Source of the DNA: an uncultured Pseudomonadales bacterium
GTDB lineage: Bacteria; Patescibacteriota; Microgenomatia; UBA1400; MFAQ01
Length of the DNA: 64,000 nucleotides
Direction of reading: 5' to 3'
Assembly: GCA_964513845.1 (NCBI GenBank)
Contig: CAZENT010000001.1
Coordinates: 42,450-106,449 of the forward strand
Shown: piece after piece, positions 1 through 64,000 of the stretch
Layout of the letters: each line of letters starts with the position of its first letter
Position numbering within the stretch: position 1 is the stretch's first letter
The notes under the pieces: generated by a model
Databases searched by the model: none
What the model was told of the DNA's origin: nothing
What the model saw: the letters and a program-made list of their open reading frames with translations, nothing else
Program-made: the position numbers and the translations under genes

Positions 1-1886
1 GAAGCGTCGCCTTCTGATCTAATAACAATCTTGTCACCAGGCAAAAGCTTAGTTGTTTCTTTGGGTGACCCTTTCAATACACCCCTTGGAGGGATATTTA
101 CTCTCTTAGCAAGAGGAACCACAGTTCCATCACTTTTCTCAACAAAGACAGTCAATTTTGCCCAACCTCGCCTAAATTTTTCTCCTTTTTTGTATTCTAT
201 ACCATGTAAGTCCTCAGTATCACCAATTGAAACTTCAATTCTTTCAAAAGAAATTTCTTCATCAATATCAATACTAAGATCTCCTGTGGAATTACCACTC
301 TTAGACAGAGTAAAACCTTCACCATCGGTCGTTACGGGAAAATCTAACTTGGATACATCAGGGTGATTAAGAGGAATGCTCATATCATAAAAACCCATTC
401 TGGGATGAATTCCACCACCGTATGTAGGAGATAAAATATTATTAGCTAAGTCGACGAATTCAGTATTAGGAGTAAACTTCATTTCGAGTTTTGTAGATAG
501 TTCCTTTGGAAAAGTTTCAATCTCTAATCCTTTAAAAGAGACAACCCCCTTCTCCCCCTTTCCTGCACCCACGATTAGGACTCTCTTCGCTCTAATTTCT
601 CCATGACTCTCTACCCAATCATGTAAGATTTCTGCCTCTGGGTTACTAAATGGTCTATGCTCAGCAAACTTTGAACTACCAGAATCAACCCATCGATCTG
701 TTGTTTCATCAAAGACGAATATATTTGTGTAGGCTCCTTCTTCATCCCATCCTTCTGAATCAAGAGAATCTCGGTATTTTTCAGCTTTTCTATGGTGAAG
801 AGTAACTGCGTCAAGTATCCGCGCGCTAATATGATCAGGAAGTTCGATTAATACAGCATCTCCATTTTTTAGATCAATCTCGGAAGCTCCGCGATCTAAA
901 TCAAATTTTACCGAATTCATAGTGCCGTCAGAAGGCGCCTCGATAGTCCTTACTATTCTAGGACTTCCTATAGATTCCAATCTAAGATCACTTATTGATA
1001 AATCAGCACCCTCAATATGTCTAACCGGAGCTGATTCCCTATAAATTAAGGGTTTGATCTTTGTTCTTATAAGATCTAACAGACCAGGTCTCTTCATTTC
1101 ATCTCTTCTTTCAACCACAGCATCTGCCTCCACAACGTCTTCAACTAAGCCAAATCTTTTAGCTATGAAGTTCTTCCTTCCAATCAGCGAATCTTTTAGC
1201 TCCTGCCTTAAATCACTGTCAGTCAAGCCAGACGAGTCGACTATTTGAATAATCCTCTCATCGGTTAGTTTCTCTACAAGCATTTTAGCTTGAGATTTCA
1301 TTTCATCGTCTGAAACATTTTCAAAGACCATACCGGCAGGGTACATTGGATTACGCATACTATCCAGTTCAATAATGCTATCAGAAGGAAAATCTTTTTT
1401 TTCACCCCTAGCGCGGAATATTAATGATCCACCGTTATCAACTCTCCAGCAGTGGCCATCTGGAGATTTCATTATGTTATCAAAGGCGCTTCCACCAACA
1501 TCCCTATTACCCAAAAAAGCATCAACTACAAAACCAGACAATACTTCTTGCTCATTTGACATTTCCGAAGGGCTTAATGTTTTTAATCCTTTAATTTCTT
1601 TTGAGACAAAAGCTACTTTTCCATCGACTTCGGTAACAACAGTCTCCGGTACATGTAAACCAACTTCACGGTAAATTTCATTTGCAATTGCTTCAATTCT
1701 CGATCTGTCAGTGTTCGGATAAAATTTTACATAAAACCTTTCATCTGATTCATTCGTAAACCATCCACCATCATTAGAACCCTCCCTGCCAGAAACCTGA
1801 GTGAGTAGTCCTGGTTCCAAAACCTTAGGTTTTTGCTCATTCCGTGCTCCATTATCAGCTGAAGCATCATAATAAATATTTTCCAT
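1..1886 (-). CDS. Large hypothetical protein, N-terminal 628 codons (gene runs off the window start); possible atypical kinase-like domain
   Basis: Manual translation of the minus strand from ATG at 1886 (MENIYYDASADNGARNEQKPKV...) stays open to position 1. It is absent from the ORF track because no stop lies in the window. Motifs FLGNRDVGGSAFDNIM and VDNGGSLIF loosely resemble kinase catalytic/DFG-like loops. Plus-strand ORFs 31-366, 1054-1248 and 1375-1674 are antisense to it. Confidence 0.6.
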   Translation of the reverse strand, partial: MENIYYDASADNGARNEQKPKVLEPGLLTQVSGREGSNDGGWFTNESDERFYVKFYPNTDRSRIEAIANEIYREVGLHVPETVVTEVDGKVAFVSKEIKGLKTLSPSEMSNEQEVLSGFVVDAFLGNRDVGGSAFDNIMKSPDGHCWRVDNGGSLIFRARGEKKDFPSDSIIELDSMRNPMYPAGMVFENVSDDEMKSQAKMLVEKLTDERIIQIVDSSGLTDSDLRQELKDSLIGRKNFIAKRFGLVEDVVEADAVVERRDEMKRPGLLDLIRTKIKPLIYRESAPVRHIEGADLSISDLRLESIGSPRIVRTIEAPSDGTMNSVKFDLDRGASEIDLKNGDAVLIELPDHISARILDAVTLHHRKAEKYRDSLDSEGWDEEGAYTNIFVFDETTDRWVDSGSSKFAEHRPFSNPEAEILHDWVESHGEIRAKRVLIVGAGKGEKGVVSFKGLEIETFPKELSTKLEMKFTPNTEFVDLANNILSPTYGGGIHPRMGFYDMSIPLNHPDVSKLDFPVTTDGEGFTLSKSGNSTGDLSIDIDEEISFERIEVSIGDTEDLHGIEYKKGEKFRRGWAKLTVFVEKSDGTVVPLAKRVNIPPRGVLKGSPKETTKLLPGDKIVIRSEGDA

Positions 1887-2064
1887 AACAATACTTTTGA
1901 AAACTAAAGAAACTAATAATTTTAAGTATACCCCCGCAACAACTTAACCACCATAATTTGTTAACTCTTAAGTATGTCTTTCTCGTTGGTAATTCAAATA
2001 TTCTCATTGAACAAAATTAGATACATTCTTCTTGATAGGATACAAGCAAACCAGGGGAATTATT

Positions 2065-2370
2065 TTACTGTTTGGACTCCAATAAATTCTCTGCCAACGG
2101 TTCGATTATTTTTTCTAAGAGTTCTTGGTCTGAAAAAGTGGAAGCCAATGATTGGAGAATTGCGGTTCTTTGTTCTTCGTTGGTTTCTTCCCAAGGATTA
2201 AATTTTAGATGCTTTTCCAGTTCTGTAATTGAACTAACCGCCTTATGTTTTAGATCTACGTTTACGCATTTTACATCAGCGGCTCTCTCCTTTCCGATGT
2301 AGAGTAGGTCTTCTTTGTTAACCACGAGCACTTCATCTCCTAATTTTGCTACCGGGTATAGTTCGTTCAT
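2065..2370 (-). CDS. Small (~101 aa) conserved partner protein, paralog of 4969..5274; candidate immunity/antidote-like partner
   Basis: ORF-track 2065..2382 with likely true ATG at 2370 (MNELYPVAKLGDEVLVVNK...). It lies 1 nt after the stop of the upstream 373-aa gene and is ~65% identical to the 4969..5274 product. Confidence 0.6.
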   Translation of the reverse strand: MNELYPVAKLGDEVLVVNKEDLLYIGKERAADVKCVNVDLKHKAVSSITELEKHLKFNPWEETNEEQRTAILQSLASTFSDQELLEKIIEPLAENLLESKQ

Positions 2371-2371
2371 T

Positions 2372-3493
2372 TTAATATTCAATTAATTTAATTAACGATT
2401 CGGGATGCGCTTCTTTAAATTTATTATATATTTTTTTAACCTCTTCTATTTCATCGTCATCGAGGTCATTATTTTTAGATATGTAAATGGCCTCTATATC
2501 CTCGAATTTAAGTTGTCCATGAAATTGGGCTTCGGTGTATGAAGCACCCCATGTCACTTTGCTTGATTTTTCTAGACTGGCAAGTATATTTTCAACATAC
2601 CCACTAATACGAAAGCTTGTGAAGTGTGGCTTTGAGGCTGGGGTTGGTGGCCATTCATCTTTGGGGCTAAGACTGTCTTGGAAAGCGATCGTTGTTTTTT
2701 GTAATGCGCGCTCCCTCTTTATCTTAACTGTAATTTTTCCGTATGCGTCTACTGAGTTTGGTGGGGGGATTTCACCATCGTAATTTATAACCCCATATTC
2801 ATTATTTGAAAAATAGCCGTATATTGGTCTGTTTTCTTTGTTCTCATCAACAACCTCATCGGGAATACCTTCTCCGCGATGTCCTGAAGAATAATCAACA
2901 CCCTTACGCCCATTAAATGCAAACATCAGCACCTCAGCTTGAGCTCTGTAACTCTGATTTAAACAACCATCACTATGATTTGTTTCAAATTGACTTTTGA
3001 ATCGACCATCTTCGTTCAACACTTTGTCGAGTACGAATACGCTTGTCGCTCTGAAAAAATTAGATTCACCTACAATCGCCTCAATCTTTTTTTGCAATTC
3101 TACTTTAAACTCTTCTACTGTCATTCTGGCATCCATAGCCGCTTCCTCATATAATTCAAGATGTTCCTTTTCTGCATTGATAATGTTTCTCCGCATTCTG
3201 TCCTTTATCTCTGGATTTGCTTCTAGGTTTATAGCTTCCCAGTCTTGAAAATATTTTTCAGTTACAGCGGAAGGAAATTCAGTTTTTTCGTGAATTGTTT
3301 CTTCTGAAACCAGTGATGTTTCGGGATCAGAAACTCTTGAAATCGCGGCACCCCCGAATCTAGATCGGAGTTTGGCGAGAATATCAGAACTCACATCCTT
3401 TATGGTTTTCTTTTTTGTTTCAAATGTTGGTGACATTTCCATGTATGCTTCTGCCATGCACTTTATTATTGCGGTTATATATATAAGAGTCAA
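2372..3493 (-). CDS. Hypothetical protein (373 aa) with conserved ~290-aa C-terminal domain shared with 3612..4964
   Basis: Long ORF. Its C-terminal region aligns by eye with the 450-aa paralog on shared motifs NFFRAT, GRFKSQFET, RPIYGYFS, YG.ITVK.KR.RAL.K, PPTPA.KPHFTS, YTEAQFHG and IKLIEY. Confidence 0.7.
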   Translation of the reverse strand: MTLIYITAIIKCMAEAYMEMSPTFETKKKTIKDVSSDILAKLRSRFGGAAISRVSDPETSLVSEETIHEKTEFPSAVTEKYFQDWEAINLEANPEIKDRMRRNIINAEKEHLELYEEAAMDARMTVEEFKVELQKKIEAIVGESNFFRATSVFVLDKVLNEDGRFKSQFETNHSDGCLNQSYRAQAEVLMFAFNGRKGVDYSSGHRGEGIPDEVVDENKENRPIYGYFSNNEYGVINYDGEIPPPNSVDAYGKITVKIKRERALQKTTIAFQDSLSPKDEWPPTPASKPHFTSFRISGYVENILASLEKSSKVTWGASYTEAQFHGQLKFEDIEAIYISKNNDLDDDEIEEVKKIYNKFKEAHPESLIKLIEY

Positions 3494-3611
3494 TAATCTG
3501 CATGATGGTGGAGTAGAAGATGCAATTAAGTAATTGATGAGAAAAAGATAAGAAATCTATTATCACTGATGTAAATTCCTCAATATTTTTAAAATAAATT
3601 ATATTGCTATA

Positions 3612-4964
3612 ATGACTTTTGTGACAGAAATATCAACGGAAGAACCGCCATTGTTTGAACTAGAAAAGGGAATGCCTTTGAAAGATTTTTCTGAAATAAT
3701 TGATAAAATCAAGCCAAAATTGGGACTTGAGAGTTCAACCAAATCTTCCAAACCCATATACCCTGAAATAAGGTTTGACGAAGAAGGATCTATGATAGAA
3801 CCGCCGTTGCTTGAACCAGAAAAAAGAACACGATTGAAAAAATTTTCTGATATTATCGAAAAAATCAAGCCAAAATTGAGACTTGAGAGTTCGGCTTCAC
3901 CTTTCGAAGAATCCATATACCCTGAAATAAAGTTTGACGAAGAAGGATCTATGATAGAACCGCCATTGTTTGAACTAGAAAAAAGAATACTATTGAAAGG
4001 ATTTTCTGCAATTTTAGAAAAAATCAAATCAAAATTGAGACTTGAAAGTTCACCTAAATCTGAGACAACTAGAAAATATTTCGAAGATTGGGATGCTCTA
4101 CACTTAGATGCTAACCCGGAAATAAAGGAAACAATGAGAAAAAATATTCTTATTGCTGAAAAACAACACCAAAAAATCTACGAACAAGCTGCTCGTGAGG
4201 CAGGCGTTAGCATTGAAGTATTTAAGAAAAAATTACAAGAAAAAGTTGAAAGGGCGGTTGAGAACTCTAATTTCTTTAGAGCAACAAAAATTAGTGTATT
4301 AGATAAAGTTCTCAATGGAGATGGTCGATTCAAAAGTCAATTTGAAACACATGATAGTGGTGGCTTTTTGAATCCATCTTTTAGAGCATTGGCAGAAATG
4401 AAAATGTTTGGTTTCAATATGCCACCAGGCGGTTTCAAATTTTCCACTGCGGGTTATCATGGGAGCAAAATTCCAGATAGCATTGTGCACGATAACTGTG
4501 AAAGAAGACCAATTTATGGATATTTTTCCGATAATGAACATGGAGAAATCAATGAACGTGGAACAAACCCCCCATCAAATAATTTAGTTCAATATGGCGA
4601 GATAACTGTAAAATTAAAAAGGGATCGGGCTTTAGAAAAAGCAACATTGAGTTTTCAAGACAGCCTTGATTATAAAGACTGTCCTCCAACACCAGCGATA
4701 AAACCACATTTTACGAGCCTAGAAATTGGTGATGCTTATTCTGATGTAATACTAGATAGAGTTGAAAATCCAGGTACAACGAAATGGGGGTCAGTATACA
4801 CCGAAGCTCAGTTTCATGGGGGGCTAACATTAGACGATATTGATGTAATTTATGTTTCTACCGGTAACAGACTATATGACGACCAGATCATAGAGGTCCG
4901 CGAGATATATAATAGATTTATTCAATCGCATCCCGATTCAGATATTAAATTAATTGAATATTAA
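3612..4964 (+). CDS. Hypothetical protein (450 aa): three N-terminal ~53-aa tandem repeats plus the conserved C-terminal domain shared with 2372..3493
   Basis: ATG at 3612 follows a TATAAT-like box at 3604-3609. Repeats EPPLFELEK...IYPEI(R/K)FDEEGSMI occur three times. The C-terminal domain is homologous to the 373-aa paralog. Confidence 0.7.
   Translation: MTFVTEISTEEPPLFELEKGMPLKDFSEIIDKIKPKLGLESSTKSSKPIYPEIRFDEEGSMIEPPLLEPEKRTRLKKFSDIIEKIKPKLRLESSASPFEESIYPEIKFDEEGSMIEPPLFELEKRILLKGFSAILEKIKSKLRLESSPKSETTRKYFEDWDALHLDANPEIKETMRKNILIAEKQHQKIYEQAAREAGVSIEVFKKKLQEKVERAVENSNFFRATKISVLDKVLNGDGRFKSQFETHDSGGFLNPSFRALAEMKMFGFNMPPGGFKFSTAGYHGSKIPDSIVHDNCERRPIYGYFSDNEHGEINERGTNPPSNNLVQYGEITVKLKRDRALEKATLSFQDSLDYKDCPPTPAIKPHFTSLEIGDAYSDVILDRVENPGTTKWGSVYTEAQFHGGLTLDDIDVIYVSTGNRLYDDQIIEVREIYNRFIQSHPDSDIKLIEY
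3642..4064 (+). repeat. Three tandem ~159-nt (53-codon) coding repeats within the 3612..4964 gene
   Basis: Near-identical DNA units begin gaaccgcc(a/g)ttg(t/c)ttgaac at 3642, 3801 and 3960. The third unit is truncated. The antisense ORF 3599..4027 is an artefact of this repeat. Confidence 0.85.
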
Positions 4965-4968
4965 AAAA

Positions 4969-5274
4969 ATGAACGAACTGTATCCAGTAGCAAAATTAGG
5001 AGATGAAGTGCTTGTGATAAACAAAGATGACATACCACTCATCGGAAAAGAGAACGCGGAAGACGTTAAATGTGTTAGTGTTGATTTAAAACATAAAAGA
5101 ATTGACCCTTTGGCGGCATTGGAAAATCATCTAAAATTTAATCCTTGGGAAGAAACAAGCGAGGAAGAAAGAAGCGCTATTCTTCAGTCTCTGGCAACGA
5201 TATTCCCTAATCAGGATATCTTAGAAAAAATTATTAAGCCCCTCGTCGGAAGCTTAGTTGATTCAAAAAAGTAA
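4969..5274 (+). CDS. Small (~101 aa) conserved partner protein, paralog of 2065..2370
   Basis: ORF-track 4954..5274 starts at TTG. The likely true ATG is at 4969 (MNELYPVAKLGDEVLVINK...), 4 nt after the stop of the 450-aa gene. Confidence 0.6.
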   Translation: MNELYPVAKLGDEVLVINKDDIPLIGKENAEDVKCVSVDLKHKRIDPLAALENHLKFNPWEETSEEERSAILQSLATIFPNQDILEKIIKPLVGSLVDSKK

Positions 5275-5339
5275 TTTCTTTTATTGCTTAAGTCAACAAT
5301 CTATCCACAGAACATATACAACCCAACTGGAAGAATATT

Positions 5340-5816
5340 CTAAAATAGACCTTTTTTCTTGAGTACTTGGATATCTTCTTGAAGATTGCTGAGTCTTTTT
5401 TCAATATCTTTTAAGGCATTGACGACATCGTCCTCTTCTGCGTCGTCCTCGACATAATCATCAGAAATGCCTTTGACGTTTAACTCAAGACTGTCCACGT
5501 CTTCTTGGATGTCACCAATATCCTCACCCAAGTCCTCAACGTCTTCTTGGATATTATCAATGTCTTTTTCTACTCCAGCAAGACTCTTTGTGGTGCGATT
5601 GACGGTCATCTGAATAAAGATGGAGAGATAAATGGCTTCAAGTGATACGGCGGTAGTAAGGATTAGAAGGACTTTATCGAGAGCCATCCCAAAAATTATC
5701 AAGATAAAAATACCCATAAATAGAGCTGTGTGAACCAAGATTGATTGTGGGGTACCAATCCAAAAAGTCAGTTTCTGCGACGCACGATCGAGGTTTGTAA
5801 TCTTTTTTTTGGGCAT
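5340..5816 (-). CDS. Small membrane protein with two TM helices and an acidic C-terminal coiled coil (DUF1003-like)
   Basis: ORF 5340..5864, with internal ATG at 5816 (MPKKKITNLD...). It has a hydrophobic hairpin followed by a D/E-rich repeat region. Confidence 0.5.
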   Translation of the reverse strand: MPKKKITNLDRASQKLTFWIGTPQSILVHTALFMGIFILIIFGMALDKVLLILTTAVSLEAIYLSIFIQMTVNRTTKSLAGVEKDIDNIQEDVEDLGEDIGDIQEDVDSLELNVKGISDDYVEDDAEEDDVVNALKDIEKRLSNLQEDIQVLKKKGLF

Positions 5817-5886
5817 CGTGTTATTTTCCCACAAATTGATGATAAAATACTGCCCATATCGCACACTAAAAAGAATTGGAGGAAGA

Positions 5887-6285
5887 ATGAGACCTGTATT
5901 GCAAGCTATTTTGATACCAACACGTGATTTTCAATTGAAAACTGATATTATGACTGGCTATAAAGATATCTTAATCTGGGAAGGTCATCGAGATTATCAT
6001 GTCGGAACAGTATTATTTTGTGATTGGGAAGAACCGTGGGTGGTAAGGGCATATATTTATGAAGTTCAACTCAAGATTCTGTCTCAAGTTACCCAAGAGG
6101 AATTGGAGCTGAATGATATTAACTCTATTGAAGAGCTGCTTAAGAAAATGCAAGAGCGCTACGGAGACATTACCATGGATTCACCTGTAACAGTTATTCG
6201 ATGGAAAAATGTTTGTGGTGCTTTGACCAGGAATGAAGAAATATATCATTATTCCAAGGTACACAAGACCAAACTCAATTTTTAG
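5887..6285 (+). CDS. Hypothetical protein (132 aa)
   Basis: ATG at 5887 is preceded by a GGAGG Shine-Dalgarno at 5878-5882. An intrinsic terminator follows immediately. Confidence 0.5.
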   Translation: MRPVLQAILIPTRDFQLKTDIMTGYKDILIWEGHRDYHVGTVLFCDWEEPWVVRAYIYEVQLKILSQVTQEELELNDINSIEELLKKMQERYGDITMDSPVTVIRWKNVCGALTRNEEIYHYSKVHKTKLNF

Positions 6286-6294
6286 ATTGAATTT

Positions 6295-6323
6295 AGCCAA
6301 CGAGAAATCGTTGGCTTTTTTAT
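6295..6323. terminator. Bidirectional rho-independent terminator between convergent genes
   Basis: Stem agccaacga / tcgttggct with loop gaaa, followed by TTTTTTATTT. Confidence 0.65.
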
Positions 6324-6854
6324 TTAAAAGATGTCTTCGGGAGGGAGGAATTCTTCACCATTGGCAGCTTGAGGTTTGAACTCGGTTTTGAGCCAGAGAA
6401 CATAGTCGCAACCAGTGGCTTTCTTTTCTTCTCTATCCCAGCCAGAAGTCGAACATTTTTTCATTTTTTTACCGGCCGCGGTGGTGTAGAGAACTAGAGG
6501 TTCGCCACATTTGGGACATTTTTCGTCAAGCTTTTCGGTGGTTCCGTTGATCCATTCAACGTAGTCGCAACCTGTGGCCTTTTTGGCTTCTTTATCCCAA
6601 CCACCGGCACTACATTTCTTCATTTTTTTACCAAAACGTGTCACCTGAAGAACTAAAGGTTCGCCACATTTGGGACATTTTTCATCAAGAGTTTGTGGCT
6701 CAACCTCTAACCATTTGACATAGTCACAGCCATCGGTTTTGTGAGTTTCGGTGTTCCAGACACCCGTTGAACAGCGTCTAAGCTTTCGGCCGGTTGGGGT
6801 TTCGGTAATTTCTGATAGTGGTGCGCCACATTTGGGACATTTTTCTTCTTCCAT
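6324..6854 (-). CDS. Stand-alone protein of three tandem C4 zinc-ribbon repeats resembling topoisomerase-I C-terminal zinc ribbons
   Basis: Three ~57-aa repeats, each CPKCG(A/E)PL...GKKMKKCS..GW.....GCDYV.W. Confidence 0.65.
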   Translation of the reverse strand: MEEEKCPKCGAPLSEITETPTGRKLRRCSTGVWNTETHKTDGCDYVKWLEVEPQTLDEKCPKCGEPLVLQVTRFGKKMKKCSAGGWDKEAKKATGCDYVEWINGTTEKLDEKCPKCGEPLVLYTTAAGKKMKKCSTSGWDREEKKATGCDYVLWLKTEFKPQAANGEEFLPPEDIF

Positions 6855-6896
6855 GCTTATTAGATTAACACATCTTGGACAAGAAGACGAGATGAA

Positions 6897-7214
6897 TTAG
6901 GAAAGGTCTTTGAGAATTTGCTTTACAATTTTGTTGGCGGCTGTTCGGATATCCTCTTCGATGTCTGGACCGACATTCTTTTTGAGGTAAGCAATAAGCT
7001 CCGGATCGTAAGGGCGTTCGTGAACTTGGGATAGAAAAGTACCGTGATTCTGAGGATTAAGCCTTTCCAAGATATGTGCCACAATCCCCTGGTATAAAAT
7101 ATCGTCTATCAATTGAAGAGCTTTTCCTTTTTGATTTTCAGGTTCTGCCTTTTGATTTATCAACTCAACAATCTGGGTTTTGATGATTAAATGGTCGAAA
7201 AAAAGTGGTGCCAT
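6897..7214 (-). CDS. Hypothetical protein (105 aa)
   Basis: ORF in an operon-like position between the RlpA-like gene and the zinc-ribbon gene. No recognisable motif. Confidence 0.4.
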   Translation of the reverse strand: MAPLFFDHLIIKTQIVELINQKAEPENQKGKALQLIDDILYQGIVAHILERLNPQNHGTFLSQVHERPYDPELIAYLKKNVGPDIEEDIRTAANKIVKQILKDLS

Positions 7215-7219
7215 ATTTT

Positions 7220-8089
7220 TTAGTAATTAATAGGTCCTAGGGGAATTTTATTTTCCGGATCGTCGATAAATAACATGAGAATTAAACCCTTTCGAGGCCC
7301 TTTGTTGAGATCGAGCGCCTGCATGGTTTCGGGTGAACCACCAAACTGCTTTCCTGTCCACTCTGCCGGACCGGCGTCTCCAATAACGCACACCACGGCT
7401 TGACCATTGACAGGATTGACGACGAGCATTTTTCTTAATGCGTAAAAATCTTTGAGATATTTAAAATCTCTGTTCCAGTTCTCAAGATAGAGTGTTTGAA
7501 CAACACAGTAATATTTTTCTTGAAGGTAAGTTTTGGTGGAGTAATCTCTTTGATCTTTGACAAAGTAACCAAAAGCACCAAGACCCGGAGCGATACCGGC
7601 CTCTTGAATTTCATCGTGTTCAGCTAGAGTATCTCCAGGATAGCGATATAGATGTTGTTCGAAGCCAATATAGCCAACATGGTGATTGAGTGACTGACCG
7701 TCTAAAACTGCTTTTACAGGAATACCGGTGTTATCGGTGAGGAGTTTCTCAATTTTGGACGCTTGATCCTCAGTAAGTTTGGCAGGCTGATGTGGAACAA
7801 TCTCCTGTAAATTACCTAAAACTTTTTGCTTGTTTGAAAGTATGGATTCGACGGGATTGGATATTTCTGTCGGAATCGAGGCAGTCTGGGGCATGGGCAT
7901 GGCCAACAAACTACCAACCAAGCCAGCTCCAGCCAATAAACGACCAGATTTTTGACGAAGTTCAAAGGCAAGGAGGGTAGTTTTGGAGAAGAATTTTTTG
8001 GCGGCAGGATTCTTGAGAATTTTTTTGCGTAAAATATTCGATCTCTTTTCGAGTTTGGCGATGGAGTTTTGCAGATTGCTATCAGGCAT
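7220..8089 (-). CDS. Membrane-anchored RlpA-like double-psi beta-barrel (DPBB) domain protein
   Basis: N-terminal TM segment (LLAGAGLVGSLLAM). The C-terminal VVNPVNGQAVVCVIGDAGPAEWTGKQFGGSPETMQALDL resembles the RlpA motif V.N..NGrsvvvrvnDrGP...iDLS. Confidence 0.5.
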   Translation of the reverse strand: MPDSNLQNSIAKLEKRSNILRKKILKNPAAKKFFSKTTLLAFELRQKSGRLLAGAGLVGSLLAMPMPQTASIPTEISNPVESILSNKQKVLGNLQEIVPHQPAKLTEDQASKIEKLLTDNTGIPVKAVLDGQSLNHHVGYIGFEQHLYRYPGDTLAEHDEIQEAGIAPGLGAFGYFVKDQRDYSTKTYLQEKYYCVVQTLYLENWNRDFKYLKDFYALRKMLVVNPVNGQAVVCVIGDAGPAEWTGKQFGGSPETMQALDLNKGPRKGLILMLFIDDPENKIPLGPINY

Positions 8090-8093
8090 TATT

Positions 8094-9521
8094 TTAGGCG
8101 AACACAGATCTTAATCGTTTTAGAGATTCTTCTTTCCCTAAGATTACGATACAGTCGAAAAGTGGAGGGGTGACGGTGCGTCCGGAAATGGCAACGCGCA
8201 AAGACATAAAAGCTTCGCGAGGCATTAGACCAGAGTCTTTTTGAATGGCAGCAAATTCCTCATGAAGATTTTCAGAAGTAAAATTGTTGGTATTTTCCAG
8301 TAAAGAAATCGCTTTTTTGAACCACTCCTTGGTTTCTTCTTCGGAGTGGGCTGATTGATCTAGAACTAATTGTTTGTCGACTTCGGGGGTGGAGAAAAAA
8401 TATTCAGCACTAGGCGTAAAGTCTTTGAGAGTGAACATTCTCTCTTTGGCAATATCAATAATGGAGATAACTTTGGTTTTTTCCTTTTGCCAATCTTCCG
8501 GCATAAAAGACTTTAGTCTATTGAAGAGCTCCTCGGAATCAAGCTTTTTGATCCATTGGCTGTTGAGGTAATTTAATTTTTGAATATCAAAGATAGCATT
8601 TTGTCTTTGAATCTTTTTTTCATCAAAAACCTCAATCATCTGATCTAAAGTAAGAAGTTCGGAGTTGTCTTTGTAGGAAAAACCAAGGTAAAAGAGAAAG
8701 TTGTCGATCGCTTCAGGAAGATAGCCATCGGCAGCATATTCCAAGACTGATTTGGCACCATGACGTTTGGAAAGTTTGCTTTTGTCCGGTCCTAACAACA
8801 AGGGAACGTGGGCGAGTATGGGAGGTTCCCAACCAAAAGATTCATAAAGAAAAAGATGAACGGGGGTAGACATCATCCACTCGACGCCTCGAAGAACATG
8901 GCTAATTTTCATCAAATAATCGTCGACGAGGGCAGCTAAGTGATAGGTGGGGATACCATTGGTTTTCATCAAAACTTTGTCGTCGCACTCGGTGTTGGGT
9001 AAGCTAAGCTTTCCCTGAACAAGATCGTGCCAGGTGGTAAAGCCTGTTTCCGGAAGCTTGACCCGAATAATGTAAGGGGTACCGGAGTCGAGCTTGGCTT
9101 TGACTTCTTCGGCAGATAAATTGCGGCAGTGACGATCGTATTTGGCAAATTGATTTCCCTCATGAAGCTCTTTGAGCCTTTCTTCGGAGCAAAAGCAATA
9201 ATAGGCGGCGCCCATGTTTACGAGCTCGAGAGCGTATTTTTGGTATAGATCTAGACGCTCTGTTTGAACATATGGACCGTACGGACCCCCAACAACTGGA
9301 TCTTCGTCTCGTTTTAAACCCAAAAAATCGTGAATCTGGTAGATCTTTTCTACAGCTTCGGGAACCAGCCTGTCTTGATCGGTGTCTTCGATACGAAGAA
9401 TAAACTCGCCATTGTATTTTTTGGCAAGCAAATAATCAAAAAGAGCAGTTCTGGTATTGCCAATATGAGGAACCCCCGTAGGAGAGGGAGCAATTCTAGT
9501 TCTAACGTGCGTAGTTGGCAT
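8094..9521 (-). CDS. gltX: Glutamyl-tRNA synthetase
   Basis: Class I aaRS HIGH motif (PHIGN) and KMSKS motif (KLSKR). Length is typical for GluRS. Confidence 0.85.
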   Translation of the reverse strand: MPTTHVRTRIAPSPTGVPHIGNTRTALFDYLLAKKYNGEFILRIEDTDQDRLVPEAVEKIYQIHDFLGLKRDEDPVVGGPYGPYVQTERLDLYQKYALELVNMGAAYYCFCSEERLKELHEGNQFAKYDRHCRNLSAEEVKAKLDSGTPYIIRVKLPETGFTTWHDLVQGKLSLPNTECDDKVLMKTNGIPTYHLAALVDDYLMKISHVLRGVEWMMSTPVHLFLYESFGWEPPILAHVPLLLGPDKSKLSKRHGAKSVLEYAADGYLPEAIDNFLFYLGFSYKDNSELLTLDQMIEVFDEKKIQRQNAIFDIQKLNYLNSQWIKKLDSEELFNRLKSFMPEDWQKEKTKVISIIDIAKERMFTLKDFTPSAEYFFSTPEVDKQLVLDQSAHSEEETKEWFKKAISLLENTNNFTSENLHEEFAAIQKDSGLMPREAFMSLRVAISGRTVTPPLFDCIVILGKEESLKRLRSVFA

Positions 9522-9546
9522 AGTGATAGTATACTTTATTTAGTCT

Positions 9547-10629
9547 ATGGCGACACTAACACAAGCATCAGTCACAGCAAGAAATGTAATCAAATACGGA
9601 GCGATAGCTTTCGTGGGAATTACAATTCTGTGGTATTTGGGAGGAGCACTGATTAAGTACTATCAGGCACTTAATCCAGCACCCTTGCCGGATCCAACAG
9701 CTGATTTTGGGGAACTTCCCAAAATCGTTTTTCCCGAAAGTGTAAACAGGCCCAAACTGATACTTGAACTGCCAACCGGTAGTATCCCCACCTTTGTAGA
9801 CAGAATGAGAGTTTATTCTCAACCAATCAAGAGAAGTACTTTTACCGATTCCGAGAAAGCAATTGAAACTGCGGCCGCTTTGGGGTTTTTGTTTAAACCA
9901 GAGCAAAAATCGGAAGCCAACTACGTCTGGACGAATCAAGATCAACTGAACTCGAAACTAGATATGAATATCATCAACGGTCACTTTATCCTGACTAGAC
10001 AGTGGCAAAACAACCCAGCACTGGCTTCGCTTGCCAGTTTTAATTCAGACAAAACCGTAATTATGGACACGGAAAATTACTTAAGCAGAGTTGGACTGCT
10101 TAGCGCTGATGTTTTGGGTGTAGAAAAAGTGAGCTATCTAAAAGATGATGGCGGAAGACTGTCCACAGCCCTGTCTTTGTCTGATGCCGATTTTGTTCAG
10201 CTAGATTTGTTTAGAAAAAATATGGATGAGATTGATTCTGAAAGTAAAACCAAAGAAATAGTTGCCAGCTATCCTTTTTATCGCAGTAACCCGAATAGGG
10301 GTTTAATCCGGGTGATGGTGTCTGGCTCTAAAAACTTGAGTGATCGAGTGATTAACTTGGATTATGGATATAACAAAATCGATTACACCAAGAACGGAAC
10401 ATATCCAATTAAAACCGGTGATGAAGCTTGGGCAGAGCTGGAAAAAGGAGGTGGGTTTGTTTTTCGAGGTGAGTCTAATTTAGCCGAGGTCAAAATTAGA
10501 AGAGTGTTTTTGGGATATTACGATGCCGACATGAGTACGGGCTACGCAATGCCGATATACATTTTCTTAGGAGACCAGGGTTTTACGGCTTATGTTTCGG
10601 CAGTGAAGGATGAATGGATCAAGAAATAA
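9547..10629 (+). CDS. Hypothetical membrane-anchored protein (360 aa)
   Basis: ATG at 9547 with an N-terminal TM helix. No recognisable catalytic motif. Confidence 0.5.
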   Translation: MATLTQASVTARNVIKYGAIAFVGITILWYLGGALIKYYQALNPAPLPDPTADFGELPKIVFPESVNRPKLILELPTGSIPTFVDRMRVYSQPIKRSTFTDSEKAIETAAALGFLFKPEQKSEANYVWTNQDQLNSKLDMNIINGHFILTRQWQNNPALASLASFNSDKTVIMDTENYLSRVGLLSADVLGVEKVSYLKDDGGRLSTALSLSDADFVQLDLFRKNMDEIDSESKTKEIVASYPFYRSNPNRGLIRVMVSGSKNLSDRVINLDYGYNKIDYTKNGTYPIKTGDEAWAELEKGGGFVFRGESNLAEVKIRRVFLGYYDADMSTGYAMPIYIFLGDQGFTAYVSAVKDEWIKK

Positions 10630-11553
10630 TTACTCCCAAGAGTAGTTTTTAAAAACCCAGCTAAATAAAGATTGAGCTTCTCCAAAACGATCTTTACTGT
10701 TCAGAATGCTAATGATTATCCAGTGATCGTCCTTTTCTGCAAGAATAACTAAACATTCTCCAGCTTCTGGTGTCCAACCAGTTTTGACTCCAAATATGCC
10801 TGGCTTGCCCAGAAGAATATTGGTGGTTTCAAGCGGATAGATGTTTCCTTTTAGGCTTTCCAGAGTTATTTTTTGAGTGGACACTATCGATGAAAACTGT
10901 GGGCGAGCGAGGGCAATTTTGGCAAGCATGGCAATATCATAAGCACTGGTGTAGTGATTTTGACCCTCAACCCCGGAAACGTTTGAAAAATGTGTATTTT
11001 GAAGTCCATATTCCGTGACTTTTGAGTTCATTCTGGAAATAAAAGCCTGATATCCTCCTGGGTAGTTTTCGGCAAGAGTAATGGCGGCATCGTTTCCCGA
11101 AGGGACAAGGAGGGCGTACAGAAGGTCGCTTGCGATAAGCTTGTCACCCTTACGAAGTTTAACTTTATTGCCATTGGCGTTTTGACCGTTTTTGACTTGA
11201 AGAATGGAGTCTTCATTAAAATAATCCATGGACACTAGAGCGGTCATGATTTTGGTGAGAGAGGCTGGTTTTAAACGTGTGTTGGCGTTTTTTTCATAGA
11301 GAACAATCCCTGTATCGAGATCGGTGATAAAAATACTAGTGGCAGTCATTTCTGGCACTGCAATATTATGCGAAACTGGCGTCTTTGGCTCACTGACATA
11401 AGCAGCTTGAACAGCGGGTTTAGGAATTATTGACGGAGATTTAATTATCGGAAAGAAAACAAAAAACGAGCCAAGTAAAATCAAGGAAAGAAAATTAAGA
11501 ACTGATCTTAATCTATTTTTTTTTAGATGCTTAATTATTTTCATTGAGGGCAC
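10630..11553 (-). CDS. Serine-type D-Ala-D-Ala carboxypeptidase (peptidase S11, PBP5/6-like)
   Basis: SxxK (ASLTK), SxN (PSGND) and KTG (KTGWT) motifs are present, with an N-terminal signal/TM. Confidence 0.75.
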   Translation of the reverse strand: MPSMKIIKHLKKNRLRSVLNFLSLILLGSFFVFFPIIKSPSIIPKPAVQAAYVSEPKTPVSHNIAVPEMTATSIFITDLDTGIVLYEKNANTRLKPASLTKIMTALVSMDYFNEDSILQVKNGQNANGNKVKLRKGDKLIASDLLYALLVPSGNDAAITLAENYPGGYQAFISRMNSKVTEYGLQNTHFSNVSGVEGQNHYTSAYDIAMLAKIALARPQFSSIVSTQKITLESLKGNIYPLETTNILLGKPGIFGVKTGWTPEAGECLVILAEKDDHWIIISILNSKDRFGEAQSLFSWVFKNYSWE

Positions 11554-11567
11554 CAGTACATTTTATA

Positions 11568-13055
11568 CTAGGAAAGTTGATCTTGAATGACTTTCCTAAT
11601 CTCAATCTTGGCCTTGTGAGTTTTGACAAATCTCAACCAGTTTTTGTTTGGCTTTTTTATGTTTTTTGATTTTTGAACTTCGACAATATCACCACTCTTT
11701 AAAGGCTGATCTAGCGACGCAATGCGACCGTTTACTTTAACGGTTTGAATGTAATGACCTAGATCTGAGTGAACATTAAAAGCAAAGTCGACAGGGGTAG
11801 CGTTTTCTGGCAAGTCATAAACATCTCCGTTCGGAGAAAAAACATATATATGCTGAGACAGAGCGTCAAGTTTGTAATCTTCCAGGCTGTCACCTACCGA
11901 GCTTACCTGAGTTTGCCAACCGGCCAGCTGTTTGACCCAAGACATTTTGTCGGTTATTTTGAAAGCGGTACCTTCAGCCAGCTTTTCTTCAGAGGCACCG
12001 TGCATTTTGGCATCTGAGTACGCAAAATGTGCAGCGGCGCCGTACTCGGCAGTGAGATGCATATCATCTGAACGAATCTGAATTTCTACAATATTGCCCT
12101 TGTTATCAAAGATCTTGGTGTGAATAGATTGATAGCCGTTTGGTTTTGGCTGAGCAATAAAGTCGGAAATTCCTGCGTTGGGAACAGGTTTCCAGTATTG
12201 ATGGATTACACCGAGAGCAGAGTAACAGCTTGACGTGTCTTCGGTAATAACACGAACTGCCATGAGATCGTAAACTTTGGAAATATCACGACTGATCCCA
12301 GGACGAAGTAGTTTTTTGTATAAACTGTATTTTCTTTTGGGACGACCTTCGACCTTGGCGTTGACTCCGTGTTTGACTAACTGAAAACGAAGTTTGTTCA
12401 TGATTTCGGAAACGTTTTTTTCTGAGTGTTTGAAATGAGGCTTGGCAATTTCCTGAAGCCAGAGATATTCATCCGGGTAAATATAGGGGAAGGCTAGATC
12501 TTCCAGATCCCCCTTCAGTCGACCCATACCTAAGCGTTCTGCAAGAGGAGCGTAAACTTCCATAGTTTCGATGGCGATACGTTTTTGTTTGGATAAAGGA
12601 ACAGCGTCGAGAGTGGAAATGTTGTGAAATCTGTCGGCAAGACGAATAAGAACGACGCGAATATCTTGAGCCATGGCCACAAACATTTTTCGGAGATTTT
12701 CCAGAAACTCAACATTTTGGCTTCCTCTTAGTTTTACTTTGCCGACACGATTGACACCCTCAACAAGCTTCGCCACCTCCTCGCCAAACTGTTTCTGGAT
12801 TTCTTCAATGGGAATTTCGGACATTTCTGGAAGATCGTGAAGAAGAGCTGCTTCAAGACTGGGCTGATCAAGACCCCAGTCAGCGAGAATTGAGGATACC
12901 GAAATCGGATGAGTAATGTAATCCTCCCCTGTTTGACGAACTTGACCATCGTGTTTTTGGGCGGCAAAATCATAGACTTTTTGCAGTCTTTCTTCGTCGA
13001 TATCAGATCTTTTGGTTTTGGCTTGGATCAGTAGATCCTTGAAGCTTGTTGCCAT
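11568..13055 (-). CDS. rel: Short RelA/SpoT homolog (HD hydrolase + (p)ppGpp synthetase + TGS domain; no ACT)
   Basis: It has an HD motif (ALLHD), a synthetase region (RVKxxxSIxxK-like, YQSIHT) and a TGS-like C-terminus. Confidence 0.8.
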   Translation of the reverse strand: MATSFKDLLIQAKTKRSDIDEERLQKVYDFAAQKHDGQVRQTGEDYITHPISVSSILADWGLDQPSLEAALLHDLPEMSEIPIEEIQKQFGEEVAKLVEGVNRVGKVKLRGSQNVEFLENLRKMFVAMAQDIRVVLIRLADRFHNISTLDAVPLSKQKRIAIETMEVYAPLAERLGMGRLKGDLEDLAFPYIYPDEYLWLQEIAKPHFKHSEKNVSEIMNKLRFQLVKHGVNAKVEGRPKRKYSLYKKLLRPGISRDISKVYDLMAVRVITEDTSSCYSALGVIHQYWKPVPNAGISDFIAQPKPNGYQSIHTKIFDNKGNIVEIQIRSDDMHLTAEYGAAAHFAYSDAKMHGASEEKLAEGTAFKITDKMSWVKQLAGWQTQVSSVGDSLEDYKLDALSQHIYVFSPNGDVYDLPENATPVDFAFNVHSDLGHYIQTVKVNGRIASLDQPLKSGDIVEVQKSKNIKKPNKNWLRFVKTHKAKIEIRKVIQDQLS

Positions 13056-13094
13056 ATGGCTATTTTACCTTGTTTGCCATGATAAGATTGGTCG

Positions 13095-14558
13095 GTGTAT
13101 AGAAGGTTTTTATTACCAGACGAGGTTGCATTGCTCCCTAGTGAGCTGAAGCAAGTGATGAGCCTGTATATTGCTCGCGGTTTTGAGATCTATTTGGTGG
13201 GAGGAGGTGTACGAAATATCCTGATGGAGAAAGTCCCGGAGAACTGTGATTTAACGACAAATGCAACACCGGAAGAAAGTTTAGAAATTTTGAAAGAGCT
13301 TGATCCTTTTTATAACAATGATTTTGGAACTGTTTCTTATGAAATTGAAATAGATGGGAAGAAAGAACTATACGAAATCACAACCTATCGTTCGGAAAAA
13401 GAATACTCAGATTATCGCCGTCCCGACAATGTAAGCTGGGGAAAAACTTTGGAAGAAGATGTTACGCGTAGAGACTTCACCGTGGGCGCAATGGTAATCG
13501 GCCAAAAAGATGGAAAATATGAAATTATTGATCTGGTTGGCGGACTAGAAGACTTTGAAAAGGGTTTGATTAGAGCTGTCGGTAACCCCGAAAAACGTTT
13601 TGGAGAAGATGCTCTGAGAATGATGAGAGCCATAAGAATTGCAGCCAAACTTGGTTTTTCGATCGAAGAAGAAACTTTGAAAGCAATTTCAGTCAAGGCA
13701 CCATTGCTTGCCAATATCAGTAAAGAAAGAGTGCGCGATGAGCTAATGAAAATTATTGGGTCTGATTATCCAGCAGACGGAGTATCTCTATTGATATCGA
13801 CTGGTTTGATGGAACAAATAATTCCAGAAGTTTTGGAAGGCAGAGGTGTAATGCAGGGAGGACACCACACTCTGACTGTATTAGATCACATGTTGGAGTG
13901 TTTACGAAATAGTTCTTCACCCGATCCTGTTGTGCGTTTTGCCACTTTTATTCATGATGTGGGTAAACCAAGAAGTCAGAGATATAAGTGCCGAAAATGC
14001 GGAAAAATGTTCAGAGATCTGGCTGAAGAAATGACCACATGCGCCGATTGCGGATTTAATCAGCCGACCAGAGGAATGATTACTTTTTACGGACATGAAG
14101 TTATTGGAGCAAGACTAGCTAAAGAAATATGCGAAAGACTTCGGTTTACAAATAAACAGACTGAAAAAGTTGTGACCCTGGTGCGAATGCACATGTTTGC
14201 TTATCAGCCAGAAATGACAGATGCTGCTATTAGAAGAATCATAAGAAAAGTAGGCAAGGAAAATATCGCCGATATGGTTCTCTTGCGAATTGCCGATCGA
14301 AAAGGAAGCGGAAGTAACACGACAAGTTGGAGATTTATGGAGCTGCAAAAAAGAATTGGCGAACAATTGTTTGAACCAATGGAAATTAATGACATGGCAG
14401 TTGATGGACGAGATGTGATGGAGGTTTTAAATATTCAACCCGGACCTATCGTAGGAAAGGTTTTGAAAGAGTTGTTTGACGAAGTACTGGAGGATACGAG
14501 CAAAAATAACAAAGAATATCTACTTTCACGAATTAAAGAGGTTGAAAAATCCATATAG
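13095..14558 (+). CDS. cca: CCA-adding tRNA nucleotidyltransferase with HD domain and an inserted zinc ribbon
   Basis: GGGVRN...DCDLTTNATPEE is a polymerase-beta head motif. HDVGKP...FYGHE is the HD domain, interrupted by CRKCGKMFRDLAEEMTTCADCG. The true start may be an internal ATG near 13161. Confidence 0.8.
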   Translation: MYRRFLLPDEVALLPSELKQVMSLYIARGFEIYLVGGGVRNILMEKVPENCDLTTNATPEESLEILKELDPFYNNDFGTVSYEIEIDGKKELYEITTYRSEKEYSDYRRPDNVSWGKTLEEDVTRRDFTVGAMVIGQKDGKYEIIDLVGGLEDFEKGLIRAVGNPEKRFGEDALRMMRAIRIAAKLGFSIEEETLKAISVKAPLLANISKERVRDELMKIIGSDYPADGVSLLISTGLMEQIIPEVLEGRGVMQGGHHTLTVLDHMLECLRNSSSPDPVVRFATFIHDVGKPRSQRYKCRKCGKMFRDLAEEMTTCADCGFNQPTRGMITFYGHEVIGARLAKEICERLRFTNKQTEKVVTLVRMHMFAYQPEMTDAAIRRIIRKVGKENIADMVLLRIADRKGSGSNTTSWRFMELQKRIGEQLFEPMEINDMAVDGRDVMEVLNIQPGPIVGKVLKELFDEVLEDTSKNNKEYLLSRIKEVEKSI

Positions 14559-14583
14559 ATTCCGGGTCAGGCCCGGAATGACA
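14554..14583 (+). repeat. Short palindromic repeat element, family A, copy 1 (TATAGATTCCGGGTCAGGCCCGGAATGACA)
   Basis: The same ~30-bp hairpin element recurs at 22371, 22950, 49456 and 57045. Its TAG supplies the stop codon of cca. Confidence 0.8.
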
Positions 14584-14651
14584 AATGGGATAACAATTAC
14601 CTGCGAGGAGACTCCTTGCAGGGGGAATGCTTGGGATGGTTAAAGAATAGT

Positions 14652-15506
14652 TTATTTCTTGTTGAAAAGTTTTTCCCAGACGATGAGAAGAGGGGCAGCG
14701 GTGAAGGTACTGGAGTAAGTGCCGGTGACAGTACCAATGAGAAGAGCGAGAGAGAAGAACTTGGTCGTTTCTCCGCCAATGAGGAACAGAGCAATCAACA
14801 TAAAAATAATGGTGAGCGAGTTGTTGAGCGATCTGACCATGGTTTCGGTGACTGCTTGATTCACCGTACTTAAATAGGTAATCCCCTTGTTTTTGTGTGA
14901 GAGTTCTCGAATGCGATCATAAACAACAATGGTGTCGTGAACGGAAAAGGAAAGAATGGTGAGAACCGCGGTGACAATAAGAAGATCAATCTCGACACCG
15001 TAAAAGTGACCTAGAAGTGAAAAGCTTCCAAGAAGAATGATAGTGTCATGAAGCATGGCAATTACAGCACAAACACCATATTTGAGCTGTTTGAAAGCAA
15101 AGCTAATATAAAGAAGCAACATAATACTAGAGATAGAAAGAGCAAAAAGAGTTTTTTTGATGGTTTCTTTTCCTAGAGCAGCACCGATCGATTCGAAACT
15201 GGTTATTTTTATTTCCGGATTGTCTTTTTTAATCGTATCAATCGCCTTTTGAGCGGTTTCTTGCGAAATATTTTTGGTTTTTAGGATGACGGAATTTTTG
15301 GTGGAGTCCTCGAGAGATGGGGTAAAATCCTTGAAAGCCATCATGACTGTTTCGGCTGAAGCTGAGGCGTTGACGACAGTAAGGCGCGTGCCGCCAGTGA
15401 ATTCAATGGACGGCTTGAAACCGAATCGCACAAGAGAATAGATTCCAGGAACAATAATAAGAGCGGAAATTAAAAAGTAGATCCAAACATGTTTCATCCA
15501 GTTCAT
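14652..15506 (-). CDS. secF: Protein translocase subunit SecF
   Basis: Multi-TM protein with SecF-like sequence, immediately downstream of secD. Confidence 0.85.
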   Translation of the reverse strand: MNWMKHVWIYFLISALIIVPGIYSLVRFGFKPSIEFTGGTRLTVVNASASAETVMMAFKDFTPSLEDSTKNSVILKTKNISQETAQKAIDTIKKDNPEIKITSFESIGAALGKETIKKTLFALSISSIMLLLYISFAFKQLKYGVCAVIAMLHDTIILLGSFSLLGHFYGVEIDLLIVTAVLTILSFSVHDTIVVYDRIRELSHKNKGITYLSTVNQAVTETMVRSLNNSLTIIFMLIALFLIGGETTKFFSLALLIGTVTGTYSSTFTAAPLLIVWEKLFNKK

Positions 15507-15507
15507 A

Positions 15508-16899
15508 TTATTTCGTGTTTATTTTTTTGATAGATTGCCGCGTCGGAGTACCTCCTCGCAATGACGCGGACGCGAGTGTTTTGCCTTTGTAAAAAAGACG
15601 AAGAAGGTTTCGAGTGACAACTAACCCGGTAAATAAAGAGATTAAAATACCGAGAATTAGAGTTAAGGCAAAACCGCGAACTGCCCCTGAAGTGTTGAGA
15701 AAGTTCCAATCAAGGGGATTGAAAAGAATAAAACCAGTAATAATGGTGGCTGTGTTGGCGTCTTTGATACTGTCCCAGGCTCTGCCAAAAGCTAGTTCGA
15801 GAGCCACTCGCCAATCCCTGCCCGCCCTTATTTCTTCTTTGTAGCGCTCAAAAACTAAAATGTTGGAGTCAACCGCCATGCCAACAGAAAGTAGGAAACC
15901 GGCAATTCCTGGCAGACTGAGAACGACAGGAATTAGCTTGTAAAGAACTAGGGTAAATAATCCATAAAGAACTAAGCCAACAGAAGCGATTACCCCCATC
16001 CATCCGTAGTTACCAATCATGAAAAGAATAACCATGGAGAGCCCAATGGCACCGGCGGTAACGCTTTTTTGAATTGAGTCGGCGCCTAGTGTAGCTGGTA
16101 TATTTTTCTGACTTAAAACACTTACCGGAACGGGAAGCGCACCGGCGTTTAGCTGAACCGCAAGAGCTTTGGCTTCGTCTGTAGTGAAACTGCCCGTGAT
16201 TTGGGCATTTCCATCAAGAATTTCGACTTGAACTGTGGGCATAGTGACTGGATAGTTGTCCAACAAAATGGCGATGGGTTTGCCGATATTCTCTTTGGTG
16301 AGTTTGGCGAACTTGGTTTTTCCGGCATCTTTGAAAGAGATTGAAACTGCGGGCTGACGATCTTCGGTTTCAAAAGTAACCTGGGCTCTAGCTAGATCAG
16401 CACCGGTGAGATCTGTGGGAGAAAAACCCGACAAGGTGGCTGCGTCCGTGGCAGTTTTGCCTTCGGTGTAAATAGGAAGAGCGAACTCCATTTTGGCTGT
16501 TTGACCAATAAGGTCAAGTGCTTGCTGGGGATCGGTGACTCCAGGAAGTTCAAGAATCAAGCGATAGTCGTTGCCAGAGACTGCTGTTTTGATTCCTGAT
16601 TCTGACACACCAAACAGATCAATACGTCTGGAAATAACTGTTTTAACCGATTCTAAGGCTGTTGCACGGTCTTCGGCCTTGATCTCTTGCATGTCGGCAG
16701 TAAGGGTAACTTGAAGGCCGCCCTTGATGTCGAGACCTTGCTTGAGCTCTATTTCTTTTGAGAGATCGAGATTGCCAATCTTGAAATTGATTCTGGGAAC
16801 TTGAAAATTAAATATCTTTGTTGGGAGTACAAGATATAGCGACATCAGAGTGATAATCGCGATAAAAATAAAAACTTTCTGTGGTTTTTTGAGAGTCAT
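15508..16899 (-). CDS. secD: Protein translocase subunit SecD (C-terminus extended by an in-frame repeat element)
   Basis: SecD periplasmic domain and TM segments are present. The last ~20 codons (ASASLRGGTPTRQSIKKINTK) are encoded by family B element copy 1. Confidence 0.85.
   Translation of the reverse strand: MTLKKPQKVFIFIAIITLMSLYLVLPTKIFNFQVPRINFKIGNLDLSKEIELKQGLDIKGGLQVTLTADMQEIKAEDRATALESVKTVISRRIDLFGVSESGIKTAVSGNDYRLILELPGVTDPQQALDLIGQTAKMEFALPIYTEGKTATDAATLSGFSPTDLTGADLARAQVTFETEDRQPAVSISFKDAGKTKFAKLTKENIGKPIAILLDNYPVTMPTVQVEILDGNAQITGSFTTDEAKALAVQLNAGALPVPVSVLSQKNIPATLGADSIQKSVTAGAIGLSMVILFMIGNYGWMGVIASVGLVLYGLFTLVLYKLIPVVLSLPGIAGFLLSVGMAVDSNILVFERYKEEIRAGRDWRVALELAFGRAWDSIKDANTATIITGFILFNPLDWNFLNTSGAVRGFALTLILGILISLFTGLVVTRNLLRLFYKGKTLASASLRGGTPTRQSIKKINTK
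15529..15576 (+). repeat. Short palindromic repeat element, family B, copy 1 (GATAGATTGCCGCGTCGGAGTACCTCCTCGCAATGACGCGGACGCGAG)
   Basis: It shares its AGATTGCC...CCTCGCAATGAC core with copies at 30552 and 42026. Confidence 0.75.
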
Positions 16900-16908
16900 T
16901 CTTAAGAA

Positions 16909-17112
16909 TTATATATGTTTTTGTGATCTTCTTTGGGGAGAAAGCCCAAGACTGAGCTGATGGCTGTCAACGAAGCTCACAATTAGCGAGTTGTTGAGCT
17001 CTCTTTCAACATCAATTTGGTCGCCCGGCTTCAGAGATAAGTCTTTGACTAAATTTGATGGCAGGGTTATCCCAAGAGAGTTGCCAACTTTGAGAATTTT
17101 CTGAGTAGCCAT
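16909..17112 (-). CDS. AbrB/SpoVT/MazE-type swapped-hairpin DNA-binding protein
   Basis: KVGNSLGITLPSNLVKDLSLKPGDQIDV is a SpoVT-AbrB domain signature. Confidence 0.5.
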   Translation of the reverse strand: MATQKILKVGNSLGITLPSNLVKDLSLKPGDQIDVERELNNSLIVSFVDSHQLSLGLSPQRRSQKHI

Positions 17113-17693
17113 TAGCCAAGTAGCTGAATTTCGTCTCCAATTAGAGTGACTCGTGGCTGGAGGAGAACTTTGATAATAAAGGGATCCTGATGATTCATGC
17201 GATATTTGAACTCGTCTTCAGTCATACACGAGTAGTTTATTTCGGTGTTAAGAAGTTTTTCGGCGGTTTTTACAATAATTGCAACCTGAGGCATGATGAT
17301 TTTGCCAATAAGCATAAGATCGACTTCTTCCGCATCTCTTTTGATTCCTCGAGTGAGCTTTTGGGAAACAAAAGCGAATTTAACAAAACCCAGTTTACTT
17401 CTGTTTTTGAGAATTAATCTTCCAAGACCGGTAGATTTGGAAACAAGATTAGAAAGCTCAGGATAGATTGAGAAGGAAGTTTTGACAGAGTAATACAGGC
17501 GATTGCCGCGCTTTTCACTTTTGAGGAGCCCAGCTTTTTGGAGATGATCCAACTCGCGCCTGACTGCATTGATTTCTTCTTTGGTGGCACGAGTCAGCTC
17601 ACGAACATAAAACATGTTCTTGGAGTCCGAAAGAAAAATCTTTAGGAGCTTTACTCTAACTTTTGAAATGATTAAATCAGATAATTTGGCCAT
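17112..17693 (-). CDS. Winged-helix DNA-binding protein (193 aa)
   Basis: N-terminal wHTH-like region (FYVRELTRATKEEINAVRRELDHLQKAGLL). Overlaps the downstream AbrB-like gene by 1 nt. Confidence 0.45.
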   Translation of the reverse strand: MAKLSDLIISKVRVKLLKIFLSDSKNMFYVRELTRATKEEINAVRRELDHLQKAGLLKSEKRGNRLYYSVKTSFSIYPELSNLVSKSTGLGRLILKNRSKLGFVKFAFVSQKLTRGIKRDAEEVDLMLIGKIIMPQVAIIVKTAEKLLNTEINYSCMTEDEFKYRMNHQDPFIIKVLLQPRVTLIGDEIQLLG

Positions 17694-17717
17694 ATATTTG
17701 GGGCAGGCCTAATATCC

Positions 17718-18935
17718 TCAATTGTATACGACTTTGTTGCCAATGGGTAATATTTCTACCCAGATATTTCCCGGGACAAAAACCATTTCTTTTCCGGCTT
17801 TGTCGGTAAAAATGGTGCGACTAAGCTGTTTAGCTTTTTTCCAGGTAACTTCTGTAGCAACTCCGTTTTGAAATACAATTCCAGTTCCGGAACCAATAAC
17901 GTCGTAGTACATGTGCTTGCCGTAGTCATTAAGACTGGTTTCTTTGGCAAACTGGACGATAACATTGGCCGCGGATAACTGCTGATTGGTGTCGAGATCC
18001 AGGTGAGCGGCGCCGCCGTTGAAGCGAAGATATGATTTGGTAGCTTGATCGTATTTCCACTCAACATTAAAGTCGGTGTAGTTGGACCAGAAATCAAATT
18101 TGATGTCGGTTGCAGGAGAACCCGCTGGAGCAATGTCGGCATTTGTTTTCCAAGCGGTGAAGCCAGATAACCAAGGCATGTCGTTTGGCATCTTGCCGGT
18201 GTAACCACGCTTCTCGGCTTCTTTCCAAGCGTAGGATAAATAGCCTACGTAGGTGTGCTCTGTGGCAATTGTGGCGGCAGTACCAAGTCGGTCGTAATCT
18301 CTTTTCATAACAGGAATGCCAATATCGCCAATGGTGTCAAAATCATTACCACCGGGTTTTCTCCAACCAAGTTTGGCCAGCTCTTCGATGGCGAAGGCTT
18401 TGGGATTGGAAACACATTGGCCACTTGCTTGATCACGTCCACAGTTGGCACCTCCGACGTGCATATACACTGGAGTGTTGTATTCGGCGGCAATATTGAC
18501 GAAGTAAATGCGAGCTGATCTGACCGGGGCAACTCTCATGGTGTCGGCTTGAGCACCACAGTAAAAGACTCCCATAAAGCGAGTGATGCCTCCTTCGGCA
18601 ACTGCTTCATAAACGATATCGGCCGAAGAAAGTCCTGACTGGGGTCTCACGGATTTGTCGTTTTCGATCATGGCTAGTATAGGCCTGCGTGTTTCCCAAA
18701 GTTTTTTTTCTGATTTGCTATATAGCTTGCCGTTTAGGGGGCAGATTTCTGTTTTTGGCTCATTAGCAAACTGACCGAAACCAGTTGATTTTACAGACTC
18801 TTCTGTAGATACTTTGGGTGAAATTAACAGCCCGCCAGACTCTGGGACAACCGCGAAAGCAATTCCCCCGGAGACGAGAAAGGTGGCAACTAGACCAATA
18901 ATAGTTTTTAGGGAAAATAATTTGACAGAAGACAT
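17718..18935 (-). CDS. DUF3048-like (YerB-type) secreted/membrane-anchored protein
   Basis: N-terminal TM. RPILAMIENDKSVRPQSGLSSADIVYEAVAEGGITRFMGVF matches the conserved DUF3048 core. Confidence 0.5.
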   Translation of the reverse strand: MSSVKLFSLKTIIGLVATFLVSGGIAFAVVPESGGLLISPKVSTEESVKSTGFGQFANEPKTEICPLNGKLYSKSEKKLWETRRPILAMIENDKSVRPQSGLSSADIVYEAVAEGGITRFMGVFYCGAQADTMRVAPVRSARIYFVNIAAEYNTPVYMHVGGANCGRDQASGQCVSNPKAFAIEELAKLGWRKPGGNDFDTIGDIGIPVMKRDYDRLGTAATIATEHTYVGYLSYAWKEAEKRGYTGKMPNDMPWLSGFTAWKTNADIAPAGSPATDIKFDFWSNYTDFNVEWKYDQATKSYLRFNGGAAHLDLDTNQQLSAANVIVQFAKETSLNDYGKHMYYDVIGSGTGIVFQNGVATEVTWKKAKQLSRTIFTDKAGKEMVFVPGNIWVEILPIGNKVVYN

Positions 18936-18938
18936 GAA

Positions 18939-19397
18939 TTATTTTAGAGCTTGTTTGATAACTTCTTGTTCTTCGCTACTTAAAGTTTGAGCACTTACCT
19001 TACCACCTTCGACTTTTTTGGCGTAGAGGCGCGTATTTTCGCGACTATGTAATGAGCTTATCATAATACCGTCCCCCAAGTCATCTAAAAGAGCGGCAGT
19101 AAAACTCTGATCTCCACCAGTATCGGTGAACGGATTGTAACGTTTGAACCCGAGTTTTTGAAGATGTTTTTTGTTTTCGTTGATTTCGTGATTCAGCTTT
19201 TCGGTAAGAGTCTCGATATCTTTGGAGTTTCTTTCTGAAAGGGAGATTAGATGGTTAAGAGATGAAATGAGATCCTTCTTGGAAACATCGGCGGTAAGGT
19301 TGCGATAGTGAAGAAGCATTTTGATCAAAAGAAAAGTAATGACAATTAGCCATAAAGCGATAGCTCCGAAGAGATAATTTGTTGGTATCATAGACAT
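18939..19397 (-). CDS. DUF4446-like membrane-anchored protein
   Basis: N-terminal TM helix followed by a coiled-coil region, adjacent to the DUF3048 gene. That pairing is common in Firmicutes and CPR. Confidence 0.4.
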   Translation of the reverse strand: MSMIPTNYLFGAIALWLIVITFLLIKMLLHYRNLTADVSKKDLISSLNHLISLSERNSKDIETLTEKLNHEINENKKHLQKLGFKRYNPFTDTGGDQSFTAALLDDLGDGIMISSLHSRENTRLYAKKVEGGKVSAQTLSSEEQEVIKQALK

Positions 19398-19420
19398 ATT
19401 AAGTTTACTATATTAGAAGC

Positions 19421-19663
19421 ATGACTAAACAGCGAAAAACCAGAAAAGAAAAAATTAGAAGTGAGATTAGACAGAAAGAACGCGAAACGTTTGCGATTAA
19501 GGCTGAATGGCTTCAAACAGGCTCAAAAACCGCAAATAAAACTGTCGTTCTTGGTGAACCTGAGAAAAAATTCCTGAGATTGGACTTGACAAAGACTTTT
19601 CTTCTATCTATGCTTGTCCTAGCCTTGGAGTTAGCTTTGTGGCAGTATTTATCAAGGCACTAA
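19421..19663 (+). CDS. Small basic protein with C-terminal TM helix (80 aa)
   Basis: ORF only. K/R-rich N-terminus and hydrophobic C-terminus. Confidence 0.35.
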   Translation: MTKQRKTRKEKIRSEIRQKERETFAIKAEWLQTGSKTANKTVVLGEPEKKFLRLDLTKTFLLSMLVLALELALWQYLSRH

Positions 19664-19690
19664 CAAAAAGAAAGGGGGTGAACCAAGAAA

Positions 19691-19831
19691 ATGCAGATCT
19701 ATTGTGTAAAATGTAGAGCCAAAAAAGAGGTGTCAGAATTCGAAAGAGTTACGATGAAAAATGGTAAACCAGCCGTTAAAGCTGTTTGCCCAACATGCGG
19801 CACCAAAATGTTTAAAATCGGCGCCAAGTAA
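19691..19831 (+). CDS. 46-aa zinc-ribbon protein (DUF5679-like), absent from the ORF track
   Basis: ATG at 19691 is preceded by AGGGGGTG SD at 19673-19680. The product MQIYCVKCRAKKEVSEFERVTMKNGKPAVKAVCPTCGTKMFKIGAK has CxxC...CxxC, and a terminator follows. Confidence 0.55.
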   Translation: MQIYCVKCRAKKEVSEFERVTMKNGKPAVKAVCPTCGTKMFKIGAK

Positions 19832-19845
19832 ACAAACTTAAAAAC

Positions 19846-19876
19846 CCAAGCTAGAGTAATCGACCTTGGGTTTTTT
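19846..19876 (+). terminator. Rho-independent terminator
   Basis: Stem cccaag / cttggg with a 13-nt loop, followed by TTTTTT. Confidence 0.6.
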
Positions 19877-19902
19877 GTGATTCGAATTGATTTTTGCTAT
19901 CG

Positions 19903-20598
19903 CTACTTCTTCTTGCTGAGATTTTTGTACCAACCTTCAAGAAGAGTTTTTACCAAGTCTTTTGATCCAAGTCCAAGACTAATTCCAATACCGAGTGCCA
20001 GGGCAGCTATAAAGCCTGTAAAGGTGGTTTCAATAAAGAATCGAGCAATGCCAAGCTGAGAGAGGGCGACCAGAATGAAGAGGGTTAGCGTGGCGTAACT
20101 GACAACCTTTCCAACCAAGCGAGAGAAGGCCGGATCACCTGAGCCTAGAGAACCTTTAACCATTTTTTCTAAGAAGCCGGCGATAAAAACACCAACTATT
20201 AGAATAATTATGGCGGCGACAAGGGTGGGAATACCTAAGATGATACTGTTGAGGAACTCGCTGACAGAAGTTAAACCCAGAACGTTGATACTAGCAATAA
20301 AGAACAAAATGATAATGATCCAGTGAATAATTTCGCCAATCACGACCTCAATTTTCTGAGTCATTTGAGCGTTTTTTAGAAACTCGTTAAAGGCAGTGTT
20401 TTTGATGATGCCACCAAGCTTGGTTAAGTTGACGAGTTTGATGGTGAGAGTTTTAAGCCAGCCAGCAAGAATGAGGCCAAATAAAAACAAGACAATAGCA
20501 CCCAATAGACTGGGAATAAAACTAACGATGCCAACGAGCATTTGATTAAAAGCAAAAGTGAGAGAGTTTTCGAAGGAATAAAAAACATTTGTGTTCAT
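19903..20598 (-). CDS. Polytopic membrane protein with repeated conserved TM-helix modules
   Basis: Four or more hydrophobic helices, resembling the N-terminal TM_helix repeats of small mechanosensitive-channel-like proteins. Confidence 0.45.
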   Translation of the reverse strand: MNTNVFYSFENSLTFAFNQMLVGIVSFIPSLLGAIVLFLFGLILAGWLKTLTIKLVNLTKLGGIIKNTAFNEFLKNAQMTQKIEVVIGEIIHWIIIILFFIASINVLGLTSVSEFLNSIILGIPTLVAAIIILIVGVFIAGFLEKMVKGSLGSGDPAFSRLVGKVVSYATLTLFILVALSQLGIARFFIETTFTGFIAALALGIGISLGLGSKDLVKTLLEGWYKNLSKKK

Positions 20599-20641
20599 GG
20601 GTCTATCTTATAGATAGTTTGGGTTTTAGTCAACAAACGAT

Positions 20642-20671
20642 TCGACAATACTATGGGTTTTACTATATAAT
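20642..20671 (+). promoter_or_regulatory. Putative sigma70-type promoter of rnpB
   Basis: -35-like TCGACA at 20642-20647, an 18-nt spacer, then TATAAT at 20666-20671 about 6 nt before the RNA start. Confidence 0.4.
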
Positions 20672-20675
20672 ATAG

Positions 20676-20990
20676 ACACTCCCGGGTGCTGGTGAGGAAC
20701 GCCCTGCCGCAAGGCAGGGAGGAAAGTCCGGACAGCTAAAAGATAGGGTGACCAGGGAAACCTGGTTCTTCTCGAGGTGACTCGAGAGGCGCGATAGGGC
20801 CACAGAGACGAATAAAGGTGAAACGCTCTTGGTTACAAGAGATGGTTTAGAAGTAACTCTAAACTAGTGGTAACCCGCCCTGCTGCAATCGACGAATTGG
20901 GATTAAGGTATCTTTTCCGTCCCAGAAGTCTCGAGCATTAGATAGATGTTCCTCCTAGACAGAATCCGGCTTACTATGACCCGGGGGTCC
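20676..20990 (+). ncRNA. rnpB: RNase P RNA (bacterial type A, reduced length)
   Basis: Universally conserved P4 strands GGGAGGAAAGTCCGGAC (20717-20733) and ACAGAATCCGGCTTAC (20959-20974). P1 pairs cccgggt (20681-20687) with acccggg (20979-20985). An AGGTGAAACG...GGTTACAAGAG region resembles the J11/12-P12 region. Confidence 0.8.
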
Positions 20991-20998
20991 CGAAAGGG

Positions 20999-21994
20999 TT
21001 AATGAATTTCGGGGATGTTGGTAGTTTTGTTTACTCTAATGTGAGCGAGAATCACTCTGGCCGAAAGTACTAATGGGAGTGAAAGAACTGCCAGTAATGG
21101 TCCACCCAGTTTCAAACCAATCATGATGGCGAGAAGAGTAATTATCGGATTAAGACCGGTGGTTTTTTGCATTATCTTCGGAACGATTAGATTGTTTTCA
21201 AGTTGCTGAACGATAATTGAGACAGCTAGAGCACCTATACCGTGGGCAGGAGAAATGGAAAAGCCGACAATGACAGCTGGAATGGTGGCGATGGTTGGCC
21301 CAACATTGGGTACTAGTTCTAACAAACCCGCAATCACACCCAAGGCAATGGCATACGGTAAACCGACTATAACATAGCCAAGATAACTGAGAACACCGAC
21401 AATGAGCATGAGTAGAACTTCTCCCCGAATCCAGTGTCCTATCTCAACTTCCAGTTTTTCTGCAATTGAGTTGTATCTTTCACCTTTTTCCGGAGACCAA
21501 AAAAGGAAATAATTTTTCAGATTATGCATTTCCAAAATCATGTAGTAACTTAGGACAATTACGGCGAAGAATGTGATGAAACCTGAGAAAGTTCCTGCGG
21601 CAATTTTGAATACTTGATTTGGGACTTGAAAAATTTGAGTTGAAAAGGAGTTGACGTCAAACTTGATGGGACTTACGGTCTCGACAAGAGCCGGCAGCCT
21701 TTCAATAAACTGTTGAGTTTGACTGAATAAAGGTGAGGCGACAGATACGGCTAAAACGATAATTAAACTGAAGAAAGATAACAAAATAACAATAGCAGAC
21801 AAACCTCTTTTGATTTTACGTTTTTCAAACCAATCAACTAGTGGGCAAATGGCAAGAGTGATCAAAATGGCAGTAAAAATTAAGGCAATAATGTCCAGCA
21901 ATCGAATAACGGCAAAAACGATTGCAAGCGAGAAAAGAACCCAAAAAATACTGGCGATAGAGAGATCGAACGTTATGCGTCGTTTTTTTATCAT
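20999..21994 (-). CDS. AI-2E family (PerM/YhhT-like) transporter
   Basis: 331 aa, 7-8 TM segments, with the typical AI-2E N-terminal KRRITFDL...IFW region. Confidence 0.6.
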   Translation of the reverse strand: MIKKRRITFDLSIASIFWVLFSLAIVFAVIRLLDIIALIFTAILITLAICPLVDWFEKRKIKRGLSAIVILLSFFSLIIVLAVSVASPLFSQTQQFIERLPALVETVSPIKFDVNSFSTQIFQVPNQVFKIAAGTFSGFITFFAVIVLSYYMILEMHNLKNYFLFWSPEKGERYNSIAEKLEVEIGHWIRGEVLLMLIVGVLSYLGYVIVGLPYAIALGVIAGLLELVPNVGPTIATIPAVIVGFSISPAHGIGALAVSIIVQQLENNLIVPKIMQKTTGLNPIITLLAIMIGLKLGGPLLAVLSLPLVLSARVILAHIRVNKTTNIPEIH

Positions 21995-21995
21995 T

Positions 21996-22991
21996 TTATT
22001 GGTATATTTTTTTCAATTGACTGATGAGGTTTGCTCTATCGGTACTTTTATCATACCAAACTATACCTGATTGTTTTTTAAACCAGACAGTTTGTCTTCG
22101 GGCGTAATCGACTTCAGAACGAGTCCAGGTTTCCACCAGCTCCTCATTGGAAACTTGACCTTCCAAGAAAGCAATTATTTGGGACACCCCCAGGCTAGTG
22201 TAAATGGGAAGGTTTCTGTTGGGATATTTGGTTAATAAATTTTTTACTTCGTCGATGGCACCATCGGCGATTCTATCCAAAACTCTTTTGTGGATTTGAT
22301 TTTTTATACTCTCTTTGTTGGGCATTATGCCAATCCAGTGAAATTGAGATTCTATTAGTGGGTTAATTTGAATAGATTCCCGATCAGGTCGGGAATGACA
22401 AGATTTTGTTATCGATGATGAGTTATTTAATGAGATTTCAATGGCGCGAATTAGCCGGCGAGGATTCATAAAATCCGAGTGATTAAGTGCTGCGAGTTTT
22501 TCTGGATTTTCTTTTTGAAGATAATCTTGAAGCTCTTTGGTGGTGAGCTTCTCTAGTTCTTTTCGCAATTCTTCGTTTGGTGGTACTAAAACATCCGAAA
22601 GATTTTGAGTAATGGCTTTTAAATACAAGCCTGTTCCCCCGACAATTATCAAGGGTGTTTTTGTGGCAATCGAGTCGTTGATTACTTTTTGAGAGTAACG
22701 ACAAAAATCTGCAAGATTTGCTCTTTCATCTGATCGAAAAATATCATGCCCAAATATTTTTATATTTTCGGGAAGGTTGAGCGGAATATCTTTCCCGGTG
22801 ATGATATCCAAATCTTGGTAAACTTGCCGTGAGTCAACCGATAAAATATTTGCTTTGGGCAGCTCTTTAGCTAAGTGAAGAGCAAGGCTAGTTTTGCCCG
22901 ATGCGGTTGGACCACAGATGACGACGATGTGATGATTGGAGTTAATTTGTATAGATTCCGGGTCAAGCCCGGAATGACATAGATATTTCAT
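21996..22991 (-). CDS. miaA: tRNA dimethylallyltransferase carrying two in-frame repeat-element insertions
   Basis: P-loop ICGPTASGKTSLAL and LSVDSRQVYQDLDIITGK match MiaA. Two ~13-aa insertions (CHSGLDPESIQIN at the N-terminus, CHSRPDRESIQIN mid-protein) coincide exactly with family A elements at 22950 and 22371. Confidence 0.8.
   Translation of the reverse strand: MKYLCHSGLDPESIQINSNHHIVVICGPTASGKTSLALHLAKELPKANILSVDSRQVYQDLDIITGKDIPLNLPENIKIFGHDIFRSDERANLADFCRYSQKVINDSIATKTPLIIVGGTGLYLKAITQNLSDVLVPPNEELRKELEKLTTKELQDYLQKENPEKLAALNHSDFMNPRRLIRAIEISLNNSSSITKSCHSRPDRESIQINPLIESQFHWIGIMPNKESIKNQIHKRVLDRIADGAIDEVKNLLTKYPNRNLPIYTSLGVSQIIAFLEGQVSNEELVETWTRSEVDYARRQTVWFKKQSGIVWYDKSTDRANLISQLKKIYQ
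22371..22400 (+). repeat. Short palindromic repeat element, family A, copy 2 (inside miaA, in frame)
   Basis: AATAGATTCCCGATCAGGTCGGGAATGACA. Confidence 0.8.
22950..22979 (+). repeat. Short palindromic repeat element, family A, copy 3 (inside the miaA 5' end, in frame)
   Basis: TATAGATTCCGGGTCAAGCCCGGAATGACA. Confidence 0.8.
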
Positions 22992-22993
22992 TT

Positions 22994-24145
22994 TTAGGGG
23001 ATTAGGGGTCTGTCTTTTAGGTTATCTTTGTTGGCAATTTGATCAAGAATTTCCCATCTTTGTTTTTTTACTTTGGCAGAAACGTCGTCAGGATAGAGCT
23101 TGAAGGAAGCAGTACCTGGACGAGGCGAGTATCTGGCAACAAAAGCAACTTTAAAGCCTACTTTTTTAATCAAGTCTAGTGTGTCCTCAAAATCTTCATC
23201 GGTTTCGCTGGGAAAACCAACAATAATATCAGTACCAAAAACGGCGTCCGGAACTTTGGCCTTGATCCTTTCTATCAAAGATAGATAAGACTCCCTGGTG
23301 TATCCTCGGTTCATAAGTTTAAGAATCCGATTACTTCCAGACTGAACTGGCAAGTGAATGAATCGGTCAATCTTGGGATTTCTTGCTATCTCATCGATTA
23401 ACTCATCCCAAAAATCCCAGGGGTTACTGGTAAAGAAAGTGATCTTCTCGATACCATGGATTTTGCTAATTTTTTGAAGAAGCAATACAAAAGGGGGGGT
23501 GTCTGTCGGTTTTTGATACTGAGATTCGTTTGAAGGAATGGAACTGGCGGTAAAGTTTTCTTTGTCCATGTAGAGCTTTCGCAGATTTATCCCTGATTTT
23601 TCCAAGCCGTATGAATTAACATTTTGACCAAGAAGATTGATGGTTTTGTAACCTTCTTTAGCGAGACTTTCAACTTCTTTGACAATGTCTTCCATTGAAC
23701 GCGATCTTTCTCTTCCCCGAGAAAATGGAACGATACAGTAAGTGCAAAATGAGTTACATCCAGTGGAGATGGGAACCCAAGCGTTGTCTTTATCTTTTCG
23801 AATAGATTTTTGATTGAAACCGACTTCGGCGATAGGAAGAATTTCATCAACATCAGGAAGCAATTCTTTTATCTCTTTTTCGTTGAAGTGAAGCATACAC
23901 CCAGTAAGGATTACCTTGGGCTTATGCTTGCCACTTTCTGCAAGAAATTTATTTAGATTTACGATAAACCCCTGAACTCTATCTTCGGCCGATTGACGAA
24001 CAGAGCAAGTATTGAGAACTATCTCATCCGCCTTTCTCCACTCTTGGGTTTCAGTGTAACCTCTGGCTGAGTAATCACCAAGAATTCTTTCGGAGTCTGA
24101 CTTATTTGCCTGACAACCGAATGTTTTGATGAATACTTTGGGCAT
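22994..24145 (-). CDS. miaB: tRNA-i6A37 methylthiotransferase (radical-SAM MTTase)
   Basis: N-terminal UPF0004 cysteines (FGCQAN, NTCSVR) and radical-SAM CxxxCxxC (CNSFCTYC). ATG at 24145 overlaps the hup stop (TAATG). Confidence 0.8.
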   Translation of the reverse strand: MPKVFIKTFGCQANKSDSERILGDYSARGYTETQEWRKADEIVLNTCSVRQSAEDRVQGFIVNLNKFLAESGKHKPKVILTGCMLHFNEKEIKELLPDVDEILPIAEVGFNQKSIRKDKDNAWVPISTGCNSFCTYCIVPFSRGRERSRSMEDIVKEVESLAKEGYKTINLLGQNVNSYGLEKSGINLRKLYMDKENFTASSIPSNESQYQKPTDTPPFVLLLQKISKIHGIEKITFFTSNPWDFWDELIDEIARNPKIDRFIHLPVQSGSNRILKLMNRGYTRESYLSLIERIKAKVPDAVFGTDIIVGFPSETDEDFEDTLDLIKKVGFKVAFVARYSPRPGTASFKLYPDDVSAKVKKQRWEILDQIANKDNLKDRPLIP

Positions 24146-24420
24146 TACCAAACCTTTTTCTTTAACGGTTTGCCTACATGAAAATTGATGACCTTGTGTC
24201 CTTTGACTACTTGTCTTTTGCCTTCGTTGCCAAAAGGAACAACTTGTTTGTCATCAACTTTGCCAACATAAAATGTACCAAAACCAGAAATAACTACCTT
24301 TTCGCCCTTACCCAGAGCAGCTATCGACTCTTCAAAAAATGTGTCGACTGTTTCTTTGACTGCCTTTTTGGTCAAGTGTACCTTTTTGGACACTATGCCG
24401 ATGAGTGTTTGTTTGGTCAT
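24145..24420 (-). CDS. hup: DNA-binding protein HU/IHF family
   Basis: MTKQTLIG...GFGTFYVGK...VPFGNEGKR is an HU-arm signature. GGGGTGA SD lies before the ATG at 24420. Confidence 0.8.
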   Translation of the reverse strand: MTKQTLIGIVSKKVHLTKKAVKETVDTFFEESIAALGKGEKVVISGFGTFYVGKVDDKQVVPFGNEGKRQVVKGHKVINFHVGKPLKKKVW

Positions 24421-24510
24421 ATATTTTTTCACCCCCTTAAGGTGATTGGGCAGTAATAATGTTAATTAATTTAGCTGATGTTACCATCAAAAGAGTGATT
24501 ATTGCAAGTC

Positions 24511-26067
24511 TTAACTGGCAATTTCTGCTGCACGAGTTTCACGAATGACATTTACCTTGACTGTTCCAGGGAAAGTCATGGTGGATCTAATCTCATCGCG
24601 AATGGCTTGAGCGAGTATGGGTAGCTGATCATCGCCGGCCTTGCCAGGATTGACGATGACACGAATTTCACGACCGGCAGAAATAGCATAAGCATCTTCA
24701 ACTTCTGGATGTTTTCTGGCGATTTCTTCCAGCTGTCTAATTCTCTTGCCATATTCTTCGGTGTTTTCGTGACGAGCTCCTGGACGTGAGCCTGAGATGG
24801 CGTCGGAAATATAAACTAGCATAGACTCAGAAGAGCTGAACTCTTCATCTTCGTGATGCTGAGCAACACAGTCGATGACGGCTTGAGGCAGATTGTATTT
24901 CTTCAAAAAGTTAACACCAAGCTCAACATGGTTTCCTTCTCCCTCAATAACCTTGCCGATATCGTGTAAAAGACAACCTAGACGGATAGTGTCGATGTTG
25001 GCACCAACTTCGTTGCCGAGTTTAATACCAATTCTGGTTTCCTCAAGAGTGTGACTGATCATGTTTTGTCCATAGGAGGTGCGGAATTTGAAACGACCAA
25101 GGACATTGATGACATCCCTAGGCATGTTGTAAACACCAACAGCGTGACAAAGTTTTTGACCCTCTTGGAACATTAGCTGTTCAACGTCTCTTCTGGCTCT
25201 ATCGAAGTATTCTTCGATACGAGCTGGGTGAATACGACCGTCTTTAATTAATCGAATTAAGGTAACACGGGCAATTTCACGTCTGACTGGATCAAAACTA
25301 CTAAGCTTTACCTCATCTGGTGAGTCATCCATAGAAACATCACAACCGGAAACTTTTTCAAAAATACGAATGTTTCGTCCGTCTTTGCCAATGATTCTAC
25401 CTTTGGTTTCTTCGTCTGGGATTGGAACTGTAGAGATAGTGTACTCAGCAACGTAGTCTGTGGCACCGGCGCGCATTGAGTCGACCAGTATTTCTCGAGC
25501 AACATCTTCAGCTTCTATTTTGGCTTTTTCTTCAGTTTCTTTTATGATTCTAGCTATTTCCTGAGAAGAACCCTTTTCTACTTGAGCGAGAAGTTCTTTT
25601 TTGGCTTGCTCTGTGGTTAAGGAAGCTATTTTTTCAAGCTTTTTACCCATTGCCGTTTCTTGATCGGCTAGTTTTGCCTTGACTTCATCGGCGCCTTTTT
25701 GCTGGGCATCAAGCATAAGTTTTTGTTTTCTGGCTTGATCTTCAAGAGTTTGCAGTCCACGTTGTTTTTCGGCTAAAGCTTTTACTCTGACCTCAATGTC
25801 TTCAAGCTGGATACGAGTATCTTTGAGAGCCTGATCTTTTAGTTTGAAGGCTTCATCTTTGGCGGCAAGAATAATTTCTCTAGCCTGATTTTGAGCTTGG
25901 GCGGTGGCTTGAGCAATGATGGCTGAGGTATCTACGGAAGGAGCGGCAACGACTTTGGGTTCTTCTTTTTTGGCAACAACAGGTTCGACGGAAACTTTTT
26001 TGACAGCGGGAGCAGAGGCAGAAGAAGCCTTGAAAAGATTTGTTTTGAAAATTGATAGTAATGACAT
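24511..26067 (-). CDS. rny: Ribonuclease Y
   Basis: N-terminal TM/coiled coil, a KH domain, and an HD domain (LLHDIGK) in RNase Y order. Confidence 0.85.
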   Translation of the reverse strand: MSLLSIFKTNLFKASSASAPAVKKVSVEPVVAKKEEPKVVAAPSVDTSAIIAQATAQAQNQAREIILAAKDEAFKLKDQALKDTRIQLEDIEVRVKALAEKQRGLQTLEDQARKQKLMLDAQQKGADEVKAKLADQETAMGKKLEKIASLTTEQAKKELLAQVEKGSSQEIARIIKETEEKAKIEAEDVAREILVDSMRAGATDYVAEYTISTVPIPDEETKGRIIGKDGRNIRIFEKVSGCDVSMDDSPDEVKLSSFDPVRREIARVTLIRLIKDGRIHPARIEEYFDRARRDVEQLMFQEGQKLCHAVGVYNMPRDVINVLGRFKFRTSYGQNMISHTLEETRIGIKLGNEVGANIDTIRLGCLLHDIGKVIEGEGNHVELGVNFLKKYNLPQAVIDCVAQHHEDEEFSSSESMLVYISDAISGSRPGARHENTEEYGKRIRQLEEIARKHPEVEDAYAISAGREIRVIVNPGKAGDDQLPILAQAIRDEIRSTMTFPGTVKVNVIRETRAAEIAS

Positions 26068-26214
26068 CGGTTTATAAAAATATTAAACCTAGTCTAAGAA
26101 CAATCCGGAAACCACGCAAACTCAGCCGCAGAGCGACTGAAGTATTTTTATGTTTGTATAGCTTGTTTCGAACATTGCGTAATTTAGATTTACTCTTAGA
26201 TTAGTAACCATATT

Positions 26215-26691
26215 TTAGTCTTCAAGACACTCCACGTCAAATAGTTTATTGATAACTTGTGACCCAAACCCTCTTCCGTATAACTTTGAGGTGAGTTTAT
26301 ATTTGTCTAATTTCCGATATTTAAGGCTGTATTTTTTGACCGCTTCAACTTGTTTTTTGGTGTCTGCTTCCTCCAAGGCTAGACTAATTGTGTCTTTATC
26401 TAGCCTCATTTGACCTAATTTGAGACTTATGATTTTGGGGCCATAACACTTGTCAATTTGACGCCGAACGAAAGCTTGAGCAAGATAGAGATCATCCAAG
26501 TAACCACTCTTTTTTAGATCTATTAGAATGTCTGAGATTACACTGTTTGCTTGGTTAAAATTAAGCTTTTTGGCTCTTAAAAGAAGTTTTTGGCGAATTT
26601 TTTCTTCAAAATAGGGCCTTCGGCTTAGACAAAAGGCAGCATATTTGATCAGACTTGCCCGGACATCACTTGGTGATGGTTGCTCCGGCAT
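26215..26691 (-). CDS. recX: RecA regulator RecX
   Basis: RecX-like helical repeats immediately downstream of recA, overlapping it by 26 nt. Confidence 0.65.
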
Positions 26692-27721
26692 TTACTTTGG
26701 CAACGACTTCTTTTTTGATCTTTTCGATGAGCTCTGGCTTTTCGACTAGAACCGCTTTAGCAGCTTCTCTTCCTTGAGCAATAGTTTCTCCACCATATTT
26801 GAGGAAGGCGCCGGCTTTTTGGACAATCTCATAAGCAATGGCGGTATCCAAAAGATCTCCAATCTTACTAATTCCACCAACATTTAAGATATCGAACTCG
26901 GCCGTTCTAAAAGGAGAGGCAACTTTGTTTTTGACAATTTTGGCACGATGACGTGAGCCAATAATTTCTTCACCTTCTTGAATGTTGCCAATCTTGCGCA
27001 TATCGATACGAATAGAGGCATAGAATTTAAGTGCTTTTCCACCCGTGGTGACTTCCGGATTACCAAACATAACGCCGATTTTGTCGCGAAGCTGATTGGT
27101 GAAAATAACGATACATTTACTCTTAGAGATGGCGCCGGTAATCTTTCTGAGTGCCTGGCTCATGAGCCTAGCTTGCATACCCATGGAGGCATCACCCATT
27201 TCGCCTTCAATCTCGGCTTTGGGAACGAGAGCCGCGACTGAATCTATAACAACGACATCGACTCCGCCGGAACGAATAAGAGTTTCGGCGATTTCAAGAG
27301 CTTGTTCGCCATTGTCGGGCTGGGAAAGAAGAAGACTGTCGAGGTCGACACCGATGGACTTGGCTCTGGTAGGATCGACGGCGTGTTCGGCATCGATAAA
27401 AGCAGCAACACCGCCGGCTTTTTGGGCTTCGGAGATGACGTGAAGAGCAAGGGTTGTTTTTCCTGATGCTTCTGGGCCGTAGATTTCGATGATTCTACCT
27501 TTGGGAAAACCACCAACACCAAGAGCGAGATCAAGACTAATCGAACCGGAGGAAATTACCTGGATTTTCTCATTAATTTTGTCGGAGCCCATGCGCATAA
27601 TTGCACCCTCACCAAATTGTTTGGTGATTTGTTGCATGGCGATTTTGACAGCAGTTAAACGATCGTTGTTGTCACTAACTTGGACAACTTTTGCTTTTTC
27701 TTCTTTTGCTTTTTTAGGCAT
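26666..27721 (-). CDS. recA: Recombinase RecA
   Basis: Walker [14 protein letters not shown] and the conserved RecA core. Likely start is the internal ATG at 27721 (MPKKAKEE...). Confidence 0.9.
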
Positions 27722-27803
27722 GTTCAATAGTATTTTGCTAACACTAAAAGTCATTATATCCTTTCGGGTTATTTTTGCAATATTGATTGTTATAATAATT
27801 TTT

Positions 27804-28082
27804 ATGAAAGAATGTCAAAGCTGTACTCTTCCCTTGGGAAAAGATGATAACGGTCCAGTTGAAAATTTTGGTACGAATGCCGACGGATCGAAAAACGAAG
27901 AATATTGTATGTATTGTTTTCAAAATGGTAAGTTTGTGGATCCTGACACGACAAAAGAAATGATGACTGACAAGTTAACTGATTTTTATACTGATTCTGT
28001 GGGCATGCCTCTCGAAATGGCCAGAGAGCTTTCGATAACGAGAATTTCAAATTTAAATAGGTGGAGTAAAACAAGAAACTAA
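27804..28082 (+). CDS. Small zinc-ribbon domain protein (92 aa)
   Basis: [11 protein letters not shown]...[23 protein letters not shown] matches the CQSCGMP...FGTN.DGS...YC.YC family. The 5' part of ORF-track 27489..28082 is antisense to recA and is discarded. Confidence 0.55.
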
Positions 28083-28087
28083 AGGAT

Positions 28088-29383
28088 ATGGGCGAAGAAA
28101 ATAGTTTGGAAAAAGGTATAGAACAAAACAATCATGAAATTGTTGAGAATAAAGAGAAACTGGAAATAGAGCGAGCTATTGAACTGACAACTAAGCTTGT
28201 CGAAATACTTTATGATGGTGAAGTTCCCGATACTGTACGTAAAAGATTGGATTCTGTAAAGAGTAAGATTTCGGTTTCTTCGACTGAACTTGAAGAATAT
28301 TATGTAGAACAGGGTGGTTCTGCTTTATCCGCGGGAAGTGTGAATGGCGTCTATTCTAGAAGTTTAGATCAGATAATATTACGAGAAAATACAACGCTTA
28401 ATACAAAAATTCATGAAATTTGTCATTTAATTTCTGCCGATCCTGTGACAAATGAAGCGGGGTTAAGAACAGCGAAGGGTGAGGTTAATCAGATAGGGAT
28501 CAATCTGGATGAAGCGATTACTCTTTTTGTCTCTACCTATGCGGAAAAGGGACTTAACCCAAACGATTCTCGTCATTTTCTAATAGTTAACGATGAAATT
28601 TCGAAGATGAAAAATCTTGCAGGAAGTTATTCCGGATCGGCTGAAACTTTTGGATATATTGTGAGTGGTCATACCAGATGGGGAAGGGTTGATCTTAAAG
28701 ACGGTAGATTAATAAACATATTGCCGGAAATTTTTAAAAATTATTTCGACGGTCACCAATCTGGATTAAGGAATTGCTTTGATTCTAGTTTTGAAAAGGG
28801 TTACTTTGATGATTTTGTAAAAAAAGTGGGAGAAACAAGCGAAATTGATTCTGCAAAAGTAATTTCAATTATTGAGATATATTCACATGATATATTTTCT
28901 GGAAATTTTATCGATAAGGAAACAAAGGACGCTGTTACAAAATTTATTGAGGCTATTAAGAATAAAGCGGTTACTAATTATGTGTATCCGGAAAATAGTC
29001 CAGCGTTGTGTAGAATTACTCGAAAACTTGAAATTAACGATAAAACTATCGAGCCCGAAATAGAGCTTAATATTGGCTTGAGAAGTCTCTATGATTCTTT
29101 CGAGAAAAGAAAAAACTATTTAGGTATAAAACAATTTGAGGCGTGGATAATTTGGCAAAGTATTGTTTATGCTGAAGCCATGAGGGGTGTAACTTTATCG
29201 AATAATGAATTTATTGCCAACGAGCGAATGAAAGAAATATTGATAAATAATTATTCAAGTCAAATGACGGCAATTTCTGACATGGCGAGAGGATTATTGG
29301 GAGTAAAAATTCCTCAGGGCGTGAGTGATGATATCGTTTCAGAAAGTAGTAAGAGGAAGTTAATCAAAGGCGTGGTAAAATAG
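28088..29383 (+). CDS. Hypothetical protein (431 aa) with HExxH motif; AT-rich
   Basis: HEICH at residues ~109-113. No TM. Markedly lower GC than its surroundings. Confidence 0.5.
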   Translation: MGEENSLEKGIEQNNHEIVENKEKLEIERAIELTTKLVEILYDGEVPDTVRKRLDSVKSKISVSSTELEEYYVEQGGSALSAGSVNGVYSRSLDQIILRENTTLNTKIHEICHLISADPVTNEAGLRTAKGEVNQIGINLDEAITLFVSTYAEKGLNPNDSRHFLIVNDEISKMKNLAGSYSGSAETFGYIVSGHTRWGRVDLKDGRLINILPEIFKNYFDGHQSGLRNCFDSSFEKGYFDDFVKKVGETSEIDSAKVISIIEIYSHDIFSGNFIDKETKDAVTKFIEAIKNKAVTNYVYPENSPALCRITRKLEINDKTIEPEIELNIGLRSLYDSFEKRKNYLGIKQFEAWIIWQSIVYAEAMRGVTLSNNEFIANERMKEILINNYSSQMTAISDMARGLLGVKIPQGVSDDIVSESSKRKLIKGVVK

Positions 29384-29504
29384 GCATGTTCGTTTCGGGG
29401 TATAAGGGCTTGCTCGTCCTTCCTTCGATAATATTCATTATCGTCTGGTTATAGTACCTCTATCCCGAAATACGATTTGTACTTTTTAAAATTTGAAAGT
29501 ATTT

Positions 29505-29575
29505 CGGGGTATAGTATAACGGCAGTATGCGCGCATGGGGTGCGCGCGATCTCAGTTCAATTCTGAGTACCCCGA
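29505..29575 (+). tRNA. tRNA-Pro (anticodon GGG)
   Basis: Acceptor stem cggggta/taccccg, discriminator A. Anticodon stem cgcgc/gcgcg with loop aTGGGgt. T-arm ctcag-ttcaatt-ctgag. D-stem is weak (GTAT/GTAT with two G-U pairs). 71 nt, no encoded CCA. Confidence 0.6.
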
Positions 29576-29579
29576 CTAA

Positions 29580-30908
29580 GTGGATAAATTACGAAAGTAT
29601 GTTTTTTTTGTTTTGTTTTTTTTGGCAGTAGTAATTTTTTTGATTCATTATTCGGTTTCCGGACAAGCTGTCTATGGGGATGGCATTGGCTATTATTCTC
29701 ACCTGCATAGCTGGGTGATTGACGGCGACTGGAACTATACCAATGAGTACAAACATATTTATGATTGGGAACATAATAATTTCGATACCGGAGTTGAGTC
29801 ATCTGCAATACAAATAGTTTCGACAACCAAAGAGGGGGAAGCGGAAAACTTTTATGGTACTGGAGTGGCGGTGTTACTTTTGCCTTTTTATTTGATGGCT
29901 CATTTTATTTCTATCTTGGCCAATCTTTTTGGGGCGGGAATTTCCGTACAGGGATATGGAGACGCGTATCAAATACTGACAGGAATTGGGGCTGTTTTTT
30001 ACGCAGTCTGGGGAGTGTATTTTCTGAATAAAATGATTGATATTGTTATCCGAGATAACAAAATTAGCTTAATAAGTAGTGTGACGATTTTCTTGTCAAC
30101 CAGCTTGCTTTATTATGGTAGTTTTGACGTAATTAATTCTCACTTTGCTTCTTTCTTTTTGACCGTGGTTTTCTTTTATTTATTTTTTTCGAGAAAAAAC
30201 AATCTGCTTTTGGGGTTGGTGGCCGGACTTATCACATTAAATAGAGTTCAAGACTCTGTAGTGATATTGATTTGGCTTATCGATTTTTTACGAAATAAAA
30301 GGCCATTAATTACTGCAAAAAACTTCTTGATCGGATATGTTTTTGCTTTAATTCCGCTTTTCTTTCATTGGGGTAGTGTGATTGGAAATCCACTCAATCA
30401 TCCATATTTGCGAGGGCTTACTGAGAAAATTCAAGGTGGACAAAGCACTGACATTTTTGGAAGTCTGTTTAATCCAGTTACCGGATTGTTTTTTCGGACT
30501 CCCCTACTTTTGGTTTTGTTCTTGTATTTTTTGTGTTTAATTGTTAATTATTATAGATTGCCACGTCACTTCGCTCCTCGCAATGACAAGATTTATTTTG
30601 TATATCCATTTATATTCTTTTTAATGCAGTTTGTGATTATTACTCTTCAAGGCGGATGGGCGGCAGCTGCTTATGGAGGAAGAATGTATATTTCTTCTTT
30701 GGTGTTTTTTGGATTAGTGTTGGGAAAAATGCTCACCTGGATGAGTAAAAAAAATCATAGATTGGTCTATGTTTTTGTGATGACATTTATAGTAATAAAC
30801 TTTGTTTCTATGGCGATATTTATTTTGAGAGATAAGGGGGCAGAGGGTGGATCTCATGGCACTGAACAGAGAACAATCCAAAGACTTAATAAAATATTCC
30901 GAAAATAA
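29580..30908 (+). CDS. Polytopic membrane protein, GT-C (ArnT/PMT-like) glycosyltransferase-like, with an in-frame family B repeat insertion
   Basis: About 12 TM helices. The first periplasmic loop contains YGDGIGYY, DE/DG-x-YY-like. The peptide YRLPRHFAPRNDK is encoded by the element at 30552. Confidence 0.45.
   Translation: MDKLRKYVFFVLFFLAVVIFLIHYSVSGQAVYGDGIGYYSHLHSWVIDGDWNYTNEYKHIYDWEHNNFDTGVESSAIQIVSTTKEGEAENFYGTGVAVLLLPFYLMAHFISILANLFGAGISVQGYGDAYQILTGIGAVFYAVWGVYFLNKMIDIVIRDNKISLISSVTIFLSTSLLYYGSFDVINSHFASFFLTVVFFYLFFSRKNNLLLGLVAGLITLNRVQDSVVILIWLIDFLRNKRPLITAKNFLIGYVFALIPLFFHWGSVIGNPLNHPYLRGLTEKIQGGQSTDIFGSLFNPVTGLFFRTPLLLVLFLYFLCLIVNYYRLPRHFAPRNDKIYFVYPFIFFLMQFVIITLQGGWAAAAYGGRMYISSLVFFGLVLGKMLTWMSKKNHRLVYVFVMTFIVINFVSMAIFILRDKGAEGGSHGTEQRTIQRLNKIFRK
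30552..30588 (+). repeat. Short palindromic repeat element, family B, copy 2 (in frame within 29580..30908)
   Basis: TATAGATTGCCACGTCACTTCGCTCCTCGCAATGACA. Confidence 0.75.
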
Positions 30909-30931
30909 ATATAACTGTTTCCGGTGTTTGA

Positions 30932-31648
30932 TTATTTGAAGACGACTGATTCTTTTTCGGGAAGCGTACCTTCAAATACAATACTGCCATTTTCGACAAC
31001 TAGTTTTTTGGCAGAAAATCCTTTTTGCTTATTAACTAGATCCTGAACAAAAGACTCGATCCTGGGCTTGTTTGAAGATAGTATTTTTGAGGAAACAGGG
31101 AGTCTTCCAACCTCAAGCGAAGTGACATCGAAAGAAACTTTGTTATCGATAATGCTAGCTGTGCCTTTGGCGTAAAAGGGCATTTTAACTTTGGGAATTT
31201 GATATTCCAAAAGAGCCTTTTCAATATCTCCCGTTGAGTACCCAAGGGCTTTGGCATAATCAGTGACAAGCGACATATCAACCATACCAGTAATCTCCAT
31301 AGTGTCATTGAGATTAATCAATAGCTGAAGGTTGGAAAATGGATAATATTTCCAAGGACGATTGTTGATGATGGCGGTTGCTTCGGTACTGTCGAAGGAT
31401 AACTTGAGCTCTCTTCGTCCTTCCAAGACGTAACTTTCGGTGACTGAAGTATATTGAGGAAGCTCAACAATGACGACTCTAGATTTTTCTTGGGCCTTGA
31501 TAGAGTCTTCCGGTGTAATCTTGACACCCAGATCTTTTGGTTTGTTAGTACCCAAAATAGTTGAAAGACCCGGAACGAAACCAGCCAGTCCGGCAAAGAA
31601 AACAGCAATTACAATGAGAAACAAAATAATCCTGAGTATTCCTTTCAT
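30932..31648 (-). CDS. Hypothetical membrane-anchored protein (238 aa)
   Basis: N-terminal TM helix. No known motif. Confidence 0.45.
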   Translation of the reverse strand: MKGILRIILFLIVIAVFFAGLAGFVPGLSTILGTNKPKDLGVKITPEDSIKAQEKSRVVIVELPQYTSVTESYVLEGRRELKLSFDSTEATAIINNRPWKYYPFSNLQLLINLNDTMEITGMVDMSLVTDYAKALGYSTGDIEKALLEYQIPKVKMPFYAKGTASIIDNKVSFDVTSLEVGRLPVSSKILSSNKPRIESFVQDLVNKQKGFSAKKLVVENGSIVFEGTLPEKESVVFK

Positions 31649-31681
31649 AATATGGAAAACTAGTAATAAAGAATCTTACAC

Positions 31682-32839
31682 TTAATTCTTTTCCGGGAAA
31701 AGAGAACTAAGAAATGCTCCAAGGCCAAGACAGAATGAGGCGAAAGCAATTATCCAGCCAATGACAGGGATAATTGAAACGATTCCGAGGAGTAGAACAC
31801 CTAGGGCGACTTGCCCATATAGTGAAGTGTCTTTTTTCTGAATTACCTTTTCCATAAATAATTTTCCGTACAAAGCTGATGGATAAAGCGAGGCAATGAT
31901 CAAAGCAATAATATAAACAAACATGGCCACGAACGCAAAAGGCATGCCGATAACGGTAATTAAGAGAATGAAAAAGGCTACAGGGGCGACAATTAATGTC
32001 GCAAAACCGATAAGCCCAGTAATGAGAGGTTTTCGGACAATTTGCGCGATCCTTTTTTCGGTGTTTTTGCGATCAAAATAGATCAGAGCTGAACCAAGAA
32101 GAATGAAAGATAAAATACTGACTAGGGTTTTTACAAATATGGCTTTTCCGGTAGCTTTGATCGTTTGATTTTGCATTTCTGATTTCGAAGGAGTTTCAAT
32201 ATCATGTCTGACTACGCTTCCTTTGATATTTTTTTCATCGATTGAGGGAGTGGCGGTTTTTTCCACGTAGTAGTCAAGATTGCCACCGATTTTGCCGGTT
32301 TCGATAATGGATAAATTGGTACCGGAGACTGTGGCGTTTCTTAGGAGAGAGCCGGTGATATTGACGGTTTCACCTGCTCCAAGCAGGTCTCTACCCATTG
32401 AGCCCCCAAGATTAACATTCTGAACTCCAAAGAAGACATCACCCTTAACTTGAGATTTTGGACCCAGAACCAACGTTTGAGAAGCAACGGTAATGTTTCG
32501 AGTGACTTGACCGTTGATTTCGATATTCATAGCCGCGGCTCGAATGTCGCCATCAACATTGCCGGTAACCTTGATACTTTGACCAACACAAGCAATGTCT
32601 CCTTTGATGTTGCCGTTGATGACGATATCTCGGCCGGCGCAGTAAAGATCGCCGTTGATATCGGAGTTTATGGTGAGGGTTGAACCGGAAACGAAAGCTG
32701 CTTCATCGATTTTCTTTTCTTCGGGAAGAACTAGGGTGTCCCCTGACTGAAAATAAACGGCTCTTGCAGGAGAAAGACTAAGAAAAACAAATAAAAATGC
32801 AGGTAGAATCCAAGCAAAAAGCTTTGTTATTATTTTCAT
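31682..32839 (-). CDS. Bactofilin-like (polymer-forming cytoskeletal, beta-helix) protein with signal peptide and C-terminal TM region
   Basis: Repeated ...ING.IKGDI..VG.SIKVTGNV.GDI... units are typical of the bactofilin/DUF583 beta-helix. The C-terminus has ~3 TM helices. Confidence 0.55.
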   Translation of the reverse strand: MKIITKLFAWILPAFLFVFLSLSPARAVYFQSGDTLVLPEEKKIDEAAFVSGSTLTINSDINGDLYCAGRDIVINGNIKGDIACVGQSIKVTGNVDGDIRAAAMNIEINGQVTRNITVASQTLVLGPKSQVKGDVFFGVQNVNLGGSMGRDLLGAGETVNITGSLLRNATVSGTNLSIIETGKIGGNLDYYVEKTATPSIDEKNIKGSVVRHDIETPSKSEMQNQTIKATGKAIFVKTLVSILSFILLGSALIYFDRKNTEKRIAQIVRKPLITGLIGFATLIVAPVAFFILLITVIGMPFAFVAMFVYIIALIIASLYPSALYGKLFMEKVIQKKDTSLYGQVALGVLLLGIVSIIPVIGWIIAFASFCLGLGAFLSSLFPEKN

Positions 32840-32957
32840 ACTGATTAAGGTATAGCAGAAAAATGGTAACTTGCCAAATTAAATAGATTGAAAAGGACCC
32901 GTTCGTGAACTATCATCTACTAAGATTGAGAGTAATTAATAATTGAAATCAAAATAG

Positions 32958-33899
32958 ATGAAAATATTAGTGACTGGCGGTGCAGGATTTTTGGGTTCGC
33001 ACTTGTGCAAAAGACTTGTGGATGAAGGAAATGAAGTAATTTGTGTAGATAATTTTTACACCGGAAGGAAAAAGAACATCGAAAAATTGATGGATTCGGG
33101 AAAGTTTTCAATTATCGAGCATGACATCGTTGAACCATTGAAAATTACCGGATTGGATAGAATATATAACTTGGCATGCCCGGCATCTCCACCTGCCTAT
33201 CAGAAAGACCCTATCTATACCTGGAGAACCTCTTTGATTGGGACGATGAATATGTTGGAGTTAGCCGTGAAAAACAATAATTGTAGAATGTTGCAGTCAT
33301 CGACCTCAGAAGTGTATGGCGACCCATTAGAACACCCTCAAAAAGAAAGTTACTGGGGTAATGTGAACCCAATTGGTATCCGATCGTGTTATGACGAGGG
33401 GAAAAGAGCGGCGGAAACTTTGATTATGGATTACCATCGAAAATACAACCTGCCGGTGAGAGTTGTGCGAATTTTTAATACTTACGGACCAAACATGGAT
33501 CCAAAAGATGGCAGGGTGGTTTCTAACTTCATTGTTCAGGCACTGACCAATCAAGACATCACTATATATGGTGATGGTTCTCAAACAAGAAGCTTCCAGT
33601 ATGTTGATGATCTTATTAACGCAATGATTTTGATGATGGAGAATCAAATTGATTTCGTGGGACCAGTGAACACAGGTAATCCTGGCGAGTTTACCGTAAA
33701 AGAACTGGCCGAGATGATACTGAAAATGATTCCAGAGTCTACAAGTAAAATCGTGTATCGAAATATGCCGGCAGATGATCCGAAAATTCGAAAACCGGAT
33801 GGGTCTTTGGCCAAGGAAAAATTAAACTGGGAGCCAAAAATTAACTTGGAGGATGGTTTGGTGCCGACGATAGCTTATTTCAGATCTGAAGTTGGATAA
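32958..33899 (+). CDS. NAD-dependent UDP-glucuronate decarboxylase-like (UDP-xylose synthase family SDR)
   Basis: [20 protein letters not shown] Rossmann motif, the YxxxK region, and strong overall similarity to UXS/ArnA-decarboxylase-type enzymes. Confidence 0.8.
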
Positions 33900-34816
33900 A
33901 AATTTGGCTGACCATAGTCGAATATTTTGATTGGGAAAATTTCTTTTTTAATTAATTGAGTATCTTGATAAGTGAGTCTTAAGATCTCTCCCAAACGAGT
34001 TTCTTCTGACCACATTTGATCAAAAACCAGATTGCCGAGAGAGTAGTAAATCGGTTTGCCCTGATAAATTTCTTCGGTTTGGACCCAGTGAGGATGATGT
34101 CCAACAACCAAATCAGCACCGGAGTCAATCGCAAGATGAGCCAAGTACACTTGTCGAGAGGTTGGGTTTTGCTGATACTCAGCACCCCAGTGAAAATTGA
34201 TAAGAACCAAGTCGGCTGATTGAGTACTTTCGGAGATTTGTTCTATCATTTCTTTTTCGTCTAATTCGGGTAGATCGGTAAAGGCAAGCAGGGCAATTTT
34301 GGTATTCTTTAATATATTAAATTCGGGTTTTCCGAGACCAAGGGGTGTAATGCTGTTCGATTTTAGAAGATCAATGGTTTCATCGACGCCTTTTTTCCCC
34401 TGATTGTTGATGTGATTGTTGGCTAGTGAAGCATAATCAACACCAGCATATACCAAGCCAAAAATATTTTTTGGATCAGCACAAAAAATCATACCGCTAT
34501 CTGTGGGGCGACAATCGGAAATAAAGGGTGATTCTAAATTGATTACCGCCAGGTCAGCTTCGGATAACAAAGAGGCAATGTTTTTGAATGGCCAAGTAGG
34601 GTCAGCAAATTTTTGAATTCTGGTATTAACTGAGCGACCAAGCATGACATCACCGGTAAAAACAATGGTAAAAGTACTCCCTTGATCAAGTGTAACTAGA
34701 TCCGGAAGATGACTGGAAATTGGAAGAACTTTGCGATTTGTATTTGGTGAAACGAGAAAAATTCCTGCCAAAAGACCAATCTCAAAAAGAATTAGGATTT
34801 TTATTGGTCGAATCAT
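33875..34816 (-). CDS. CapA-family metallophosphoesterase (poly-gamma-glutamate capsule biosynthesis CapA-like)
   Basis: N-terminal TM, then FTGDVMLGR and NLESPF motifs typical of CapA/YwtB. Confidence 0.6.
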
Positions 34817-34843
34817 TTAGTCATATTTTACTCCATATAGAAA

Positions 34844-34862
34844 CCTCCCCATTACGGGGAGG
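34844..34862 (-). terminator. Rho-independent terminator hairpin
   Basis: cctcccc-attac-ggggagg. On the minus strand it is followed by TTTCTAT. Confidence 0.45.
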
Positions 34863-34868
34863 CGTGCA

Positions 34869-35222
34869 CTAGACTGAGAAAATAATACTTGGAACACAAA
34901 TGATGTCATGGTCAATATATGTATCGAAGAACGACCATGTGTGGAGAACATCGACGATTTTGAGAAGTGTTTCTCGATTGATGTACTGAGGATCATAATA
35001 GACATAAATGGTGGAGTGCGGGTTGGTTAGGGTTCCGCCACTATTGACGTCCATTTCTGATGGAGAAGAAACAGTCTTGTTTCCTGAAAAGATGACGGAA
35101 AGTTTAAAACTTGATTGATGCAAGTCTGTTGAAGGTATTACCTTCTTAATCTGTTCGAAAAAATTATTTAGAGGTTTTTCCCCAATATTTGGGATATAAG
35201 GTAAGGCAATCTTGAGATCCAT
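34869..35222 (-). CDS. Hypothetical protein (117 aa)
   Basis: ATG at 35222 (MDLKIALPYIP...) is preceded by AAGGAGGAAAA SD. The upstream part of the ORF-track entry is discarded. Confidence 0.45.
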   Translation of the reverse strand: MDLKIALPYIPNIGEKPLNNFFEQIKKVIPSTDLHQSSFKLSVIFSGNKTVSSPSEMDVNSGGTLTNPHSTIYVYYDPQYINRETLLKIVDVLHTWSFFDTYIDHDIICVPSIIFSV

Positions 35223-35261
35223 TTTTCCTCCTTGGGAAAGTGCGAATGGCATATTATAACA

Positions 35262-35286
35262 AAAACCCCGGAACACCGGGGTTTTT
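35262..35286. terminator. Bidirectional rho-independent terminator
   Basis: aaaaa-ccccgg-aaca-ccgggg-ttttt. Confidence 0.55.
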
Positions 35287-35351
35287 GAATAGATTGCTTT
35301 GGTTCGAGTACATATCGCGCAATGTCGGGAGGTAGGCAGAAAGAGAGAATG

Positions 35352-36386
35352 TTAAAATTGCCAGACCTTTTTGAAAGGGTTTTTGCAGGGGTTACCTGAG
35401 GCAAGCTCGACAATTCCTTCATCCAAATCAACTGCGAAACCAAAAGTAGTTTCGGAGTCTTTACCATGACGACAGACACTATTATCGTCCGGTAAATTAT
35501 CAGGACCGTGATCTTTGAGAAACGACTGGGCTATTTTGAAAGTGATGGGGGTATTGATGTTTGAGATAAGTTTGTTTATCGATGCCAGTCTTTGGATAGA
35601 GCTCGTGTAATGCGGATGGCCTTCAAAGGGAAGCATTTTGGCCGAACAGTAGTGATTGCTGTGAGTGAGAATCCCTTTTGTGGGAAAAATATAATCGAAA
35701 CTGGTCGCCGAGCCTTCGATACTGACAGATTGATTTGGGGAAGTAATAATATTGTTGTAGGATGAGGCCCTTTCCGGGTGAGTGGCTGTCTTAACAGCTT
35801 CATCAAAGGTTTTTGCTAACAAGATAGCTCGAGCAATAATCGCTCTGGGAATGCCAACTCGTGTGTCTGTTGGAGTAACGGCATTTCCGGACAGAACAAT
35901 TTTGGAGTTGTTTACACCGACGCTGGCCATGAAACCGGCGATACCAACAGTATACATTTGACTGCCATCGTCGAAATTCCATTCGACCGCTGTAAGGACG
36001 TCGTAGAAACAGTGAGGCAAATCGTTATTGTGGGCGACAAGGGTATGGACACTAGCTGGCGAAAGTGTAATGATATCAGTGCAAGCTTTTGGATTGAAGC
36101 TGTCGGAATAAAATTCTTCGATGGCGAGAGCGAAAAGTTCAGTGAAGTCGATACCAGAGCCTTGGGCAACACCTTTTATCTCTTCAATAATTTCAGGAAA
36201 GTGTTTTTCAGTTGGCTCGATGAAGAGCTTTGTCTGATCAAGACAGTCCTGCCAGGAGAGCTTTGCTGGTGGATCATTTTTACAAAGATCGCGATACTTA
36301 AAAATCAATTCTTTAAAAGCCAGGCCGATTTGTTCACCACACTCAAAATGAGTACCGGAAACTTTGATAAATGGCATTTGTTTCAT
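35352..36386 (-). CDS. Peptidase C45 family (acyl-CoA:6-APA acyltransferase-like) hydrolase
   Basis: N-terminal SGTHFECGEQIG resembles the C45 autoproteolytic N-terminus (G-[ST]-x-[FY]-E-x-G). Length ~340 aa. Confidence 0.5.
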   Translation of the reverse strand: MKQMPFIKVSGTHFECGEQIGLAFKELIFKYRDLCKNDPPAKLSWQDCLDQTKLFIEPTEKHFPEIIEEIKGVAQGSGIDFTELFALAIEEFYSDSFNPKACTDIITLSPASVHTLVAHNNDLPHCFYDVLTAVEWNFDDGSQMYTVGIAGFMASVGVNNSKIVLSGNAVTPTDTRVGIPRAIIARAILLAKTFDEAVKTATHPERASSYNNIITSPNQSVSIEGSATSFDYIFPTKGILTHSNHYCSAKMLPFEGHPHYTSSIQRLASINKLISNINTPITFKIAQSFLKDHGPDNLPDDNSVCRHGKDSETTFGFAVDLDEGIVELASGNPCKNPFKKVWQF

Positions 36387-36421
36387 AGACGACTATTTCA
36401 GTTCCAGAAACAGGTCAAATC

Positions 36422-36901
36422 TTAACGTTTTGGAGATTGTTTCTTGGCACGAGCACGACCACCTTGGCCTGATTTTCTGGTTTCTTTCATACGAGAGTCA
36501 CGAGTAAGAAAACCGCCATCACGCATAAGCTTTTTGAATTTCTCAGGATCGGCTTTCATGAGAGCACGACCAATACCGTTCATAATTGCTTCAGCTTGGC
36601 CCATGATACCGCTCCCGGCAACCTTGATACTGCCAGTGTATTGACCTAAGACATCTGCGACAACAAAAGGAGAGTGGATCATCTTTTTGATGGTTTCACC
36701 TTTGAAATAGACAGATAAGGGTTTGCCATTGATGACGAGTTCTTGTTTGCCTGGCCAGATACGAACGCGGGCGATGGCAGTCTTGCGACGGCCAACAGCG
36801 GCGAAGTATTCTTTGGGCATAGCGAGAGTACCCTTTTTGACAGGAGTTGTTTTGACTGGCTTAACAGCAACTTTGGATTTTTTGGTTAGTTTTTGTGCCA
36901 T
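36422..36901 (-). CDS. rpsI: 30S ribosomal protein S9 (N-terminally extended)
   Basis: Conserved C-terminus ...GGGFLTRDSRMKERKSGQGGRARAKKQSPKR, downstream of rplM. Confidence 0.9.
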   Translation of the reverse strand: MAQKLTKKSKVAVKPVKTTPVKKGTLAMPKEYFAAVGRRKTAIARVRIWPGKQELVINGKPLSVYFKGETIKKMIHSPFVVADVLGQYTGSIKVAGSGIMGQAEAIMNGIGRALMKADPEKFKKLMRDGGFLTRDSRMKETRKSGQGGRARAKKQSPKR

Positions 36902-36903
36902 AT

Positions 36904-37338
36904 TTATTTATCGATTTTTTTGTTAAGTCCAAGCTCGGTGGCGTATGGATGTTTGTCACCAGCAAAGATTTTAAGACGACGTTGTCTGTCTTGTTGATGC
37001 TTGTTTTTGGGAAGCATGCCTTTGACAGATTTTTCAATGACCTTACGAGAGTCTTTGGCTAGAAGCTGAGCGAGAGAGATATCTTTTAGACCACCTGGGA
37101 AACCAGAGTGAGAGTAATAGATTTTGTCGGTGAGCTTTTTGCCGGTAACTTTGATTTTGTCGGAGTTTATAGCAACAACGTAGTCACCGTTATCAAGATG
37201 GGCACCGGTAAGTGCTTTTCCTTTTCCCATAAGAAGCTTGGCTATCTCAGAAGAAACTCTGCCGAGAACCTGACCATCAAGATCGATTAAATGCCAGTTT
37301 CTTTTGACGTCTGCTGGTTTAAGTGTAGTTGTTTTCAT
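36904..37338 (-). CDS. rplM: 50S ribosomal protein L13
   Basis: KPADVKRNWHLIDLDGQVLGR is the L13 N-terminal signature. Confidence 0.9.
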   Translation of the reverse strand: MKTTTLKPADVKRNWHLIDLDGQVLGRVSSEIAKLLMGKGKALTGAHLDNGDYVVAINSDKIKVTGKKLTDKIYYSHSGFPGGLKDISLAQLLAKDSRKVIEKSVKGMLPKNKHQQDRQRRLKIFAGDKHPYATELGLNKKIDK

Positions 37339-37343
37339 AGGAT

Positions 37344-37781
37344 TTACTTGGCTTTTTTAGTTTCTTTAACTGGAGCAACTTTAGCTTTTTTCTCAACCAC
37401 TTTCTTCTCAACTACCGGGGGCATAGCCATAAGGCTAAGAGTGGCAATTGAAGTAGCATCACCTTTTTGAACGGAGACTTTTTGAATAGTGGTGAAACCA
37501 CTTTTGCGTCCTCCCATGACTGGAATAATGGCGTCGATTAGGCGATTGGCGGATTTGGGTGAGCCAAGGGTGGCAGCAACATTTCTGCGAGAAGCAAGAG
37601 TGCCATCGGTGGCTTTGGCAGCAAGTTTATCAAACAAACGCTTGATGACTTTGGCTTTTGTGACTGTGGTAGTTAGCTTGCCGTACTCGATAAGTGAGCG
37701 GAGCTGAACCCTAAAAAGGGATTTGCGTGAGTTTGAGTCACGATTAAGCTTTGGAAGTTTTGATTGATGTCTGCGTCCCAT
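37344..37781 (-). CDS. rplQ: 50S ribosomal protein L17
   Basis: MGRRHQSKLPKLNRDSNSRKSLFR is the L17 signature, downstream of rpoA. Confidence 0.9.
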   Translation of the reverse strand: MGRRHQSKLPKLNRDSNSRKSLFRVQLRSLIEYGKLTTTVTKAKVIKRLFDKLAAKATDGTLASRRNVAATLGSPKSANRLIDAIIPVMGGRKSGFTTIQKVSVQKGDATSIATLSLMAMPPVVEKKVVEKKAKVAPVKETKKAK

Positions 37782-37783
37782 AT

Positions 37784-38686
37784 TTATTCAATGGTAATGC
37801 CCTTCTCACTAGCCTTTTCGATTACCTGCATGGCAGATTTTTCTCCAAGGTTTTTGACTTTTTTAAGGTCAGCGAGAGAGAGAGCTTTAAGGTCTGATAA
37901 CTTGTTTATGTCGGCTTTTTTTAGAGCGTTAAGAACGCGTGTGGGAAGATCTAAGTCATCAACGAAACCGGCGGTTTCGATTACGGACTTGGATTTTACT
38001 TCCTGAATGTAGGCTTCGGATGAGTTGACGTAGTCAAAGAATCCAGTGACGATACGAGCGGCACTTTTAACGGCCTCTTCGGGAGAAATAGTGCCATTGG
38101 TAACGACAACTAAACGAACCTTGTCATAGTTACTGGAACGTCCGACACGAGCGGCTTCGATAGTGTAGTTGGCTTTGACTACAGGAGAGAAAGATGAGTC
38201 TAGAGGAATAACTCCAATTTCGTCGGTGGCGTTTTCTTCAGCAGAAACATAACCCATACCTTTGGCGACAGTAACAGTAGCCGAAAGCTTGGCTTTGGCT
38301 GAAGTAAGGTGACAAAGAATGGTGTCTGGATTGGCGAGAGTGACGTTTGAAGGAAGATCTAGGTCAGAAGCTTTGACAACTGAGGATCCAGAGGCTTTGA
38401 GCTTGATTTCAACTGGCTCATCAGAGTCTACAGCGAAGTTTAAGGTTTTTAGATTAAGAATTAACTCAAGAACATCTTCTTTCATACCAGCAATGGTAGA
38501 AAATTGATGAGTAACACCATCAATCTTGACACGAGTGGCGGCTCCACCCTCAAGAGAGGTTAAGAGAACACGACGAAGTGCATTACCAAGGGTGTGACCA
38601 AAGTTCTGTGGAAGTGGTTCGATAATTACTTCGGCGGAATTAACAGCGACGTCTTTGACGGAAACTTTGAAATTAGGTTCTAACAT
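37784..38686 (-). CDS. rpoA: DNA-directed RNA polymerase subunit alpha
   Basis: 300 aa. The N-terminal domain has EPL..GFGHTLGNALRR. Position between rpsD and rplQ. Confidence 0.9.
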   Translation of the reverse strand: MLEPNFKVSVKDVAVNSAEVIIEPLPQNFGHTLGNALRRVLLTSLEGGAATRVKIDGVTHQFSTIAGMKEDVLELILNLKTLNFAVDSDEPVEIKLKASGSSVVKASDLDLPSNVTLANPDTILCHLTSAKAKLSATVTVAKGMGYVSAEENATDEIGVIPLDSSFSPVVKANYTIEAARVGRSSNYDKVRLVVVTNGTISPEEAVKSAARIVTGFFDYVNSSEAYIQEVKSKSVIETAGFVDDLDLPTRVLNALKKADINKLSDLKALSLADLKKVKNLGEKSAMQVIEKASEKGITIE

Positions 38687-38713
38687 TTTCTTTTGTTTTA
38701 ATTGCTAAAATAA

Positions 38714-39337
38714 TTACCTTGAGTAGTACTCGATAATAAGATTTTCCTTGATATCACTGCCGATTTCTTCACGGGTTGGATAACGATCGATTTTTCCCTC
38801 AGCGCCTTTTTTGGATAACCATTTGGCGGGAACACTCTTCTCGGTAAGATTTGGAGAAACGAAAGTGAACTTGGTGGCTTTTTCGGAAAGCTTGATGGTT
38901 TGACCAGGTTTGGTGATAAAGGAGGCAATATCGACTTTTTTGCCGTCTACTGAAACGTTGCCGTGGGTCACTAATTGGCGAGCTAAAGATCTGGAAGTGA
39001 CAAAGTTTAGTCGGAAAACGATGTTGTCTAAACGAGATTCAAGTTGCTGCATTAGAACTTCACCGGTGTTTTGAGAGGATTTGAGGGCGGTTTCGTAGTA
39101 ACCATGGAATTGACTCTCAAGAACGCCGTATGAACGCTTGGCTTTTTGCTTCTCACGAAGTTGAATGCCGTAACCAGAAATGCGACCATGAGATCTTTTT
39201 TTACCATGTTGGCCTGGGATCTGGGCGCCTGTTTTTTCAATAGGACATTTGGGTGAGAAACAGCGTTCTCCTTTGAGATAAAGCTTAACGCCTTCGCGGC
39301 GGCAGAGTCTGCATTTGGGGTCGATATATTTAGCCAT
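38714..39337 (-). CDS. rpsD: 30S ribosomal protein S4
   Basis: MAKYIDPKCRLCRREGVKLYLKGERCFSPKC zinc-type S4 N-terminus. Confidence 0.9.
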   Translation of the reverse strand: MAKYIDPKCRLCRREGVKLYLKGERCFSPKCPIEKTGAQIPGQHGKKRSHGRISGYGIQLREKQKAKRSYGVLESQFHGYYETALKSSQNTGEVLMQQLESRLDNIVFRLNFVTSRSLARQLVTHGNVSVDGKKVDIASFITKPGQTIKLSEKATKFTFVSPNLTEKSVPAKWLSKKGAEGKIDRYPTREEIGSDIKENLIIEYYSR

Positions 39338-39358
39338 GTTTTGTTTTTTATTTATTTA

Positions 39359-39802
39359 TTAGACTCTTCTAGTTTTCTTGGGGCGACAGCCGTTGTGGGG
39401 AATGGGAGTGGTGTCGGCAAGTACATTAATTTCAATTCCAGAGGTCTTGAGAACACGAAGGGCGGCATCTTTGCCCGGACCAGGTCCTTTTAGAAAAACA
39501 TCGACTGAGGTTAAACCTAAGGATTTGGCTTTTCTGGTGCCTTCTTCAATAATGGTGGTGGCGGCGAAGGGGGTAGATCGTTTGGCACCTTTGAAACCAC
39601 AAGTTCCGGCGGCACTCCAACAAATGACATCACCGTTCATGTTGGTGAAGGAAACGTAAGTAGTGTTGAAGGTAGACTTAACGTACATCTTTCCCTGACC
39701 ACTTTTGAAGTGAACAGCTTGAGCCTTTTTACCTTTGACAGCCACCTTGGCGACTGGTTCTGTAACGACTGTTTCGATGGATTTTATTTCTTTTTCTGGC
39801 AT
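39359..39802 (-). CDS. rpsK: 30S ribosomal protein S11
   Basis: S11 core (...GTCGFKG.KRSTPFAA...), with an N-terminal extension. Confidence 0.9.
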   Translation of the reverse strand: MPEKEIKSIETVVTEPVAKVAVKGKKAQAVHFKSGQGKMYVKSTFNTTYVSFTNMNGDVICWSAAGTCGFKGAKRSTPFAATTIIEEGTRKAKSLGLTSVDVFLKGPGPGKDAALRVLKTSGIEINVLADTTPIPHNGCRPKKTRRV

Positions 39803-39811
39803 TTTATTAGA

Positions 39812-40219
39812 TTATTTTTTGGCGGCAGCTGATGTTTCTACTTTGGTGGCAGCTTCTTTGGAGATGGCACCGATGGTCTTTCTCTTTCCTTTACGGGTAC
39901 GAGCGTTGGTTTTGGTTCTTTGACCACGAACGGGAAGTCCCATGGAGTGTCGGGAACCGCGATAGGATTGAATACGTTTGAGAGTTTCGATGTTGTCGCG
40001 ATTGATTTTTCTGAGCTCACCCTCTGTAGGGATGGTTTCAATGGCCGCTTGAATACTTTTAAACTCGTCTGAGGTTAAATTTTTGGTACGAATACTAGGA
40101 TCTACTTTAGCAATCTTAAGAATATCTTTGGCGACTTTGTCACCGATGCCGAAGATATGTGTTAAGGCTATGTCAATTCTTTTTTCGTTTGGGATGTCGA
40201 TACCGGCTATTCTAGGCAT
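39812..40219 (-). CDS. rpsM: 30S ribosomal protein S13
   Basis: MPRIAGIDIPNEKRIDIALTHIFGIG is the S13 N-terminus. Confidence 0.9.
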   Translation of the reverse strand: MPRIAGIDIPNEKRIDIALTHIFGIGDKVAKDILKIAKVDPSIRTKNLTSDEFKSIQAAIETIPTEGELRKINRDNIETLKRIQSYRGSRHSMGLPVRGQRTKTNARTRKGKRKTIGAISKEAATKVETSAAAKK

Positions 40220-40235
40220 GTTTTTATATGTTTAA

Positions 40236-40349
40236 TTAACCCTGGCGTTGTTTATGGCGAGGGGTGGTGCAAATAATGAACACCTTACCGTGGCGTTTAA
40301 TAATTTTGCAGTTTTTGCATCTGGGTCGGACTGACGATTGAACGCGCAT
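40236..40349 (-). CDS. rpmJ: 50S ribosomal protein L36 (absent from the ORF track)
   Basis: Manual translation gives [37 protein letters not shown] (C4 zinc type), between infA and rpsM. Confidence 0.85.
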
Positions 40350-40415
40350 GCGTGTTTAAGTTTAAATTTAGTAATAAGTTTACGTATTATAAAGCAAACA
40401 GAAAGAAAATGAAGG

Positions 40416-40634
40416 TCAACCTTGCCTGTAGGTGATTCTGCCTTTGTCGGTGTCGTATGGGCTCATTTCGAGCTTAACTTTGTCACCGGGCATAACACGA
40501 ATGCGATATAGACGCATTTTACCTGCAAGATGAGCCAAGATTTCTCTGCCGTCTTCGAGAGTCACCCGAAATTGTGTGTTGGGTAAAGCCTCGGAAACGA
40601 CTCCGTTTACCTCAGTCATCTGGTTTTTAGCCAT
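40416..40634 (-). CDS. infA: Translation initiation factor IF-1
   Basis: 72 aa S1-like OB fold ([31 protein letters not shown]). Confidence 0.9.
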
Positions 40635-40679
40635 ATTTTGTTGTACGAGCGTTATTTTAACAGATAATAATAAAAAGCG

Positions 40680-41426
40680 CTAGTCAAGATCGTGCTTGAT
40701 TGCCGTGAGAATGAGGGGGCCGTCTTTGGTGATGTATACAGTTTCTTCAAAATAGCCGGTAATGGATTTGTCTTGAGTGGATAAAGTCCAGCCATCTCTG
40801 TCTTCGACCAAGTGCCAGTCGCCCATAGTGTACATCGCTTCGACAGCAATAGTTTGATCTTCCGAAAGAATGTCCCTTTTGTTGTGTTTGTCCGCAAAGC
40901 AAGGAATCCAAGGGTCCATGTGGAGTTTACGGCCAATTCCATGGCCTGTGAGGTCACGAACCACATTAAATCCGTCTCCTTCGATGTTTTGTTGCATAGT
41001 CTGGCCAATATCGAAAACGGAGTTTCCAGGGAGGGCTACGGCAATGGCAGCCTTGAGAGCTTTTTGGCCGGTTTCCAGGAATTTGGAGATCTTTTCGTCT
41101 ATGGGAGGAATTTGAACCGTAACGGCAGTGTCGAGATGATAACCGTTGTGGAAAAGACCCATGTCAATTTTGACAACATCTCCTGACTTAAAAGGTATCG
41201 AGTTAGGAATACCATGAACCATGCCTTCATTGATATTGATACAAGTGGCATGATGATAGCCGGGCTCCATCTTGAAACTGGCTTTGTCGCCACCCTCTTT
41301 GATGAGTCGGTCTGCAAGATTTTCAATATCAAGAGGAGTAACACCAGCCTTGACAGCAGCAACCAGCTGGCCTTTGATCCAGCCAAGTCGGGCACCGCCT
41401 TCGGTCATTGCTTGAAGTTTTGTCAT
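40680..41426 (-). CDS. map: Methionine aminopeptidase type I
   Basis: Metal ligands are in context (D..D...H...E...E). HGIP and HGIGRKLH motifs are present. Confidence 0.85.
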   Translation of the reverse strand: MTKLQAMTEGGARLGWIKGQLVAAVKAGVTPLDIENLADRLIKEGGDKASFKMEPGYHHATCININEGMVHGIPNSIPFKSGDVVKIDMGLFHNGYHLDTAVTVQIPPIDEKISKFLETGQKALKAAIAVALPGNSVFDIGQTMQQNIEGDGFNVVRDLTGHGIGRKLHMDPWIPCFADKHNKRDILSEDQTIAVEAMYTMGDWHLVEDRDGWTLSTQDKSITGYFEETVYITKDGPLILTAIKHDLD

Positions 41427-41432
41427 ACTGGG

Positions 41433-41999
41433 CTATTTTACGCCTGAATTGAGCCGAGTGCAGATTTCTTGAAAAATGGTGTCGATGTCGGGACGGCCAT
41501 CAATTTCAAGAAGCTTGCCCTGAGAACGGTAATGTTCTATAATCGGAATCGTTTTTTGGGTGTATGTATCGAGCCTTTCTTTGATTGCTTCGGGTGTGTC
41601 GTCGGTGCGACCTTCGAGAACTGCACGTTTAGCCAGCCTCTCTAAACTAACTTCTCGAGGAATATCCAAGAGAATTACTTTATCTATGTTCGTTTTTAAT
41701 TCCTTAAGAAAGTAGTCAAGATACTCTGCTTGACTGATTTCCCTGGGGGTGCCGTCTATTATGAAACCGGTTCGGGAATTTCTAAGGGCTGGCTCAAGTA
41801 CATCGAGAACTGTCTCGAAAGGCATAAGTTCACCCGATTGGAGAATTTTAGCGATGATTTTGCCCTTGGGAGATCCACTCTCAGCTTCCGCACGAAGCAA
41901 AGCCCCGCTAGATATATGAGTGAGATTATATTTTTCTGCCAATAATTTGGCTTGAGTACCTTTTCCAGATCCTTGGGGACCTAAAATAATTAAATTCAT
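41433..41999 (-). CDS. adk: Adenylate kinase
   Basis: P-loop ILGPQGSGKGTQA and LID region. Confidence 0.9.
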   Translation of the reverse strand: MNLIILGPQGSGKGTQAKLLAEKYNLTHISSGALLRAEAESGSPKGKIIAKILQSGELMPFETVLDVLEPALRNSRTGFIIDGTPREISQAEYLDYFLKELKTNIDKVILLDIPREVSLERLAKRAVLEGRTDDTPEAIKERLDTYTQKTIPIIEHYRSQGKLLEIDGRPDIDTIFQEICTRLNSGVK

Positions 42000-42025
42000 A
42001 GCTTTATTCTATATCAGTATTGTGT

Positions 42026-42059
42026 GAGATTGCCGCGTCACTTCGTTCCTCGCAATGAC
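42026..42059 (+). repeat. Short palindromic repeat element, family B, copy 3 (adk-secY intergenic)
   Basis: GAGATTGCCGCGTCACTTCGTTCCTCGCAATGAC. Confidence 0.75.
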
Positions 42060-42064
42060 GATAT

Positions 42065-43351
42065 TTAATCCAAGAACTTGTCGTAACTATACATGTAGAG
42101 CTGAGAGTTGATGGTTTTGAGAATTTCCAGAACTACGGAAACGACGATCAACACACTGGTTCCACCGATGGCTAGAGAAGCAATGCCGGTGAAGCCGGAC
42201 ATAATCGAGGGAAGAATGGCAACTAGCCCTAAGAAACTGGCACCAACGAGGGTAATACGACCCAAGACAAAGTTTAGATAGTTGACCGTATCGGGACCCG
42301 GCCTAATACCGGGGATAAACGATCCAGATGAGCGAAGATCTTTAGCAATTTTTTCGGGATTAAAAACGACGGCGGTGTAAAAGTAAGAGAAAGCCACAAC
42401 CAAAACAAAGTAGAGGACATTATAAAGAACTGAGCTGGGAGCGAGCCAAGTACTTAACGTGGTGGCAAAACCGGCAAGAGTAGGCTGATTAACGCCAGCC
42501 AGAACTCGACTCAGCATACTAGGAATGAGCATAAAAGAAACAGCAAAGATGATTGGGATGACACCGGCCTGATTTAAACGAAGAGGTAGATGACTGCTGG
42601 CAACCGCACTGTAGGAGGCTCCCCCGCCACGTCTGGCTGACTGGATGGGAATTTCGCGAATAGCCTCACCAACTCTGACAATGGCATAAATGGCGGCGAC
42701 GACAAAAAATAAGAAGATTAAGTAGGTAAATATCTTGGATTGATCCATGGTGGTAATGGTTTGGATGATGTTGATAGGAATACGAGTGACGATACCAACA
42801 AAAATGATAAGACTAATGCCGTTGCCTAAACCATAATCGTTTAGCTGCTCACCAAGCCAGATAAGAAGTGAGGTACCGGCGGCGAGAGTAAAGACGATGG
42901 AAGCTAGCTGTAAGGGATCGGCCGTGGTAGTGAGGCCTTGTTTTTGAAGAAGGAAAATAAGGGCAATGCCTTGTAGGAAACAAAGAGGAATGGTAAGAAG
43001 GCGGGTGTATTGATTGATCTTTTGGCGACCATAATCCCCTTCTTTTTGGAGAGCTTCGAGCTTGGGAATAACCATACCGAGCATTTGGAAAATAATGGAG
43101 GCGTTGATGTAGGGGTTTAAACCAAGAGCCATAATGGAAAAGTTTCCCAAGGTACCGCCGGAAAAAACATCGAGAAGAGAAAGAAAGGCTGAGGAATTGA
43201 ACATTTCCTTAAGAGCGGAAAGGTTGATACCCGGAGCCGGGACATGAGCAACTAGACGGAAAATGGCAATAACAACAGCAGTAAAAATCAAACGCTTGCG
43301 AAGTTCTTTGATTTTCAACAAGGCGCGCAGAGGGGCTAATAAATTATTCAT
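42065..43351 (-). CDS. secY: Preprotein translocase subunit SecY
   Basis: 428 aa, 10 TM helices, with conserved SecY motifs (GGTSVLI, RPG...YL). Confidence 0.9.
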   Translation of the reverse strand: MNNLLAPLRALLKIKELRKRLIFTAVVIAIFRLVAHVPAPGINLSALKEMFNSSAFLSLLDVFSGGTLGNFSIMALGLNPYINASIIFQMLGMVIPKLEALQKEGDYGRQKINQYTRLLTIPLCFLQGIALIFLLQKQGLTTTADPLQLASIVFTLAAGTSLLIWLGEQLNDYGLGNGISLIIFVGIVTRIPINIIQTITTMDQSKIFTYLIFLFFVVAAIYAIVRVGEAIREIPIQSARRGGGASYSAVASSHLPLRLNQAGVIPIIFAVSFMLIPSMLSRVLAGVNQPTLAGFATTLSTWLAPSSVLYNVLYFVLVVAFSYFYTAVVFNPEKIAKDLRSSGSFIPGIRPGPDTVNYLNFVLGRITLVGASFLGLVAILPSIMSGFTGIASLAIGGTSVLIVVSVVLEILKTINSQLYMYSYDKFLD

Positions 43352-43356
43352 TGGTT

Positions 43357-43869
43357 TTATTTTAGCAGGTTAGGAGAAGCGATTAAGGCTATATTGTAAA
43401 CGAAAAATGTTGGAGTTTGTTCAAGAATAATGCCGGCTTTCCGACAGGTGGCAAAAAGATTCACACCCATAGCCTCTGGGTTAAATATCACTTCGCCTAA
43501 AATATCTTGGCGATTGGGTAACTCCTCCTCAAGAAAATGGTGGAGCTCGCTTCTGGTGTGACCCTGCCAGTGACGAGGATTTCTAAGTGCTCTGTCTGTC
43601 CAGTCGGGGTGCTTTTCTCTTTTTTGGGCAAGATATTCGGCAAAATTGAAACGTACTGCAGCAATGTAGACCTCTTGGGAATATACATCAGGAAAATAGG
43701 GAATGTGGGGAGGGCAACCCTCTTTGTAGTTCCAGTTTGGACAGCCTTTGGGATGGGCGGGGTAAGGGTCAAGACAGTGAGCTTTGATGCGAGGATCACA
43801 GACGACCTCGACCGGACCTGAGAAAAACTTTTCTCGCTCAATGAATTTTATTTCGCCTTCGACAGTCAT
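43357..43869 (-). CDS. Hypothetical Cys/His-rich protein (170 aa) immediately upstream of secY
   Basis: ATG at 43869 (MTVEGEIKF...) just after a terminator. Contains HCLDPYPAHPKGCPNWNYKEGCPPH. Lies 5 nt from the secY start. Confidence 0.5.
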   Translation of the reverse strand: MTVEGEIKFIEREKFFSGPVEVVCDPRIKAHCLDPYPAHPKGCPNWNYKEGCPPHIPYFPDVYSQEVYIAAVRFNFAEYLAQKREKHPDWTDRALRNPRHWQGHTRSELHHFLEEELPNRQDILGEVIFNPEAMGVNLFATCRKAGIILEQTPTFFVYNIALIASPNLLK

Positions 43870-43895
43870 AGTTAAGGATTTTACACCAAGAAAAA

Positions 43896-43919
43896 ACCCA
43901 CCCGGTGAGGGGTGGGTTG
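43896..43919 (-). terminator. Rho-independent terminator (minus strand) ending the rplO-side two-gene unit
   Basis: Minus strand reads aacccaccc-ctcacc-gggtgggtt followed by TTTTTT. Confidence 0.6.
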
Positions 43920-43931
43920 TTAACAAAGAAA

Positions 43932-44405
43932 TTATTCTTCGCGTTTGAAACCAGTAACTTCGCCGACAGCATCGGTTATTACTTGAAATGGAGGAAGTGG
44001 CTCTCCACCTGGGACCATGATCATTTCGCCAAATGCTTCTATAAAGAAAGATGTGGCGGGCATGTCCAGAAAAGTCAGATCAAAATCTTTTCCCAAGCTA
44101 TGCATCATAAGAAAATGATGGATGGCCTTGGCAATGGCCTCTTTGGTTGTGGCATCACGTTCTTCTTTGCCAAACCAGCTTACTGTCCCGTGGATATTAG
44201 GACACGAGGCTGTATATCCATTATCTTGAAGAAGATAATATCTCTCTGTAGAGAGATGTACTTCCACATCAGAGTCACGGCAGTTTGCAGCTTTCGCAAC
44301 TGCTTGCTTGAGTTTTACAACCAGTTTGGGGTTGAAAAACTGAATTCTTCCTTCATGAAAAACCTTAAATGACTCCGGGAAATTTACTAAGAAAATGCAG
44401 GGCAT
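43932..44405 (-). CDS. Hypothetical protein (157 aa) beginning Met-Pro; possible tautomerase-superfamily-like fold
   Basis: MPCIFLVNF...VEVHL, with a second beta-alpha-beta-like half. Pro1 directly after Met is a tautomerase hallmark, but the assignment is weak. Confidence 0.45.
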   Translation of the reverse strand: MPCIFLVNFPESFKVFHEGRIQFFNPKLVVKLKQAVAKAANCRDSDVEVHLSTERYYLLQDNGYTASCPNIHGTVSWFGKEERDATTKEAIAKAIHHFLMMHSLGKDFDLTFLDMPATSFFIEAFGEMIMVPGGEPLPPFQVITDAVGEVTGFKREE

Positions 44406-44437
44406 TTTTACTCCTTTGTGAATGAATTAAGAAATAT

Positions 44438-44788
44438 CTAGTTCTCAATCTCGTCGAGTAGCGACAATATCCTTTTGGCATTTGAGGTGTCGATGAGAAC
44501 AACCAAGAACCCACTGATTTCATCGATCCGGATATTTCCATTACCCCATGAAACAACATAGCGATTAGCTATGGTAGTAATGATCAAGCTTTCACGACCA
44601 ACTTCCTTGTCGATCAGTAAGTTTAAATGAGTTCTTAACGCTGCAATTTCTTCGCCTGGAAACTTGAAAAGGAGATTCCCCTTTAAATCATAAAAATACA
44701 AATCGGGAAACCAAAAATCATATTTTGAAGTATCCTTCACTACCAGGGCAAACCCCCTGGCTAACCCAACACGTTTTGAAATAATCAT
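44438..44788 (-). CDS. Hypothetical protein (116 aa)
   Basis: ATG at 44788 is preceded by AAGGAGTGA SD and a TATACT -10-like box. No known motif; possibly roadblock/LC7-like. Confidence 0.45.
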   Translation of the reverse strand: MIISKRVGLARGFALVVKDTSKYDFWFPDLYFYDLKGNLLFKFPGEEIAALRTHLNLLIDKEVGRESLIITTIANRYVVSWGNGNIRIDEISGFLVVLIDTSNAKRILSLLDEIEN

Positions 44789-44844
44789 TTCACTCCTTAT
44801 ATTTTTGAAAGTTCGAGATGCCTATAGTATACCATAACAAGTCT

Positions 44845-44870
44845 AAAAAGCCCCAAATAGGGGCCTTTTT
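44845..44870 (-). terminator. Rho-independent terminator immediately downstream of rplO
   Basis: Minus strand reads aggcccc-tattt-ggggct followed by TTTTTAG. Confidence 0.6.
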
Positions 44871-44890
44871 GCGTAGGATGTAATAAATGT

Positions 44891-45343
44891 TTACTTGTTG
44901 ATGAAGGAGTATTTACCGCCGGCTTTTTCGATGGCTTTAATGGCTCCAGCTGAGGCTAAAACATTGATGTCTAGAGCTTTTTCAAGTTTACCTGTGGCAA
45001 TGATCTTGAATCCTCGTTTGGCTTCTTTGTCACTAATTTTGAGAGTTTTTACAAGAGCGGCAGTATCGACGACAGCTTTGTCTTCGAAGTAGCTCGTGAG
45101 AATATCAAAGTTAACGGTGATTGGCTGAAGATTGATTACTTGGAATCTGTGCTTACCTTTTATGAAAGGGGTACGACGAACAATTGGAAGCTGACCACCT
45201 TCGAACCACAATGGGATGACTCCGCGGGTCTTTTGACCTTTTTGTCCACGACCGACGGTGTGACCACCAACTCCGGAACCGAAGCCACGACCTAGGCGTT
45301 TTTTACCTGTTTTGACTGATTTGGGTAGATTAGATAAGTTCAT
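44891..45343 (-). CDS. rplO: 50S ribosomal protein L15
   Basis: GRGFGSGVGGHTVGRGQKGQKTR is the L15 signature. Confidence 0.9.
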   Translation of the reverse strand: MNLSNLPKSVKTGKKRLGRGFGSGVGGHTVGRGQKGQKTRGVIPLWFEGGQLPIVRRTPFIKGKHRFQVINLQPITVNFDILTSYFEDKAVVDTAALVKTLKISDKEAKRGFKIIATGKLEKALDINVLASAGAIKAIEKAGGKYSFINK

Positions 45344-45348
45344 AGGAT

Positions 45349-45882
45349 TTAGGCTTTTACTTTAATCTCTTTTAAGAGTTTGTATTTTTTGGCGAGAGCT
45401 TCGACCTGCTTGAGGGCTTTGAAAGTAGCTCTGGCATTGGTGGTTTTATTGTTTGAGCCAAGAGCTTTACAGACAATGTCGGTAACACCAGCAGCTTCAA
45501 CAACGGCTCGAATGGAAGAACCAGCAATAATACCAGTACCCTTGGGAGCTGGGCGGAAAAGAACCTTGGAGGCGCCGAACTTGGAAATGGTTTCGTAAGG
45601 GATGGTGCCATTGACCAAGGGAACCTGAACGAGGTCACGATTACTAAGACGAATAGCTTTTTTGATAGCGTCGGCAACGTTTGGGGCTTTGGCGAGGCCA
45701 AGACCAACTTTTCCCTTTTTGTCACCGGTAACGACTAGAGCAGAGAAAGAAACGTTGGAGCCACCTTGTGTCTTTTTACTAACACGGCGAATTTGAAGAA
45801 CTTGTTCGAAACCATCGGATTGAGGACGATCATCACGACGAGGGCCACGATTGGAGTTGTTTTGATTATTTTGAGGATTCAT
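45349..45882 (-). CDS. rpsE: 30S ribosomal protein S5
   Basis: S5 dsRBD plus C-terminal domain. Directly abuts rplO, with no rpmD between them. Confidence 0.9.
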   Translation of the reverse strand: MNPQNNQNNSNRGPRRDDRPQSDGFEQVLQIRRVSKKTQGGSNVSFSALVVTGDKKGKVGLGLAKAPNVADAIKKAIRLSNRDLVQVPLVNGTIPYETISKFGASKVLFRPAPKGTGIIAGSSIRAVVEAAGVTDIVCKALGSNNKTTNARATFKALKQVEALAKKYKLLKEIKVKA

Positions 45883-45887
45883 ATGAT

Positions 45888-46235
45888 TTAGAATTTTATT
45901 CCTGATTCTCTAACTGCTTCGGCTAAAGCCTTGACACGACCATGGAAACGGTAGGAACCGCGATCAAAAACGACATTTTCGATTTTGGCCTCTTTGGCGG
46001 CTTTGCCTAAGAGTGTACCAACTTCTTGAGCTTGGGCTAGCTTGGTTCCCTTGAAGGATTTGAGGGTTTGGGAGCTGACAGCGGCCAAGACATGACCATC
46101 TTGTCTAATAATTTGAGCCCCGATGTGCTGGTTCGATCTGAGCACGGTGAGTCTGGGGCTAGTGGTTCCGGCTAAAAGCTTGGCACGTACGCGGTGCTGT
46201 CTTCTGGCCTTAGAGGTTAAGGTGTTTTGAATCAT
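45888..46235 (-). CDS. rplR: 50S ribosomal protein L18
   Basis: L18 signature (RLTVLRSNQHIGAQII). Confidence 0.9.
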   Translation of the reverse strand: MIQNTLTSKARRQHRVRAKLLAGTTSPRLTVLRSNQHIGAQIIRQDGHVLAAVSSQTLKSFKGTKLAQAQEVGTLLGKAAKEAKIENVVFDRGSYRFHGRVKALAEAVRESGIKF

Positions 46236-46252
46236 TTTTATTAATAAATTAA

Positions 46253-46801
46253 TTAAGCGGCTGTTTTGGTTGCGGTCTTGCCTTGTTTTTTGATGACTAC
46301 TTCGTCGACATAACGAATGCCCTTGCCCTTGTAAGGTTCAGGTTTCTTGAGCTCGCGAATGTTTGCGGCAACTTGACCAACTAATTGTTTGTCAATTCCG
46401 GTGATGTGAATTTTGTCTTGACCTTCGACGACAATGTTGACACCAGGAACTTTTTTGAAAATAACAGGATGAGAGAAGCCGAGTGAAAGAGAAAGTCCTT
46501 CACCTGTGGCAGCAACGCGATAACCGGTACCAAGAAGCTGAAGATGTTTTTCGAATCCTTCGGTAACTCCGGCGACGCAGTTTTGGGCTAAGCGGCGAGC
46601 AAGACCATGAAGGGCGCGAACTGCAGGAATGTCATTCTCGCGAGTAAAGTTTAAAACATTGTCTTTTTGATCTACCATGATGCCTTTTGGCACAACTGAT
46701 TCAAGGATTCCCTTGGGGCCAGTGAATCTAAGTAGGCCGTCTAGTTTTTCAACTTTGACAGTTTCAGGGAGATATAGTGGTTTTCTTCCAATGCGGCTCA
46801 T
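46253..46801 (-). CDS. rplF: 50S ribosomal protein L6
   Basis: MSRIGRKPLYLPETVKVE is the L6 N-terminus. Confidence 0.9.
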   Translation of the reverse strand: MSRIGRKPLYLPETVKVEKLDGLLRFTGPKGILESVVPKGIMVDQKDNVLNFTRENDIPAVRALHGLARRLAQNCVAGVTEGFEKHLQLLGTGYRVAATGEGLSLSLGFSHPVIFKKVPGVNIVVEGQDKIHITGIDKQLVGQVAANIRELKKPEPYKGKGIRYVDEVVIKKQGKTATKTAA

Positions 46802-46807
46802 ATATTT

Positions 46808-47197
46808 TTACCAAACTTGACAGATAACTTCACCGCCGAGATGTTTTTCTCGAGCAGTTTTTCCAGTCATAAGACCAGATGATGTAGAAACAATAGTGGT
46901 GCCGGCGCCAGAGAGGGCTTGAGGGATTTTGTCGAAACCGGAGTAGATGCGGACACTGCCTTTACTGATACGCTTGATACCGGTAACAGCAGGGAGATCT
47001 TTTTCAAAATAACGAAGAGTGATAATGATTTTCTTTGATGACTTAGTGTTTTCAACTGAGTAGTCAGCAATATATCCATCAGCTTTAAGAAGTTTGGCTA
47101 TTTCTTCACTGATAATAGTGTGCTTGGCAACGACAGTATCTCTTTTGGCGAGATAGCCGTTTCTGATAATGGTGATGAAGTCTGCGATTGTATCCAT
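46808..47197 (-). CDS. rpsH: 30S ribosomal protein S8
   Basis: MDTIADFITIIRNG matches S8 (M.DPIADMLTRIRNA). Start trimmed from the ORF track to the ATG at 47197. Confidence 0.9.
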   Translation of the reverse strand: MDTIADFITIIRNGYLAKRDTVVAKHTIISEEIAKLLKADGYIADYSVENTKSSKKIIITLRYFEKDLPAVTGIKRISKGSVRIYSGFDKIPQALSGAGTTIVSTSSGLMTGKTAREKHLGGEVICQVW

Positions 47198-47198
47198 A

Positions 47199-47384
47199 TT
47201 ATTTTGACATTTTGTAAACGCCGGGAAGTTCACCTTTGTGAGCTAACTCTCTAAAGCACAAGCGACATAGTCCGAAGATACGGATAACGCCACGTGGTCT
47301 GCCACAGAGCTGGCAACGATTATGATCTCTGGTCGAGTGACCGACGAGTCTTTTTGATTTTTCTATTTTGCTTGTTTTAGCCAT
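47199..47384 (-). CDS. rpsZ: 30S ribosomal protein S14 type Z (zinc-binding, 61 aa)
   Basis: [26 protein letters not shown]4 type. Confidence 0.9.
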
Positions 47385-47396
47385 GTTTTTAGCGTT

Positions 47397-47945
47397 TTAG
47401 CTTTCTTTGGTAAAAGGCATGCCGAGAGCGGTGAGAAGCATTAAGGAAGAGTTTGCGTCTTTGGCACTAGTTGAAATAGTAATTTCCAAGCCTTGAATCC
47501 TGCCTATTTTATCATATTCGACCTCAGGAAACACGATCTGTTCGGAAAGACCTAGGGTGTAGTTGCCATTGCGATCAATAGTTCTCTTGGAAACGCCTTG
47601 GAAGTCTTTGATACGAGGAAGAACGATGGAGGTAAGTTTTTGGAAAAAGTCATACATACGATTGCCTCTGAGGGTGACTTTGACACCAACAACTTCGCCT
47701 TCACGAAGGTTGAAAGCGGCGATACTGTGTTTGGCTTTAGTTTCGACTGGGGTTTGGCCAGTGATCATTGCAATCCAGGCTTTGGTCTTGGTTAAAAGCT
47801 CTTTGTCTGTTTTGAAGTCTTTGGAAGAAGTGTTGAGGGTAATCTTCTCTAGTTTTGGAGCGGCTTCAACTGAGGAAAGACCTAGCTCTTTTTGGAGAGC
47901 CGGACGGATTGTTTTTAAATAGTTTTCTTTAAGAGTTTGTGTCAT
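47397..47945 (-). CDS. rplE: 50S ribosomal protein L5
   Basis: L5 signature, between rplX and rpsZ. Confidence 0.9.
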   Translation of the reverse strand: MTQTLKENYLKTIRPALQKELGLSSVEAAPKLEKITLNTSSKDFKTDKELLTKTKAWIAMITGQTPVETKAKHSIAAFNLREGEVVGVKVTLRGNRMYDFFQKLTSIVLPRIKDFQGVSKRTIDRNGNYTLGLSEQIVFPEVEYDKIGRIQGLEITISTSAKDANSSLMLLTALGMPFTKES

Positions 47946-48268
47946 TTTTTCTTGGTTTCACTGGTGATAACTTGACGACAAAGGTGACAAACTCTAACTT
48001 TGGGAGTTTGAGAAGCATCGAAGCCAACTCTGGTAGCTTTGCCACAACTGGGACAGACGAGAGCGACTGAGGCGGTGGAGATAGCTCTTGGGAGTGTGAC
48101 AATGGAACCCGCTTCGTTACCTTTGGGTTTGAGATGTTTTTTATAGACATTAAGACCTTCGACGAGGACGCTTTGATCTTGAGGAAGAACTTTGAGGATC
48201 TTGCCTGTACGACCTTTGTCTTTGCCGGCGGTGATTTTTACTGTGTCGTTGGTTTTAAATTTAAACAT
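47942..48268 (-). CDS. rplX: 50S ribosomal protein L24 with C-terminal C4 zinc-ribbon extension
   Basis: KOW-domain N-terminus (VKITAGKDKGRTGKILKV), plus CPSCG...CHLC in the C-terminal ~35 aa. Confidence 0.9.
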   Translation of the reverse strand: MFKFKTNDTVKITAGKDKGRTGKILKVLPQDQSVLVEGLNVYKKHLKPKGNEAGSIVTLPRAISTASVALVCPSCGKATRVGFDASQTPKVRVCHLCRQVITSETKKK

Positions 48269-48274
48269 ATACTT

Positions 48275-48649
48275 TTAGACGACTTCGGGTGCTAATGAAG
48301 CAATCTTGGCGAATCCGGCGTCTTTGACTTCTCTGGCAATGGGTCCAAAGATACGGGTGCCGAGAGGCTGCTTGCCAGCAATCGAGTCAATAATAACAAC
48401 GGCATTGTCATCAAAACGAACGTAGGTACCGTCTGCGCGACCTGTTTCCTTGTGGCAACGAACAACGACAGCTTTGACTACTTGTTTGTCTTTGACGGTC
48501 CCGTTTGTGTCTGCGCCTTCGACAGCGGCGGTAATAATGTCACCTACAAAACCAAAACGGCGATGAGAACCCCCGTGAACGAGGATGACTTTGACGAGTT
48601 TGGCGCCGGAGTTGTCAGCGACATTTAATACAGATCTTAGTTGAATCAT
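48275..48649 (-). CDS. rplN: 50S ribosomal protein L14
   Basis: [17 protein letters not shown] is the L14 signature. Confidence 0.9.
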
Positions 48650-48873
48650 ATAACTTTAGTTATTTGCCAATGTTTATTTTTACTCATAGGTCTGATTTCT
48701 TTCATTTGAACACGGTCGCCTTCTTTGGCTTCAACTTCGTTGTGAACTGTATATGACTTGTTGACCTTGATACGTTTGAGGTATTTAGGATGTACTTGAA
48801 AATGAACCACATCAACGACGGCAGTTTTCATCATCTTGGCGCTTTTGACTGTTCCGATTAATTGTTTTTTCAT
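48646..48873 (-). CDS. rpsQ: 30S ribosomal protein S17
   Basis: [22 protein letters not shown] fold. Start trimmed to the ATG at 48873. Confidence 0.9.
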
Positions 48874-48874
48874 A

Positions 48875-49036
48875 TTATTTTGATTTTGATAGCAATTGAG
48901 CAATCTGAACCTTGGTCTTTTTGTGAGCGTTGGTGTTTTTTTCTTGACCGGCTTTGATTTTTAATCTGATGTCGGAGAGCTTAATTTTCAACTCATCTAA
49001 GGTTTCTAGTGGTGTTTCGATCTTGGTTTTAGGCAT
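48875..49036 (-). CDS. rpmC: 50S ribosomal protein L29 (absent from the ORF track)
   Basis: Manual translation gives MPKTKIETPLETLDELKIKLSDIRLKIKAGQEKNTNAHKKTKVQIAQLLSKSK. Its ATG overlaps the rplP stop. Confidence 0.85.
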   Translation of the reverse strand: MPKTKIETPLETLDELKIKLSDIRLKIKAGQEKNTNAHKKTKVQIAQLLSKSK

Positions 49037-49442
49037 TGTCTTTTTCTATAAATTTGGTTTTAACAGAGATTTTGTGACTGGCAAGACGAATGGCCTCAGC
49101 AGCAACTTCGCGAGAAACACCGGAGAGTTCCATAAGGATCTGACCAGGCTTGACGACAGCTACGTAAGCTGAGACGTCGGATTTTCCGGAACCCATGCGG
49201 GCACCAGGAGTTTTCCAACCAACTGGCTTGTGAGGGAAAACACGAAGGAAGAACTTACCGACACGTTTGGTGTGGTGAGTAATGGTACGACGAGCAGACT
49301 CGATCTCAGCAGCTGTTAACCAACCGCAGCATTCAGCTTTTATCCCGAATTCGCCGTAAGCTAAGAAGTTGCTTCTGGTGGCAACGCCGCCCATGGAGCC
49401 TCTAAATTCTTTTCTGTATTTTCGTCTTGATGGTTGTAGCAT
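49029..49442 (-). CDS. rplP: 50S ribosomal protein L16
   Basis: MLQPSRRKYRKEFRGSMGG is the L16 signature. Confidence 0.9.
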   Translation of the reverse strand: MLQPSRRKYRKEFRGSMGGVATRSNFLAYGEFGIKAECCGWLTAAEIESARRTITHHTKRVGKFFLRVFPHKPVGWKTPGARMGSGKSDVSAYVAVVKPGQILMELSGVSREVAAEAIRLASHKISVKTKFIEKDNA

Positions 49443-49455
49443 ATGTTTTTATTTG

Positions 49456-49485
49456 TATAGGTTCCCGATCAGGTCGGGAATGACA
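49456..49485 (+). repeat. Short palindromic repeat element, family A, copy 4 (rpsC-rplP intergenic)
   Basis: TATAGGTTCCCGATCAGGTCGGGAATGACA. Confidence 0.8.
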
Positions 49486-49488
49486 TCT

Positions 49489-50142
49489 TTAGATAACGAT
49501 GTCACCGGTATAAATCCAGACTTTAATTCCAACGTAGCCTGAGCGGGTTAAGGCTGGCTTCTCGACATAGTCAATGTTGGCACGAAGAGTTTGGGTAGGG
49601 ATACGACCCTGTTTGAATTTTTCGGTACGGGCAATCTCGGCTCCATCGATACGGCCTGAGAAGACGATTTTGACACCTTTGGCACCAGCAGCCATAACTT
49701 TCTCGATGGCTTGATTGGCAGCACGACGGAAAGGATAGCGGTGTTCAAGCTGATTTGAAAGACGATCGACGATAATGCCGGCAGATAGTTCAGGATTTTT
49801 GATCTCTAAAGGATGAAGATTGACTTTGATAGCGTTTTTGGCTTTGAGGTCGATCTTGAGAAGTTTTTCGACATCTTTTTTGAGCTGTTCAAGGGAAGAA
49901 CCGCCGCGACCGATGACGACACCAGGGCGAGAAACATACATAAAAATATCGATGGTGTTGATACTGCGCTTGATCTCAATGGTGGTGATGCCGGCAAGTT
50001 TTAATTTTTCTTCTAAAAAGCGACGGATACTGTTATCTTCAAGAACAAACCTTGCGTAGTTTTTGAAGTTGCTGTACCAAACGGATTTTGTAGGGAAGAT
50101 GTATCCGGTTCTAAAAATGGTTGGATTGACTTTTTTACCCAT
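49489..50142 (-). CDS. rpsC: 30S ribosomal protein S3
   Basis: KH domain plus S3 C-terminal domain (GKKVNPTIFR...). Confidence 0.9.
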   Translation of the reverse strand: MGKKVNPTIFRTGYIFPTKSVWYSNFKNYARFVLEDNSIRRFLEEKLKLAGITTIEIKRSINTIDIFMYVSRPGVVIGRGGSSLEQLKKDVEKLLKIDLKAKNAIKVNLHPLEIKNPELSAGIIVDRLSNQLEHRYPFRRAANQAIEKVMAAGAKGVKIVFSGRIDGAEIARTEKFKQGRIPTQTLRANIDYVEKPALTRSGYVGIKVWIYTGDIVI

Positions 50143-50145
50143 GTT

Positions 50146-50586
50146 TTATTTTGTTTTTTTAGTGGTGGCTACTTTTTTGATGACTTCTTTTTTAACTTCT
50201 GTTTTTGGAGCAACAACCTTGGGGGTGTTGATTCTCAAACTGAGAGTTAAGTGAGAAGAGATTCTCTCATAAGGCTTGGTTTTACCACGACCGCCAATAT
50301 GTGCACGTTTGATCGTGCGACCTTTGGTGGCGAAGGCAGAGTCAATAATAAGAGAGTCTGGAGAAGCTTGTTTGAGAGAAACAGCATTACCAATGGCTTG
50401 TTTGATGAGCTTGGCGATAGGATCTGAAGCTCTTTTTTGAATTTCAGCAAGCTGTTTGATGGCGAGAAGAGCGGGTCTGCCAACCATGGCCTTAAGGATA
50501 AGGTTTGTTTTGCGTGGAGAGGACAGCACGTGGCTGGCTCTGGCGGTAATAATGTTTGGTTTTTCTGTGTTATTAAGAGTAGCCAT
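50146..50586 (-). CDS. rplV: 50S ribosomal protein L22 (with C-terminal K-rich extension)
   Basis: L22 core (ARASHVLSSPRKTNLILKAMVGRPALLAIKQL). Confidence 0.85.
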   Translation of the reverse strand: MATLNNTEKPNIITARASHVLSSPRKTNLILKAMVGRPALLAIKQLAEIQKRASDPIAKLIKQAIGNAVSLKQASPDSLIIDSAFATKGRTIKRAHIGGRGKTKPYERISSHLTLSLRINTPKVVAPKTEVKKEVIKKVATTKKTK

Positions 50587-50592
50587 ATATTT

Positions 50593-50877
50593 TTAGGTTT
50601 TGGTTAAGAGTCTCTTGACGATACGTCCATGACCACGGAAAGTTCTGGATAAAGAAAACTCTCCCAAACGATGTCCGACCATGTCTTCGGTGATGAAAAC
50701 ATCTTTAAAGACTTTACCGTTGTGGACTAAAAAAGTGTAGCCAACAAACTCTGGAGGGATCTGTGAAGATCTGGCCCAAGTTTTGATTGGTTCTTTTTTG
50801 CCCGTGTTTTTGAGCTTCTCGACTTTTGCAACGAGCTTCTCATCAACGTATGGTCCTTTGATTGTACTTCTGGACAT
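50593..50877 (-). CDS. rpsS: 30S ribosomal protein S19
   Basis: [15 protein letters not shown]...HNGK.F...I...MVGHRLGEF is the S19 signature. Confidence 0.9.
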
Positions 50878-50879
50878 AA

Positions 50880-51638
50880 TTAATGGTTATAGCGGTGTTT
50901 AATAATTGACTTATTACTGTATTTCTTTTTGTCTCGGGTTCTCTTTCCCATTGTTCTCTTACCCCATGGGGACTTAGGAGATTTCATACCGACACCAGAA
51001 CGACCTTCTCCACCACCGTGTGGGTGAGAACGAGGGTCTTGAGCAACACCACGAACGGAAGGGCGAAGACCCATGTGGCGGGCACGTCCGGCGGAACCGA
51101 TGATTTCTTCTTTGTGATGTTCGTTGGTGACGACGCCAATGGTGGCTTTGCATTCACCCTTGAAAACACGGATCTCACCCGAAGGAAGCTTAACAGCAAC
51201 TGTGTCACCTTCTTTAGACTGAACTGTGGCGGCGTTTCCGGCACTGCGAACCATTTGAGCGCCTTTTCCGGGAGTGATTTCCAAGTTGTGAATCTGAATA
51301 CCGATAGGAATATTTTTAAGAGGTAAACAGTTTCCGATCTTGATTTCGGCGGTTTCGGATGAGACGATGACATCCCCTACTTTAAGGCCCGAAGGGGCGA
51401 TAATGTAGTCTTTGACACCGTTTCCATAGACTAAAAGAGCAATATCGGCGGTACGATTTGGATCGTATTCGATAGAAGCCACTTTAGCGGTCAATGCAAC
51501 ATTACGCTTCCAGTCTATATGACGGAGGAAACGAGTTTCACGACCACCTTGATGGCGAACTGTTATTTTACCAGAAAAGTTGCGTCCTGACGACTTCGGA
51601 TTTAGTTTTCTGAGTTTTTTGGGTGCGATTGCTTTCAT
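50880..51638 (-). CDS. rplB: 50S ribosomal protein L2
   Basis: L2 signature (..GRNAAT.. [18 protein letters not shown]). Confidence 0.9.
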
Positions 51639-51643
51639 AATCT

Positions 51644-51952
51644 TTATGAGTTAACAGTGTTAAAAAGCTCAATCTTTTGACCGGCTTTAATTTTAACGAT
51701 GGCTTTTTTGTTTACTGGTAGAGTGATGTGACGACCTGTTTTTCTGGATTTCATTGGTCTGGAACTATGCTTCACAGTATTGATACTGAGAACGTTAACC
51801 TTGTACAGATCTTCAACGGCTTTTTTAATTTGATATTTACTGGCTGAAGGCGCAACATTAAAGACGTATTTATCGAGAGCAGATAAAGCGTAACTTTTCT
51901 CAGTGACGACAGGACTAATAATGGTGTTTTGGTGAATAAGTGGTGTAGACAT
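51644..51952 (-). CDS. rplW: 50S ribosomal protein L23
   Basis: L23 fold, positioned between rplD and rplB. Confidence 0.85.
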   Translation of the reverse strand: MSTPLIHQNTIISPVVTEKSYALSALDKYVFNVAPSASKYQIKKAVEDLYKVNVLSINTVKHSSRPMKSRKTGRHITLPVNKKAIVKIKAGQKIELFNTVNS

Positions 51953-51954
51953 AG

Positions 51955-52572
51955 TTATTTAGATTTAGCCAATAAAACTGATTTCAATCTATCGACTAAG
52001 TGAGTGTAGGCACTAGGAGTGATGACAAGTTTGGGGTTGGTGACTACTTTGTAGACATTTAAGCGATTGGCAGAGAGAAGAACCACGTTATCGAGATTCC
52101 CAATGGCTTTAAGAGTTTTGGGGTCTTCCTGAAAATGCACCAGGCCGAGCTTTTCTGAACCAAGAACCTTGAGAGCAGACTTGGTGGATGAGTCTTTGAC
52201 AGCTGAAGTGTCGAGAATTGAGAGACGTTCTTCTTTATTGTAAAGAGATAGTGCACCGAGAAGGGCTTTTATCTTCATTTTTTTGTTTAGAGCTTTGGAA
52301 GTAAGTTTTAGTCCGAGTGGGCCAAACACGACACCTCCACCGACAAAGATAGGAGATGACTTAGCACCGTGACGGGCACCACCAGTACCTTTTTGTTTGT
52401 AGATTTTCTTTTTGGATGCAACGATTTCTCCACGAGTTTTAACTTTGGAAGTACCTACATGTGAGTTTTCTTGATAGATGTAGATTGCCTGAGCAAGAAG
52501 TGCGGGAGAAACTTCCTTGTTGAAAACCGAAAGATCCGGTTGGCTTTGTGTTTGAACTTTTTTAGTAGCCAT
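51955..52572 (-). CDS. rplD: 50S ribosomal protein L4
   Basis: L4 signature (KQKGTGGARHGAKSSPIFVGGGVVFGP). Confidence 0.9.
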   Translation of the reverse strand: MATKKVQTQSQPDLSVFNKEVSPALLAQAIYIYQENSHVGTSKVKTRGEIVASKKKIYKQKGTGGARHGAKSSPIFVGGGVVFGPLGLKLTSKALNKKMKIKALLGALSLYNKEERLSILDTSAVKDSSTKSALKVLGSEKLGLVHFQEDPKTLKAIGNLDNVVLLSANRLNVYKVVTNPKLVITPSAYTHLVDRLKSVLLAKSK

Positions 52573-52577
52573 ATGTT

Positions 52578-53192
52578 TTATTTATTTGAACTTCCGGTAA
52601 TAGTAATCTTCGTCACAGCACCGCGGCAACCAGGAATGGCGCCAGTGATTTGAAGAATGCCTGTTTCGGCATCAAAAGAATGGATTTTCAAGTTTTCGAC
52701 AGTGACATTGACGTCACCCATGTGACCAGCCATGTGTTTACCCTTGACGACTCTACCTGGAGTAGTACCTCGGCCAATGGAACCTGGAGCACGGCCTCTG
52801 TCTGATTGACCGTGAGTACGTGGACCACCATGCATACCCCAACGTTTCATAACACCAGATGTTCCCTTACCTTTTGAGGAAGCGGTAACATTGACGATGG
52901 AACCGGGAGTTAAGATTTCGGCTAGATTAATTTCAGATGTAATTTCGTCGACTTCTCTAATTAGTTTTGGGGTGGCACCAATTCCAACTTTTTTGAGGAA
53001 ACCGGCCATAGGTTTGTTGGCTATCTTTTTGTTGCCAATACCCAGAACGGTTGCTTCATATCCGTCTTTTTCGATTGTTTTTGAAGAGATAACCATGTGA
53101 GGATCAACCGTGAGGACGGTCAAGGGGATCCGCTTACCTTCGACGAAGGTCTGAGTCATACTCTGTTTGGTTGCGTATACTTGTTTGTTCAT
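52578..53192 (-). CDS. rplC: 50S ribosomal protein L3
   Basis: L3 signature (GKGTSGVMKRWGMHGGPRTHGQSDRGRAPGSIG). Confidence 0.9.
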   Translation of the reverse strand: MNKQVYATKQSMTQTFVEGKRIPLTVLTVDPHMVISSKTIEKDGYEATVLGIGNKKIANKPMAGFLKKVGIGATPKLIREVDEITSEINLAEILTPGSIVNVTASSKGKGTSGVMKRWGMHGGPRTHGQSDRGRAPGSIGRGTTPGRVVKGKHMAGHMGDVNVTVENLKIHSFDAETGILQITGAIPGCRGAVTKITITGSSNK

Positions 53193-53300
53193 TTTTTATT
53201 AATATATTGTTTTCACCAATTAAATCCGTCCCCGAGTTTCGGGGAAACCGAAAAACGGAAGGGGAAGTTTATTAGTTAGTTAAAGATAGCGACATTAAAG

Positions 53301-53618
53301 TTACATCTTGATTTCAATGCCAACACCGGCGGGAAGATCAAGGTGCTGAAGTGAATCAATAGTCTTGTTAGTTGGGTTCACGATATCGATGAGCCTCTTG
53401 TGGGTGAGGATGGCGAACTGTTCGCGAGCATCTTTATCGGTGTGAGGAGAAGAGGTGACAACAATAACTTTCTTCTTGGTGGGCAATGGAACCGGACCAA
53501 CCACCTGAGCGCCAGAGACTAAGGCGGCCTGAATTATCTTTTTGGCGGCCTCATCGATAACACGATGATCGAAGGATTTTAGTTTGACGCGAATACGTGG
53601 TTGGTCTGTCATGTTCAA
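53301..53618 (-). CDS. rpsJ: 30S ribosomal protein S10
   Basis: [23 protein letters not shown] is the S10 signature. Confidence 0.9.
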
Positions 53619-53653
53619 GAAGTTTAAATGTACTGATTAATTGGTATCGTTAA

Positions 53654-54829
53654 TTAAGCGATAACCTTGGTAATAACTCCAGCGCCGACAGTTAGTCCAC
53701 CTTCACGAATTGCGAAGTTTTGTCCATCTGACATGGCGATTGGTTGAATGAGTTCGACGGACATCTTGGCATTGTCACCAGGCATGATCATCTCGACACC
53801 TTCTGGGAGTTTGACTTCACCAGTAACATCGGTGGTGCGGATAAAGAATTGAGGTTTGTAGCCAGTGAACATAGGAGTGTGGCGACCACCTTCATCTTTG
53901 CCTAGGATATAAGCCTCGGCTTCGAACTTGGTGTGAGGAGTGATGGAACCAGGTTTGGCCAAAACTTGACCTCTTTGGACATCTTCTTTTTCAATACCAC
54001 GGAGAAGTAGACCGACGTTGTCGCCTGCTTGACCCTGTTCGAGCTGTTGGTGGAACATTTCGACTCCAGTAACAACTGATTTGGTAGTGTCTTTGATACC
54101 GACGATCTCGACTTCATCACCGATCTTGACGATACCTGTTCCGATACGACCGGTAACAACGGTACCACGACCCTTGATGGAGAAAACGTCTTCAACGGGC
54201 ATAAGGAAAGGCTTGTCGAGCTCACGAACTGGATCTGGAATCCATTCATCAATGGTATCCATGAGTTTCATGATGCCGGCTTGAGCTTCTTTGTCGCCTT
54301 CGAGAGCTTTAAGAGCAGAAACGCGAACGATTGGGGTGTCTTCTTCGAAGTGATTTTTGACCAAGAGTTCTTTGATTTCCATCTCGACTAACTCGAGAAG
54401 TTCTGGATCTGTAACAGCATCACATTTGTTTAGAGCAACGACCAAACGAGGAACGTTGACCTGATGAGCCAAGAGTAAGTGCTCTTTGGTTTGAGGCATA
54501 GGACCGTCTGTAGCAGCGACGACCAAGATAGCACCGTCCATCTGAGCGGCACCAGTGATCATGTTTTTGATGTAGTCACGGTGACCAGGACAGTCGATGT
54601 GGGCATAGTGACGTTTGGATGTTTCGTAAGGGACGTGGGAAATGTTGATAGTAACTCCACGCTCTCTCTCTTCAGGAGATTTATCAATCTGATCAAAAGG
54701 AAGAGCTTCAGCTAGTCCTTGAGCAGCTAAGGTTGTGGTAATAGCGGCAGTTAATGTGGTCTTGCCGTGGTCAACGTGACCGATGGTTCCGATATTAACG
54801 TGGGGTTTGGTTCTTTGGTATGTAGCCAT
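53654..54829 (-). CDS. tuf: Elongation factor Tu
   Basis: [15 protein letters not shown] and NKCD G-motifs. 391 aa. Confidence 0.95.
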
Positions 54830-54898
54830 GTTTGTTAATTTTTTTTAATTATTTATAATATTTGCGTTTTAAGCCTATTTATTTTAGCAGATTTTACC

Positions 54899-57022
54899 TT
54901 ATTGTGCCGGATTTTTCAATAACTTTGCGGCAATACTGTTTGGAAGTTCCTGATAATGACTTGGTTCCATGTAGTAACTTGCACGTCCAGCAGTGAGTGA
55001 ACGGATAGCTGTAGCATAAGCGGAGAGCTCGGAAAGTGGAACTGTAGCTGTAATAACACGAGCATTTCCACGCTGAGCAGTGCCACCAATTTGTGCGCGT
55101 CTGGCAGAAAGATCGCCGATGATGTCACCCATGTTACCTTCTGGGGTGGTGACTTCGACTTTCATAATTGGCTCGAGAATAACAGCTCCGGCTTGCTTGA
55201 CAGCGTCCTGAAGAGCCATTGATCCGGCAATTTTGAAGGACATTTCGGAAGAGTCAACTTCGTGAAAACTACCATCAACGACGGCAACATCAAGGTCGAC
55301 CATGGGGAAACCGGCTATAAGACCGTTGTCGAGAGCTTCACGAACACCTTTTTCGATAGGATTAATGAATTCGCGTGGGATGGTACCTCCAACAATTTTG
55401 TTGGTGAAAGTAAAGCCTTCACCGCGAGGTTTAGGTGTAATAACGAGAATGGCGTGTCCGTATTGACCACGTCCACCTGATTGACGAATATATTTTCCTT
55501 CTCCGCGGGCTTCTTTGGTGATGGTTTCGCGATAGGCAACTTGAGGAGCACCTGTGGTTGCATCGACTTTGAACTCACGACGAAGACGGTCAACGAGAAT
55601 TTCCAAGTGAAGCTCTCCCATACCAGCGATAACGGTTTGGCCGGTTTCGTGGTTGGTTTTGATTTTAAAGGTAGGATCTTCTTCAGCGAGACGGCCTAGA
55701 GCGATATCAAGCTTTTCTTGATCAGCTTTGGTTTTTGGTTCAATGGCTAGAGAGATAACCGGATCTGGGAAGTCGATTGATTCAAGAACGATGGGTTTGT
55801 TTTCATCACAAAGGGTATCTCCTGTTTTGGTAGCTTTGAGTCCAACAACACCGACAATTTCGCCCGCTTTGGCTTCCTGAATTTCTTCTCTGGTATTGGC
55901 ATGCATAAGCATCAAACGACCAAGACGTTCACGCTCAGACTTACTGGCATTAAAAACGTAGGAACCGGCTTGAATTTTGCCAGAGTAAAGACGAACGTAA
56001 GTGACTTTTCCAACATGAGGATCGGCTTGAATTTTGAAGGCTAGTCCCACAAAAGCTTCGTTGATATCGGGTTTTCTAGTTTCAACTTCGCCAGTTTTGA
56101 GATTGGTTCCGGCAGTGTCGGCAATGTCTAAGGGAGAAGGAAGGAAGTCGACGACAGCATCGAGAAGAGGCTGAACACCTTTGTTGCGAAGACAAGAGCC
56201 AGGGAAAACAGGAACGATTTCATTAGCAATGGTGGCTTTTCTGAGAGCGGTTTTGAGATCAGACATGGATGGTTCTTCACCGTTCAAATATTTTTCCATG
56301 AGGGCCTCGTCTGTTTCGACAATTGATTCGATCAGTTTGCCTCTTTCGCTTTCGCAATCAGCTTCCATATCGGCAGGAAAACCGGCGGTAATATCGTATT
56401 TGGCACCGGTTTCATCACCTTGCCAAATAATGGTTTTTTTCTCGAGGAGCATGGCAATTCCCTTGAAAGTATTTTCGACTCCAATGGGAAGAGCTAGAAT
56501 AGCGGTTTTAGCACCGAGTTTTTCATGAACATCTTTGATTGTTCCCATAAAGTCTGCACCAAGAACGTCCATTTTATTTACCAAGGCAATACGAGGAACT
56601 TTGTATTTGTCAGCTTGGCGCCAGACAGTTTCGGTTTGGGACTGAACGCCGGAACCGGCATCAAGAACAATAATACCGCCGTCGAGAACGCGAAGAGAGC
56701 GTTCGACTTCGGCCGTAAAGTCTACGTGACCGGGAGTATCGATAACATTAAAACGACATTCGTCTTTGATGTTGGCATCTTCGAGAACTGGGGTCCAAAA
56801 AGTGGTGGTAGCCGCGGAAACAATAGTTATACCGCGTTCGCGCTCTTGATCCATCCAGTCCATCTGGGTGTCGCCTTCATCAATATCACCGATTTTATAA
56901 GTTTTACCGGTGTAAAAAAGGATACGTTCGGTGGTGGTGGTTTTACCGGCATCAATATGAGCGATAATGCCAATGTTTCTAACACGTTCTAGTGGTATTT
57001 GTTTTGAGACGCCTGCGGCCAT
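54899..57022 (-). CDS. fusA: Elongation factor G
   Basis: AHIDAGKTTTTE, DTPGHVDF and NKMD motifs. 707 aa. Confidence 0.95.
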   Translation of the reverse strand: MAAGVSKQIPLERVRNIGIIAHIDAGKTTTTERILFYTGKTYKIGDIDEGDTQMDWMDQERERGITIVSAATTTFWTPVLEDANIKDECRFNVIDTPGHVDFTAEVERSLRVLDGGIIVLDAGSGVQSQTETVWRQADKYKVPRIALVNKMDVLGADFMGTIKDVHEKLGAKTAILALPIGVENTFKGIAMLLEKKTIIWQGDETGAKYDITAGFPADMEADCESERGKLIESIVETDEALMEKYLNGEEPSMSDLKTALRKATIANEIVPVFPGSCLRNKGVQPLLDAVVDFLPSPLDIADTAGTNLKTGEVETRKPDINEAFVGLAFKIQADPHVGKVTYVRLYSGKIQAGSYVFNASKSERERLGRLMLMHANTREEIQEAKAGEIVGVVGLKATKTGDTLCDENKPIVLESIDFPDPVISLAIEPKTKADQEKLDIALGRLAEEDPTFKIKTNHETGQTVIAGMGELHLEILVDRLRREFKVDATTGAPQVAYRETITKEARGEGKYIRQSGGRGQYGHAILVITPKPRGEGFTFTNKIVGGTIPREFINPIEKGVREALDNGLIAGFPMVDLDVAVVDGSFHEVDSSEMSFKIAGSMALQDAVKQAGAVILEPIMKVEVTTPEGNMGDIIGDLSARRAQIGGTAQRGNARVITATVPLSELSAYATAIRSLTAGRASYYMEPSHYQELPNSIAAKLLKNPAQ

Positions 57023-57044
57023 ACTGGTTGTATTTAGTTATTTA

Positions 57045-57073
57045 TATAGTTTCCCGCTTTCGCGGGAATGACA
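57045..57073 (+). repeat. Short palindromic repeat element, family A, copy 5 (helicase-fusA intergenic)
   Basis: TATAGTTTCCCGCTTTCGCGGGAATGACA. Confidence 0.8.
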
Positions 57074-57146
57074 TCATTTAATTGACGAAATAAATTAGTC
57101 CACAAAGGACCATAATTTCACGAGCTTAATTTTACCACAACTCTTA

Positions 57147-59210
57147 TTATGGGTGGGTGTGGTGTCGGTGATTGCGACGGTCGTTTTTGTTAAGATTTTT
57201 TCGATGTTCTTTGTGATCTTTTGGTTTCGCTGCAAAAAGCTCTGGAGCATATTCTTTGAGCCACTCGATTTTAGCCTCAAAACAGTTACAGGCGTAGGCA
57301 TTTCCTTGAGGATTGACAAAAATTTCATTGGCAATAATGTAAGAACCTTTTGGGGGAATGTCTGAGGCTAGTACGGAGCCAGGATGAATCGAGATATCCC
57401 CTTTGGTGCCATCTACTTTGTGAAAATTATTTCTGCCTGTGTTTTTCAACAAATTGCCAATTAATCCGGAGGTGATAGCCTTGCCAATAGCGGTTTTATT
57501 GATCTTAGGTATTGTTTCCGGATCGATAAAGATATCGTGACTGTCAAGAACATCTAAGAGATCGAGGCGAACATTTTTGGCCTCTTCGAGGGCTTTTTCG
57601 TTGAGAAAATTATTTTTGGCCCAATCTGGGTTGTAGCCGCTGGCCGCATACGCTTTCCAAACATTTAAATAGACGAAAAAATCTGATTCTGCACCCTGAA
57701 CAAACGAAGCATGTGCGTTTTCAGCAACATACTCGAACTCTCTTTCTTGCGGTTTTACAAAGATGTTTTTGCCATCAAGGAAAGAGGCAATGATAGTAAT
57801 TTCATTTAAGCAGTCAATTTCCGGCCTCATGGCCTCAAGAAGCATTCGACCTAGGCGAGGCTCAATCCCCAACTCAACAAGCCACTCCCCAATTTCGGTA
57901 ATGTTTCCTTCGTCATCAATGGCGCCAAGAGTGGTAAGGGTTTTGATGGCTTGAGCGATGGCCTTTTCGCCGGGATGATCTAAGAAATCGAAATCCAATA
58001 TATTCTGAATGCCGAATTTCTTCATGGTCAACACAACTTGGGACAGGTCGGAACGCTGGATTTCCGGAGTTTGGAACTGAGGACGTCTTCTGAGACTGCT
58101 TTCGGTGAAAAGTCGGTAACAGTACCCTGGGGCGGTTCGCCCTGATCTTCCCTTGCGCTGATCGATACCGCTGATGGCGTGTTCGGTAAGGACAAGCTGT
58201 TCGATACCACTTCTGGGATCAAATTGGGTTTGTTTGATGTATCCAGAGTCTATGACGTGAATAATACCGTCGATCGTAATTGAGGTTTCAGCGATATTGG
58301 TAGCAACGATAATTTTTCTTTTTTTGGAGGGCAAGAAAATCTTGTCTTGTTCGTCTGGGGCCATTTCGGCGTGTAATGGGAAAATATCAACTGTTTGAGG
58401 ATTAATTCGGGCTTCGATTTTGGCAATGGTGTTTGATATTTCCTTTTTTCCAGGCATAAAAATGAGAATGTCACCATCAAGATCATTGTCGATAATGGCT
58501 TTGACTTTTTCGGCGGCACCCTGAGTAAAATCGTAGTAAACAGGCGTTTCCTTTTCATAAAAAACCTCTACGGGAAACATTTTCCCCGGTATTTCGACCA
58601 AGTTTTCTTTGTCTCCCTCGCCAATGTACTCGGCAAATCGATTCCTCTCGATGGTGGCTGAGGTAACAACAATGCGAATTGTTTCAATCCCGGCTTGAAT
58701 ACGAGCCTGATTGGCACTCTTTAGAAGTCCCAGACAAAGGTCGATGTTTAAACTTCGCTCGTGGGCTTCATCGATCATAACAATGGAGTACTCGGACAAA
58801 AGAGGGTCAAACTGGATTTTTCTCAGTAAAATGCCGTCCGTCATAAAAGTAATGTCTGTCTTTTTGGAGGTGATGTCTTCGAAACGAATGTGATAACCAA
58901 CCCTTTCCCCCACCTCACACTGCATCATGTCTGAGACACGACTAGTCATGCTTTTGGTGACAATTCTTCTTGGTTGAGTTACAGCGATGCCACCCTTGAG
59001 ATGAAGCTCATTTCTTAGCTCAAGCAAGAGAGGTGGCAAGCAGGATGTTTTTCCAGATCCGGTTTCGCCAACCAGAACAAAGTATGGGTGAAGCCTAATT
59101 TCATCGCGCAAAAACTCTCTCAAATATGCCACAGGAATCTGATCCAGATTTTCTAGAGCATACTCAGAAGAACGATTGTACCGACTGCTTTCAATTGATT
59201 TTGAGGCCAT
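57147..59210 (-). CDS. DEAH-box ATP-dependent RNA helicase (HrpA/HrpB-like) inserted in the str operon
   Basis: Motifs I GETGSGKT, II DEAH, III SAT, V TNIAETSITI and VI QRKGRSGR are present. 687 aa. Confidence 0.8.
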   Translation of the reverse strand: MASKSIESSRYNRSSEYALENLDQIPVAYLREFLRDEIRLHPYFVLVGETGSGKTSCLPPLLLELRNELHLKGGIAVTQPRRIVTKSMTSRVSDMMQCEVGERVGYHIRFEDITSKKTDITFMTDGILLRKIQFDPLLSEYSIVMIDEAHERSLNIDLCLGLLKSANQARIQAGIETIRIVVTSATIERNRFAEYIGEGDKENLVEIPGKMFPVEVFYEKETPVYYDFTQGAAEKVKAIIDNDLDGDILIFMPGKKEISNTIAKIEARINPQTVDIFPLHAEMAPDEQDKIFLPSKKRKIIVATNIAETSITIDGIIHVIDSGYIKQTQFDPRSGIEQLVLTEHAISGIDQRKGRSGRTAPGYCYRLFTESSLRRRPQFQTPEIQRSDLSQVVLTMKKFGIQNILDFDFLDHPGEKAIAQAIKTLTTLGAIDDEGNITEIGEWLVELGIEPRLGRMLLEAMRPEIDCLNEITIIASFLDGKNIFVKPQEREFEYVAENAHASFVQGAESDFFVYLNVWKAYAASGYNPDWAKNNFLNEKALEEAKNVRLDLLDVLDSHDIFIDPETIPKINKTAIGKAITSGLIGNLLKNTGRNNFHKVDGTKGDISIHPGSVLASDIPPKGSYIIANEIFVNPQGNAYACNCFEAKIEWLKEYAPELFAAKPKDHKEHRKNLNKNDRRNHRHHTHP

Positions 59211-59270
59211 TGATAGAGCTAATAATGATGTGCTAGGTTAACACAAGTAAGATAAAGCCACAAGCAACAA

Positions 59271-59296
59271 AAAGACCCGCCAAGGCGAGTCTTTTT
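59271..59296. terminator. Terminator-like hairpin with flanking A- and T-tracts between rpsG and the helicase gene
   Basis: aaa-gacccgc-caag-gcgagtc-ttttt, with one mismatch in the stem. Confidence 0.4.
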
Positions 59297-59343
59297 GAAA
59301 TATTCTATATAGATTATTCCCAATCAAACTGGAAACGACAGGA

Positions 59344-59820
59344 CTACCATCTAAAGTGACTGAAAGCCTTGTTTGCCTCAGCCATTTTGTGAGTATCAAG
59401 CTTTTTCTTGATAGCGGCACCAGCGTTTTCATGAGCCTCAAGAATCTCGGCGGCAATCTTGTCAGCTAGAGTACGAGTTGGGTTGTTGGATCTAGCCTTG
59501 GCGGCGTTTAGTACCCAACGGATAGCGAGAGAGTCACGACGTTCGGGGCGAATGGGAGTTGGAACCTGGTAAGAAGCTCCACCAACACGACGGGAACGAA
59601 CCTCGATGGTTGGTTTGACGTTTTCCATAGCTTCAACAAGATACTCAAGACCATCTCTACCTGTCTGCTCGGCGATGAGGTCGATGGCAGCGTAGATTTG
59701 TTTGGCGGCGATGGATTTTTTACCTTCGATCATGCATCCATTGATGATTTTGGAAACCAACTCACTTCCATAGATTGGATCGAGCTGGATTTTTTTGGCG
59801 TGTGTTTTCTTGGATCTCAT
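59344..59820 (-). CDS. rpsG: 30S ribosomal protein S7
   Basis: S7 signature (PIYGSELVSKIINGCMIEGKKSIAAKQIY...). Confidence 0.9.
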   Translation of the reverse strand: MRSKKTHAKKIQLDPIYGSELVSKIINGCMIEGKKSIAAKQIYAAIDLIAEQTGRDGLEYLVEAMENVKPTIEVRSRRVGGASYQVPTPIRPERRDSLAIRWVLNAAKARSNNPTRTLADKIAAEILEAHENAGAAIKKKLDTHKMAEANKAFSHFRW

Positions 59821-59825
59821 ATATT

Positions 59826-60245
59826 TTATTTAGCTGGTGAAGGTCGTTTGGTGCCGTACTTACTACGACTAGTGCGACGTTTTTCAATACCACCAGTATC
59901 TAATTTGCCACGAACAATGTGATATTTGACACCGGGTAAGTCACGAACACGACCACCGCGGATCATAACGATACTGTGTTCAGCCAAGTTGTGCCCTTCA
60001 CCCATGATGTAGGCAGTAACTTCTTGTTTGTTTGATAGTCTGACACGAGCAATCTTACGAAGAGCGGAGTTTGGTTTCTTAGGAGTCATGGTTTTGACCT
60101 GAAGACAAACACCGGCTTTTTGTGGAGACTGGGTCTCGACCATGTGTCGTTTGATAGAGTTGAAACTCTTACGGAGAGCCGTAGTTTTCACTTTGGTGGC
60201 TGCACTGTGGCGGCCACGTTTGATTAGTTGATTAGTTGTAGGCAT
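59826..60245 (-). CDS. rpsL: 30S ribosomal protein S12
   Basis: [12 protein letters not shown]...[10 protein letters not shown] is the S12 signature. Confidence 0.95.
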
Positions 60246-60265
60246 AATTTCAGATGTGTATTTTA

Positions 60266-63200
60266 TCAGATATTCTCTATTTTTGCTCTGAGCTTGCTTG
60301 TAGGTACCAAGCGACCAATGATGACATTTTCTTTCATGCCGATTAGGTGATCGATCTTGCCTTGAACCGCAGCGTCTGTTAGAACGGAAGTGGTGTCTTG
60401 GAAGGAAGCGGCGGATAGCCAGGAATCGGTGTGTAGAGCAGCTCTAATAGCGCCAAGAATTAAGTTGGTAGCTGTGGCTGGTTCTCCACCTTGAGCAATA
60501 ACAGCTTCGTTGGCCATTTCATAAGCTCCACGGCTGATTACATCGCCAGCAACAAGGGCGGTGTCACCAACAGCGTCGATGCGGACATAGTCACACATCT
60601 TGCGGAGGATAACTTCGAAATGCTTGTCATGAATACTGATACCCTGGGACTCGTAGATTGACTGAATTTCGCCGATAAGGTAGTTTTGTGTAGCTCTGAG
60701 ACCTTTGATCTTGAGAAGTTGTTTGATATCTACTCCTCCGGAAGCTAGTTGAGTGCCAACCGAGATCAAATCTCCATCTGCGACCTTGAGAGACATAGCT
60801 AAAGGAATCAAGTACTCTTTGCGATCTTCTTTGGCCTTACTGCCAGGAGTGACGGTAACAAGATTACCATTTTCGGTTTCAACTACTTTGACCTTGCCAG
60901 AAATTTCGGAAATTGGAGCAACAAGTTTGGGCATACGAACTTCCAAAAGCTCTGTAACACGAGGAAGGCCTTGGGTAACGTCAACACCAGCAGCACCTCC
61001 AGAGTGTTTGGTACGCATAGTTAGCTGTGTTCCAGGCTCACCAATGGACTGGGCGGCGATGATGCCAACCGGGTCACCAACGATAGCCAGCTTGTTGGTT
61101 GCGGTGTTGTGCCCATAACATTTGGCACAAAGACCAAATCGGAGCTTACAGGTGATCGGGGATCTGACCTCGACCTCTTTAACTCCAACAGCCTCAATGA
61201 CAGCAGCAAGTTCTTCTGTAATGAGTTCACCAGCATCGACAATTACTTTCTTGGTATCAGGATTGACGATCTTGTGAACGGCGAAACGGTGAACAATACG
61301 TTTGGCGAAGATCTTGCCACCTCTTTCTTCAGCAACGATGGTGATAAATTCATCAGTACCACAGTCTTCAGCACGAACAACAGCGTCGTGACTGACGTCA
61401 ACTAGACGACGAGTTAGGTAACCAGCGTCTGCGGTACGAAGAGCAGTGTCGGTAAGACCTTTTCGGGAACCTCTAATGGAAGTAACATACTCGAAGATAG
61501 AAAGACCTTCACGGAAGTTTCCTTTGATAGGAAGCTCAATGAGATTACCCAGAGGATCAGCGATAAGTCCACGCATGGCGGAGAGCTGTTCGATGGAGTT
61601 CTTGGTAACACGTCCTGAAGCTGAGTCGATAACCAAACGAATTGGGTTGGTCTTGGAGAAAGTGGTCCAGGTCTTTTCGGCGAGGTCGGCAGCTGTTTCT
61701 CTCCACATATTGATGGTGAGTTTGCTTCTTTCACTATTGGTAATTAAACCTAGCCTGTAGTTTTCTTCAATTTCTTCAGCTTTCTTGTTTCCAATGGCAA
61801 TGAGCTCAGCTTTTTGTGGATAGATTTCGTTATCGGAGATGGCGAAACTAAAACTACTGATGGTCGCATACTCAAAACCGATACTCTTGACTGCGTCGAT
61901 CAATTTAACGACACGTTTGGTGTCGACTGTTTTGATAGCGCGAGTAAAGAAAGCAGAGATTTCTTTTCCAGTAAGACTCTTGTTTTGGAATTCCCATTCT
62001 TTAGGAAGAATCTGGTTGAAGATAATACGACCAACCGTGGTCGTGGTCATTTCCATGGTTTCAGGATTGAGACGAACATCAATTGGCTGGCGAACTTCAA
62101 TAACCTTGTTTTGGTAGGCTGTGATAGCCTCAGCGGAACTACCAAAAGGATATTTGTAAGGAGTAAGAGTTTCGTCGATACTGGTTAAGTAGTAAACACC
62201 GACGGCCATCTCTTTACGAGAAGGAATGTTGACACTTTGTCCGGAAGAGGGCTTAAGAAGGTTGAACTGAGGCAACATGAACTTCTTGGCCTCACGAATA
62301 GCTTTTTTGGTCAAAGGAACGTGAACAGCCATCTGGTCACCATCGAAGTCAGCGTTAAAACCTTCACAGACAACAGGGTGAAGACGAATAGCAGAACCAT
62401 CAACTAAAACCGGTAAGAAGGCAAGAATAGAAAGCTTGTGAAGTGTGGGAGCACGGTTTAGAAGGATAGGATGCTTTTTGGTAATTCTTTCCAAGATATC
62501 GAAAACTTCAGGCTGGCGTTTTTCAATTAAAGCTTTGGCCGCTTTAACGTTTGGAGCTAGATCCTGTTTGATGATCTCGTGAAGTACGAATGGTTTGAAC
62601 ATTTCAAGAGCCATGTCTTTGGGAAGACCACACTGGTTAAGTTTGAGCTCTGGGCCAACGATAATAACGGAACGGCCGGAGTAGTCAACGCGTTTTCCAA
62701 GAAGGTTCTGGCGGAAACGACCCTGTTTTCCACGAAGCATGTCGGAAAGAGATTTGAGGGTTTTGCCGGTTCTGGATCTTCTGGTTGATCTAGCTTGAGA
62801 AGAGTCGATTAAAGAATCAACCGCTTCCTGAAGCATGCGTTTTTCGTTTCTTAAAATAATCTCAGGAGCACCGAGATCGATGAGATGCTTTAAACGATTG
62901 TTACGGTTGATGACGCGACGATAAAGATCGTTTAAATCAGATGCAGCGAAACGGCCACCAGAAAGCTGAACCATAGGACGAAGATCTGGAGGGATAACAG
63001 GAAGAACTTCGAGAACCATCCACTCGGGTTTGACCTTGGAATCAAGAAGTCCACGAACGACTTGAAGTCGTTTGGTGGCTCTAAGACGTTTGGCCTCGGA
63101 GTTTGAAAGAGACTCTTCTTTGAGCTTAACAACCAGTTCTTCAAGATTAACTTTCTTTAAGGCGTCAAGAATGGCTTCAGAACCCATACCGGCAGTCAAC

Positions 63201-63976
63201 CAATCTACAAGATTGTATTCGGCCAGTTTGGCGTATTCAGAGTCTGACAAAAGAGAGTTGACTTGAATTCTTTCAATAATAACAGCAAGTTTAGAGTAGA
63301 TTTCTTCGGTAAAAGCAAGCTCGACAACCATCTGCTCTCTAAGACAGGCAATTTTTTGTTTGGCTTCAGTCTTAAGATCGTCGGACTTAAGCTCGACTTC
63401 GTCTTTGGCCTTGGATTTTTTCTTAACTTCAGCAAGTTCTTTCTGACCGGTTTTTTTGACCTCTTCGATTTGAGTATCAAAATTGACACGCACCTCTTCA
63501 AGTTTGGCCTCTTTTTGAAGATTAATATTTTTTAGGGCTTCTTCTCTCTTTTCTTCATCAATAGACATGATGAGGAATTTACTGAAATAGATAACGGAAG
63601 TTAAAGCTTTGGGAGAGATATCGAGAAGCAAGGAAAGCTTTGAGGGCGCACCTTTGAAGAACCAAACATGAGCAACAGGAGCAGCAAGATTGATGTGGCC
63701 CATACGCTCACGACGAACGCGACTGAGGGTAACTTCAACACCACACTTGTCACAGATAATACCCTTGAATCGGACACGTTTGTACTTACCACAGTAACAC
63801 TCCCAGTCTTTGACAGGTCCAAAAATTCTTTCACAAAAAAGGCCATCCTTTTCTGGTTTTTGAGTACGATAGTTGATGGTTTCTGGCTTTGTTACCAAGC
63901 CGTGGGACCATTTTTTTACGTCGTCTGGACTGGCGAGCCTTATTTGTAAACCGGAGAAATCGACAATGTTGTTCAT
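60266..63976 (-). CDS. rpoC: DNA-directed RNA polymerase subunit beta' (complete, 1236 aa)
   Basis: Zinc-binding CxxC...CxxC N-terminus, the NADFDGD catalytic motif, and trigger-loop/bridge-helix regions. Confidence 0.95.
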
Positions 63977-64000
63977 ATATTTTACTGTTCTACATCTTCA

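What the first reader, a model, noticed from the sequence alone, without database searches (positions are those of the whole stretch)
2065..5274. Head-to-head diverged duplication of a two-gene cassette (large conserved-domain protein plus ~100-aa partner): candidate effector/immunity-like system
Two divergently transcribed gene pairs flank a 118-bp AT-rich promoter region (3494-3611). Each pair is a large protein (373 aa and 450 aa) with a conserved ~290-aa C-terminal domain. The shared motifs, in the same order, are NFFRAT, GRFKSQFET, an invariant His in G(Y/S)H(G/R)G..IPD, RPIYGYFS, YG.ITVK.KR.RAL.K, PPTPA.KPHFTS, YTEAQFHG and IKLIEY. Each large gene is followed, with 1-4 nt spacing, by a ~101-aa acidic partner (MNELYPVAKLGDEVLV(V/I)NK...FNPWEET...), ~65% identical between copies. 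The N-termini are unrelated: one carries three 53-aa tandem repeats, the other has none. The locus is AT-rich relative to the neighbouring housekeeping genes and sits beside a >628-aa kinase-like ORF. Tight large-gene/small-gene coupling, paralogous divergence and variable N-termini are the architecture of polymorphic toxin/immunity or toxin-antitoxin-like modules. I recognise no characterised family. The ordered His...Tyr-x-Tyr/Phe...Glu spacing (H, YGYF, YTEAQ) is compatible with an H-Y-E ADP-ribosyltransferase-like or nucleotidyltransferase-like catalytic core, but that is speculation.
Basis: partly seen in the sequence, partly recalled or inferred. Interest (0 to 1): 0.8.

Follow-up and report, generated by a model that had tools for sequence, protein, structure and literature searches.

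The report
SopF-like ADP-ribosyltransferase pairs with small partner
Two back-to-back gene pairs in a candidate-phyla-radiation bacterium each encode an enzyme of the Salmonella SopF type (it attaches ADP-ribose to a target) and a tightly linked, highly conserved 101-residue protein with no known relative, most likely a toxin and its neutraliser, within a larger uncharacterised modular system.

Summary
Two divergent gene pairs (ART-A 2372-3457/3493 − with partner 2065-2370 −; ART-B 3612-4964 + with partner 4969-5274 +) are real paralogs: 51% identity for the large proteins, 69% for the partners, both under purifying selection.

The large proteins do belong to a known family. They are a divergent, mostly Patescibacteria clade of DUF3626, the catalytic domain of the Salmonella effector SopF, an ADP-ribosyltransferase. 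The AF2 model (pLDDT 85.5) matches SopF best, then DarT. All three SopF NAD-binding residues are conserved in both copies.

The 101-aa acidic partner follows the ART gene in 18 of 18 loci examined. It has an invariant LEKHLKFNPWEE core and no Pfam, PDB or viral structural relative.

The cassette belongs to a larger module set. The neighbouring 637-aa ORF fuses a HipA-like kinase domain to a new ~320-aa "T" domain. T sits beside the ART in eight related loci. The kinase domain is fused to the ART in 11 homologs. Elsewhere DUF3626 is a C-terminal effector on T7SS-type, phage capsid and EAD7 proteins.

Best reading: an ART toxin or effector with a cognate neutralising partner. The partner's role is inferred, not shown.

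The parts
2372..3493 (-). ART-A: SopF-like (DUF3626) ADP-ribosyltransferase. The maximal ORF is 373 aa; the likely start is M13 (3457) or M18 (3442). The ART module is roughly residues 76-373 (2375-3268). Predicted NAD-binding residues: Y225 (2819-2821), Y251 (2741-2743), E321 (2531-2533).
   Evidence: ORF. Weak DUF3626 hit. 41 of 47 family members hit DUF3626. AF2 pLDDT 85.5. Foldseek top hits SopF 7dn8/7dn9, E 2e-7. Residue mapping.
2065..2370 (-). Partner a: 101-aa acidic protein (pI 4.7) with invariant core L55-E66 (LEKHLKFNPWEE). Its ATG lies 1 nt after the ART-A stop codon.
3458..3611 (.). AT-rich (GC about 0.25) divergent intergenic region between the two cassettes, presumed to hold both promoters.
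   Evidence: Consensus promoter-like sites on both strands, although the count is not above the shuffled expectation.
3612..4964 (+). ART-B: paralogous SopF-like ADP-ribosyltransferase, 450 aa. The ART module is at 4065-4961. Predicted NAD-binding residues: Y302 (4515-4517), Y328 (4593-4595), E398 (4803-4805).
   Evidence: dN/dS against ART-A is about 0.16.
3641..4052 (+). 2.6 tandem copies of a 159-bp (53-aa) unit encoding the N-terminal extension of ART-B, probably a multiplied copy of the family's N-terminal helix module.
   Evidence: TRF. Alignment of A373 residues 10-58 with B450 residues 106-150. N-terminal motif HMM.
4969..5274 (+). Partner b: 101-aa acidic protein, 69% identical to partner a. 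Its ATG lies 4 nt after the ART-B stop codon.
   Evidence: dN/dS against partner a is about 0.08.
963..1886 (-). K domain: the N-terminal HipA-like/protein-kinase-like domain of the 637-aa neighbouring protein (P0118). Invariant residues K54, E65, D122, N127, D129, D136-N137 and D150-N151-G-G.
   Evidence: Homolog P0156 reaches Pfam HipA_2. The same domain is fused N-terminally to the ART domain in 11 ART homologs and occurs in MuF/ADPrib_exo_Tox proteins.
1..962 (-). T domain: the C-terminal ~320-aa domain of P0118, whose last ~9 codons run off the window. It belongs to an uncharacterised family that is encoded as a separate gene next to the ART gene in related loci.
   Evidence: 31-33% identity, E about 1e-40, to the ~380-aa gene upstream of the ART in L001-L004, L006, L008 and L009, and convergent in L005. 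No Pfam or PDB sequence hit. 106 representative clusters, some fused to kinase, Zeta toxin, PARP, WWE, calpain, Ank or PPC domains.

Best explanation
Each large gene encodes an active mono-ADP-ribosyltransferase of the SopF/DUF3626 family, the diphtheria-toxin-like branch of the ART fold, which uses NAD+ to modify a macromolecular target.

The 101-aa acidic protein is translated from the same transcript, 1-4 nt downstream. It is most likely the cognate neutralising partner (immunity protein or antitoxin), which binds the enzyme in the producing cell. The strictly invariant LEKHLKFNPWEE segment probably contacts the equally invariant catalytic cleft.

The two head-to-head pairs are old paralogs that are both kept functional.

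The pairs belong to a wider modular conflict-type system, found mostly in Patescibacteria, in which the ART, a HipA-like kinase domain and a new ~320-aa T domain are combined by fusion or adjacency.

What is shown: the homology, fold and conserved NAD-binding residues of the ART; the strict linkage, conservation and orphan fold of the partner; and the K/T/ART associations.

What is inferred: catalytic activity, toxicity, neutralisation by the partner, the target, and whether the enzyme acts inside the cell (toxin-antitoxin or abortive infection) or on another cell (for example the host of an episymbiont).
For: ART identity:
- Both proteins give a weak DUF3626 hit. 41 of 47 homologs hit DUF3626, best E 1e-9.
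- DUF3626 is the SopF domain, and SopF is an ADP-ribosyltransferase.
- The AF2 model (pLDDT 85.5) has SopF as its top structural match (E 2.3e-7, probability 1.0). DarT, CopC and Tpt1 follow.
- A family profile has SopF as its best PDB sequence hit and aligns YtEaqfHG with SopF YIEAHIHG.
- The SopF NAD-binding residues Y224, Y240 and E325 (local sequences from primers) correspond to the family-invariant or near-invariant Y225, Y251 and E321.

Effector or toxin nature of the domain:
- It is C-terminal on a WXG100_2 protein with a YbaB-like neighbour, on a phage minor-capsid protein and on a 1533-aa EAD7 protein.
- It is found in phage minor capsid proteins next to the portal gene.
- N-terminal regions vary.

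Partner:
- It lies directly downstream in 18 of 18 loci.
- In L015 the ART gene is flanked by two partner genes.
- Divergence of the ART and the partner is correlated (r 0.85, Mantel p 2e-4).
- Both paralog pairs are under purifying selection.

Accessory character:
- The cassette sits between different housekeeping genes in each genome.
- Only 18 loci were found among 185,579 species genomes by the pattern scan.
Against: - No experiment or co-fold shows that the partner binds or inhibits the enzyme.
- The partner is more conserved than the enzyme (mean pairwise identity 58% against 50.5%) and has a 12-residue invariant block. This is unusual for immunity proteins and antitoxins, which normally diverge faster than their toxins.
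- The window proteins have no recognisable secretion or trafficking domain and no signal peptide, so delivery to another cell is unsupported.
- PADLOC finds no known defence system.
- The window proteins themselves score below the Pfam gathering threshold (18.4 and 16.2 bits against 27).
- The correlated divergence of the ART and the partner is expected from co-inheritance alone.
Confidence: 0.5

Rival explanations
1. The small protein is an obligatory activator, cofactor or chaperone of the ART rather than an inhibitor. SopF needs ARF GTPases, CopC needs calmodulin, and some ART toxins need a dedicated chaperone. On this reading the pair forms the active holoenzyme, or the partner stabilises or escorts the enzyme.
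For: SopF-family enzymes are known to depend on a protein cofactor. CopC, another structural neighbour, is activated by calmodulin (title of PMC9239266). A chaperone-dependent ART toxin is on record (PMC11606950). The partner's very high conservation and invariant motif fit a functional cofactor better than a fast-evolving immunity protein. It is small and acidic, as many effector chaperones are.
Against: An enzyme co-produced with its own activator would be constitutively active in the producer. That is hard to reconcile with the effector or toxin contexts of the domain unless the target is absent from the producer. Distant DUF3626 genes lack a detectable homolog of the partner, so it is not a general requirement of the fold. 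The partner shows no structural similarity to known chaperones or to ARF.
Confidence: 0.2
2. The small protein is the physiological substrate, or a substrate mimic, of the ART. On this reading the cassette is an endogenous regulatory ADP-ribosylation switch, in which the invariant segment carries the acceptor residue and the T and kinase modules act as reader or second writer.
For: The 12-residue invariant block contains potential acceptor residues (H58, K60, N62, E65, E66). The T-domain family is occasionally fused to WWE, an ADP-ribose-binding domain, and to PARP-like domains. The kinase and ART domains are fused in 11 homologs, which suggests two modifications acting on one pathway.
Against: The cassette has a sporadic, accessory distribution and variable genomic positions. 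Elsewhere the domain is used as an effector. No eraser enzyme (macrodomain or ARH) lies in the neighbourhood. The PARP hit is weak (E 5.6e-4, below the cut-off).
Confidence: 0.12
3. The ART-like proteins are catalytically dead scaffolds, or enzymes with a different NAD+-consuming chemistry such as an NADase or a nucleic-acid-modifying enzyme like DarT. On this reading the SopF analogy holds only for the fold.
For: Identity to SopF is only about 15% in the structural alignment, with TM-scores of 0.45-0.55. DarT, a DNA-modifying ART, is the next structural neighbour. Several family-invariant residues (R164, K166, Q168, E170, R183, E187, D273, H325) have no function assigned here.
Against: All three residues shown experimentally to be needed for SopF NAD+ binding and activity are conserved across the family and in both paralogs, and purifying selection is strong. 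These points argue against a dead enzyme. They do not exclude a non-protein target.
Confidence: 0.13

Closest known systems
Salmonella SopF (DUF3626, PF12294; PDB 7DN8/7DN9)
   Same: Same Pfam family at clade level. It is the best structural match to the AF2 model. The RPI-Y, Y-G and Y-x-E-A-x-x-H-G motifs carrying SopF Y224, Y240 and E325 are conserved. An N-terminal helical region precedes the ART core.
   Different: SopF is a T3SS effector acting on the eukaryotic V-ATPase (ATP6V0C Gln124) and is activated by host ARF GTPases. The proteins here are in CPR-type bacteria, which have no known T3SS (my own knowledge, not tested here). They share only about 15% identity with SopF in the structural alignment, carry a clade-specific insert, and are always paired with a dedicated 101-aa protein that SopF lacks.
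Polymorphic toxin / immunity systems (T7SS WXG100/LXG toxins; phage MuF-type toxins)
   Same: A C-terminal enzymatic domain sits on variable N-terminal regions, with a small gene immediately downstream. The same DUF3626 domain occurs on a WXG100_2 protein (Microtetraspora) and on phage minor capsid/MuF-like proteins, each followed by a small ORF.
   Different: The window proteins have no recognisable trafficking domain. The partner is highly conserved rather than hypervariable. No homology could be shown between the CPR partner and the small ORFs downstream of distant DUF3626 genes.
ART toxin-antitoxin and defence systems: DarTG, ParST, CmdTAC
   Same: An ART-fold toxin is encoded with a small neutralising protein. 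DarT is the second-best structural neighbour. CmdTAC is a three-gene ART system, and half of the loci here have three genes (T, ART, partner).
   Different: There is no macrodomain (DarG), no HTH or Xre-type antitoxin and no SecB-like chaperone. The order is toxin first. PADLOC models do not match. The third component is a new ~320-aa domain shared with kinase, Zeta-toxin, PARP and calpain fusions.
HipA-family kinase toxins
   Same: The neighbouring protein's N-terminal domain has the kinase signature (Lys, Glu, D..N.D catalytic loop, DNGG), and a homolog reaches Pfam HipA_2.
   Different: No HipB-like antitoxin is present. The domain is fused to the T domain or to the ART domain rather than standing alone. 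The window protein itself has no Pfam hit.

Membership tests
DUF3626 / SopF-family ADP-ribosyltransferase | Match to Pfam PF12294 above the gathering score | tested here: inconclusive
   The window proteins score 18.4 and 16.2 bits against a cut-off of 27. At clade level, 41 of 47 homologs hit at E<=0.01, best 1e-9. One close homolog is named 'DUF3626 domain-containing protein' by NCBI. Distant members L018 and L020 score 49.5 and 37.1 bits.
DUF3626 / SopF-family ADP-ribosyltransferase | SopF-like ART fold | tested here: met
   AF2 model with pLDDT 85.5. Foldseek against the PDB gives SopF 7dn8_A and 7dn9_A as top hits, E 2.3e-7 and 4.7e-7, probability 1.00, TM 0.45-0.55, followed by DarT, CopC and Tpt1.
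DUF3626 / SopF-family ADP-ribosyltransferase | Conservation of the NAD+-binding residues shown by mutagenesis in SopF (Y224, Y240, E325) | tested here: met
   SopF local sequences RPI-Y224-AA, SA-Y240-GKSFF and NYI-E325-AHIHG come from published primers. They align with RPI-Y225-GY, A-Y251-GK and YT-E321-AQFHG in A373, and with Y302, Y328 and E398 in B450. These positions are invariant or over 90% conserved in the family.
DUF3626 / SopF-family ADP-ribosyltransferase | NAD+-dependent ADP-ribosyltransferase activity | not testable with these tools
   Needs biochemistry.
Polymorphic toxin / immunity system | C-terminal toxin domain combined with varied N-terminal regions | tested here: met
   The DUF3626 domain is C-terminal to WXG100_2, Phage_min_cap2, EAD7 repeats, HipA-like kinase domains, 53-aa repeats or short helices.
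Polymorphic toxin / immunity system | Recognisable secretion or trafficking domain in the toxin protein | tested here: not met
   No Pfam, NCBIfam or PHROG domain in the N-terminal regions of A373 or B450, and the N-termini are hydrophilic. This feature is met only in distant relatives.
Polymorphic toxin / immunity system | Small cognate gene immediately downstream of the toxin gene | tested here: met
   18 of 18 distinct loci, with spacing of a few nucleotides.
Polymorphic toxin / immunity system | Rapid diversification of toxin tip and immunity protein | tested here: not met
   Partner mean pairwise identity is 58%, higher than the ART at 50.5%. It has a 12-residue invariant block. dN/dS is 0.08 between the two window copies.
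Polymorphic toxin / immunity system | Partner neutralises the toxin by binding | not testable with these tools
   Co-folding was not available, and it also needs co-expression or pull-down experiments.
DarTG-type ART toxin-antitoxin | Antitoxin with a macrodomain that reverses the modification | tested here: not met
   The partner has no Pfam or NCBIfam hit. It is a 101-aa beta-sheet plus two helices with no PDB relative. No macrodomain gene was seen in the neighbourhoods.
CmdTAC-type tripartite ART defence system | SecB-like chaperone as third component; match to known defence-system models | tested here: not met
   The third component (T) has no Pfam or PDB sequence hit. PADLOC gave no hit for the ART or the partner. 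T itself was not scanned against PADLOC.
HipA-like kinase (for the neighbouring K domain) | Match to a HipA-family profile and the kinase catalytic signature | tested here: inconclusive
   The window protein has no Pfam hit. Homolog P0156 reaches HipA_2 at 27.3 bits against a cut-off of 27. The invariant residues K54, E65, D122, N127, D129, D136-N137 and D150-N151-G-G fit a kinase core.

The most novel reading that the evidence does not exclude
The ART-partner pair is the core of a previously unrecognised, mostly Patescibacteria, modular conflict system. In it a new ~320-aa T domain serves as a common sensor or adaptor for interchangeable NAD+- and ATP-using effectors (SopF-like ART, HipA-like kinase, Zeta toxin, PARP-like, calpain). 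A new, highly conserved 101-aa orphan-fold protein controls the ART through its invariant LEKHLKFNPWEE segment. If the enzyme is delivered to the host bacterium of these episymbionts, it would be one of the first candidate host-directed effectors of CPR bacteria.
Probability: 0.3. Interest if true: 0.8.

Novelty: new variant of a known kind. Interest (0 to 1): 0.62.

Why it matters
SopF is the only characterised DUF3626 protein, and it is known as a eukaryote-directed effector. This work shows the same catalytic core in ultra-small CPR bacteria, in phage capsid proteins and in T7SS-type toxins, so the family appears to be a general inter-microbial weapon or defence enzyme.

The CPR clade brings two protein families with no Pfam model or solved relative: the 101-aa partner and the T domain. 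It also shows a recurrent link to a HipA-like kinase.

CPR bacteria depend on host cells and have very small genomes, so dedicated conflict or effector modules are informative about how they interact with hosts and phages. The pair is small and easy to test by toxicity and rescue in E. coli, NAD+ assays and co-crystallisation.

Tried and rejected
1. The proposed catalytic His (GxHxG..IPD) is rejected. It lies in an insert that many members lack.

2. I tested whether the CPR partner is homologous to the small ORFs downstream of distant DUF3626 genes (Victivallis, Microtetraspora, Streptococcus phage MissE2, Actinomycetia phage). hhalign gave probabilities of 0.2-1.9%. hmmsearch against 211 background ORFs gave a best E of 2. 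A four-sequence alignment was uninformative. Homology is not supported, and only a post-hoc '[LV]-D-S-x(3-6)-W-x-E' resemblance remains.

3. Sequence searches of the ART against the PDB found nothing as a single sequence and nothing with the close-family profile. Only the broadened profile reached SopF, weakly (E 0.034).

5. The T domain has no Pfam or PDB hit. A thermolysin match at E 0.43 is noise, because the motif is LHDW rather than HExxH.

6. PADLOC and NCBIfam gave nothing relevant. PHROGs gave only a weak hit to a family of unknown function.

7. An exact look-up of the window ART protein failed. The locus was recovered through P0118 instead.

8. The promoter scan is not above the shuffled expectation.

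9. There are no further copies of any module in the window and no tRNA nearby.

Full report
**1. The observation**

- a 373-aa ORF (2372-3493, −) followed by a 105-aa ORF (2065-2382, −);
- divergently, a 450-aa ORF (3612-4964, +) followed by a 106-aa ORF (4954-5274, +).

The large proteins are 51% identical over about 365 aligned residues (E 3e-119). The small ones are 69% identical (E 4e-54).

Counted from the conserved MNELYP methionine, the small proteins are 101 aa and acidic (pI 4.7-4.9). Their ATG lies 1 nt (pair A) and 4 nt (pair B) after the stop codon of the large gene.

The N-terminal repeat of the 450-aa protein is real: period 159 bp, 2.6 copies, 83% matches, at 3641-4052.

GC content is 0.25 in the intergenic region, 0.36 in the cassette and 0.41 in the right flank.

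A Nei-Gojobori comparison of the paralogs gives dN 0.32 and dS about 2 for the ART module, and dN 0.18 and dS about 2.2 for the partner. The split is therefore old, and both copies are under purifying selection. Both copies are closest to the single cassette of a Collierbacteria genome, L005.

**2. What the large protein is**

Both large proteins give the same sub-threshold Pfam hit, to DUF3626 (PF12294), at the GRFKSQFET motif.

The 61 homologs found in 5.8 billion proteins come mostly from Patescibacteria/CPR records: Collierbacteria, Saccharibacteria, Vogelbacteria and Parcubacteria. Several carry a precomputed DUF3626 hit, and one is named DUF3626 by NCBI. Of 47 homologs scanned, 41 hit DUF3626, best E 1e-9.

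DUF3626 is the domain of the Salmonella effector SopF (PMC6682159). SopF is an ADP-ribosyltransferase with an 'I-Y-E' triad of the diphtheria-toxin type. It modifies Gln124 of ATP6V0C and is activated by ARF GTPases (PMC10333799).

An AlphaFold2 model of the 373-aa protein, built from the family alignment, is confident (pLDDT 85.5, pTM 0.79). Its best PDB matches are:
- the two SopF structures 7DN8 and 7DN9 (E 2.3e-7 and 4.7e-7, probability 1.00);
- then DarT, CopC and Tpt1, all of which have the ART fold.

A profile that includes distant DUF3626 members has SopF as its best PDB sequence hit. The hit is weak (E 0.034), but it aligns YtEaqfHG with SopF YIEAHIHG, and YGevtvk with SopF YGKSFF.

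Mutagenesis shows that SopF Y224 and Y240 (nicotinamide contact) and E325 (N-ribose contact) are needed for activity (PMC11937434). Translating the published primers gives the SopF sequences SRPI-Y224-AA, SA-Y240-GKSFF and NYI-E325-AHIHG. These correspond to:
- RPI-Y225-GY, A-Y251-GK and YT-E321-AQFHG in the 373-aa protein;
- Y302, Y328 and E398 in the 450-aa protein.

All three positions are invariant or more than 90% conserved in the family.

Conclusion: both proteins are SopF-family ADP-ribosyltransferases with an intact NAD+ site. Activity itself is inferred.

**3. The small partner**

Fifty-six homologs were found, again mostly in CPR records, at 42-83% identity. The alignment shows an invariant L-E-K-H-L-K-F-N-P-W-E-E block, with E56 and H58-E66 strictly invariant.

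In every CPR-type locus with enough DNA (18 distinct loci), the partner gene directly follows the ART gene on the same strand. In L015 the ART gene is flanked by a partner gene on each side.

Pairwise divergence of the ART and the partner is correlated (r 0.85, Mantel p about 2e-4). This shows co-inheritance, and is compatible with but does not prove co-evolution.

The partner is more conserved than the enzyme (58% against 50.5% mean identity).

**4. The cassette is part of a larger system**

In L001-L004, L006, L008 and L009, a gene of about 380 aa with no Pfam hit lies immediately upstream of the ART gene. In L005 it is convergent downstream.

This protein is homologous (31-33% identity, E about 1e-40) to the C-terminal half of the ORF at the left edge of the window. 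That ORF is the 637-aa protein P0118. I call this domain T. It has no Pfam or PDB sequence relative.

An exhaustive search finds 106 representative T clusters. Some are fused to other domains:
- Zeta toxin;
- calpain-type protease;
- a weak PARP-like region;
- WWE;
- ankyrin repeats;
- PPC;
- very often the same kinase-like domain that forms the N-terminal half of P0118, in the orders K-T, T-K and T-K-K.

This K domain has a kinase signature: Lys54, Glu65, D122..N127.D129, D136-N137 and D150-N151-G-G. One homolog reaches Pfam HipA_2. The K domain also occurs in phage Mu F-type proteins together with an ADPrib_exo_Tox domain. In 11 of the 61 ART homologs, K is fused N-terminally to the DUF3626 domain.

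So ART, partner, T and K are linked by adjacency and by fusion. In the window the arrangement on the minus strand is ART-A, partner a, a 178-bp gap and then K-T, with ART-B and partner b divergent.

**5. The domain elsewhere**

Distant DUF3626 domains sit at the C-terminus of:
- a WXG100_2 (T7SS-type) protein preceded by a YbaB-like gene, in Microtetraspora;
- a phage minor-capsid (SPP1 gp7/MuF-like) protein, in Victivallis;
- a 1533-aa CPR protein with EAD7 'effector-associated' repeats.

In annotated phage genomes the domain forms the C-terminus of the minor capsid protein next to the portal gene (Streptococcus phage MissE2) or of a protein next to the portal gene (Actinomycetia phage DSL-LC01). 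A Hymenobacter plasmid carries a stand-alone copy.

Most of these genes are followed by a small ORF. I could not show that those ORFs are homologous to the CPR partner.

The cassette sits between different housekeeping genes in each genome. The pattern scan of 185,579 species genomes found only 18 loci. This sporadic distribution is that of an accessory element, though the scan uses exact peptide patterns and undercounts.

**6. Most likely mechanism**

The steps below are marked as shown or inferred.

- The large proteins bind NAD+ through Y225, Y251 and E321 and transfer ADP-ribose to a target. Fold and residues are shown; chemistry and target are inferred.
- The partner is translationally coupled and made with the enzyme. 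The 1-4 nt spacing is shown; coupling is inferred.
- The partner most likely binds and neutralises the enzyme in the producer, probably through its invariant acidic/aromatic segment. This is inferred from the strict toxin-then-small-gene order, from the use of the same catalytic domain as a C-terminal effector on T7SS, phage and EAD7 carriers, and from analogy with other ART toxins.
- T and K are additional modules of the same system. T may be a shared sensor or adaptor, since it combines with many unrelated effector enzymes. This last point is speculative.

Whether the ART acts inside the cell (toxin-antitoxin or abortive infection) or on another cell cannot be decided. No secretion signal or trafficking domain is recognisable in the window proteins.

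The chief difficulty for the immunity reading is the partner's unusually strong conservation. This keeps the activator/chaperone and substrate readings alive.

**7. Comparison with known systems and verdict**

Membership in the SopF/DUF3626 ART family is supported by fold, catalytic residues and clade-level profile hits, although the window proteins themselves are below the Pfam threshold.

The system works like a toxin-immunity or ART toxin-antitoxin pair, but it fails defining features of each named family:
- no trafficking domain and no hypervariable immunity protein (polymorphic toxins);
- no macrodomain (DarTG);
- no SecB-like chaperone and no PADLOC match (CmdTAC).

It is therefore best described as a new variant of a known kind: a known catalytic family in a new lineage, with two new partner families and a recurrent kinase association. 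The full-text search for DUF3626 found only two papers, both about Salmonella.

Taxon labels of a few MAG records carrying the cassette (Gammaproteobacteria, Pseudomonadales 'PATE-16', Nanoarchaeota) do not fit the rest and were not verified.

Noticed in passing
window 1-1886 (− strand; protein P0118, 637 aa, last ~9 codons beyond the window): The 'kinase-like ORF' is a fusion of a HipA-like kinase domain (963-1886) and a new ~320-aa T domain (1-962). The T domain is a separate gene next to the ART in related genomes, so this ORF belongs to the same system as the finding.
   Followed up: yes
T-domain family: proteins P0134-P0238: An uncharacterised family of 106 representative clusters with no Pfam model. 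Individual members are fused to Zeta toxin (P0196), calpain protease (P0207), WWE (P0175), ankyrin (P0168), PPC (P0232), a weak PARP-like region (P0182) and one or two HipA-like kinase domains. Its fold and function remain unknown.
   Followed up: partly
L015:1875-7177: A 1533-aa protein made of EAD7 (effector-associated domain 7) repeats with a C-terminal DUF3626 ART domain is flanked on both sides by a partner gene (1875-2168 and 6869-7177). Both partner copies keep the HLKFNPWEE core.
   Followed up: partly
L012:6001-6848 and L014:6043-6851: In two related loci the ART gene matches as two pieces in different reading frames. These are possible frameshifts, meaning pseudogenes or assembly errors, although the partner gene downstream is intact.
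   Followed up: no
L028 (Streptococcus phage MissE2, 1202-3407); L029 (Actinomycetia phage DSL-LC01, 1245-2830): Phage proteins next to the portal gene carry a C-terminal DUF3626 ART domain. One is annotated 'minor capsid protein' and the other 'cytoplasmic protein'. Each is followed by an overlapping small ORF (103 aa and 62 aa). This suggests virion-packaged ARTs with their own partners.
   Followed up: partly
L020 ~6845-7159 and L029:2642-2830: The small ORFs downstream of the Microtetraspora WXG100-DUF3626 toxin and of the Actinomycetia phage DUF3626 gene resemble each other (blastp E about 0.001). They share a 'VDS-x6-WE' segment reminiscent of the CPR partner's 'LEK-x6-WEE', but the similarity to the partner family is not statistically supported.
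   Followed up: partly
L023:3296-4027 (just beyond the left end of the window): The gene next to P0118 on the opposite strand has a faint LAGLIDADG_3 (homing endonuclease-like) hit. This may hint that the region is a mobile or variable island.
   Followed up: no
window 6324-6854 (−): A 176-aa protein made of three repeats of a topoisomerase-I-type C4 zinc ribbon (Zn_ribbon_Top1, E 6e-10) without any catalytic domain.
   Followed up: no
window 5340-5864 (−) and 5809-6285 (+): A predicted membrane/coiled-coil protein (DUF677/DUF948-like hits) lies immediately right of the cassette, followed by an overlapping ORF with a weak ASCH-domain hit. Housekeeping genes such as gltX (8094-9521) follow.
   Followed up: no
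L008, L010, L015 (record titles): Three MAG records carrying the cassette are labelled Gammaproteobacteria, Nanoarchaeota and Pseudomonadales ('HK-STAS-PATE-16'). Their cassettes and neighbours resemble the Patescibacteria ones (L008 is the same contig as L004), so the bin labels are probably unreliable.
   Followed up: no

What the first reader, a model, noticed from the sequence alone, without database searches (positions are those of the whole stretch)
14554..14583. Family A palindromic mobile repeat: 5 copies in 43 kb, all in the same orientation, consensus TATAG-(A/G)TTCC(C/G)G-loop-CGGGAATGACA
The copies are at 14554, 22371, 22950, 49456 and 57045. Each has a 6-7 bp GC-rich stem and a 4-6 nt loop, flanked by a 5' TATAGATT and a 3' AATGACA. 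All five are on the + strand although they lie in different contexts: the cca 3' end, where the element's TAG serves as the cca stop codon; inside miaA twice; between rpsC and rplP; and between the helicase gene and fusA. The strict single orientation relative to the predominantly minus-strand transcription means every copy is transcribed as the same hairpin RNA strand (GUCAUUCCCG...CGGGAA...CUAUA). That suggests selection at the RNA level (stability element, RNase target or small-RNA-like motif) rather than random MITE insertion. The density, about 1 per 5-9 kb, is high for a reduced genome.
Basis: seen in the sequence. Interest (0 to 1): 0.7.

Follow-up and report, generated by a model that had tools for sequence, protein, structure and literature searches.

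The report
Known palindromic repeat in tiny bacterium
The five hairpin repeats are real copies of an already described family of small mobile palindromic DNA repeats (the "CGTC-tagged REPs", also known from Neisseria and Rickettsia), here found in an uncultured candidate-phyla-radiation bacterium. Their shared direction follows the DNA strand rather than the direction of transcription.

Summary
All five copies are at the stated coordinates, on one strand, and far above chance. Read on the minus strand, each is YGTC + 8-bp stem starting ATT + 4-5-nt loop + CTATA + an A/T-rich tail, about 44 nt. That matches the published CGTC-tagged REP superfamily (Neisseria dRS3, Rickettsia RPE-4/-6). The host is not a reduced proteobacterium but a CPR/Microgenomates bacterium.

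The elements are mobile or turn over. A 99.3%-identical strain has an extra copy between rplN and rplX. A 99.9%-identical strain carries a different repeat family ("B") at both miaA sites. Both miaA copies are in-frame insertions.

The window also holds three family-B units. All eight units share one orientation. One of them lies in-frame but antisense inside a plus-strand gene, and the cca copy is also antisense to the gene it ends. So the claim that every copy is transcribed as the same RNA strand fails.

In 133 units of the same subfamily from metagenomes, 54 are sense and 55 antisense. Orientation does correlate with local GC skew (p = 2e-4). No copy looks like a terminator, and none matches an Rfam family.

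Verdict: a new host lineage for a known kind of element. Strand-specific mobilisation coupled to replication is the best, still inferred, mechanism. Selection at the RNA level is not supported.

The parts
14554..14583 (-). Family-A unit 1. Minus strand: TGTC-ATTCCGGG-CCTGA-CCCGGAAT-CTATA, with the tail running to about 14541. It lies between convergent cca (+) and secF (-), and its TAG on the + strand is the cca stop codon.
   Evidence: The RNA hairpin is -16.3 kcal/mol, z -3.1. It is identical in contigs L130/L131 from the same sample series.
22371..22400 (-). Family-A unit 2. It is an in-frame insertion inside miaA encoding CHSRPDRESIQINP, in the variable linker after the conserved ...RAIEIS motif.
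   Evidence: In the near-identical strain L124 a family-B unit replaces it. Relative P0018/L147 has an A unit (SHSGLDPESI) at the same linker.
22950..22979 (-). Family-A unit 3, at codons 5-14 of the miaA ORF (MK-YLCHSGLDPESIQINS-NHH...), 2 nt downstream of the stop of the miaB-like gene.
   Evidence: It is absent from the 90%-identical MiaA P0001, which starts MKNDHH.... L124 has a family-B unit upstream instead. L147 has B+A in tandem there.
49456..49485 (-). Family-A unit 4, in the 46-nt rpsC-rplP spacer. It starts 3 nt after the rpsC stop, and its tail ...AAAAACAT abuts the rplP ATG. The outer stem pair is broken (A.C on the mRNA strand).
   Evidence: It is identical in five samples, L125-L129.
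57045..57073 (-). Family-A unit 5 (TGTC-ATTCCCGC-GAAA-GCGGGAAa-CTATA), the 4-nt-loop type, in the helicase-fusA spacer.
   Evidence: It is conserved in strains L134-L136. Its core translates to CHSRESG, the peptide listed for Rickettsia conorii CGTC-1 elements.
15533..15566 (-). Family-B unit 1 (CGTCATTGCGAGGAGGTACTCCGACGCGGCAATCTA). It has the same terminal tags and the same orientation as family A, and lies in-frame in the last codons of secD.
   Evidence: secD of relative L147 is 13 aa shorter.
30556..30588 (-). Family-B unit 2, in-frame but antisense inside the + strand membrane glycosyltransferase-like gene 29580-30908. It encodes YRLPRHFAPRND.
   Evidence: Full-length homologues lack the 11-14 residues.
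42028..42060 (-). Family-B unit 3, in the secY-adk spacer, starting 5 nt after the secY stop.
48269..48274 (.). Empty insertion site (rplN-rplX spacer, AAGTAT on the minus strand). Strain L126 carries a 44-nt family-A unit here in the same orientation, with no clear target duplication.
21996..22991 (-). miaA (tRNA dimethylallyltransferase), the host gene of two in-frame units.

Best explanation
The five repeats are singleton copies of CGTC-tagged repetitive extragenic palindromes. In Di Nocera's scheme they are the 8-bp-stem types CGTC-1 (4-nt loop, copy 5) and CGTC-2-like (5-nt loop, copies 1-4). They share a core with Neisseria dRS3 and Rickettsia RPE-6. The host is a CPR/Microgenomates bacterium.

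Each unit is a roughly 44-nt non-autonomous element: a YGTC tag, a hairpin, then CTATA plus an A/T-rich tail.

Shown:
- The units insert or are lost within a population of near-identical strains.
- They sit where they do little harm: directly after stop codons, in A/T-rich spacers in front of start codons, and in-frame in tolerant protein segments. The last resembles the Rickettsia palindromic elements.
- A second family (B) with the same end tags shares their sites and their orientation.
- Orientation follows the DNA strand. The YGTC strand is the C-rich strand, so the strand reading 5'-TATAG-hairpin-GACA-3' is the G-rich one. Orientation does not follow transcription.

Inferred:
- The G-rich strand is normally the lagging-strand template.
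- The units are therefore most likely mobilised as single-stranded DNA hairpins at the replication fork by a trans-acting enzyme. The likeliest type is an HUH/Y1 transposase of the IS200/IS605-RAYT kind. That would give strand-specific insertion without target-site duplication.
- No such enzyme was found in the sequence available.
For: Identity. The anatomy matches the published definition of the family: a TGTC/CGTC tag, an 8-bp stem starting AT, a 4-5-nt loop and a short unpaired tail. The peptide encoded by copy 5 (CHSRESG) matches R. conorii CGTC-1 entries CHSRESGNP. The syntenic relative L147 carries the canonical CCA tail. The same motif with fully palindromic extensions occurs in at least 120 loci of many phyla, including Legionella, Rickettsia, Saccharibacteria, Peribacteria, Shapirobacteria and Collierbacteria.

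Hairpin. Stems differ between copies by compensatory changes (GGG/CCC, CGA/TCG, CGC/GCG).

Mobility and turnover. There is an extra 44-nt copy in L126 at an otherwise identical site. A and B exchange at both miaA sites in L124, where differences from the window cluster at those two sites apart from one ~120-nt divergent tract at 20160-20280, read as a recombination import. Upstream of miaA three states exist: B+A in L147, B only in L124, A only in the window.

In-frame insertions. These are seen in MiaA and in the glycosyltransferase-like protein.

Orientation.
- 8 of 8 units in the window share one orientation (2 x 0.5^8 = 0.008).
- GC skew at third codon positions is positive on the + strand for genes of both orientations (+0.415 and +0.172).
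- In metagenome loci the YGTC strand is C-rich in 58 against 34 (p = 0.016).
- After controlling for gene-strand balance the effect is -0.062 +/- 0.016, p = 2e-4, and orientation is uncorrelated with gene strand (r = -0.06).
- In one 841-kb relative, 14 of 20 units lie on the C-rich strand.

No target duplication is seen at the filled site, as expected for HUH-type single-strand transposition (established knowledge for IS200/IS605; see PMC6006769).
Against: No transposase of any kind was found. This is a weak test, and only 64 kb of the genome is available. The 2013 survey itself states that CGTC REPs lack a dedicated transposase.

The link to GC skew is absent in the phylum-wide set (57 against 47, singletons 35 against 30, beta -0.009). 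It is only about 70% in the 841-kb relative.

Loci in the metagenome set are not all independent, and genes there were called with a crude ORF heuristic.

GC skew is only a proxy for replication direction. Under that reading, 84% of the coding sequence here, including the ribosomal protein operon, would be head-on to replication, which is unusual.

Units at orthologous sites are nearly identical between relatives whose MiaA is only 60% identical. That needs either selection or repeated re-insertion or conversion, so a host function is not excluded.
Confidence: 0.6

Rival explanations
1. The hairpins are selected RNA elements (mRNA stabilisers, RNase targets or small-RNA-like motifs). The single orientation exists because only one transcribed strand is functional.
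For: In the window and its closest relatives most units are sense to the neighbouring genes: 6 of 8 in the window, the extra copy in L126, and all units in L147 and L149. Many start 1-5 nt after a stop codon, which is the position REP stabilisers occupy in other bacteria (PMC3733652 section read). The hairpins are stable as RNA (-9 to -16 kcal/mol, z -2.3 to -4.0). Units at orthologous sites stay nearly identical across deep divergence.
Against: B2 is antisense inside a + strand gene, and copy 1 overlaps the stop of a + strand gene. In the same subfamily 54 units are sense and 55 antisense; phylum-wide the count is 22 against 24. In copy 4 the stem variant gives G.U on the untranscribed strand but A.C on the mRNA. 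Two copies are translated within MiaA. There is no Rfam match and no terminator signature. The sense majority in the window is what a fixed DNA-strand orientation predicts when 84% of the coding sequence is on that strand.
Confidence: 0.12
2. The units are host-recruited DNA sites. They could be a binding or target site for a chromosomal protein (gyrase, IHF or another nucleoid protein), for an IS110-family or phage recombinase, or a polar chromosome-organising motif. They would then be kept by selection at the DNA level, with the tags giving polarity relative to replication.
For: Orientation correlates with GC skew rather than with transcription. The sequence is conserved at orthologous sites between distant relatives. 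Two families with unrelated stems keep identical end tags, YGTCATT...AATCYA. REPs are known targets of IS110-family elements such as IS1111 in Coxiella (PMC5896051).
Against: Copies come and go between near-identical strains. The strand bias is only about 63-70% outside this window, far from the near-absolute skew of known polar motifs. No recombinase or IS is seen next to any unit in the window. Units inside coding sequences are better explained by tolerated insertion than by placement for a DNA function.
Confidence: 0.15
3. The five motifs are chance or convergent GC-rich hairpins with no common origin.
For: None beyond the shortness of the motif.
Against: There are 5 observed against 0.8-0.9 expected, with 0 of 100 shuffles reaching 5. 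The tags and tail outside the palindrome are shared. The same unit is found in hundreds of loci elsewhere.
Confidence: 0.01

Closest known systems
CGTC-tagged REP superfamily (Di Nocera, De Gregorio & Rocco 2013, PMC3733652), especially CGTC-1 (= Neisseria dRS3, Rickettsia conorii RPE-6) and the 5-nt-loop 8-bp-stem type
   Same: The unpaired CGTC/TGTC tag, the 8-bp stem beginning AT(T), the 4-5-nt loop and the short unpaired tail. The core ATTCCCGC-GAAA-GCGGGAAT is identical, and the encoded peptides match (CHSRESG..., and on the other strand ...SRFRGND). Positions are the same: just downstream of ORFs, supplying stop codons, and sometimes inside ORFs.
   Different: The tail here is CTA(TA) plus an A/T-rich extension instead of CCA, although relative L147 has CCA. 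All units are singletons in one orientation, whereas CGTC repeats are described as mostly head-to-head dimers. The host is a CPR/Microgenomates bacterium, a group not in the 2013 survey. A link between orientation and GC skew had not been reported.
Rickettsia palindromic elements (RPE), selfish DNA inserted in-frame in protein-coding genes
   Same: Short palindromic repeats inserted in-frame in housekeeping genes of a small genome (here miaA twice, secD and a membrane glycosyltransferase-like gene). They add 11-16 residues at variable, presumably surface-exposed segments. RPE-4 and RPE-6 are themselves CGTC repeats.
   Different: The classical RPE-1 is 100-150 bp, and these are about 44 nt. 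Here the inserted segment differs between strains that are 99.9% identical elsewhere.
GTAG REPs / REPINs mobilised by RAYT (TnpA-REP) Y1 HUH transposases; IS200/IS605 single-strand transposition
   Same: A hairpin with a conserved unpaired tetranucleotide at its foot. On the G-rich strand these units read (T)ATAG + hairpin. There is no target duplication at the one filled site, and orientation is biased with respect to a proxy for the replication strand, as shown for IS608-type elements.
   Different: The tag is not GTAG. No RAYT gene or REPtron was found. There are no inverted doublets (REPINs) in the window. The link to an HUH enzyme is an inference.
Coxiella burnetii QMITE2 / GTAG REP targeted by IS1111 (Wachter et al. 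2018, PMC5896051)
   Same: A REP-based small repeat that overlaps the 3' ends of genes. C. burnetii also carries CGTC repeats, according to PMC3733652.
   Different: QMITE2 is 150-190 bp with terminal inverted repeats and 7-11-nt direct repeats, and is built on a GTAG REP. The window is not from Coxiella. No IS1111/IS110 element was seen.

Membership tests
CGTC-tagged REP superfamily (PMC3733652) | Unpaired terminal CGTC motif, with TGTC or CCTC accepted as variants | tested here: met
   TGTC in all five window copies. CGTC in the extra copy of L126 and in family-B units.
CGTC-tagged REP superfamily (PMC3733652) | Stem of 8-9 bp with complementary A-T in the first and second positions | tested here: met
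   ATTCCGGG/CCCGGAAT, ATTCCCGA/TCGGGAAT and (A)TTCCCGC/GCGGGAA(T). The outer pair is broken in copies 4 and 5.
CGTC-tagged REP superfamily (PMC3733652) | Loop of 4 nt (family 1) or 5 nt (families 2-4) | tested here: met
   5 nt in copies 1-4 and 4 nt in copy 5.
CGTC-tagged REP superfamily (PMC3733652) | Short unpaired tail, mostly CCA | tested here: inconclusive
   The window copies have CTA(TA), not CCA. The syntenic relative L147 has CCA on orthologous units. I read this as a tail variant.
CGTC-tagged REP superfamily (PMC3733652) | Sequence identity with named members (dRS3 / RPE-6 core) | tested here: met
   Copy 5 translates to CHSRESG. The supplement lists CHSRESGNP, VIPAKAGI, SFPRKRES and DSRFRGND for R. 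conorii CGTC-1. The figure with the consensus sequences is not held, so the assignment of copies 1-4 to family CGTC-2 rests on the text description only.
CGTC-tagged REP superfamily (PMC3733652) | Predominantly organised as head-to-head dimers | tested here: not met
   All eight window units are singletons in one orientation. Dimers do occur in relatives (L148, and L221 of the 841-kb contig). The paper presents this as a tendency, not a requirement.
GTAG REP / REPIN-RAYT system | 5' GTAG (GT[AG]G) guide tetranucleotide at the foot of the hairpin | tested here: not met
   The opposite end reads (T)ATAG, and the first G is missing in all copies.
GTAG REP / REPIN-RAYT system | A RAYT/TnpA-REP gene flanked by the REPs (REPtron) in the same genome | not testable with these tools
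   Only 64 kb of the genome is available. Nothing was found in the window or the loci held at that point (L001-L149) with a crude tblastn and motif scan.
MITE | Terminal inverted repeats enclosing a 100-400-bp body, flanked by target-site duplications | tested here: not met
   The unit is about 44 nt and is a single hairpin plus tail. There is no clear duplication at the filled versus empty site.
Intrinsic terminator | GC-rich hairpin immediately followed by a T run on the transcribed strand | tested here: not met
   None of the eight units is among the terminator-like sites on either strand. Several lie inside operons or ORFs.
Rickettsia-type in-frame palindromic insertions (RPE behaviour) | The repeat is inserted in-frame in a conserved protein gene and is absent from orthologues | tested here: met
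   MiaA N-terminus and linker. Glycosyltransferase-like protein.

The most novel reading that the evidence does not exclude
In Microgenomates-type CPR bacteria, two hairpin families with unrelated stems but identical end tags (YGTCATT...AATCYA) are handled by one strand-specific single-stranded-DNA machinery tied to the replication fork. This machinery places them on the lagging-strand template. It repeatedly re-uses the same landing sites, including sites inside essential genes, so that cassettes A and B replace one another between otherwise identical strains. That would supply the missing mobilisation mechanism for the 'orphan' CGTC REP superfamily, and it would make these repeats a source of rapid protein-segment variation in ultra-small genomes.
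Probability: 0.2. Interest if true: 0.6.

Novelty: new member of a known kind. Interest (0 to 1): 0.35.

Why it matters
The element belongs to a described kind, so the finding is mainly a correct spot of an ordinary repeat family.

Three things go modestly beyond the literature I could search:
1. CGTC-type REPs are abundant in candidate-phyla-radiation genomes and are written into their proteins: MiaA, SecD, a glycosyltransferase-like protein and, in a Shapirobacteria contig, pilin leader peptides.
2. They turn over between strains that are 99-99.9% identical, and two families exchange at the same sites.
3. In this subfamily, orientation correlates with GC skew and not with transcription. This is the first hint I know of towards a replication-coupled, single-strand mobilisation of the CGTC REPs, which have no known transposase.

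On the practical side, these repeats break short-read assemblies (contig L124 ends inside one) and create spurious peptide motifs in CPR protein databases.

Tried and rejected
1. Coxiella burnetii QMITE1/QMITE2 was my first guess, from the 42% GC content and the motif. I rejected it. The exact ribosomal proteins occur only in uncultured-sample assemblies. MiaA homologues are from Microgenomates, Woesebacteria and Collierbacteria. QMITEs are 150-400 bp with terminal inverted repeats and direct repeats.

2. Rfam found only RNase P at gathering threshold, and nothing over the repeats at E <= 10.

3. The terminator reading is rejected.

4. Target-site duplication: the one filled versus empty pair shows only an ambiguous AAA microhomology and a 3-nt replacement.

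5. The RAYT search gave no hit. It used tblastn with an E. coli YafM sequence written from memory and an HUH...Y regex over the window and the loci held at that point (L001-L149). It is too weak to count as absence.

6. The source genome was not among the hits of either collection scan.

7. An orientation rule across all phyla was not found, either against transcription or against GC skew.

8. I did not build a covariance model. Regular-expression scans for the core palindrome and for both tags already showed no further copies in the window.

9. Literature search for REPs or palindromic elements in CPR/Patescibacteria found nothing relevant in the held library.
Full report
**Observation.**
- GGAATGACA occurs five times, always on the + strand, against 0.79 expected. 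TTCC-N(6-16)-GGAATGA also occurs five times against 0.88 expected. No shuffle reached five in either test.
- A scan for the core palindrome and for both flanking tags found no further copy on either strand.
- An alignment shows conservation extending beyond the 30 nt that were reported.
- On the minus strand the unit reads YGTC / ATTCCSRN / 4-5-nt loop / NYSGGAAT / CTATA, followed by an A/T-rich tail (cAAATtAAc). The total is about 44 nt.
- Stems are 8 bp, or 7 bp in copies 4 and 5.
- Stems differ between copies by fully compensatory changes: GGG/CCC, CGA/TCG and CGC/GCG.
- As RNA the hairpins fold at -9 to -16 kcal/mol.

**Context.**
Pfam assignments confirm the neighbouring genes.
- The TAG of copy 1 is the stop codon of a cca-type nucleotidyltransferase gene on the + strand, which converges on secF.
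- Copies 2 and 3 lie inside the miaA ORF.
- Copy 4 lies in the rpsC-rplP spacer.
- Copy 5 lies between a DEAH-type helicase gene and fusA.
- Both miaA copies are in-frame. Copy 3 encodes YLCHSGLDPESIQINS directly after Met-Lys. Copy 2 encodes CHSRPDRESIQINP in the variable linker after the conserved RAIEIS motif.

**Organism.**
I first suspected Coxiella, because of the 42% GC content and a motif reminiscent of Coxiella and Neisseria repeats. That is wrong.
- The exact L16 and S3 proteins occur only in assemblies of uncultured samples.
- The named MiaA homologues are from Microgenomates-group, Woesebacteria and Collierbacteria bins.
- The window therefore comes from a candidate-phyla-radiation bacterium.

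**What it is.**
The anatomy matches the CGTC-tagged REP superfamily of Di Nocera et al. 2013 (PMC3733652).
- That family is defined by an unpaired CGTC tag (often TGTC), an 8-9-bp stem starting with A-T pairs, a 4-5-nt loop and a short tail.
- Its members usually sit just downstream of ORFs, sometimes supply stop codons, and sometimes lie inside ORFs.
- The paper equates CGTC-1 with Neisseria dRS3 and Rickettsia RPE-6.
- Its supplement lists the peptides CHSRESGNP, VIPAKAGI, SFPRKRES and DSRFRGND for R. conorii CGTC-1. Copy 5 translates to CHSRESG.
- A scan of one genome per species with ATAG-N-TTCCSG-N(4-9)-CSGGAATGAC hit its 120-locus limit.
- Those hits have perfectly palindromic extensions. 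They come from many phyla, including Legionella, Rickettsia, Dehalococcoidia and several CPR groups.
- The tail in the window is CTA rather than the usual CCA. The syntenic relative L147 has CCA on the orthologous units.
- No Rfam family matches.
- None of the units is terminator-like on either strand.

**Mobility and turnover.**
I compared the window with contigs of nearly identical strains.
- The rpsC-rplP copy and the helicase-fusA copy are fixed in all strains.
- Strain L126 is 99.2-99.4% identical. It carries an extra unit between rplN and rplX, where the window and L127 have the empty site GTCGTCTAAAAGTATATG.
- That unit reads CACGTCATTCCCGACCTGATCGGGAAACTATAAAGATATAAAAC. It has the same orientation as the others and no clear target duplication.
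- Strain L124 is about 99.9% identical over 4 kb. It differs from the window almost only at the two miaA repeat sites and in one ~120-nt, ~17%-divergent tract at 20160-20280, which I read as an imported recombination tract.
- At both miaA sites L124 has a different repeat, family B (TGTCATTGCGAGGAGCGAAGCGAYGTGGCAATCT). Family B shares the end tags YGTCATT...AATCT with family A.
- The more distant syntenic relative L147 has B and A in tandem upstream of miaA, an A unit inside miaA, and a decayed A plus a B after secF.
- The same sites are therefore occupied again and again, by either family. The states B+A, B alone and A alone all exist.
- This could arise by insertion next to an existing unit followed by loss, or by short recombination tracts between lineages. 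I cannot tell which.

**Orientation.**
The window contains three family-B units, at 15533-15566, 30556-30588 and 42028-42060. All three have the YGTC tag on the minus strand, like the five A units. That makes eight of eight in one orientation (nominal p = 0.008).
It lies in-frame inside a + strand gene, encoding YRLPRHFAPRND.
- That gene has full-length homologues that lack this segment. B2 is therefore transcribed as the opposite strand from the others.
- Copy 1 is likewise part of a + strand gene.
- With 84% of coding bases on the minus strand, a fixed DNA-strand orientation already predicts that most units will be sense.

Outside the window there is no rule relating orientation to transcription.
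- In the 120 phylum-wide loci, 22 units between co-directional genes are sense and 24 antisense.
- A metagenome scan for the lineage-type tail (GTCATTCCSG-N(4-7)-CSGGAANCTATWNAAAT) also hit its 120-locus limit.
- Among its 133 units, 54 are sense and 55 antisense.

Orientation does relate to GC skew.
- In the window, third-position GC skew is positive on the + strand for genes of both orientations (+0.415 and +0.172). The YGTC strand is therefore the C-rich strand.
- In the metagenome set the YGTC strand is C-rich in 58 loci against 34 (p = 0.016).
- A regression of locus skew on gene-strand balance and unit orientation gives an orientation effect of -0.062 +/- 0.016 (p = 2e-4). Orientation is uncorrelated with gene strand.
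- In six loci of one 841-kb Microgenomates contig, 14 of 20 units lie on the C-rich strand.
- The effect is absent in the phylum-wide set.
- The metagenome loci are not all independent, and the gene calls are crude. I treat this as moderate evidence.

**Mechanism.**
Shown:
- The family identity.
- The hairpin, with compensatory stems.
- Gain, loss and replacement between close strains.
- In-frame insertion.
- Independence from transcription direction.

Inferred:
- By the standard model, the G-rich strand is the lagging-strand template.
- On that strand the units read 5'-(T)ATAG-hairpin-GAC(A)-3'. This is formally like a GTAG REP or an IS200/IS605 end.
- IS200/IS605 elements are processed as single strands by HUH/Y1 transposases at the fork, without target duplication (background in PMC6006769).
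- I therefore favour strand-specific, replication-coupled mobilisation in trans.

Against this:
- No candidate enzyme was found (a weak test on little sequence).
- The 2013 survey found no dedicated transposase for CGTC repeats.
- If the skew reflects replication, the ribosomal protein operon here would be head-on to the fork, which is odd.
- Units at orthologous sites are almost identical between relatives whose MiaA is only 60% identical. This points either to selection for a host function or to continual re-insertion or conversion.

**Verdict.**
The element is a known kind of repeat in a new host lineage. The idea that the single orientation reflects selection on one RNA strand is not. The orientation-skew link and the A/B exchange at fixed sites are the only parts that go beyond the published description, and both need a complete genome to be settled.

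Noticed in passing
window 15533-15566, 30556-30588, 42028-42060 (all minus strand): There is a second repeat family ('B', YGTCATTGCGAGGAG...GYGGCAATCTA). It has the same end tags and orientation as family A but a different, imperfect palindrome. One copy is in-frame at the secD C-terminus, one is in-frame and antisense in a + strand membrane protein gene, and one is in the secY-adk spacer.
   Followed up: partly
window 4000-64000; also L147, L149 and six loci of contig Ga0265292_1000006: The + strand is G-rich (third-position skew +0.415 in minus-strand genes and +0.172 in plus-strand genes), yet 84% of the coding sequence, including the ribosomal protein operon and the large ORF 60266-63976, is on the minus strand. 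If the skew reflects replication, most genes are head-on to the fork. In the 841-kb relative the skew (-0.11 to -0.33) is likewise independent of gene strand over more than 500 kb. The sign changes near 4 kb in the window.
   Followed up: partly
window 57147-59210 (minus strand): A 687-aa DEAH/HrpA-like helicase gene (DEAD, Helicase_C, HA2, OB_NTP_bind domains) sits between rpsG and fusA inside the conserved rpsL-rpsG-fusA-tuf cluster. It is present in all strains examined.
   Followed up: no
window 22994-24151 (minus strand); L147 8754-9905: The MiaB-like radical-SAM gene (UPF0004 + Radical_SAM) directly upstream of miaA is only 383-385 aa, and no TRAM domain was detected. Its stop lies 2 nt from the miaA start in the window.
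   Followed up: no
window 20160-20280 versus L124: A tract of about 120 nt is about 17% divergent, with substitutions only and no gaps, inside a gene that is otherwise identical between two strains. It looks like a short imported recombination tract.
   Followed up: partly
window 20681-20989 (+ strand): Bacterial RNase P RNA class A scores just above threshold (105 bits against 100). It is on the strand opposite to the surrounding genes.
   Followed up: no
L057 463-1797 (Candidatus Shapirobacteria contig PEWA01000028.1): Three tandem genes whose products start with pilin-like hydrophobic N-termini each begin with a leader encoded by the repeat read on its other strand (...SRFRGNDG / FSLVEL...). 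The repeat would supply the residues just before the prepilin-like FSLVEL/FTLFEL motif. The pilin identity is my reading of the sequences and was not tested against Pfam.
   Followed up: no
L025 about 5750-5900 (Ignavibacterium album MAG): Head-to-tail copies of the repeat with a 36-nt period (ATAGATTCCCGCTTTCGCGGGAATGACAGAGAAAAA): two full matches and partial copies in both flanks, so at least three to four units in a row, falling inside a long ORF.
   Followed up: no
L024, L103 (Bathyarchaeota MAG HYP3_US_13_22) and L104 (Oceanospirillum MAG HYP3_US_01_1): The only archaeal hits share about 20 nt of flanking sequence on both sides with a bacterial MAG from the same study. This suggests a longer shared repeat, or mis-binned contigs, rather than true presence in an archaeon.
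   Followed up: no
L124 position 1: The short-read contig of the sister strain ends inside a family-B unit upstream of miaA. These repeats break assemblies.
   Followed up: no

Follow-up and report, generated by a model that had tools for sequence, protein, structure and literature searches.

What kind of sequence lies, within one 64-kb stretch of DNA from a tiny, Collierbacteria-like bacterium of the candidate phyla (the window, which is the whole stretch analyzed here), in-frame in the 3' tail of secD, inside the gene for a membrane protein and again between secY and adk? The initial annotation had grouped these three copies as a repeat family, family B, and the copies are real: a scan of the window with the motif AGATTGCCRCGTC-N(4-30)-CCTCGCAATGAC returned three exact matches, all on the + strand, at 15532-15565, 30555-30587 and 42027-42059, whereas 0 matches were expected by chance in 100 dinucleotide shuffles. 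The three copies and the genes around them are the following.

15532..15573, minus strand: family B copy 1, subtype B2, in-frame in the 3' tail of secD; the element proper spans 15532-15565.
30555..30587, minus strand: family B copy 2, B1-like, 33 nt, antisense inside the plus-strand gene 29580..30908.
42027..42059, minus strand: family B copy 3, B1, 33 nt, intergenic between secY and adk.
15508..16899, minus strand: secD (PF21760, PF22599, PF02355), host of copy 1.
29580..30908, plus strand: gene for a 442-aa polytopic membrane protein with no Pfam hit, host of copy 2.
41433..43351, minus strand: adk (41433..41999) and secY (42065..43351), assigned by Pfam, flanking copy 3.

Read on the minus strand, the segment inserted at copy 1 is GCGTCCGC-GTCATTGCGAGGAGGTACTCCGACGCGGCAATCT, which encodes ASASLRGGTPTRQS, and copies 2 and 3 are GTCATTGCGAGGAGCGAAGTGACGTGGCAATCT and GTCATTGCGAGGAACGAAGTGACGCGGCAATCT, respectively. 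The cores differ, being GGAGTACCTCC in copy 1 and ACTTCGYTCC in copies 2 and 3. The placement of copy 3 between adk and secY is borne out, with Pfam confirming both genes; the copy sits 5 nt past the secY stop and 27 nt ahead of the adk start.

Comparison with orthologs shows that two of the three family B copies are true in-frame insertions. The peptides and frames had been read correctly, as SecD ends in ...KTLASASLRGGTPTRQSIKKINTK* and the product of 29580..30908 contains YRLPRHFAPRNDK, and in both cases the inserted segment is missing from the orthologs. Among orthologs with 85-92% identity, SecD is 446-448 aa long with the C-terminus ...KTLEIKKxK, and SecD of the window ends in ...KTL[ASASLRGGTPTRQS]IKKINTK, with about 14 extra residues in its C-terminal tail. 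Because the native C-terminal residues are retained after this internal insertion, the earlier claim of a novel C-terminal tail holds for the insertion but not for a wholly new tail. At the DNA level the secD site is empty in a 92%-identical ortholog (L001) and occupied in L002, where the 34-nt sequence of copy 1 recurs; the L156 version differs by 1 nt. The 442-aa membrane protein has gained 11 residues, RLPRHFAPRND, in a loop between hydrophobic segments, with the start of the copy coinciding with a codon boundary, and this peptide is absent from the orthologs. The label "glycosyltransferase-like" given to this protein is weak, since PF13231 was found in distant homologs and the protein itself has no Pfam hit.

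In-frame, translated segments are also what would be seen if the shared sequence were a motif conserved at the protein level, with no inserted DNA element behind it. However, the same DNA is used in different frames and on different strands, giving SLRGGTPTRQS in SecD and RLPRHFAPRND in the membrane protein and remaining untranslated between secY and adk, and in MiaA orthologs an element at one same site is read in two different frames. Together with the segments missing from orthologs, this leaves selection on a peptide with practically no probability, and we regard it as refuted by the ortholog alignments.

On the strand that carries GTCATT, family B consists of GTC, a basal stem ATTGC...GCAAT of 5 bp, an internal loop GA / GYG and an apical mini-hairpin of variable, free sequence, with an overall length of 27-59 nt; as single-stranded DNA, the B-type repeat reads GTCATTGCGAGG...GGCAATCT. 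The description of family B as palindromic is thus right for the basal stem, while the whole is an interrupted hairpin with an internal loop and not a plain palindrome. Folding of single family B copies, as RNA and as DNA, gave z-scores of -1.6 to +1.5, no better than shuffles. Because single-copy folds are uninformative, we turned to covariation among copies to deduce the structure. In a neutral frame, GTCATT-NN...NN-AATCY, the two dinucleotides are complementary in 371 of 430 matches, the pairs being GC/GC, CC/GG, CT/AG, TC/GA and TT/AA, and the predicted folds of 205 distinct B cores are more stable than those of shuffled sequences (-3.3 vs -1.5 kcal/mol).

Five further copies with a related frame lie in the window, four of family A and one that resembles the NTS repeats of Neisseria.

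14557..14582, minus strand: family A copy GTCATTCCGGGCCTGACCCGGAATCT, between the convergent gene for the CCA-adding enzyme (13095..14558, plus strand) and secF.
22374..22399, minus strand: family A copy, in-frame inside miaA, encoding CHSRPDRES.
22953..22978, minus strand: family A copy at the 5' end of miaA, encoding CHSGLDPES.
49459..49484, minus strand: family A copy filling the rpsC-rplP spacer.
57046..57073, minus strand: near-canonical NTS-type copy TGTCATTCCCGCGAAAGCGGGAAACTAT, between a DEAH helicase gene and fusA.

The first of these overlaps the stop codon of the plus-strand CCA-adding enzyme gene. The family A copies have the same TATAGATT...AATGACA ends as family B, as had been noticed from the window alone; the eighth copy at 57046-57073 and the link to the Ssn-related hairpin class are both additional to that annotation. 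An oriented frame, GTCATT-stem...stem-AATCT, is common to families A and B and the 57046-57073 copy, and in the form GTCATT...AA(T/C/A)CT it is kept in all eight window copies (three B, four A and the 57046 copy). Family A folds as a clean 8-9-bp hairpin and shares a CC/GG basal stem with the 57046 copy. Family A and the 57046 copy appear to be the same kind of element as family B, with CC/GG in the basal stem.

Among the literature found by searching with the repeat sequences, only one report was relevant. It describes the NTS/SRM hairpin repeats, which are bound and cut as single-stranded DNA by Ssn GIY-YIG nucleases (Chenal et al., Nat Commun 2025, PMC11893778), with binding and cleavage by the cognate nuclease in one orientation only (PMC11893778). 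In the Neisseria NTS, GTC is needed for cleavage and the C 3' of the stem is the base most critical for binding (PMC11893778). Both features recur here: GTC lies directly 5' of the stem in the three B, four A and 57046 copies, and a cytosine lies directly 3' of the palindrome, as GCAAT-C-T in all B copies and as GGAAT-C or GGAAC-C / GGAAA-C in the A and NTS-like copies. Like the NTS/SRM repeats, those of the window are oriented, high-copy, dispersed hairpins; the frame of family B is identical to that of the Neisseria NTS CGTCATTCCCGCGMAVGCGGGAATCYRG, and the 57046-57073 copy nearly matches the NTS itself. Family B is unlike NTS/SRM in its GC/GC basal stem, its conserved GA/GYG internal loop and its free-sequence apical hairpin. 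The published degenerate SRM pattern, HGTCWYN(0-2)YYVSBRHN(0-5)WNVSBRGN(0-2)RNCYNB (PMC11893778), matches none of the three B and none of the four A copies, the only matching site in the window being 57046-57073. Since this pattern was built by hand from 29 genomes (PMC11893778), failing it argues for a new variant and not for exclusion from the class.

All eight window copies lie in one orientation, with GTCATT on the minus strand. In Collierbacteria-like DNA, the GTCATT strand is the locally C-rich strand in 66 of 74 copies (22 loci vs 1), and the rule holds in 16 of the 20 copies whose host gene is on the other strand; in a pan-bacterial sample the strand bias is absent (85:71). Copy orientation thus tracks the C-rich chromosome strand better than it tracks gene direction. 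This bears on a role at the RNA level, in which the copies would be terminators, mRNA-stabilizing or processing hairpins or translational couplers and their spread would reflect selection for that role. A gene-orientation census found 76 of 104 copies sense to the nearest gene, and many copies fall exactly at intra-operon junctions, as such a role would have it. Yet copies also lie in coding regions and antisense to them (copy 2), the DNA strand outpredicts gene direction, and family B RNA, as noted above, folds no better than shuffles. A gathering-threshold Rfam scan of the window found RNase P RNA only, with no match at the repeats; terminator and promoter scans at the copies revealed no T-tract and no terminator consensus, and the site of copy 3 has no terminator or promoter consensus, so that the repeats correspond neither to intrinsic terminators nor to a known RNA family. 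We consider an RNA-level role very unlikely.

Is there an enzyme that goes with these repeats? The exact B frame occurs in at least 120 genome stretches from more than 15 phyla, and this, together with identical copies at other Collierbacteria-like sites, shows that the element is not limited to the three loci first described. Starting from the repeats, we ran jackhmmer with a GIY-YIG profile over all ORFs of 124 loci (L001-L124) and the window. GIY-YIG ORFs were present in only four loci (L016, L027, L081 and L100), and in each a B copy is found at a distance of 10-90 nt from the ORF, with an inverted B copy downstream; the three intact proteins scanned (L016, L081 and L100) match PF01541 with E about 1e-16. 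Starting from the gene, six loci were picked by protein similarity only (L166, L167, L169, L175, L176 and L177), and in every one the GIY-YIG gene has such a repeat on either side. A single-domain GIY-YIG gene of ~97 aa therefore lies between inverted repeats at 10 loci, all outside the window, in several phyla including CPR. Nine of them have family B-type ends (L016, L027, L081, L100, L166, L167, L169, L175 and L176) and one has family A ends (L177). In L016 (Oscillospiraceae), the nuclease gene is immediately preceded by a copy identical to window copy 2 in all but 1 of 33 nt, and the repeat just upstream of the gene in L177 matches the window family A copy at 22953..22978 in 25 of 26 nt.

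The flanked nucleases have one PF01541 domain, are 96-98 aa long and show a catalytic Tyr-Tyr spacing of 11, with a Glu about 58-59 residues past the first Tyr, to be compared with Y6/Y17/E64 in SsnA (PMC11893778); these features lend indirect support to a place in the Ssn clade (CDD cd10448). The family comprises 2,467 clusters at 50% identity (E<=1e-10), and intact members of 97-98 aa are held by Patescibacteria. NCBIfam gives these nucleases no family name, and a PDB sequence search with them returned only a weak match, UPF0213 BH0048 (E=0.007). The 64-kb window has no GIY-YIG ORF by regular expression or jackhmmer, and no Ssn-type nuclease gene was found in the ~375 kb of window plus Collierbacteria-like DNA, which is about one third of one genome-equivalent. 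The sole hmmsearch match in the ~325 kb of Collierbacteria-like loci, a GIY-YIG protein in L158, was rejected as the cognate enzyme; it is UPF0213/YhbQ-like and has no flanking repeats.

The repeats thus flank GIY-YIG genes in many phyla. The arrangement is that of NTS/SRM repeats, which likewise flank a ~95-aa single-domain GIY-YIG gene on both sides, inverted, across phyla. By its gene content and ends, the full element would be an IS-like cassette made of a ~97-aa GIY-YIG gene between two inverted repeats, and family B appears to be a second, widely distributed repeat architecture bracketing the same kind of GIY-YIG genes. The earlier suggestion that one kind of mobile element gave rise to both families gains support, as A and B each flank genes of one GIY-YIG nuclease family in inverted orientation. 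Because the repeats flank GIY-YIG genes and one such copy is 1 nt in 33 away from copy 2, the window copies are best read as solo ends. We therefore think it likely that family B is an oriented hairpin repeat of the NTS/SRM class and that its copies in the window are nuclease-less solo ends of GIY-YIG cassettes.

The cassettes also bear on whether the repeats could be REP/BIME- or IS200/IS605-type sequences mobilized by an HUH tyrosine (Y1/RAYT) transposase. Short hairpins, tandem mosaics at gene junctions and a chromosome-strand orientation bias are hallmarks of elements transposed as single-stranded DNA, and the repeats here have all of them; as in the REP/BIME-RAYT and IS200/IS605 systems, the small hairpins would be recognized in single-stranded DNA, and the enzyme gene lies between its own sites. 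A parallel between Ssn repeats and such elements was drawn in the discussion of PMC11893778. But those systems use an HUH Y1 transposase, whereas the bracketed gene here is GIY-YIG in 10 of 10 loci (scanned with GIY-YIG profiles only), and the 5' motif is GTC rather than the GTAG/CTAC of REPs; REPs are extragenic, whereas the repeats here lack GTAG beside the stem and also occur inside genes. Mobilization by a Y1 enzyme is in our judgment highly improbable.

The copies are insertions relative to orthologs, at sites that are polymorphic and re-used. They accumulate at gene junctions (secD-secF, rpsC-rplP and miaB-miaA), and the insertion polymorphism that the first reading of the repeats called for is seen at two of these, with empty and filled sites and swaps between families: depending on the relative, secD-secF has no copy, a B copy, an A copy or three copies, and rpsC-rplP is empty (L150 and L143), A-occupied or B-occupied (a family B variant in L129). 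An extra 149-aa gene adjoins the element in L129. Comparison of empty with filled sites at secD and rpsC-rplP revealed no target-site duplication. The 3' side of secY in L129 carries the same element as copy 3, and 33-nt copies identical to copy 3 are found at other sites in three Collierbacteria-like metagenome contigs (L128, L133 and L139).

These patterns weigh on a less active history, in which the copies came from the ends of ssn cassettes, the nuclease was lost in the lineage and what remains are neutral, drifting, inactive remnants with no function. Such decay would fit the ~375 kb without an Ssn-type gene and the 19% of repeat-rich genomes without an SsnA homolog (PMC11893778), and it would fit the secY-side copy: a relative whose SecY is 89% identical still has it, which makes some copies, at the least, old. 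On the other hand, identical 33-nt copies at different sites in different metagenomes, empty sites in 92%-identical orthologs, different families at the same junction and the strong orientation bias suggest continuing turnover or selection, and the DNA sampled for the gene was only ~1/3 of a genome-equivalent. We see inert remnants as possible but unlikely.

Other known repeats resemble these in part. Neisseria dRS3 shares an ATTCC(C)...(G)GGAAT core and forms tandem intergenic mosaics beside variable gene content, but its definition, ATTCCC-N8-GGGAAT, fits neither family B (ATTGC...GCAAT) nor the 57046 copy, which with ATTCCC-N8-GGGAAA has one mismatch; unlike dRS3, family B has a different stem, a longer core, a CPR host and copies inside genes. 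The palindromic elements of Rickettsia (RPE) also go in-frame into housekeeping genes that are unrelated to one another, giving the proteins additional peptide segments (PMC10969869), and the insertion behavior here is similar. RPE, however, are about 100-150 bp with a conserved peptide in one frame, whereas the elements here are 26-42 nt, give peptides that vary with frame and strand and are tied to a GIY-YIG cassette. Classical MITEs (Correia, ERIC) are likewise non-autonomous, dispersed and sometimes intragenic, but they measure 50-500 bp, have terminal inverted repeats and are inserted by DDE transposases that duplicate the target site, in contrast to a single 26-42-nt hairpin with no duplication at secD or rpsC-rplP. 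CRISPR repeats, DNA uptake sequences and attC sites were dropped from consideration, because an oriented hairpin flanks a nuclease gene here, with no array, spacer structure or integrase context.

If the copies are solo ends of GIY-YIG cassettes, they would be the targets of a cognate nuclease of the Ssn type, which either has its gene in another part of the genome or was once present; this enzyme would bind the GTCATT strand when it is single-stranded and nick just 5' of it. Spread would take place during a single-stranded stage, for example replication or recombination, and intragenic copies would survive only if the frame were kept (33 or 42 nt, open in most frames), the survivors falling in tolerant loops or tails.

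For annotation, the many odd peptides such as "...SLRG...", "...FAPRND..." and "...CHSGLDPES..." in predicted proteins, as well as the N-terminal extensions of GIY-YIG proteins, are translated repeats. The 2025 description of the Ssn/NTS system drew mostly on Neisseria and other Pseudomonadati (PMC11893778) and makes no mention of CPR/Patescibacteria, of in-frame insertions in genes or of a replication-strand bias. The present data add evidence that the repeats act as insertions, in-frame in essential genes of CPR bacteria with ~1-Mb genomes, and that their orientation follows the chromosome strand, as a single-strand-specific enzyme would predict, which makes the mechanism testable. Because the published search motif misses family B, the repeat numbers reported so far are probably too low for the system as a whole.

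More tentatively, both families may represent the non-autonomous ends of a mobile, IS-like cassette found across bacteria, with an Ssn-type GIY-YIG single-strand nuclease as its sole gene. To our knowledge, GIY-YIG enzymes have no known transposition mechanism. Such a cassette would be a class of transposable element with an enzyme not known as a transposase. It would move while DNA is single-stranded during replication, and the strict orientation by chromosome strand would follow from this. Family B would then be a distinct, unrecognized specificity group (GC/GC stem, GA/GYG loop, free apical hairpin), and in CPR bacteria the element would have colonized operon junctions and the tolerant loops of essential genes.

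The motif AGATTGCCRCGTC-N-CCTCGCAATGAC matches the window three times, each time on the + strand, and was not found once in 100 dinucleotide-preserving shuffles of the window. The three family B copies and the host genes that the initial annotation had named for them were borne out by this match, the shuffles, the reading frames, and Pfam. The core of copy 1 is unlike the cores of copies 2 and 3. The repeats of the window, including the shorter family A with the same ends, are as follows.

15532-15565 (+): family B copy 1, in secD (15508..16899, -), whose product has the C-terminus ...KTLASASLRGGTPTRQSIKKINTK
30555-30587 (+): family B copy 2, in the gene of a 442-aa polytopic membrane protein (29580..30908, +), whose product includes YRLPRHFAPRNDK
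42027-42059 (+): family B copy 3, in the spacer between secY and adk, both with Pfam support
14557-14582, 22374-22399, 22953-22978, and 49459-49484: the four family A copies, TATAGATTCCSRR...YSGGAATGACA
57046-57073 (-): TGTCATTCCCGCGAAAGCGGGAAACTAT, between a DEAH/HrpA-like helicase gene (57147..59210) and fusA (54899..57022)

The host is a CPR bacterium (Microgenomates), and the nearest named SecD proteins are those of Candidatus Woesebacteria and Collierbacteria, with 81-83% identity. SecD orthologs with 85-92% identity are 446-448 aa long and end in ...KTLEIKKxK. The window SecD has approximately 14 additional residues between KTL and IKK, so that the new SecD tail claimed in the initial annotation holds as an addition near the C-terminus, but the native end is retained. 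In the DNA comparison, secD of locus L001, encoding a 92%-identical ortholog, is an empty site, whereas L002 carries the same B2-subtype element as copy 1 at the same position. At this site, L003 has three distinct tandem elements (B1, an NTS-like copy, and family A), and in L125 the secD junction is occupied by family A. Copy 2 is 33 nt long with its first base on a codon boundary of the membrane protein gene; orthologs with 62-73% identity do not have the 11-residue segment RLPRHFAPRND, which is present in a 96%-identical protein. Both ortholog alignments thus lack the inserted segments, and relatives with empty and filled sites exist, as the initial annotation had anticipated for a mobile element. 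The element 3' of secY is also kept in L129, a relative with a SecY identity of 89%. No target-site duplication was visible at any site compared. In the corresponding L129 region (12169-12660, against window 41999-42064), an additional 149-aa gene separates this element from adk, where the window has only a 27-nt spacer; a gene was gained or lost immediately beside the element.

The junctions are re-used by different elements across relatives. At rpsC-rplP, L150 and L143 have no element, the window has a family A copy, and L129 has a B variant; the miaB-miaA junction has one element in the window versus three in L003. The fold of family A is a clean hairpin of 8-9 bp that shows compensatory changes from copy to copy. 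Window miaA (21996-22991) contains two in-frame family A insertions: 22953-22978 encodes the N-terminal CHSGLDPESIQIN, and 22374-22399 encodes CHSRPDRESIQIN in the interior of the protein. In L003 miaA (2070-3077), an element occupies the same internal loop in another reading frame (VIPGLTRNP), and a separate 27-aa insertion consists of a family A element plus a nested insert.

Single family B copies fold, as RNA or DNA, no better than shuffles. Covariation was examined with a neutral frame, GTCATT-NN...NN-AATCY, matched in 1.17 Mb. The dinucleotides are complementary in 371 of 430 matches (chance, 1/16) and include CT/AG, TC/GA, and TT/AA, none of which was selected for by the pattern. The B cores (205 distinct) share the layout GA-(free-sequence hairpin)-GYG and fold more stably than shuffles (-3.3 versus -1.5 kcal/mol). 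The core commonest across phyla includes GCGNAGC, and d(GCGNAGC) is a DNA mini-hairpin of very high stability; the core of copy 3 has the compensated ACGAAGT. Because of the complementary dinucleotides and the folding of the cores, family B is predicted to be an interrupted hairpin, in which an internal loop separates a basal stem from a variable apical stem. The term palindromic thus fits family B only in part, since it is not a plain palindrome.

A full-text literature search with the repeat strings led us to the work of Chenal et al. 2025 (PMC11893778) on the Neisseria NTS, CGTCATTCCCGCGMAVGCGGGAATCYRG, and its generalised form, the Ssn-related motif (SRM). The 94-aa, single-domain GIY-YIG nuclease SsnA binds the hairpin in single-stranded DNA alone and in only one orientation, cutting a few nucleotides upstream; cleavage depends most on GTC 5' of the stem and binding most on the C directly 3' of it, and ssn genes typically have their own repeats on the flanks (PMC11893778). 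The common termini of families A and B, GTCATT...AATCT (- strand), are exactly the mapped NTS positions. Both families fail the published degenerate motif. That motif has a single match in the window, the near-canonical Neisseria-type NTS at 57046-57073, an eighth element overlooked in the initial annotation. It is also unusual for a helicase gene to lie here, shortly upstream of fusA. Family B appears to belong to the Ssn-related hairpin repeats, as a previously unrecognised architectural variant missed by the published motif.

The link to nucleases was approached from both sides. A scan for GTCATTGCGAGG-N(8-24)-GGCAATCT, with each species represented by a single genome, gave at least 120 stretches, with more than 15 phyla, several CPR groups included, among the matches listed. 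Family B is thus not confined to three loci, and the interpretation in the initial annotation is supported overall by insertions, polymorphic sites, and this spread. When all ORFs of the window and of the comparison loci L001-L124 were searched with jackhmmer, GIY-YIG ORFs turned up in just four loci (L081, Phycisphaerae; L016, Oscillospiraceae; L100; and L027, Falkowbacteria), all four with a sense B copy 10-90 nt upstream of the gene and an inverted B copy downstream. The three intact proteins scanned match Pfam PF01541 with E about 1e-16; the L027 gene is broken by an insertion of ~185 nt (about 2660-2850), which has its own terminal inverted repeats, GAGATGGTTACAAAACTATTT...AAATAGTTTTGTAACCATCTC, and looks like a different, MITE-like element. 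Conversely, six loci picked by protein similarity alone (L166, L167, and L169, Patescibacteria; L175 and L176, IMG/VR contigs; and L177) all have repeats on both sides. The CPR cassettes, with the layout GTCATTGCGAGG-core-GCAATCTCTGGT ... ssn ... ACCAGAGATTGC-core-CTCGCAATGAC, lie between housekeeping genes, e.g. pheS and pheT. The L177 flanks are family A, the upstream copy being identical to window 22953-22978 at 25 of 26 nt, and only 1 of 33 nt separates window copy 2 from the copy that precedes ssn in L016. The flanked nucleases agree with SsnA in length, single domain, and catalytic-residue spacing, and the family comprises 2,467 clusters (50% identity, E<=1e-10).

The window and the sampled relatives yielded no Ssn-type gene. 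The sole GIY-YIG gene among these relatives, at 3934-4194 (-) of L158, from a 791-kb Collierbacteria-like contig, encodes an 82-aa UPF0213/YhbQ-like protein and has no flanking repeats. Many predicted members of the nuclease family, among P0362-P0501, carry N-terminal extensions of 20-75 aa that are translated upstream repeats (e.g. SLRGTK..., VIARALARSNL, HPERSRRIS, LCHSGLDPES), so that gene calling errs systematically here. Additional repeat families, with stems of other sequence, are suggested by HPERSRRIS and VILSEVEGS.

When metagenomes were scanned with a family A pattern specific to the lineage, 41 Collierbacteria-like loci were obtained. Together with the window they hold about 100 elements in about 375 kb, a density inflated because loci were picked for having a copy; the permissive element pattern also lets in a few chance matches. 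The window has 8 genuine copies in 64 kb, and in all 8 GTCATT is on the - strand. GC skew at third codon positions follows the chromosome strand, not gene direction, with coding-strand values of +0.17 for + strand genes and -0.40 for - strand genes. In the Collierbacteria-like loci, GTCATT lies on the locally C-rich strand in 66 of 74 copies (by locus, 22 versus 1, with 3 ties), and still does so in 16 of 20 copies with the host gene on the opposite strand. Sense orientation to the gene (76/104 copies) is a weaker bias, and a mixed pan-bacterial sample had no strand bias (85:71). The orientation fits an enzyme or selection acting on one strand while it is single-stranded.

Over its whole length, the window has positive GC skew on the + strand, yet the - (C-rich) strand carries most of its genes, among them the operons of ribosomal proteins and the gene of the large RNA polymerase subunit. 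The C-rich strand holds 72% of coding sequence in the related loci L125-L165, which is at odds with the G-rich leading strand that is the rule elsewhere; either these genes are located on the lagging strand or the lineage has an unusual skew polarity.

Within ORFs there are also two arrays of long direct repeats in tandem, with a period of 156-162 nt. The array at 3595-4051 has three copies, and that at 6388-6856 has two to three, with a repeated GGTTCGCCACATTTGGGACATTTTTC segment; both probably encode repeated protein modules. The sole Rfam match in the window is a bacterial class A RNase P RNA at 20681-20989 (+), with 105 bits against a gathering threshold of 100.

What the repeats of this CPR bacterium add to the published record is their in-frame spread into essential genes, their re-use of insertion hot spots, and their strand rule.
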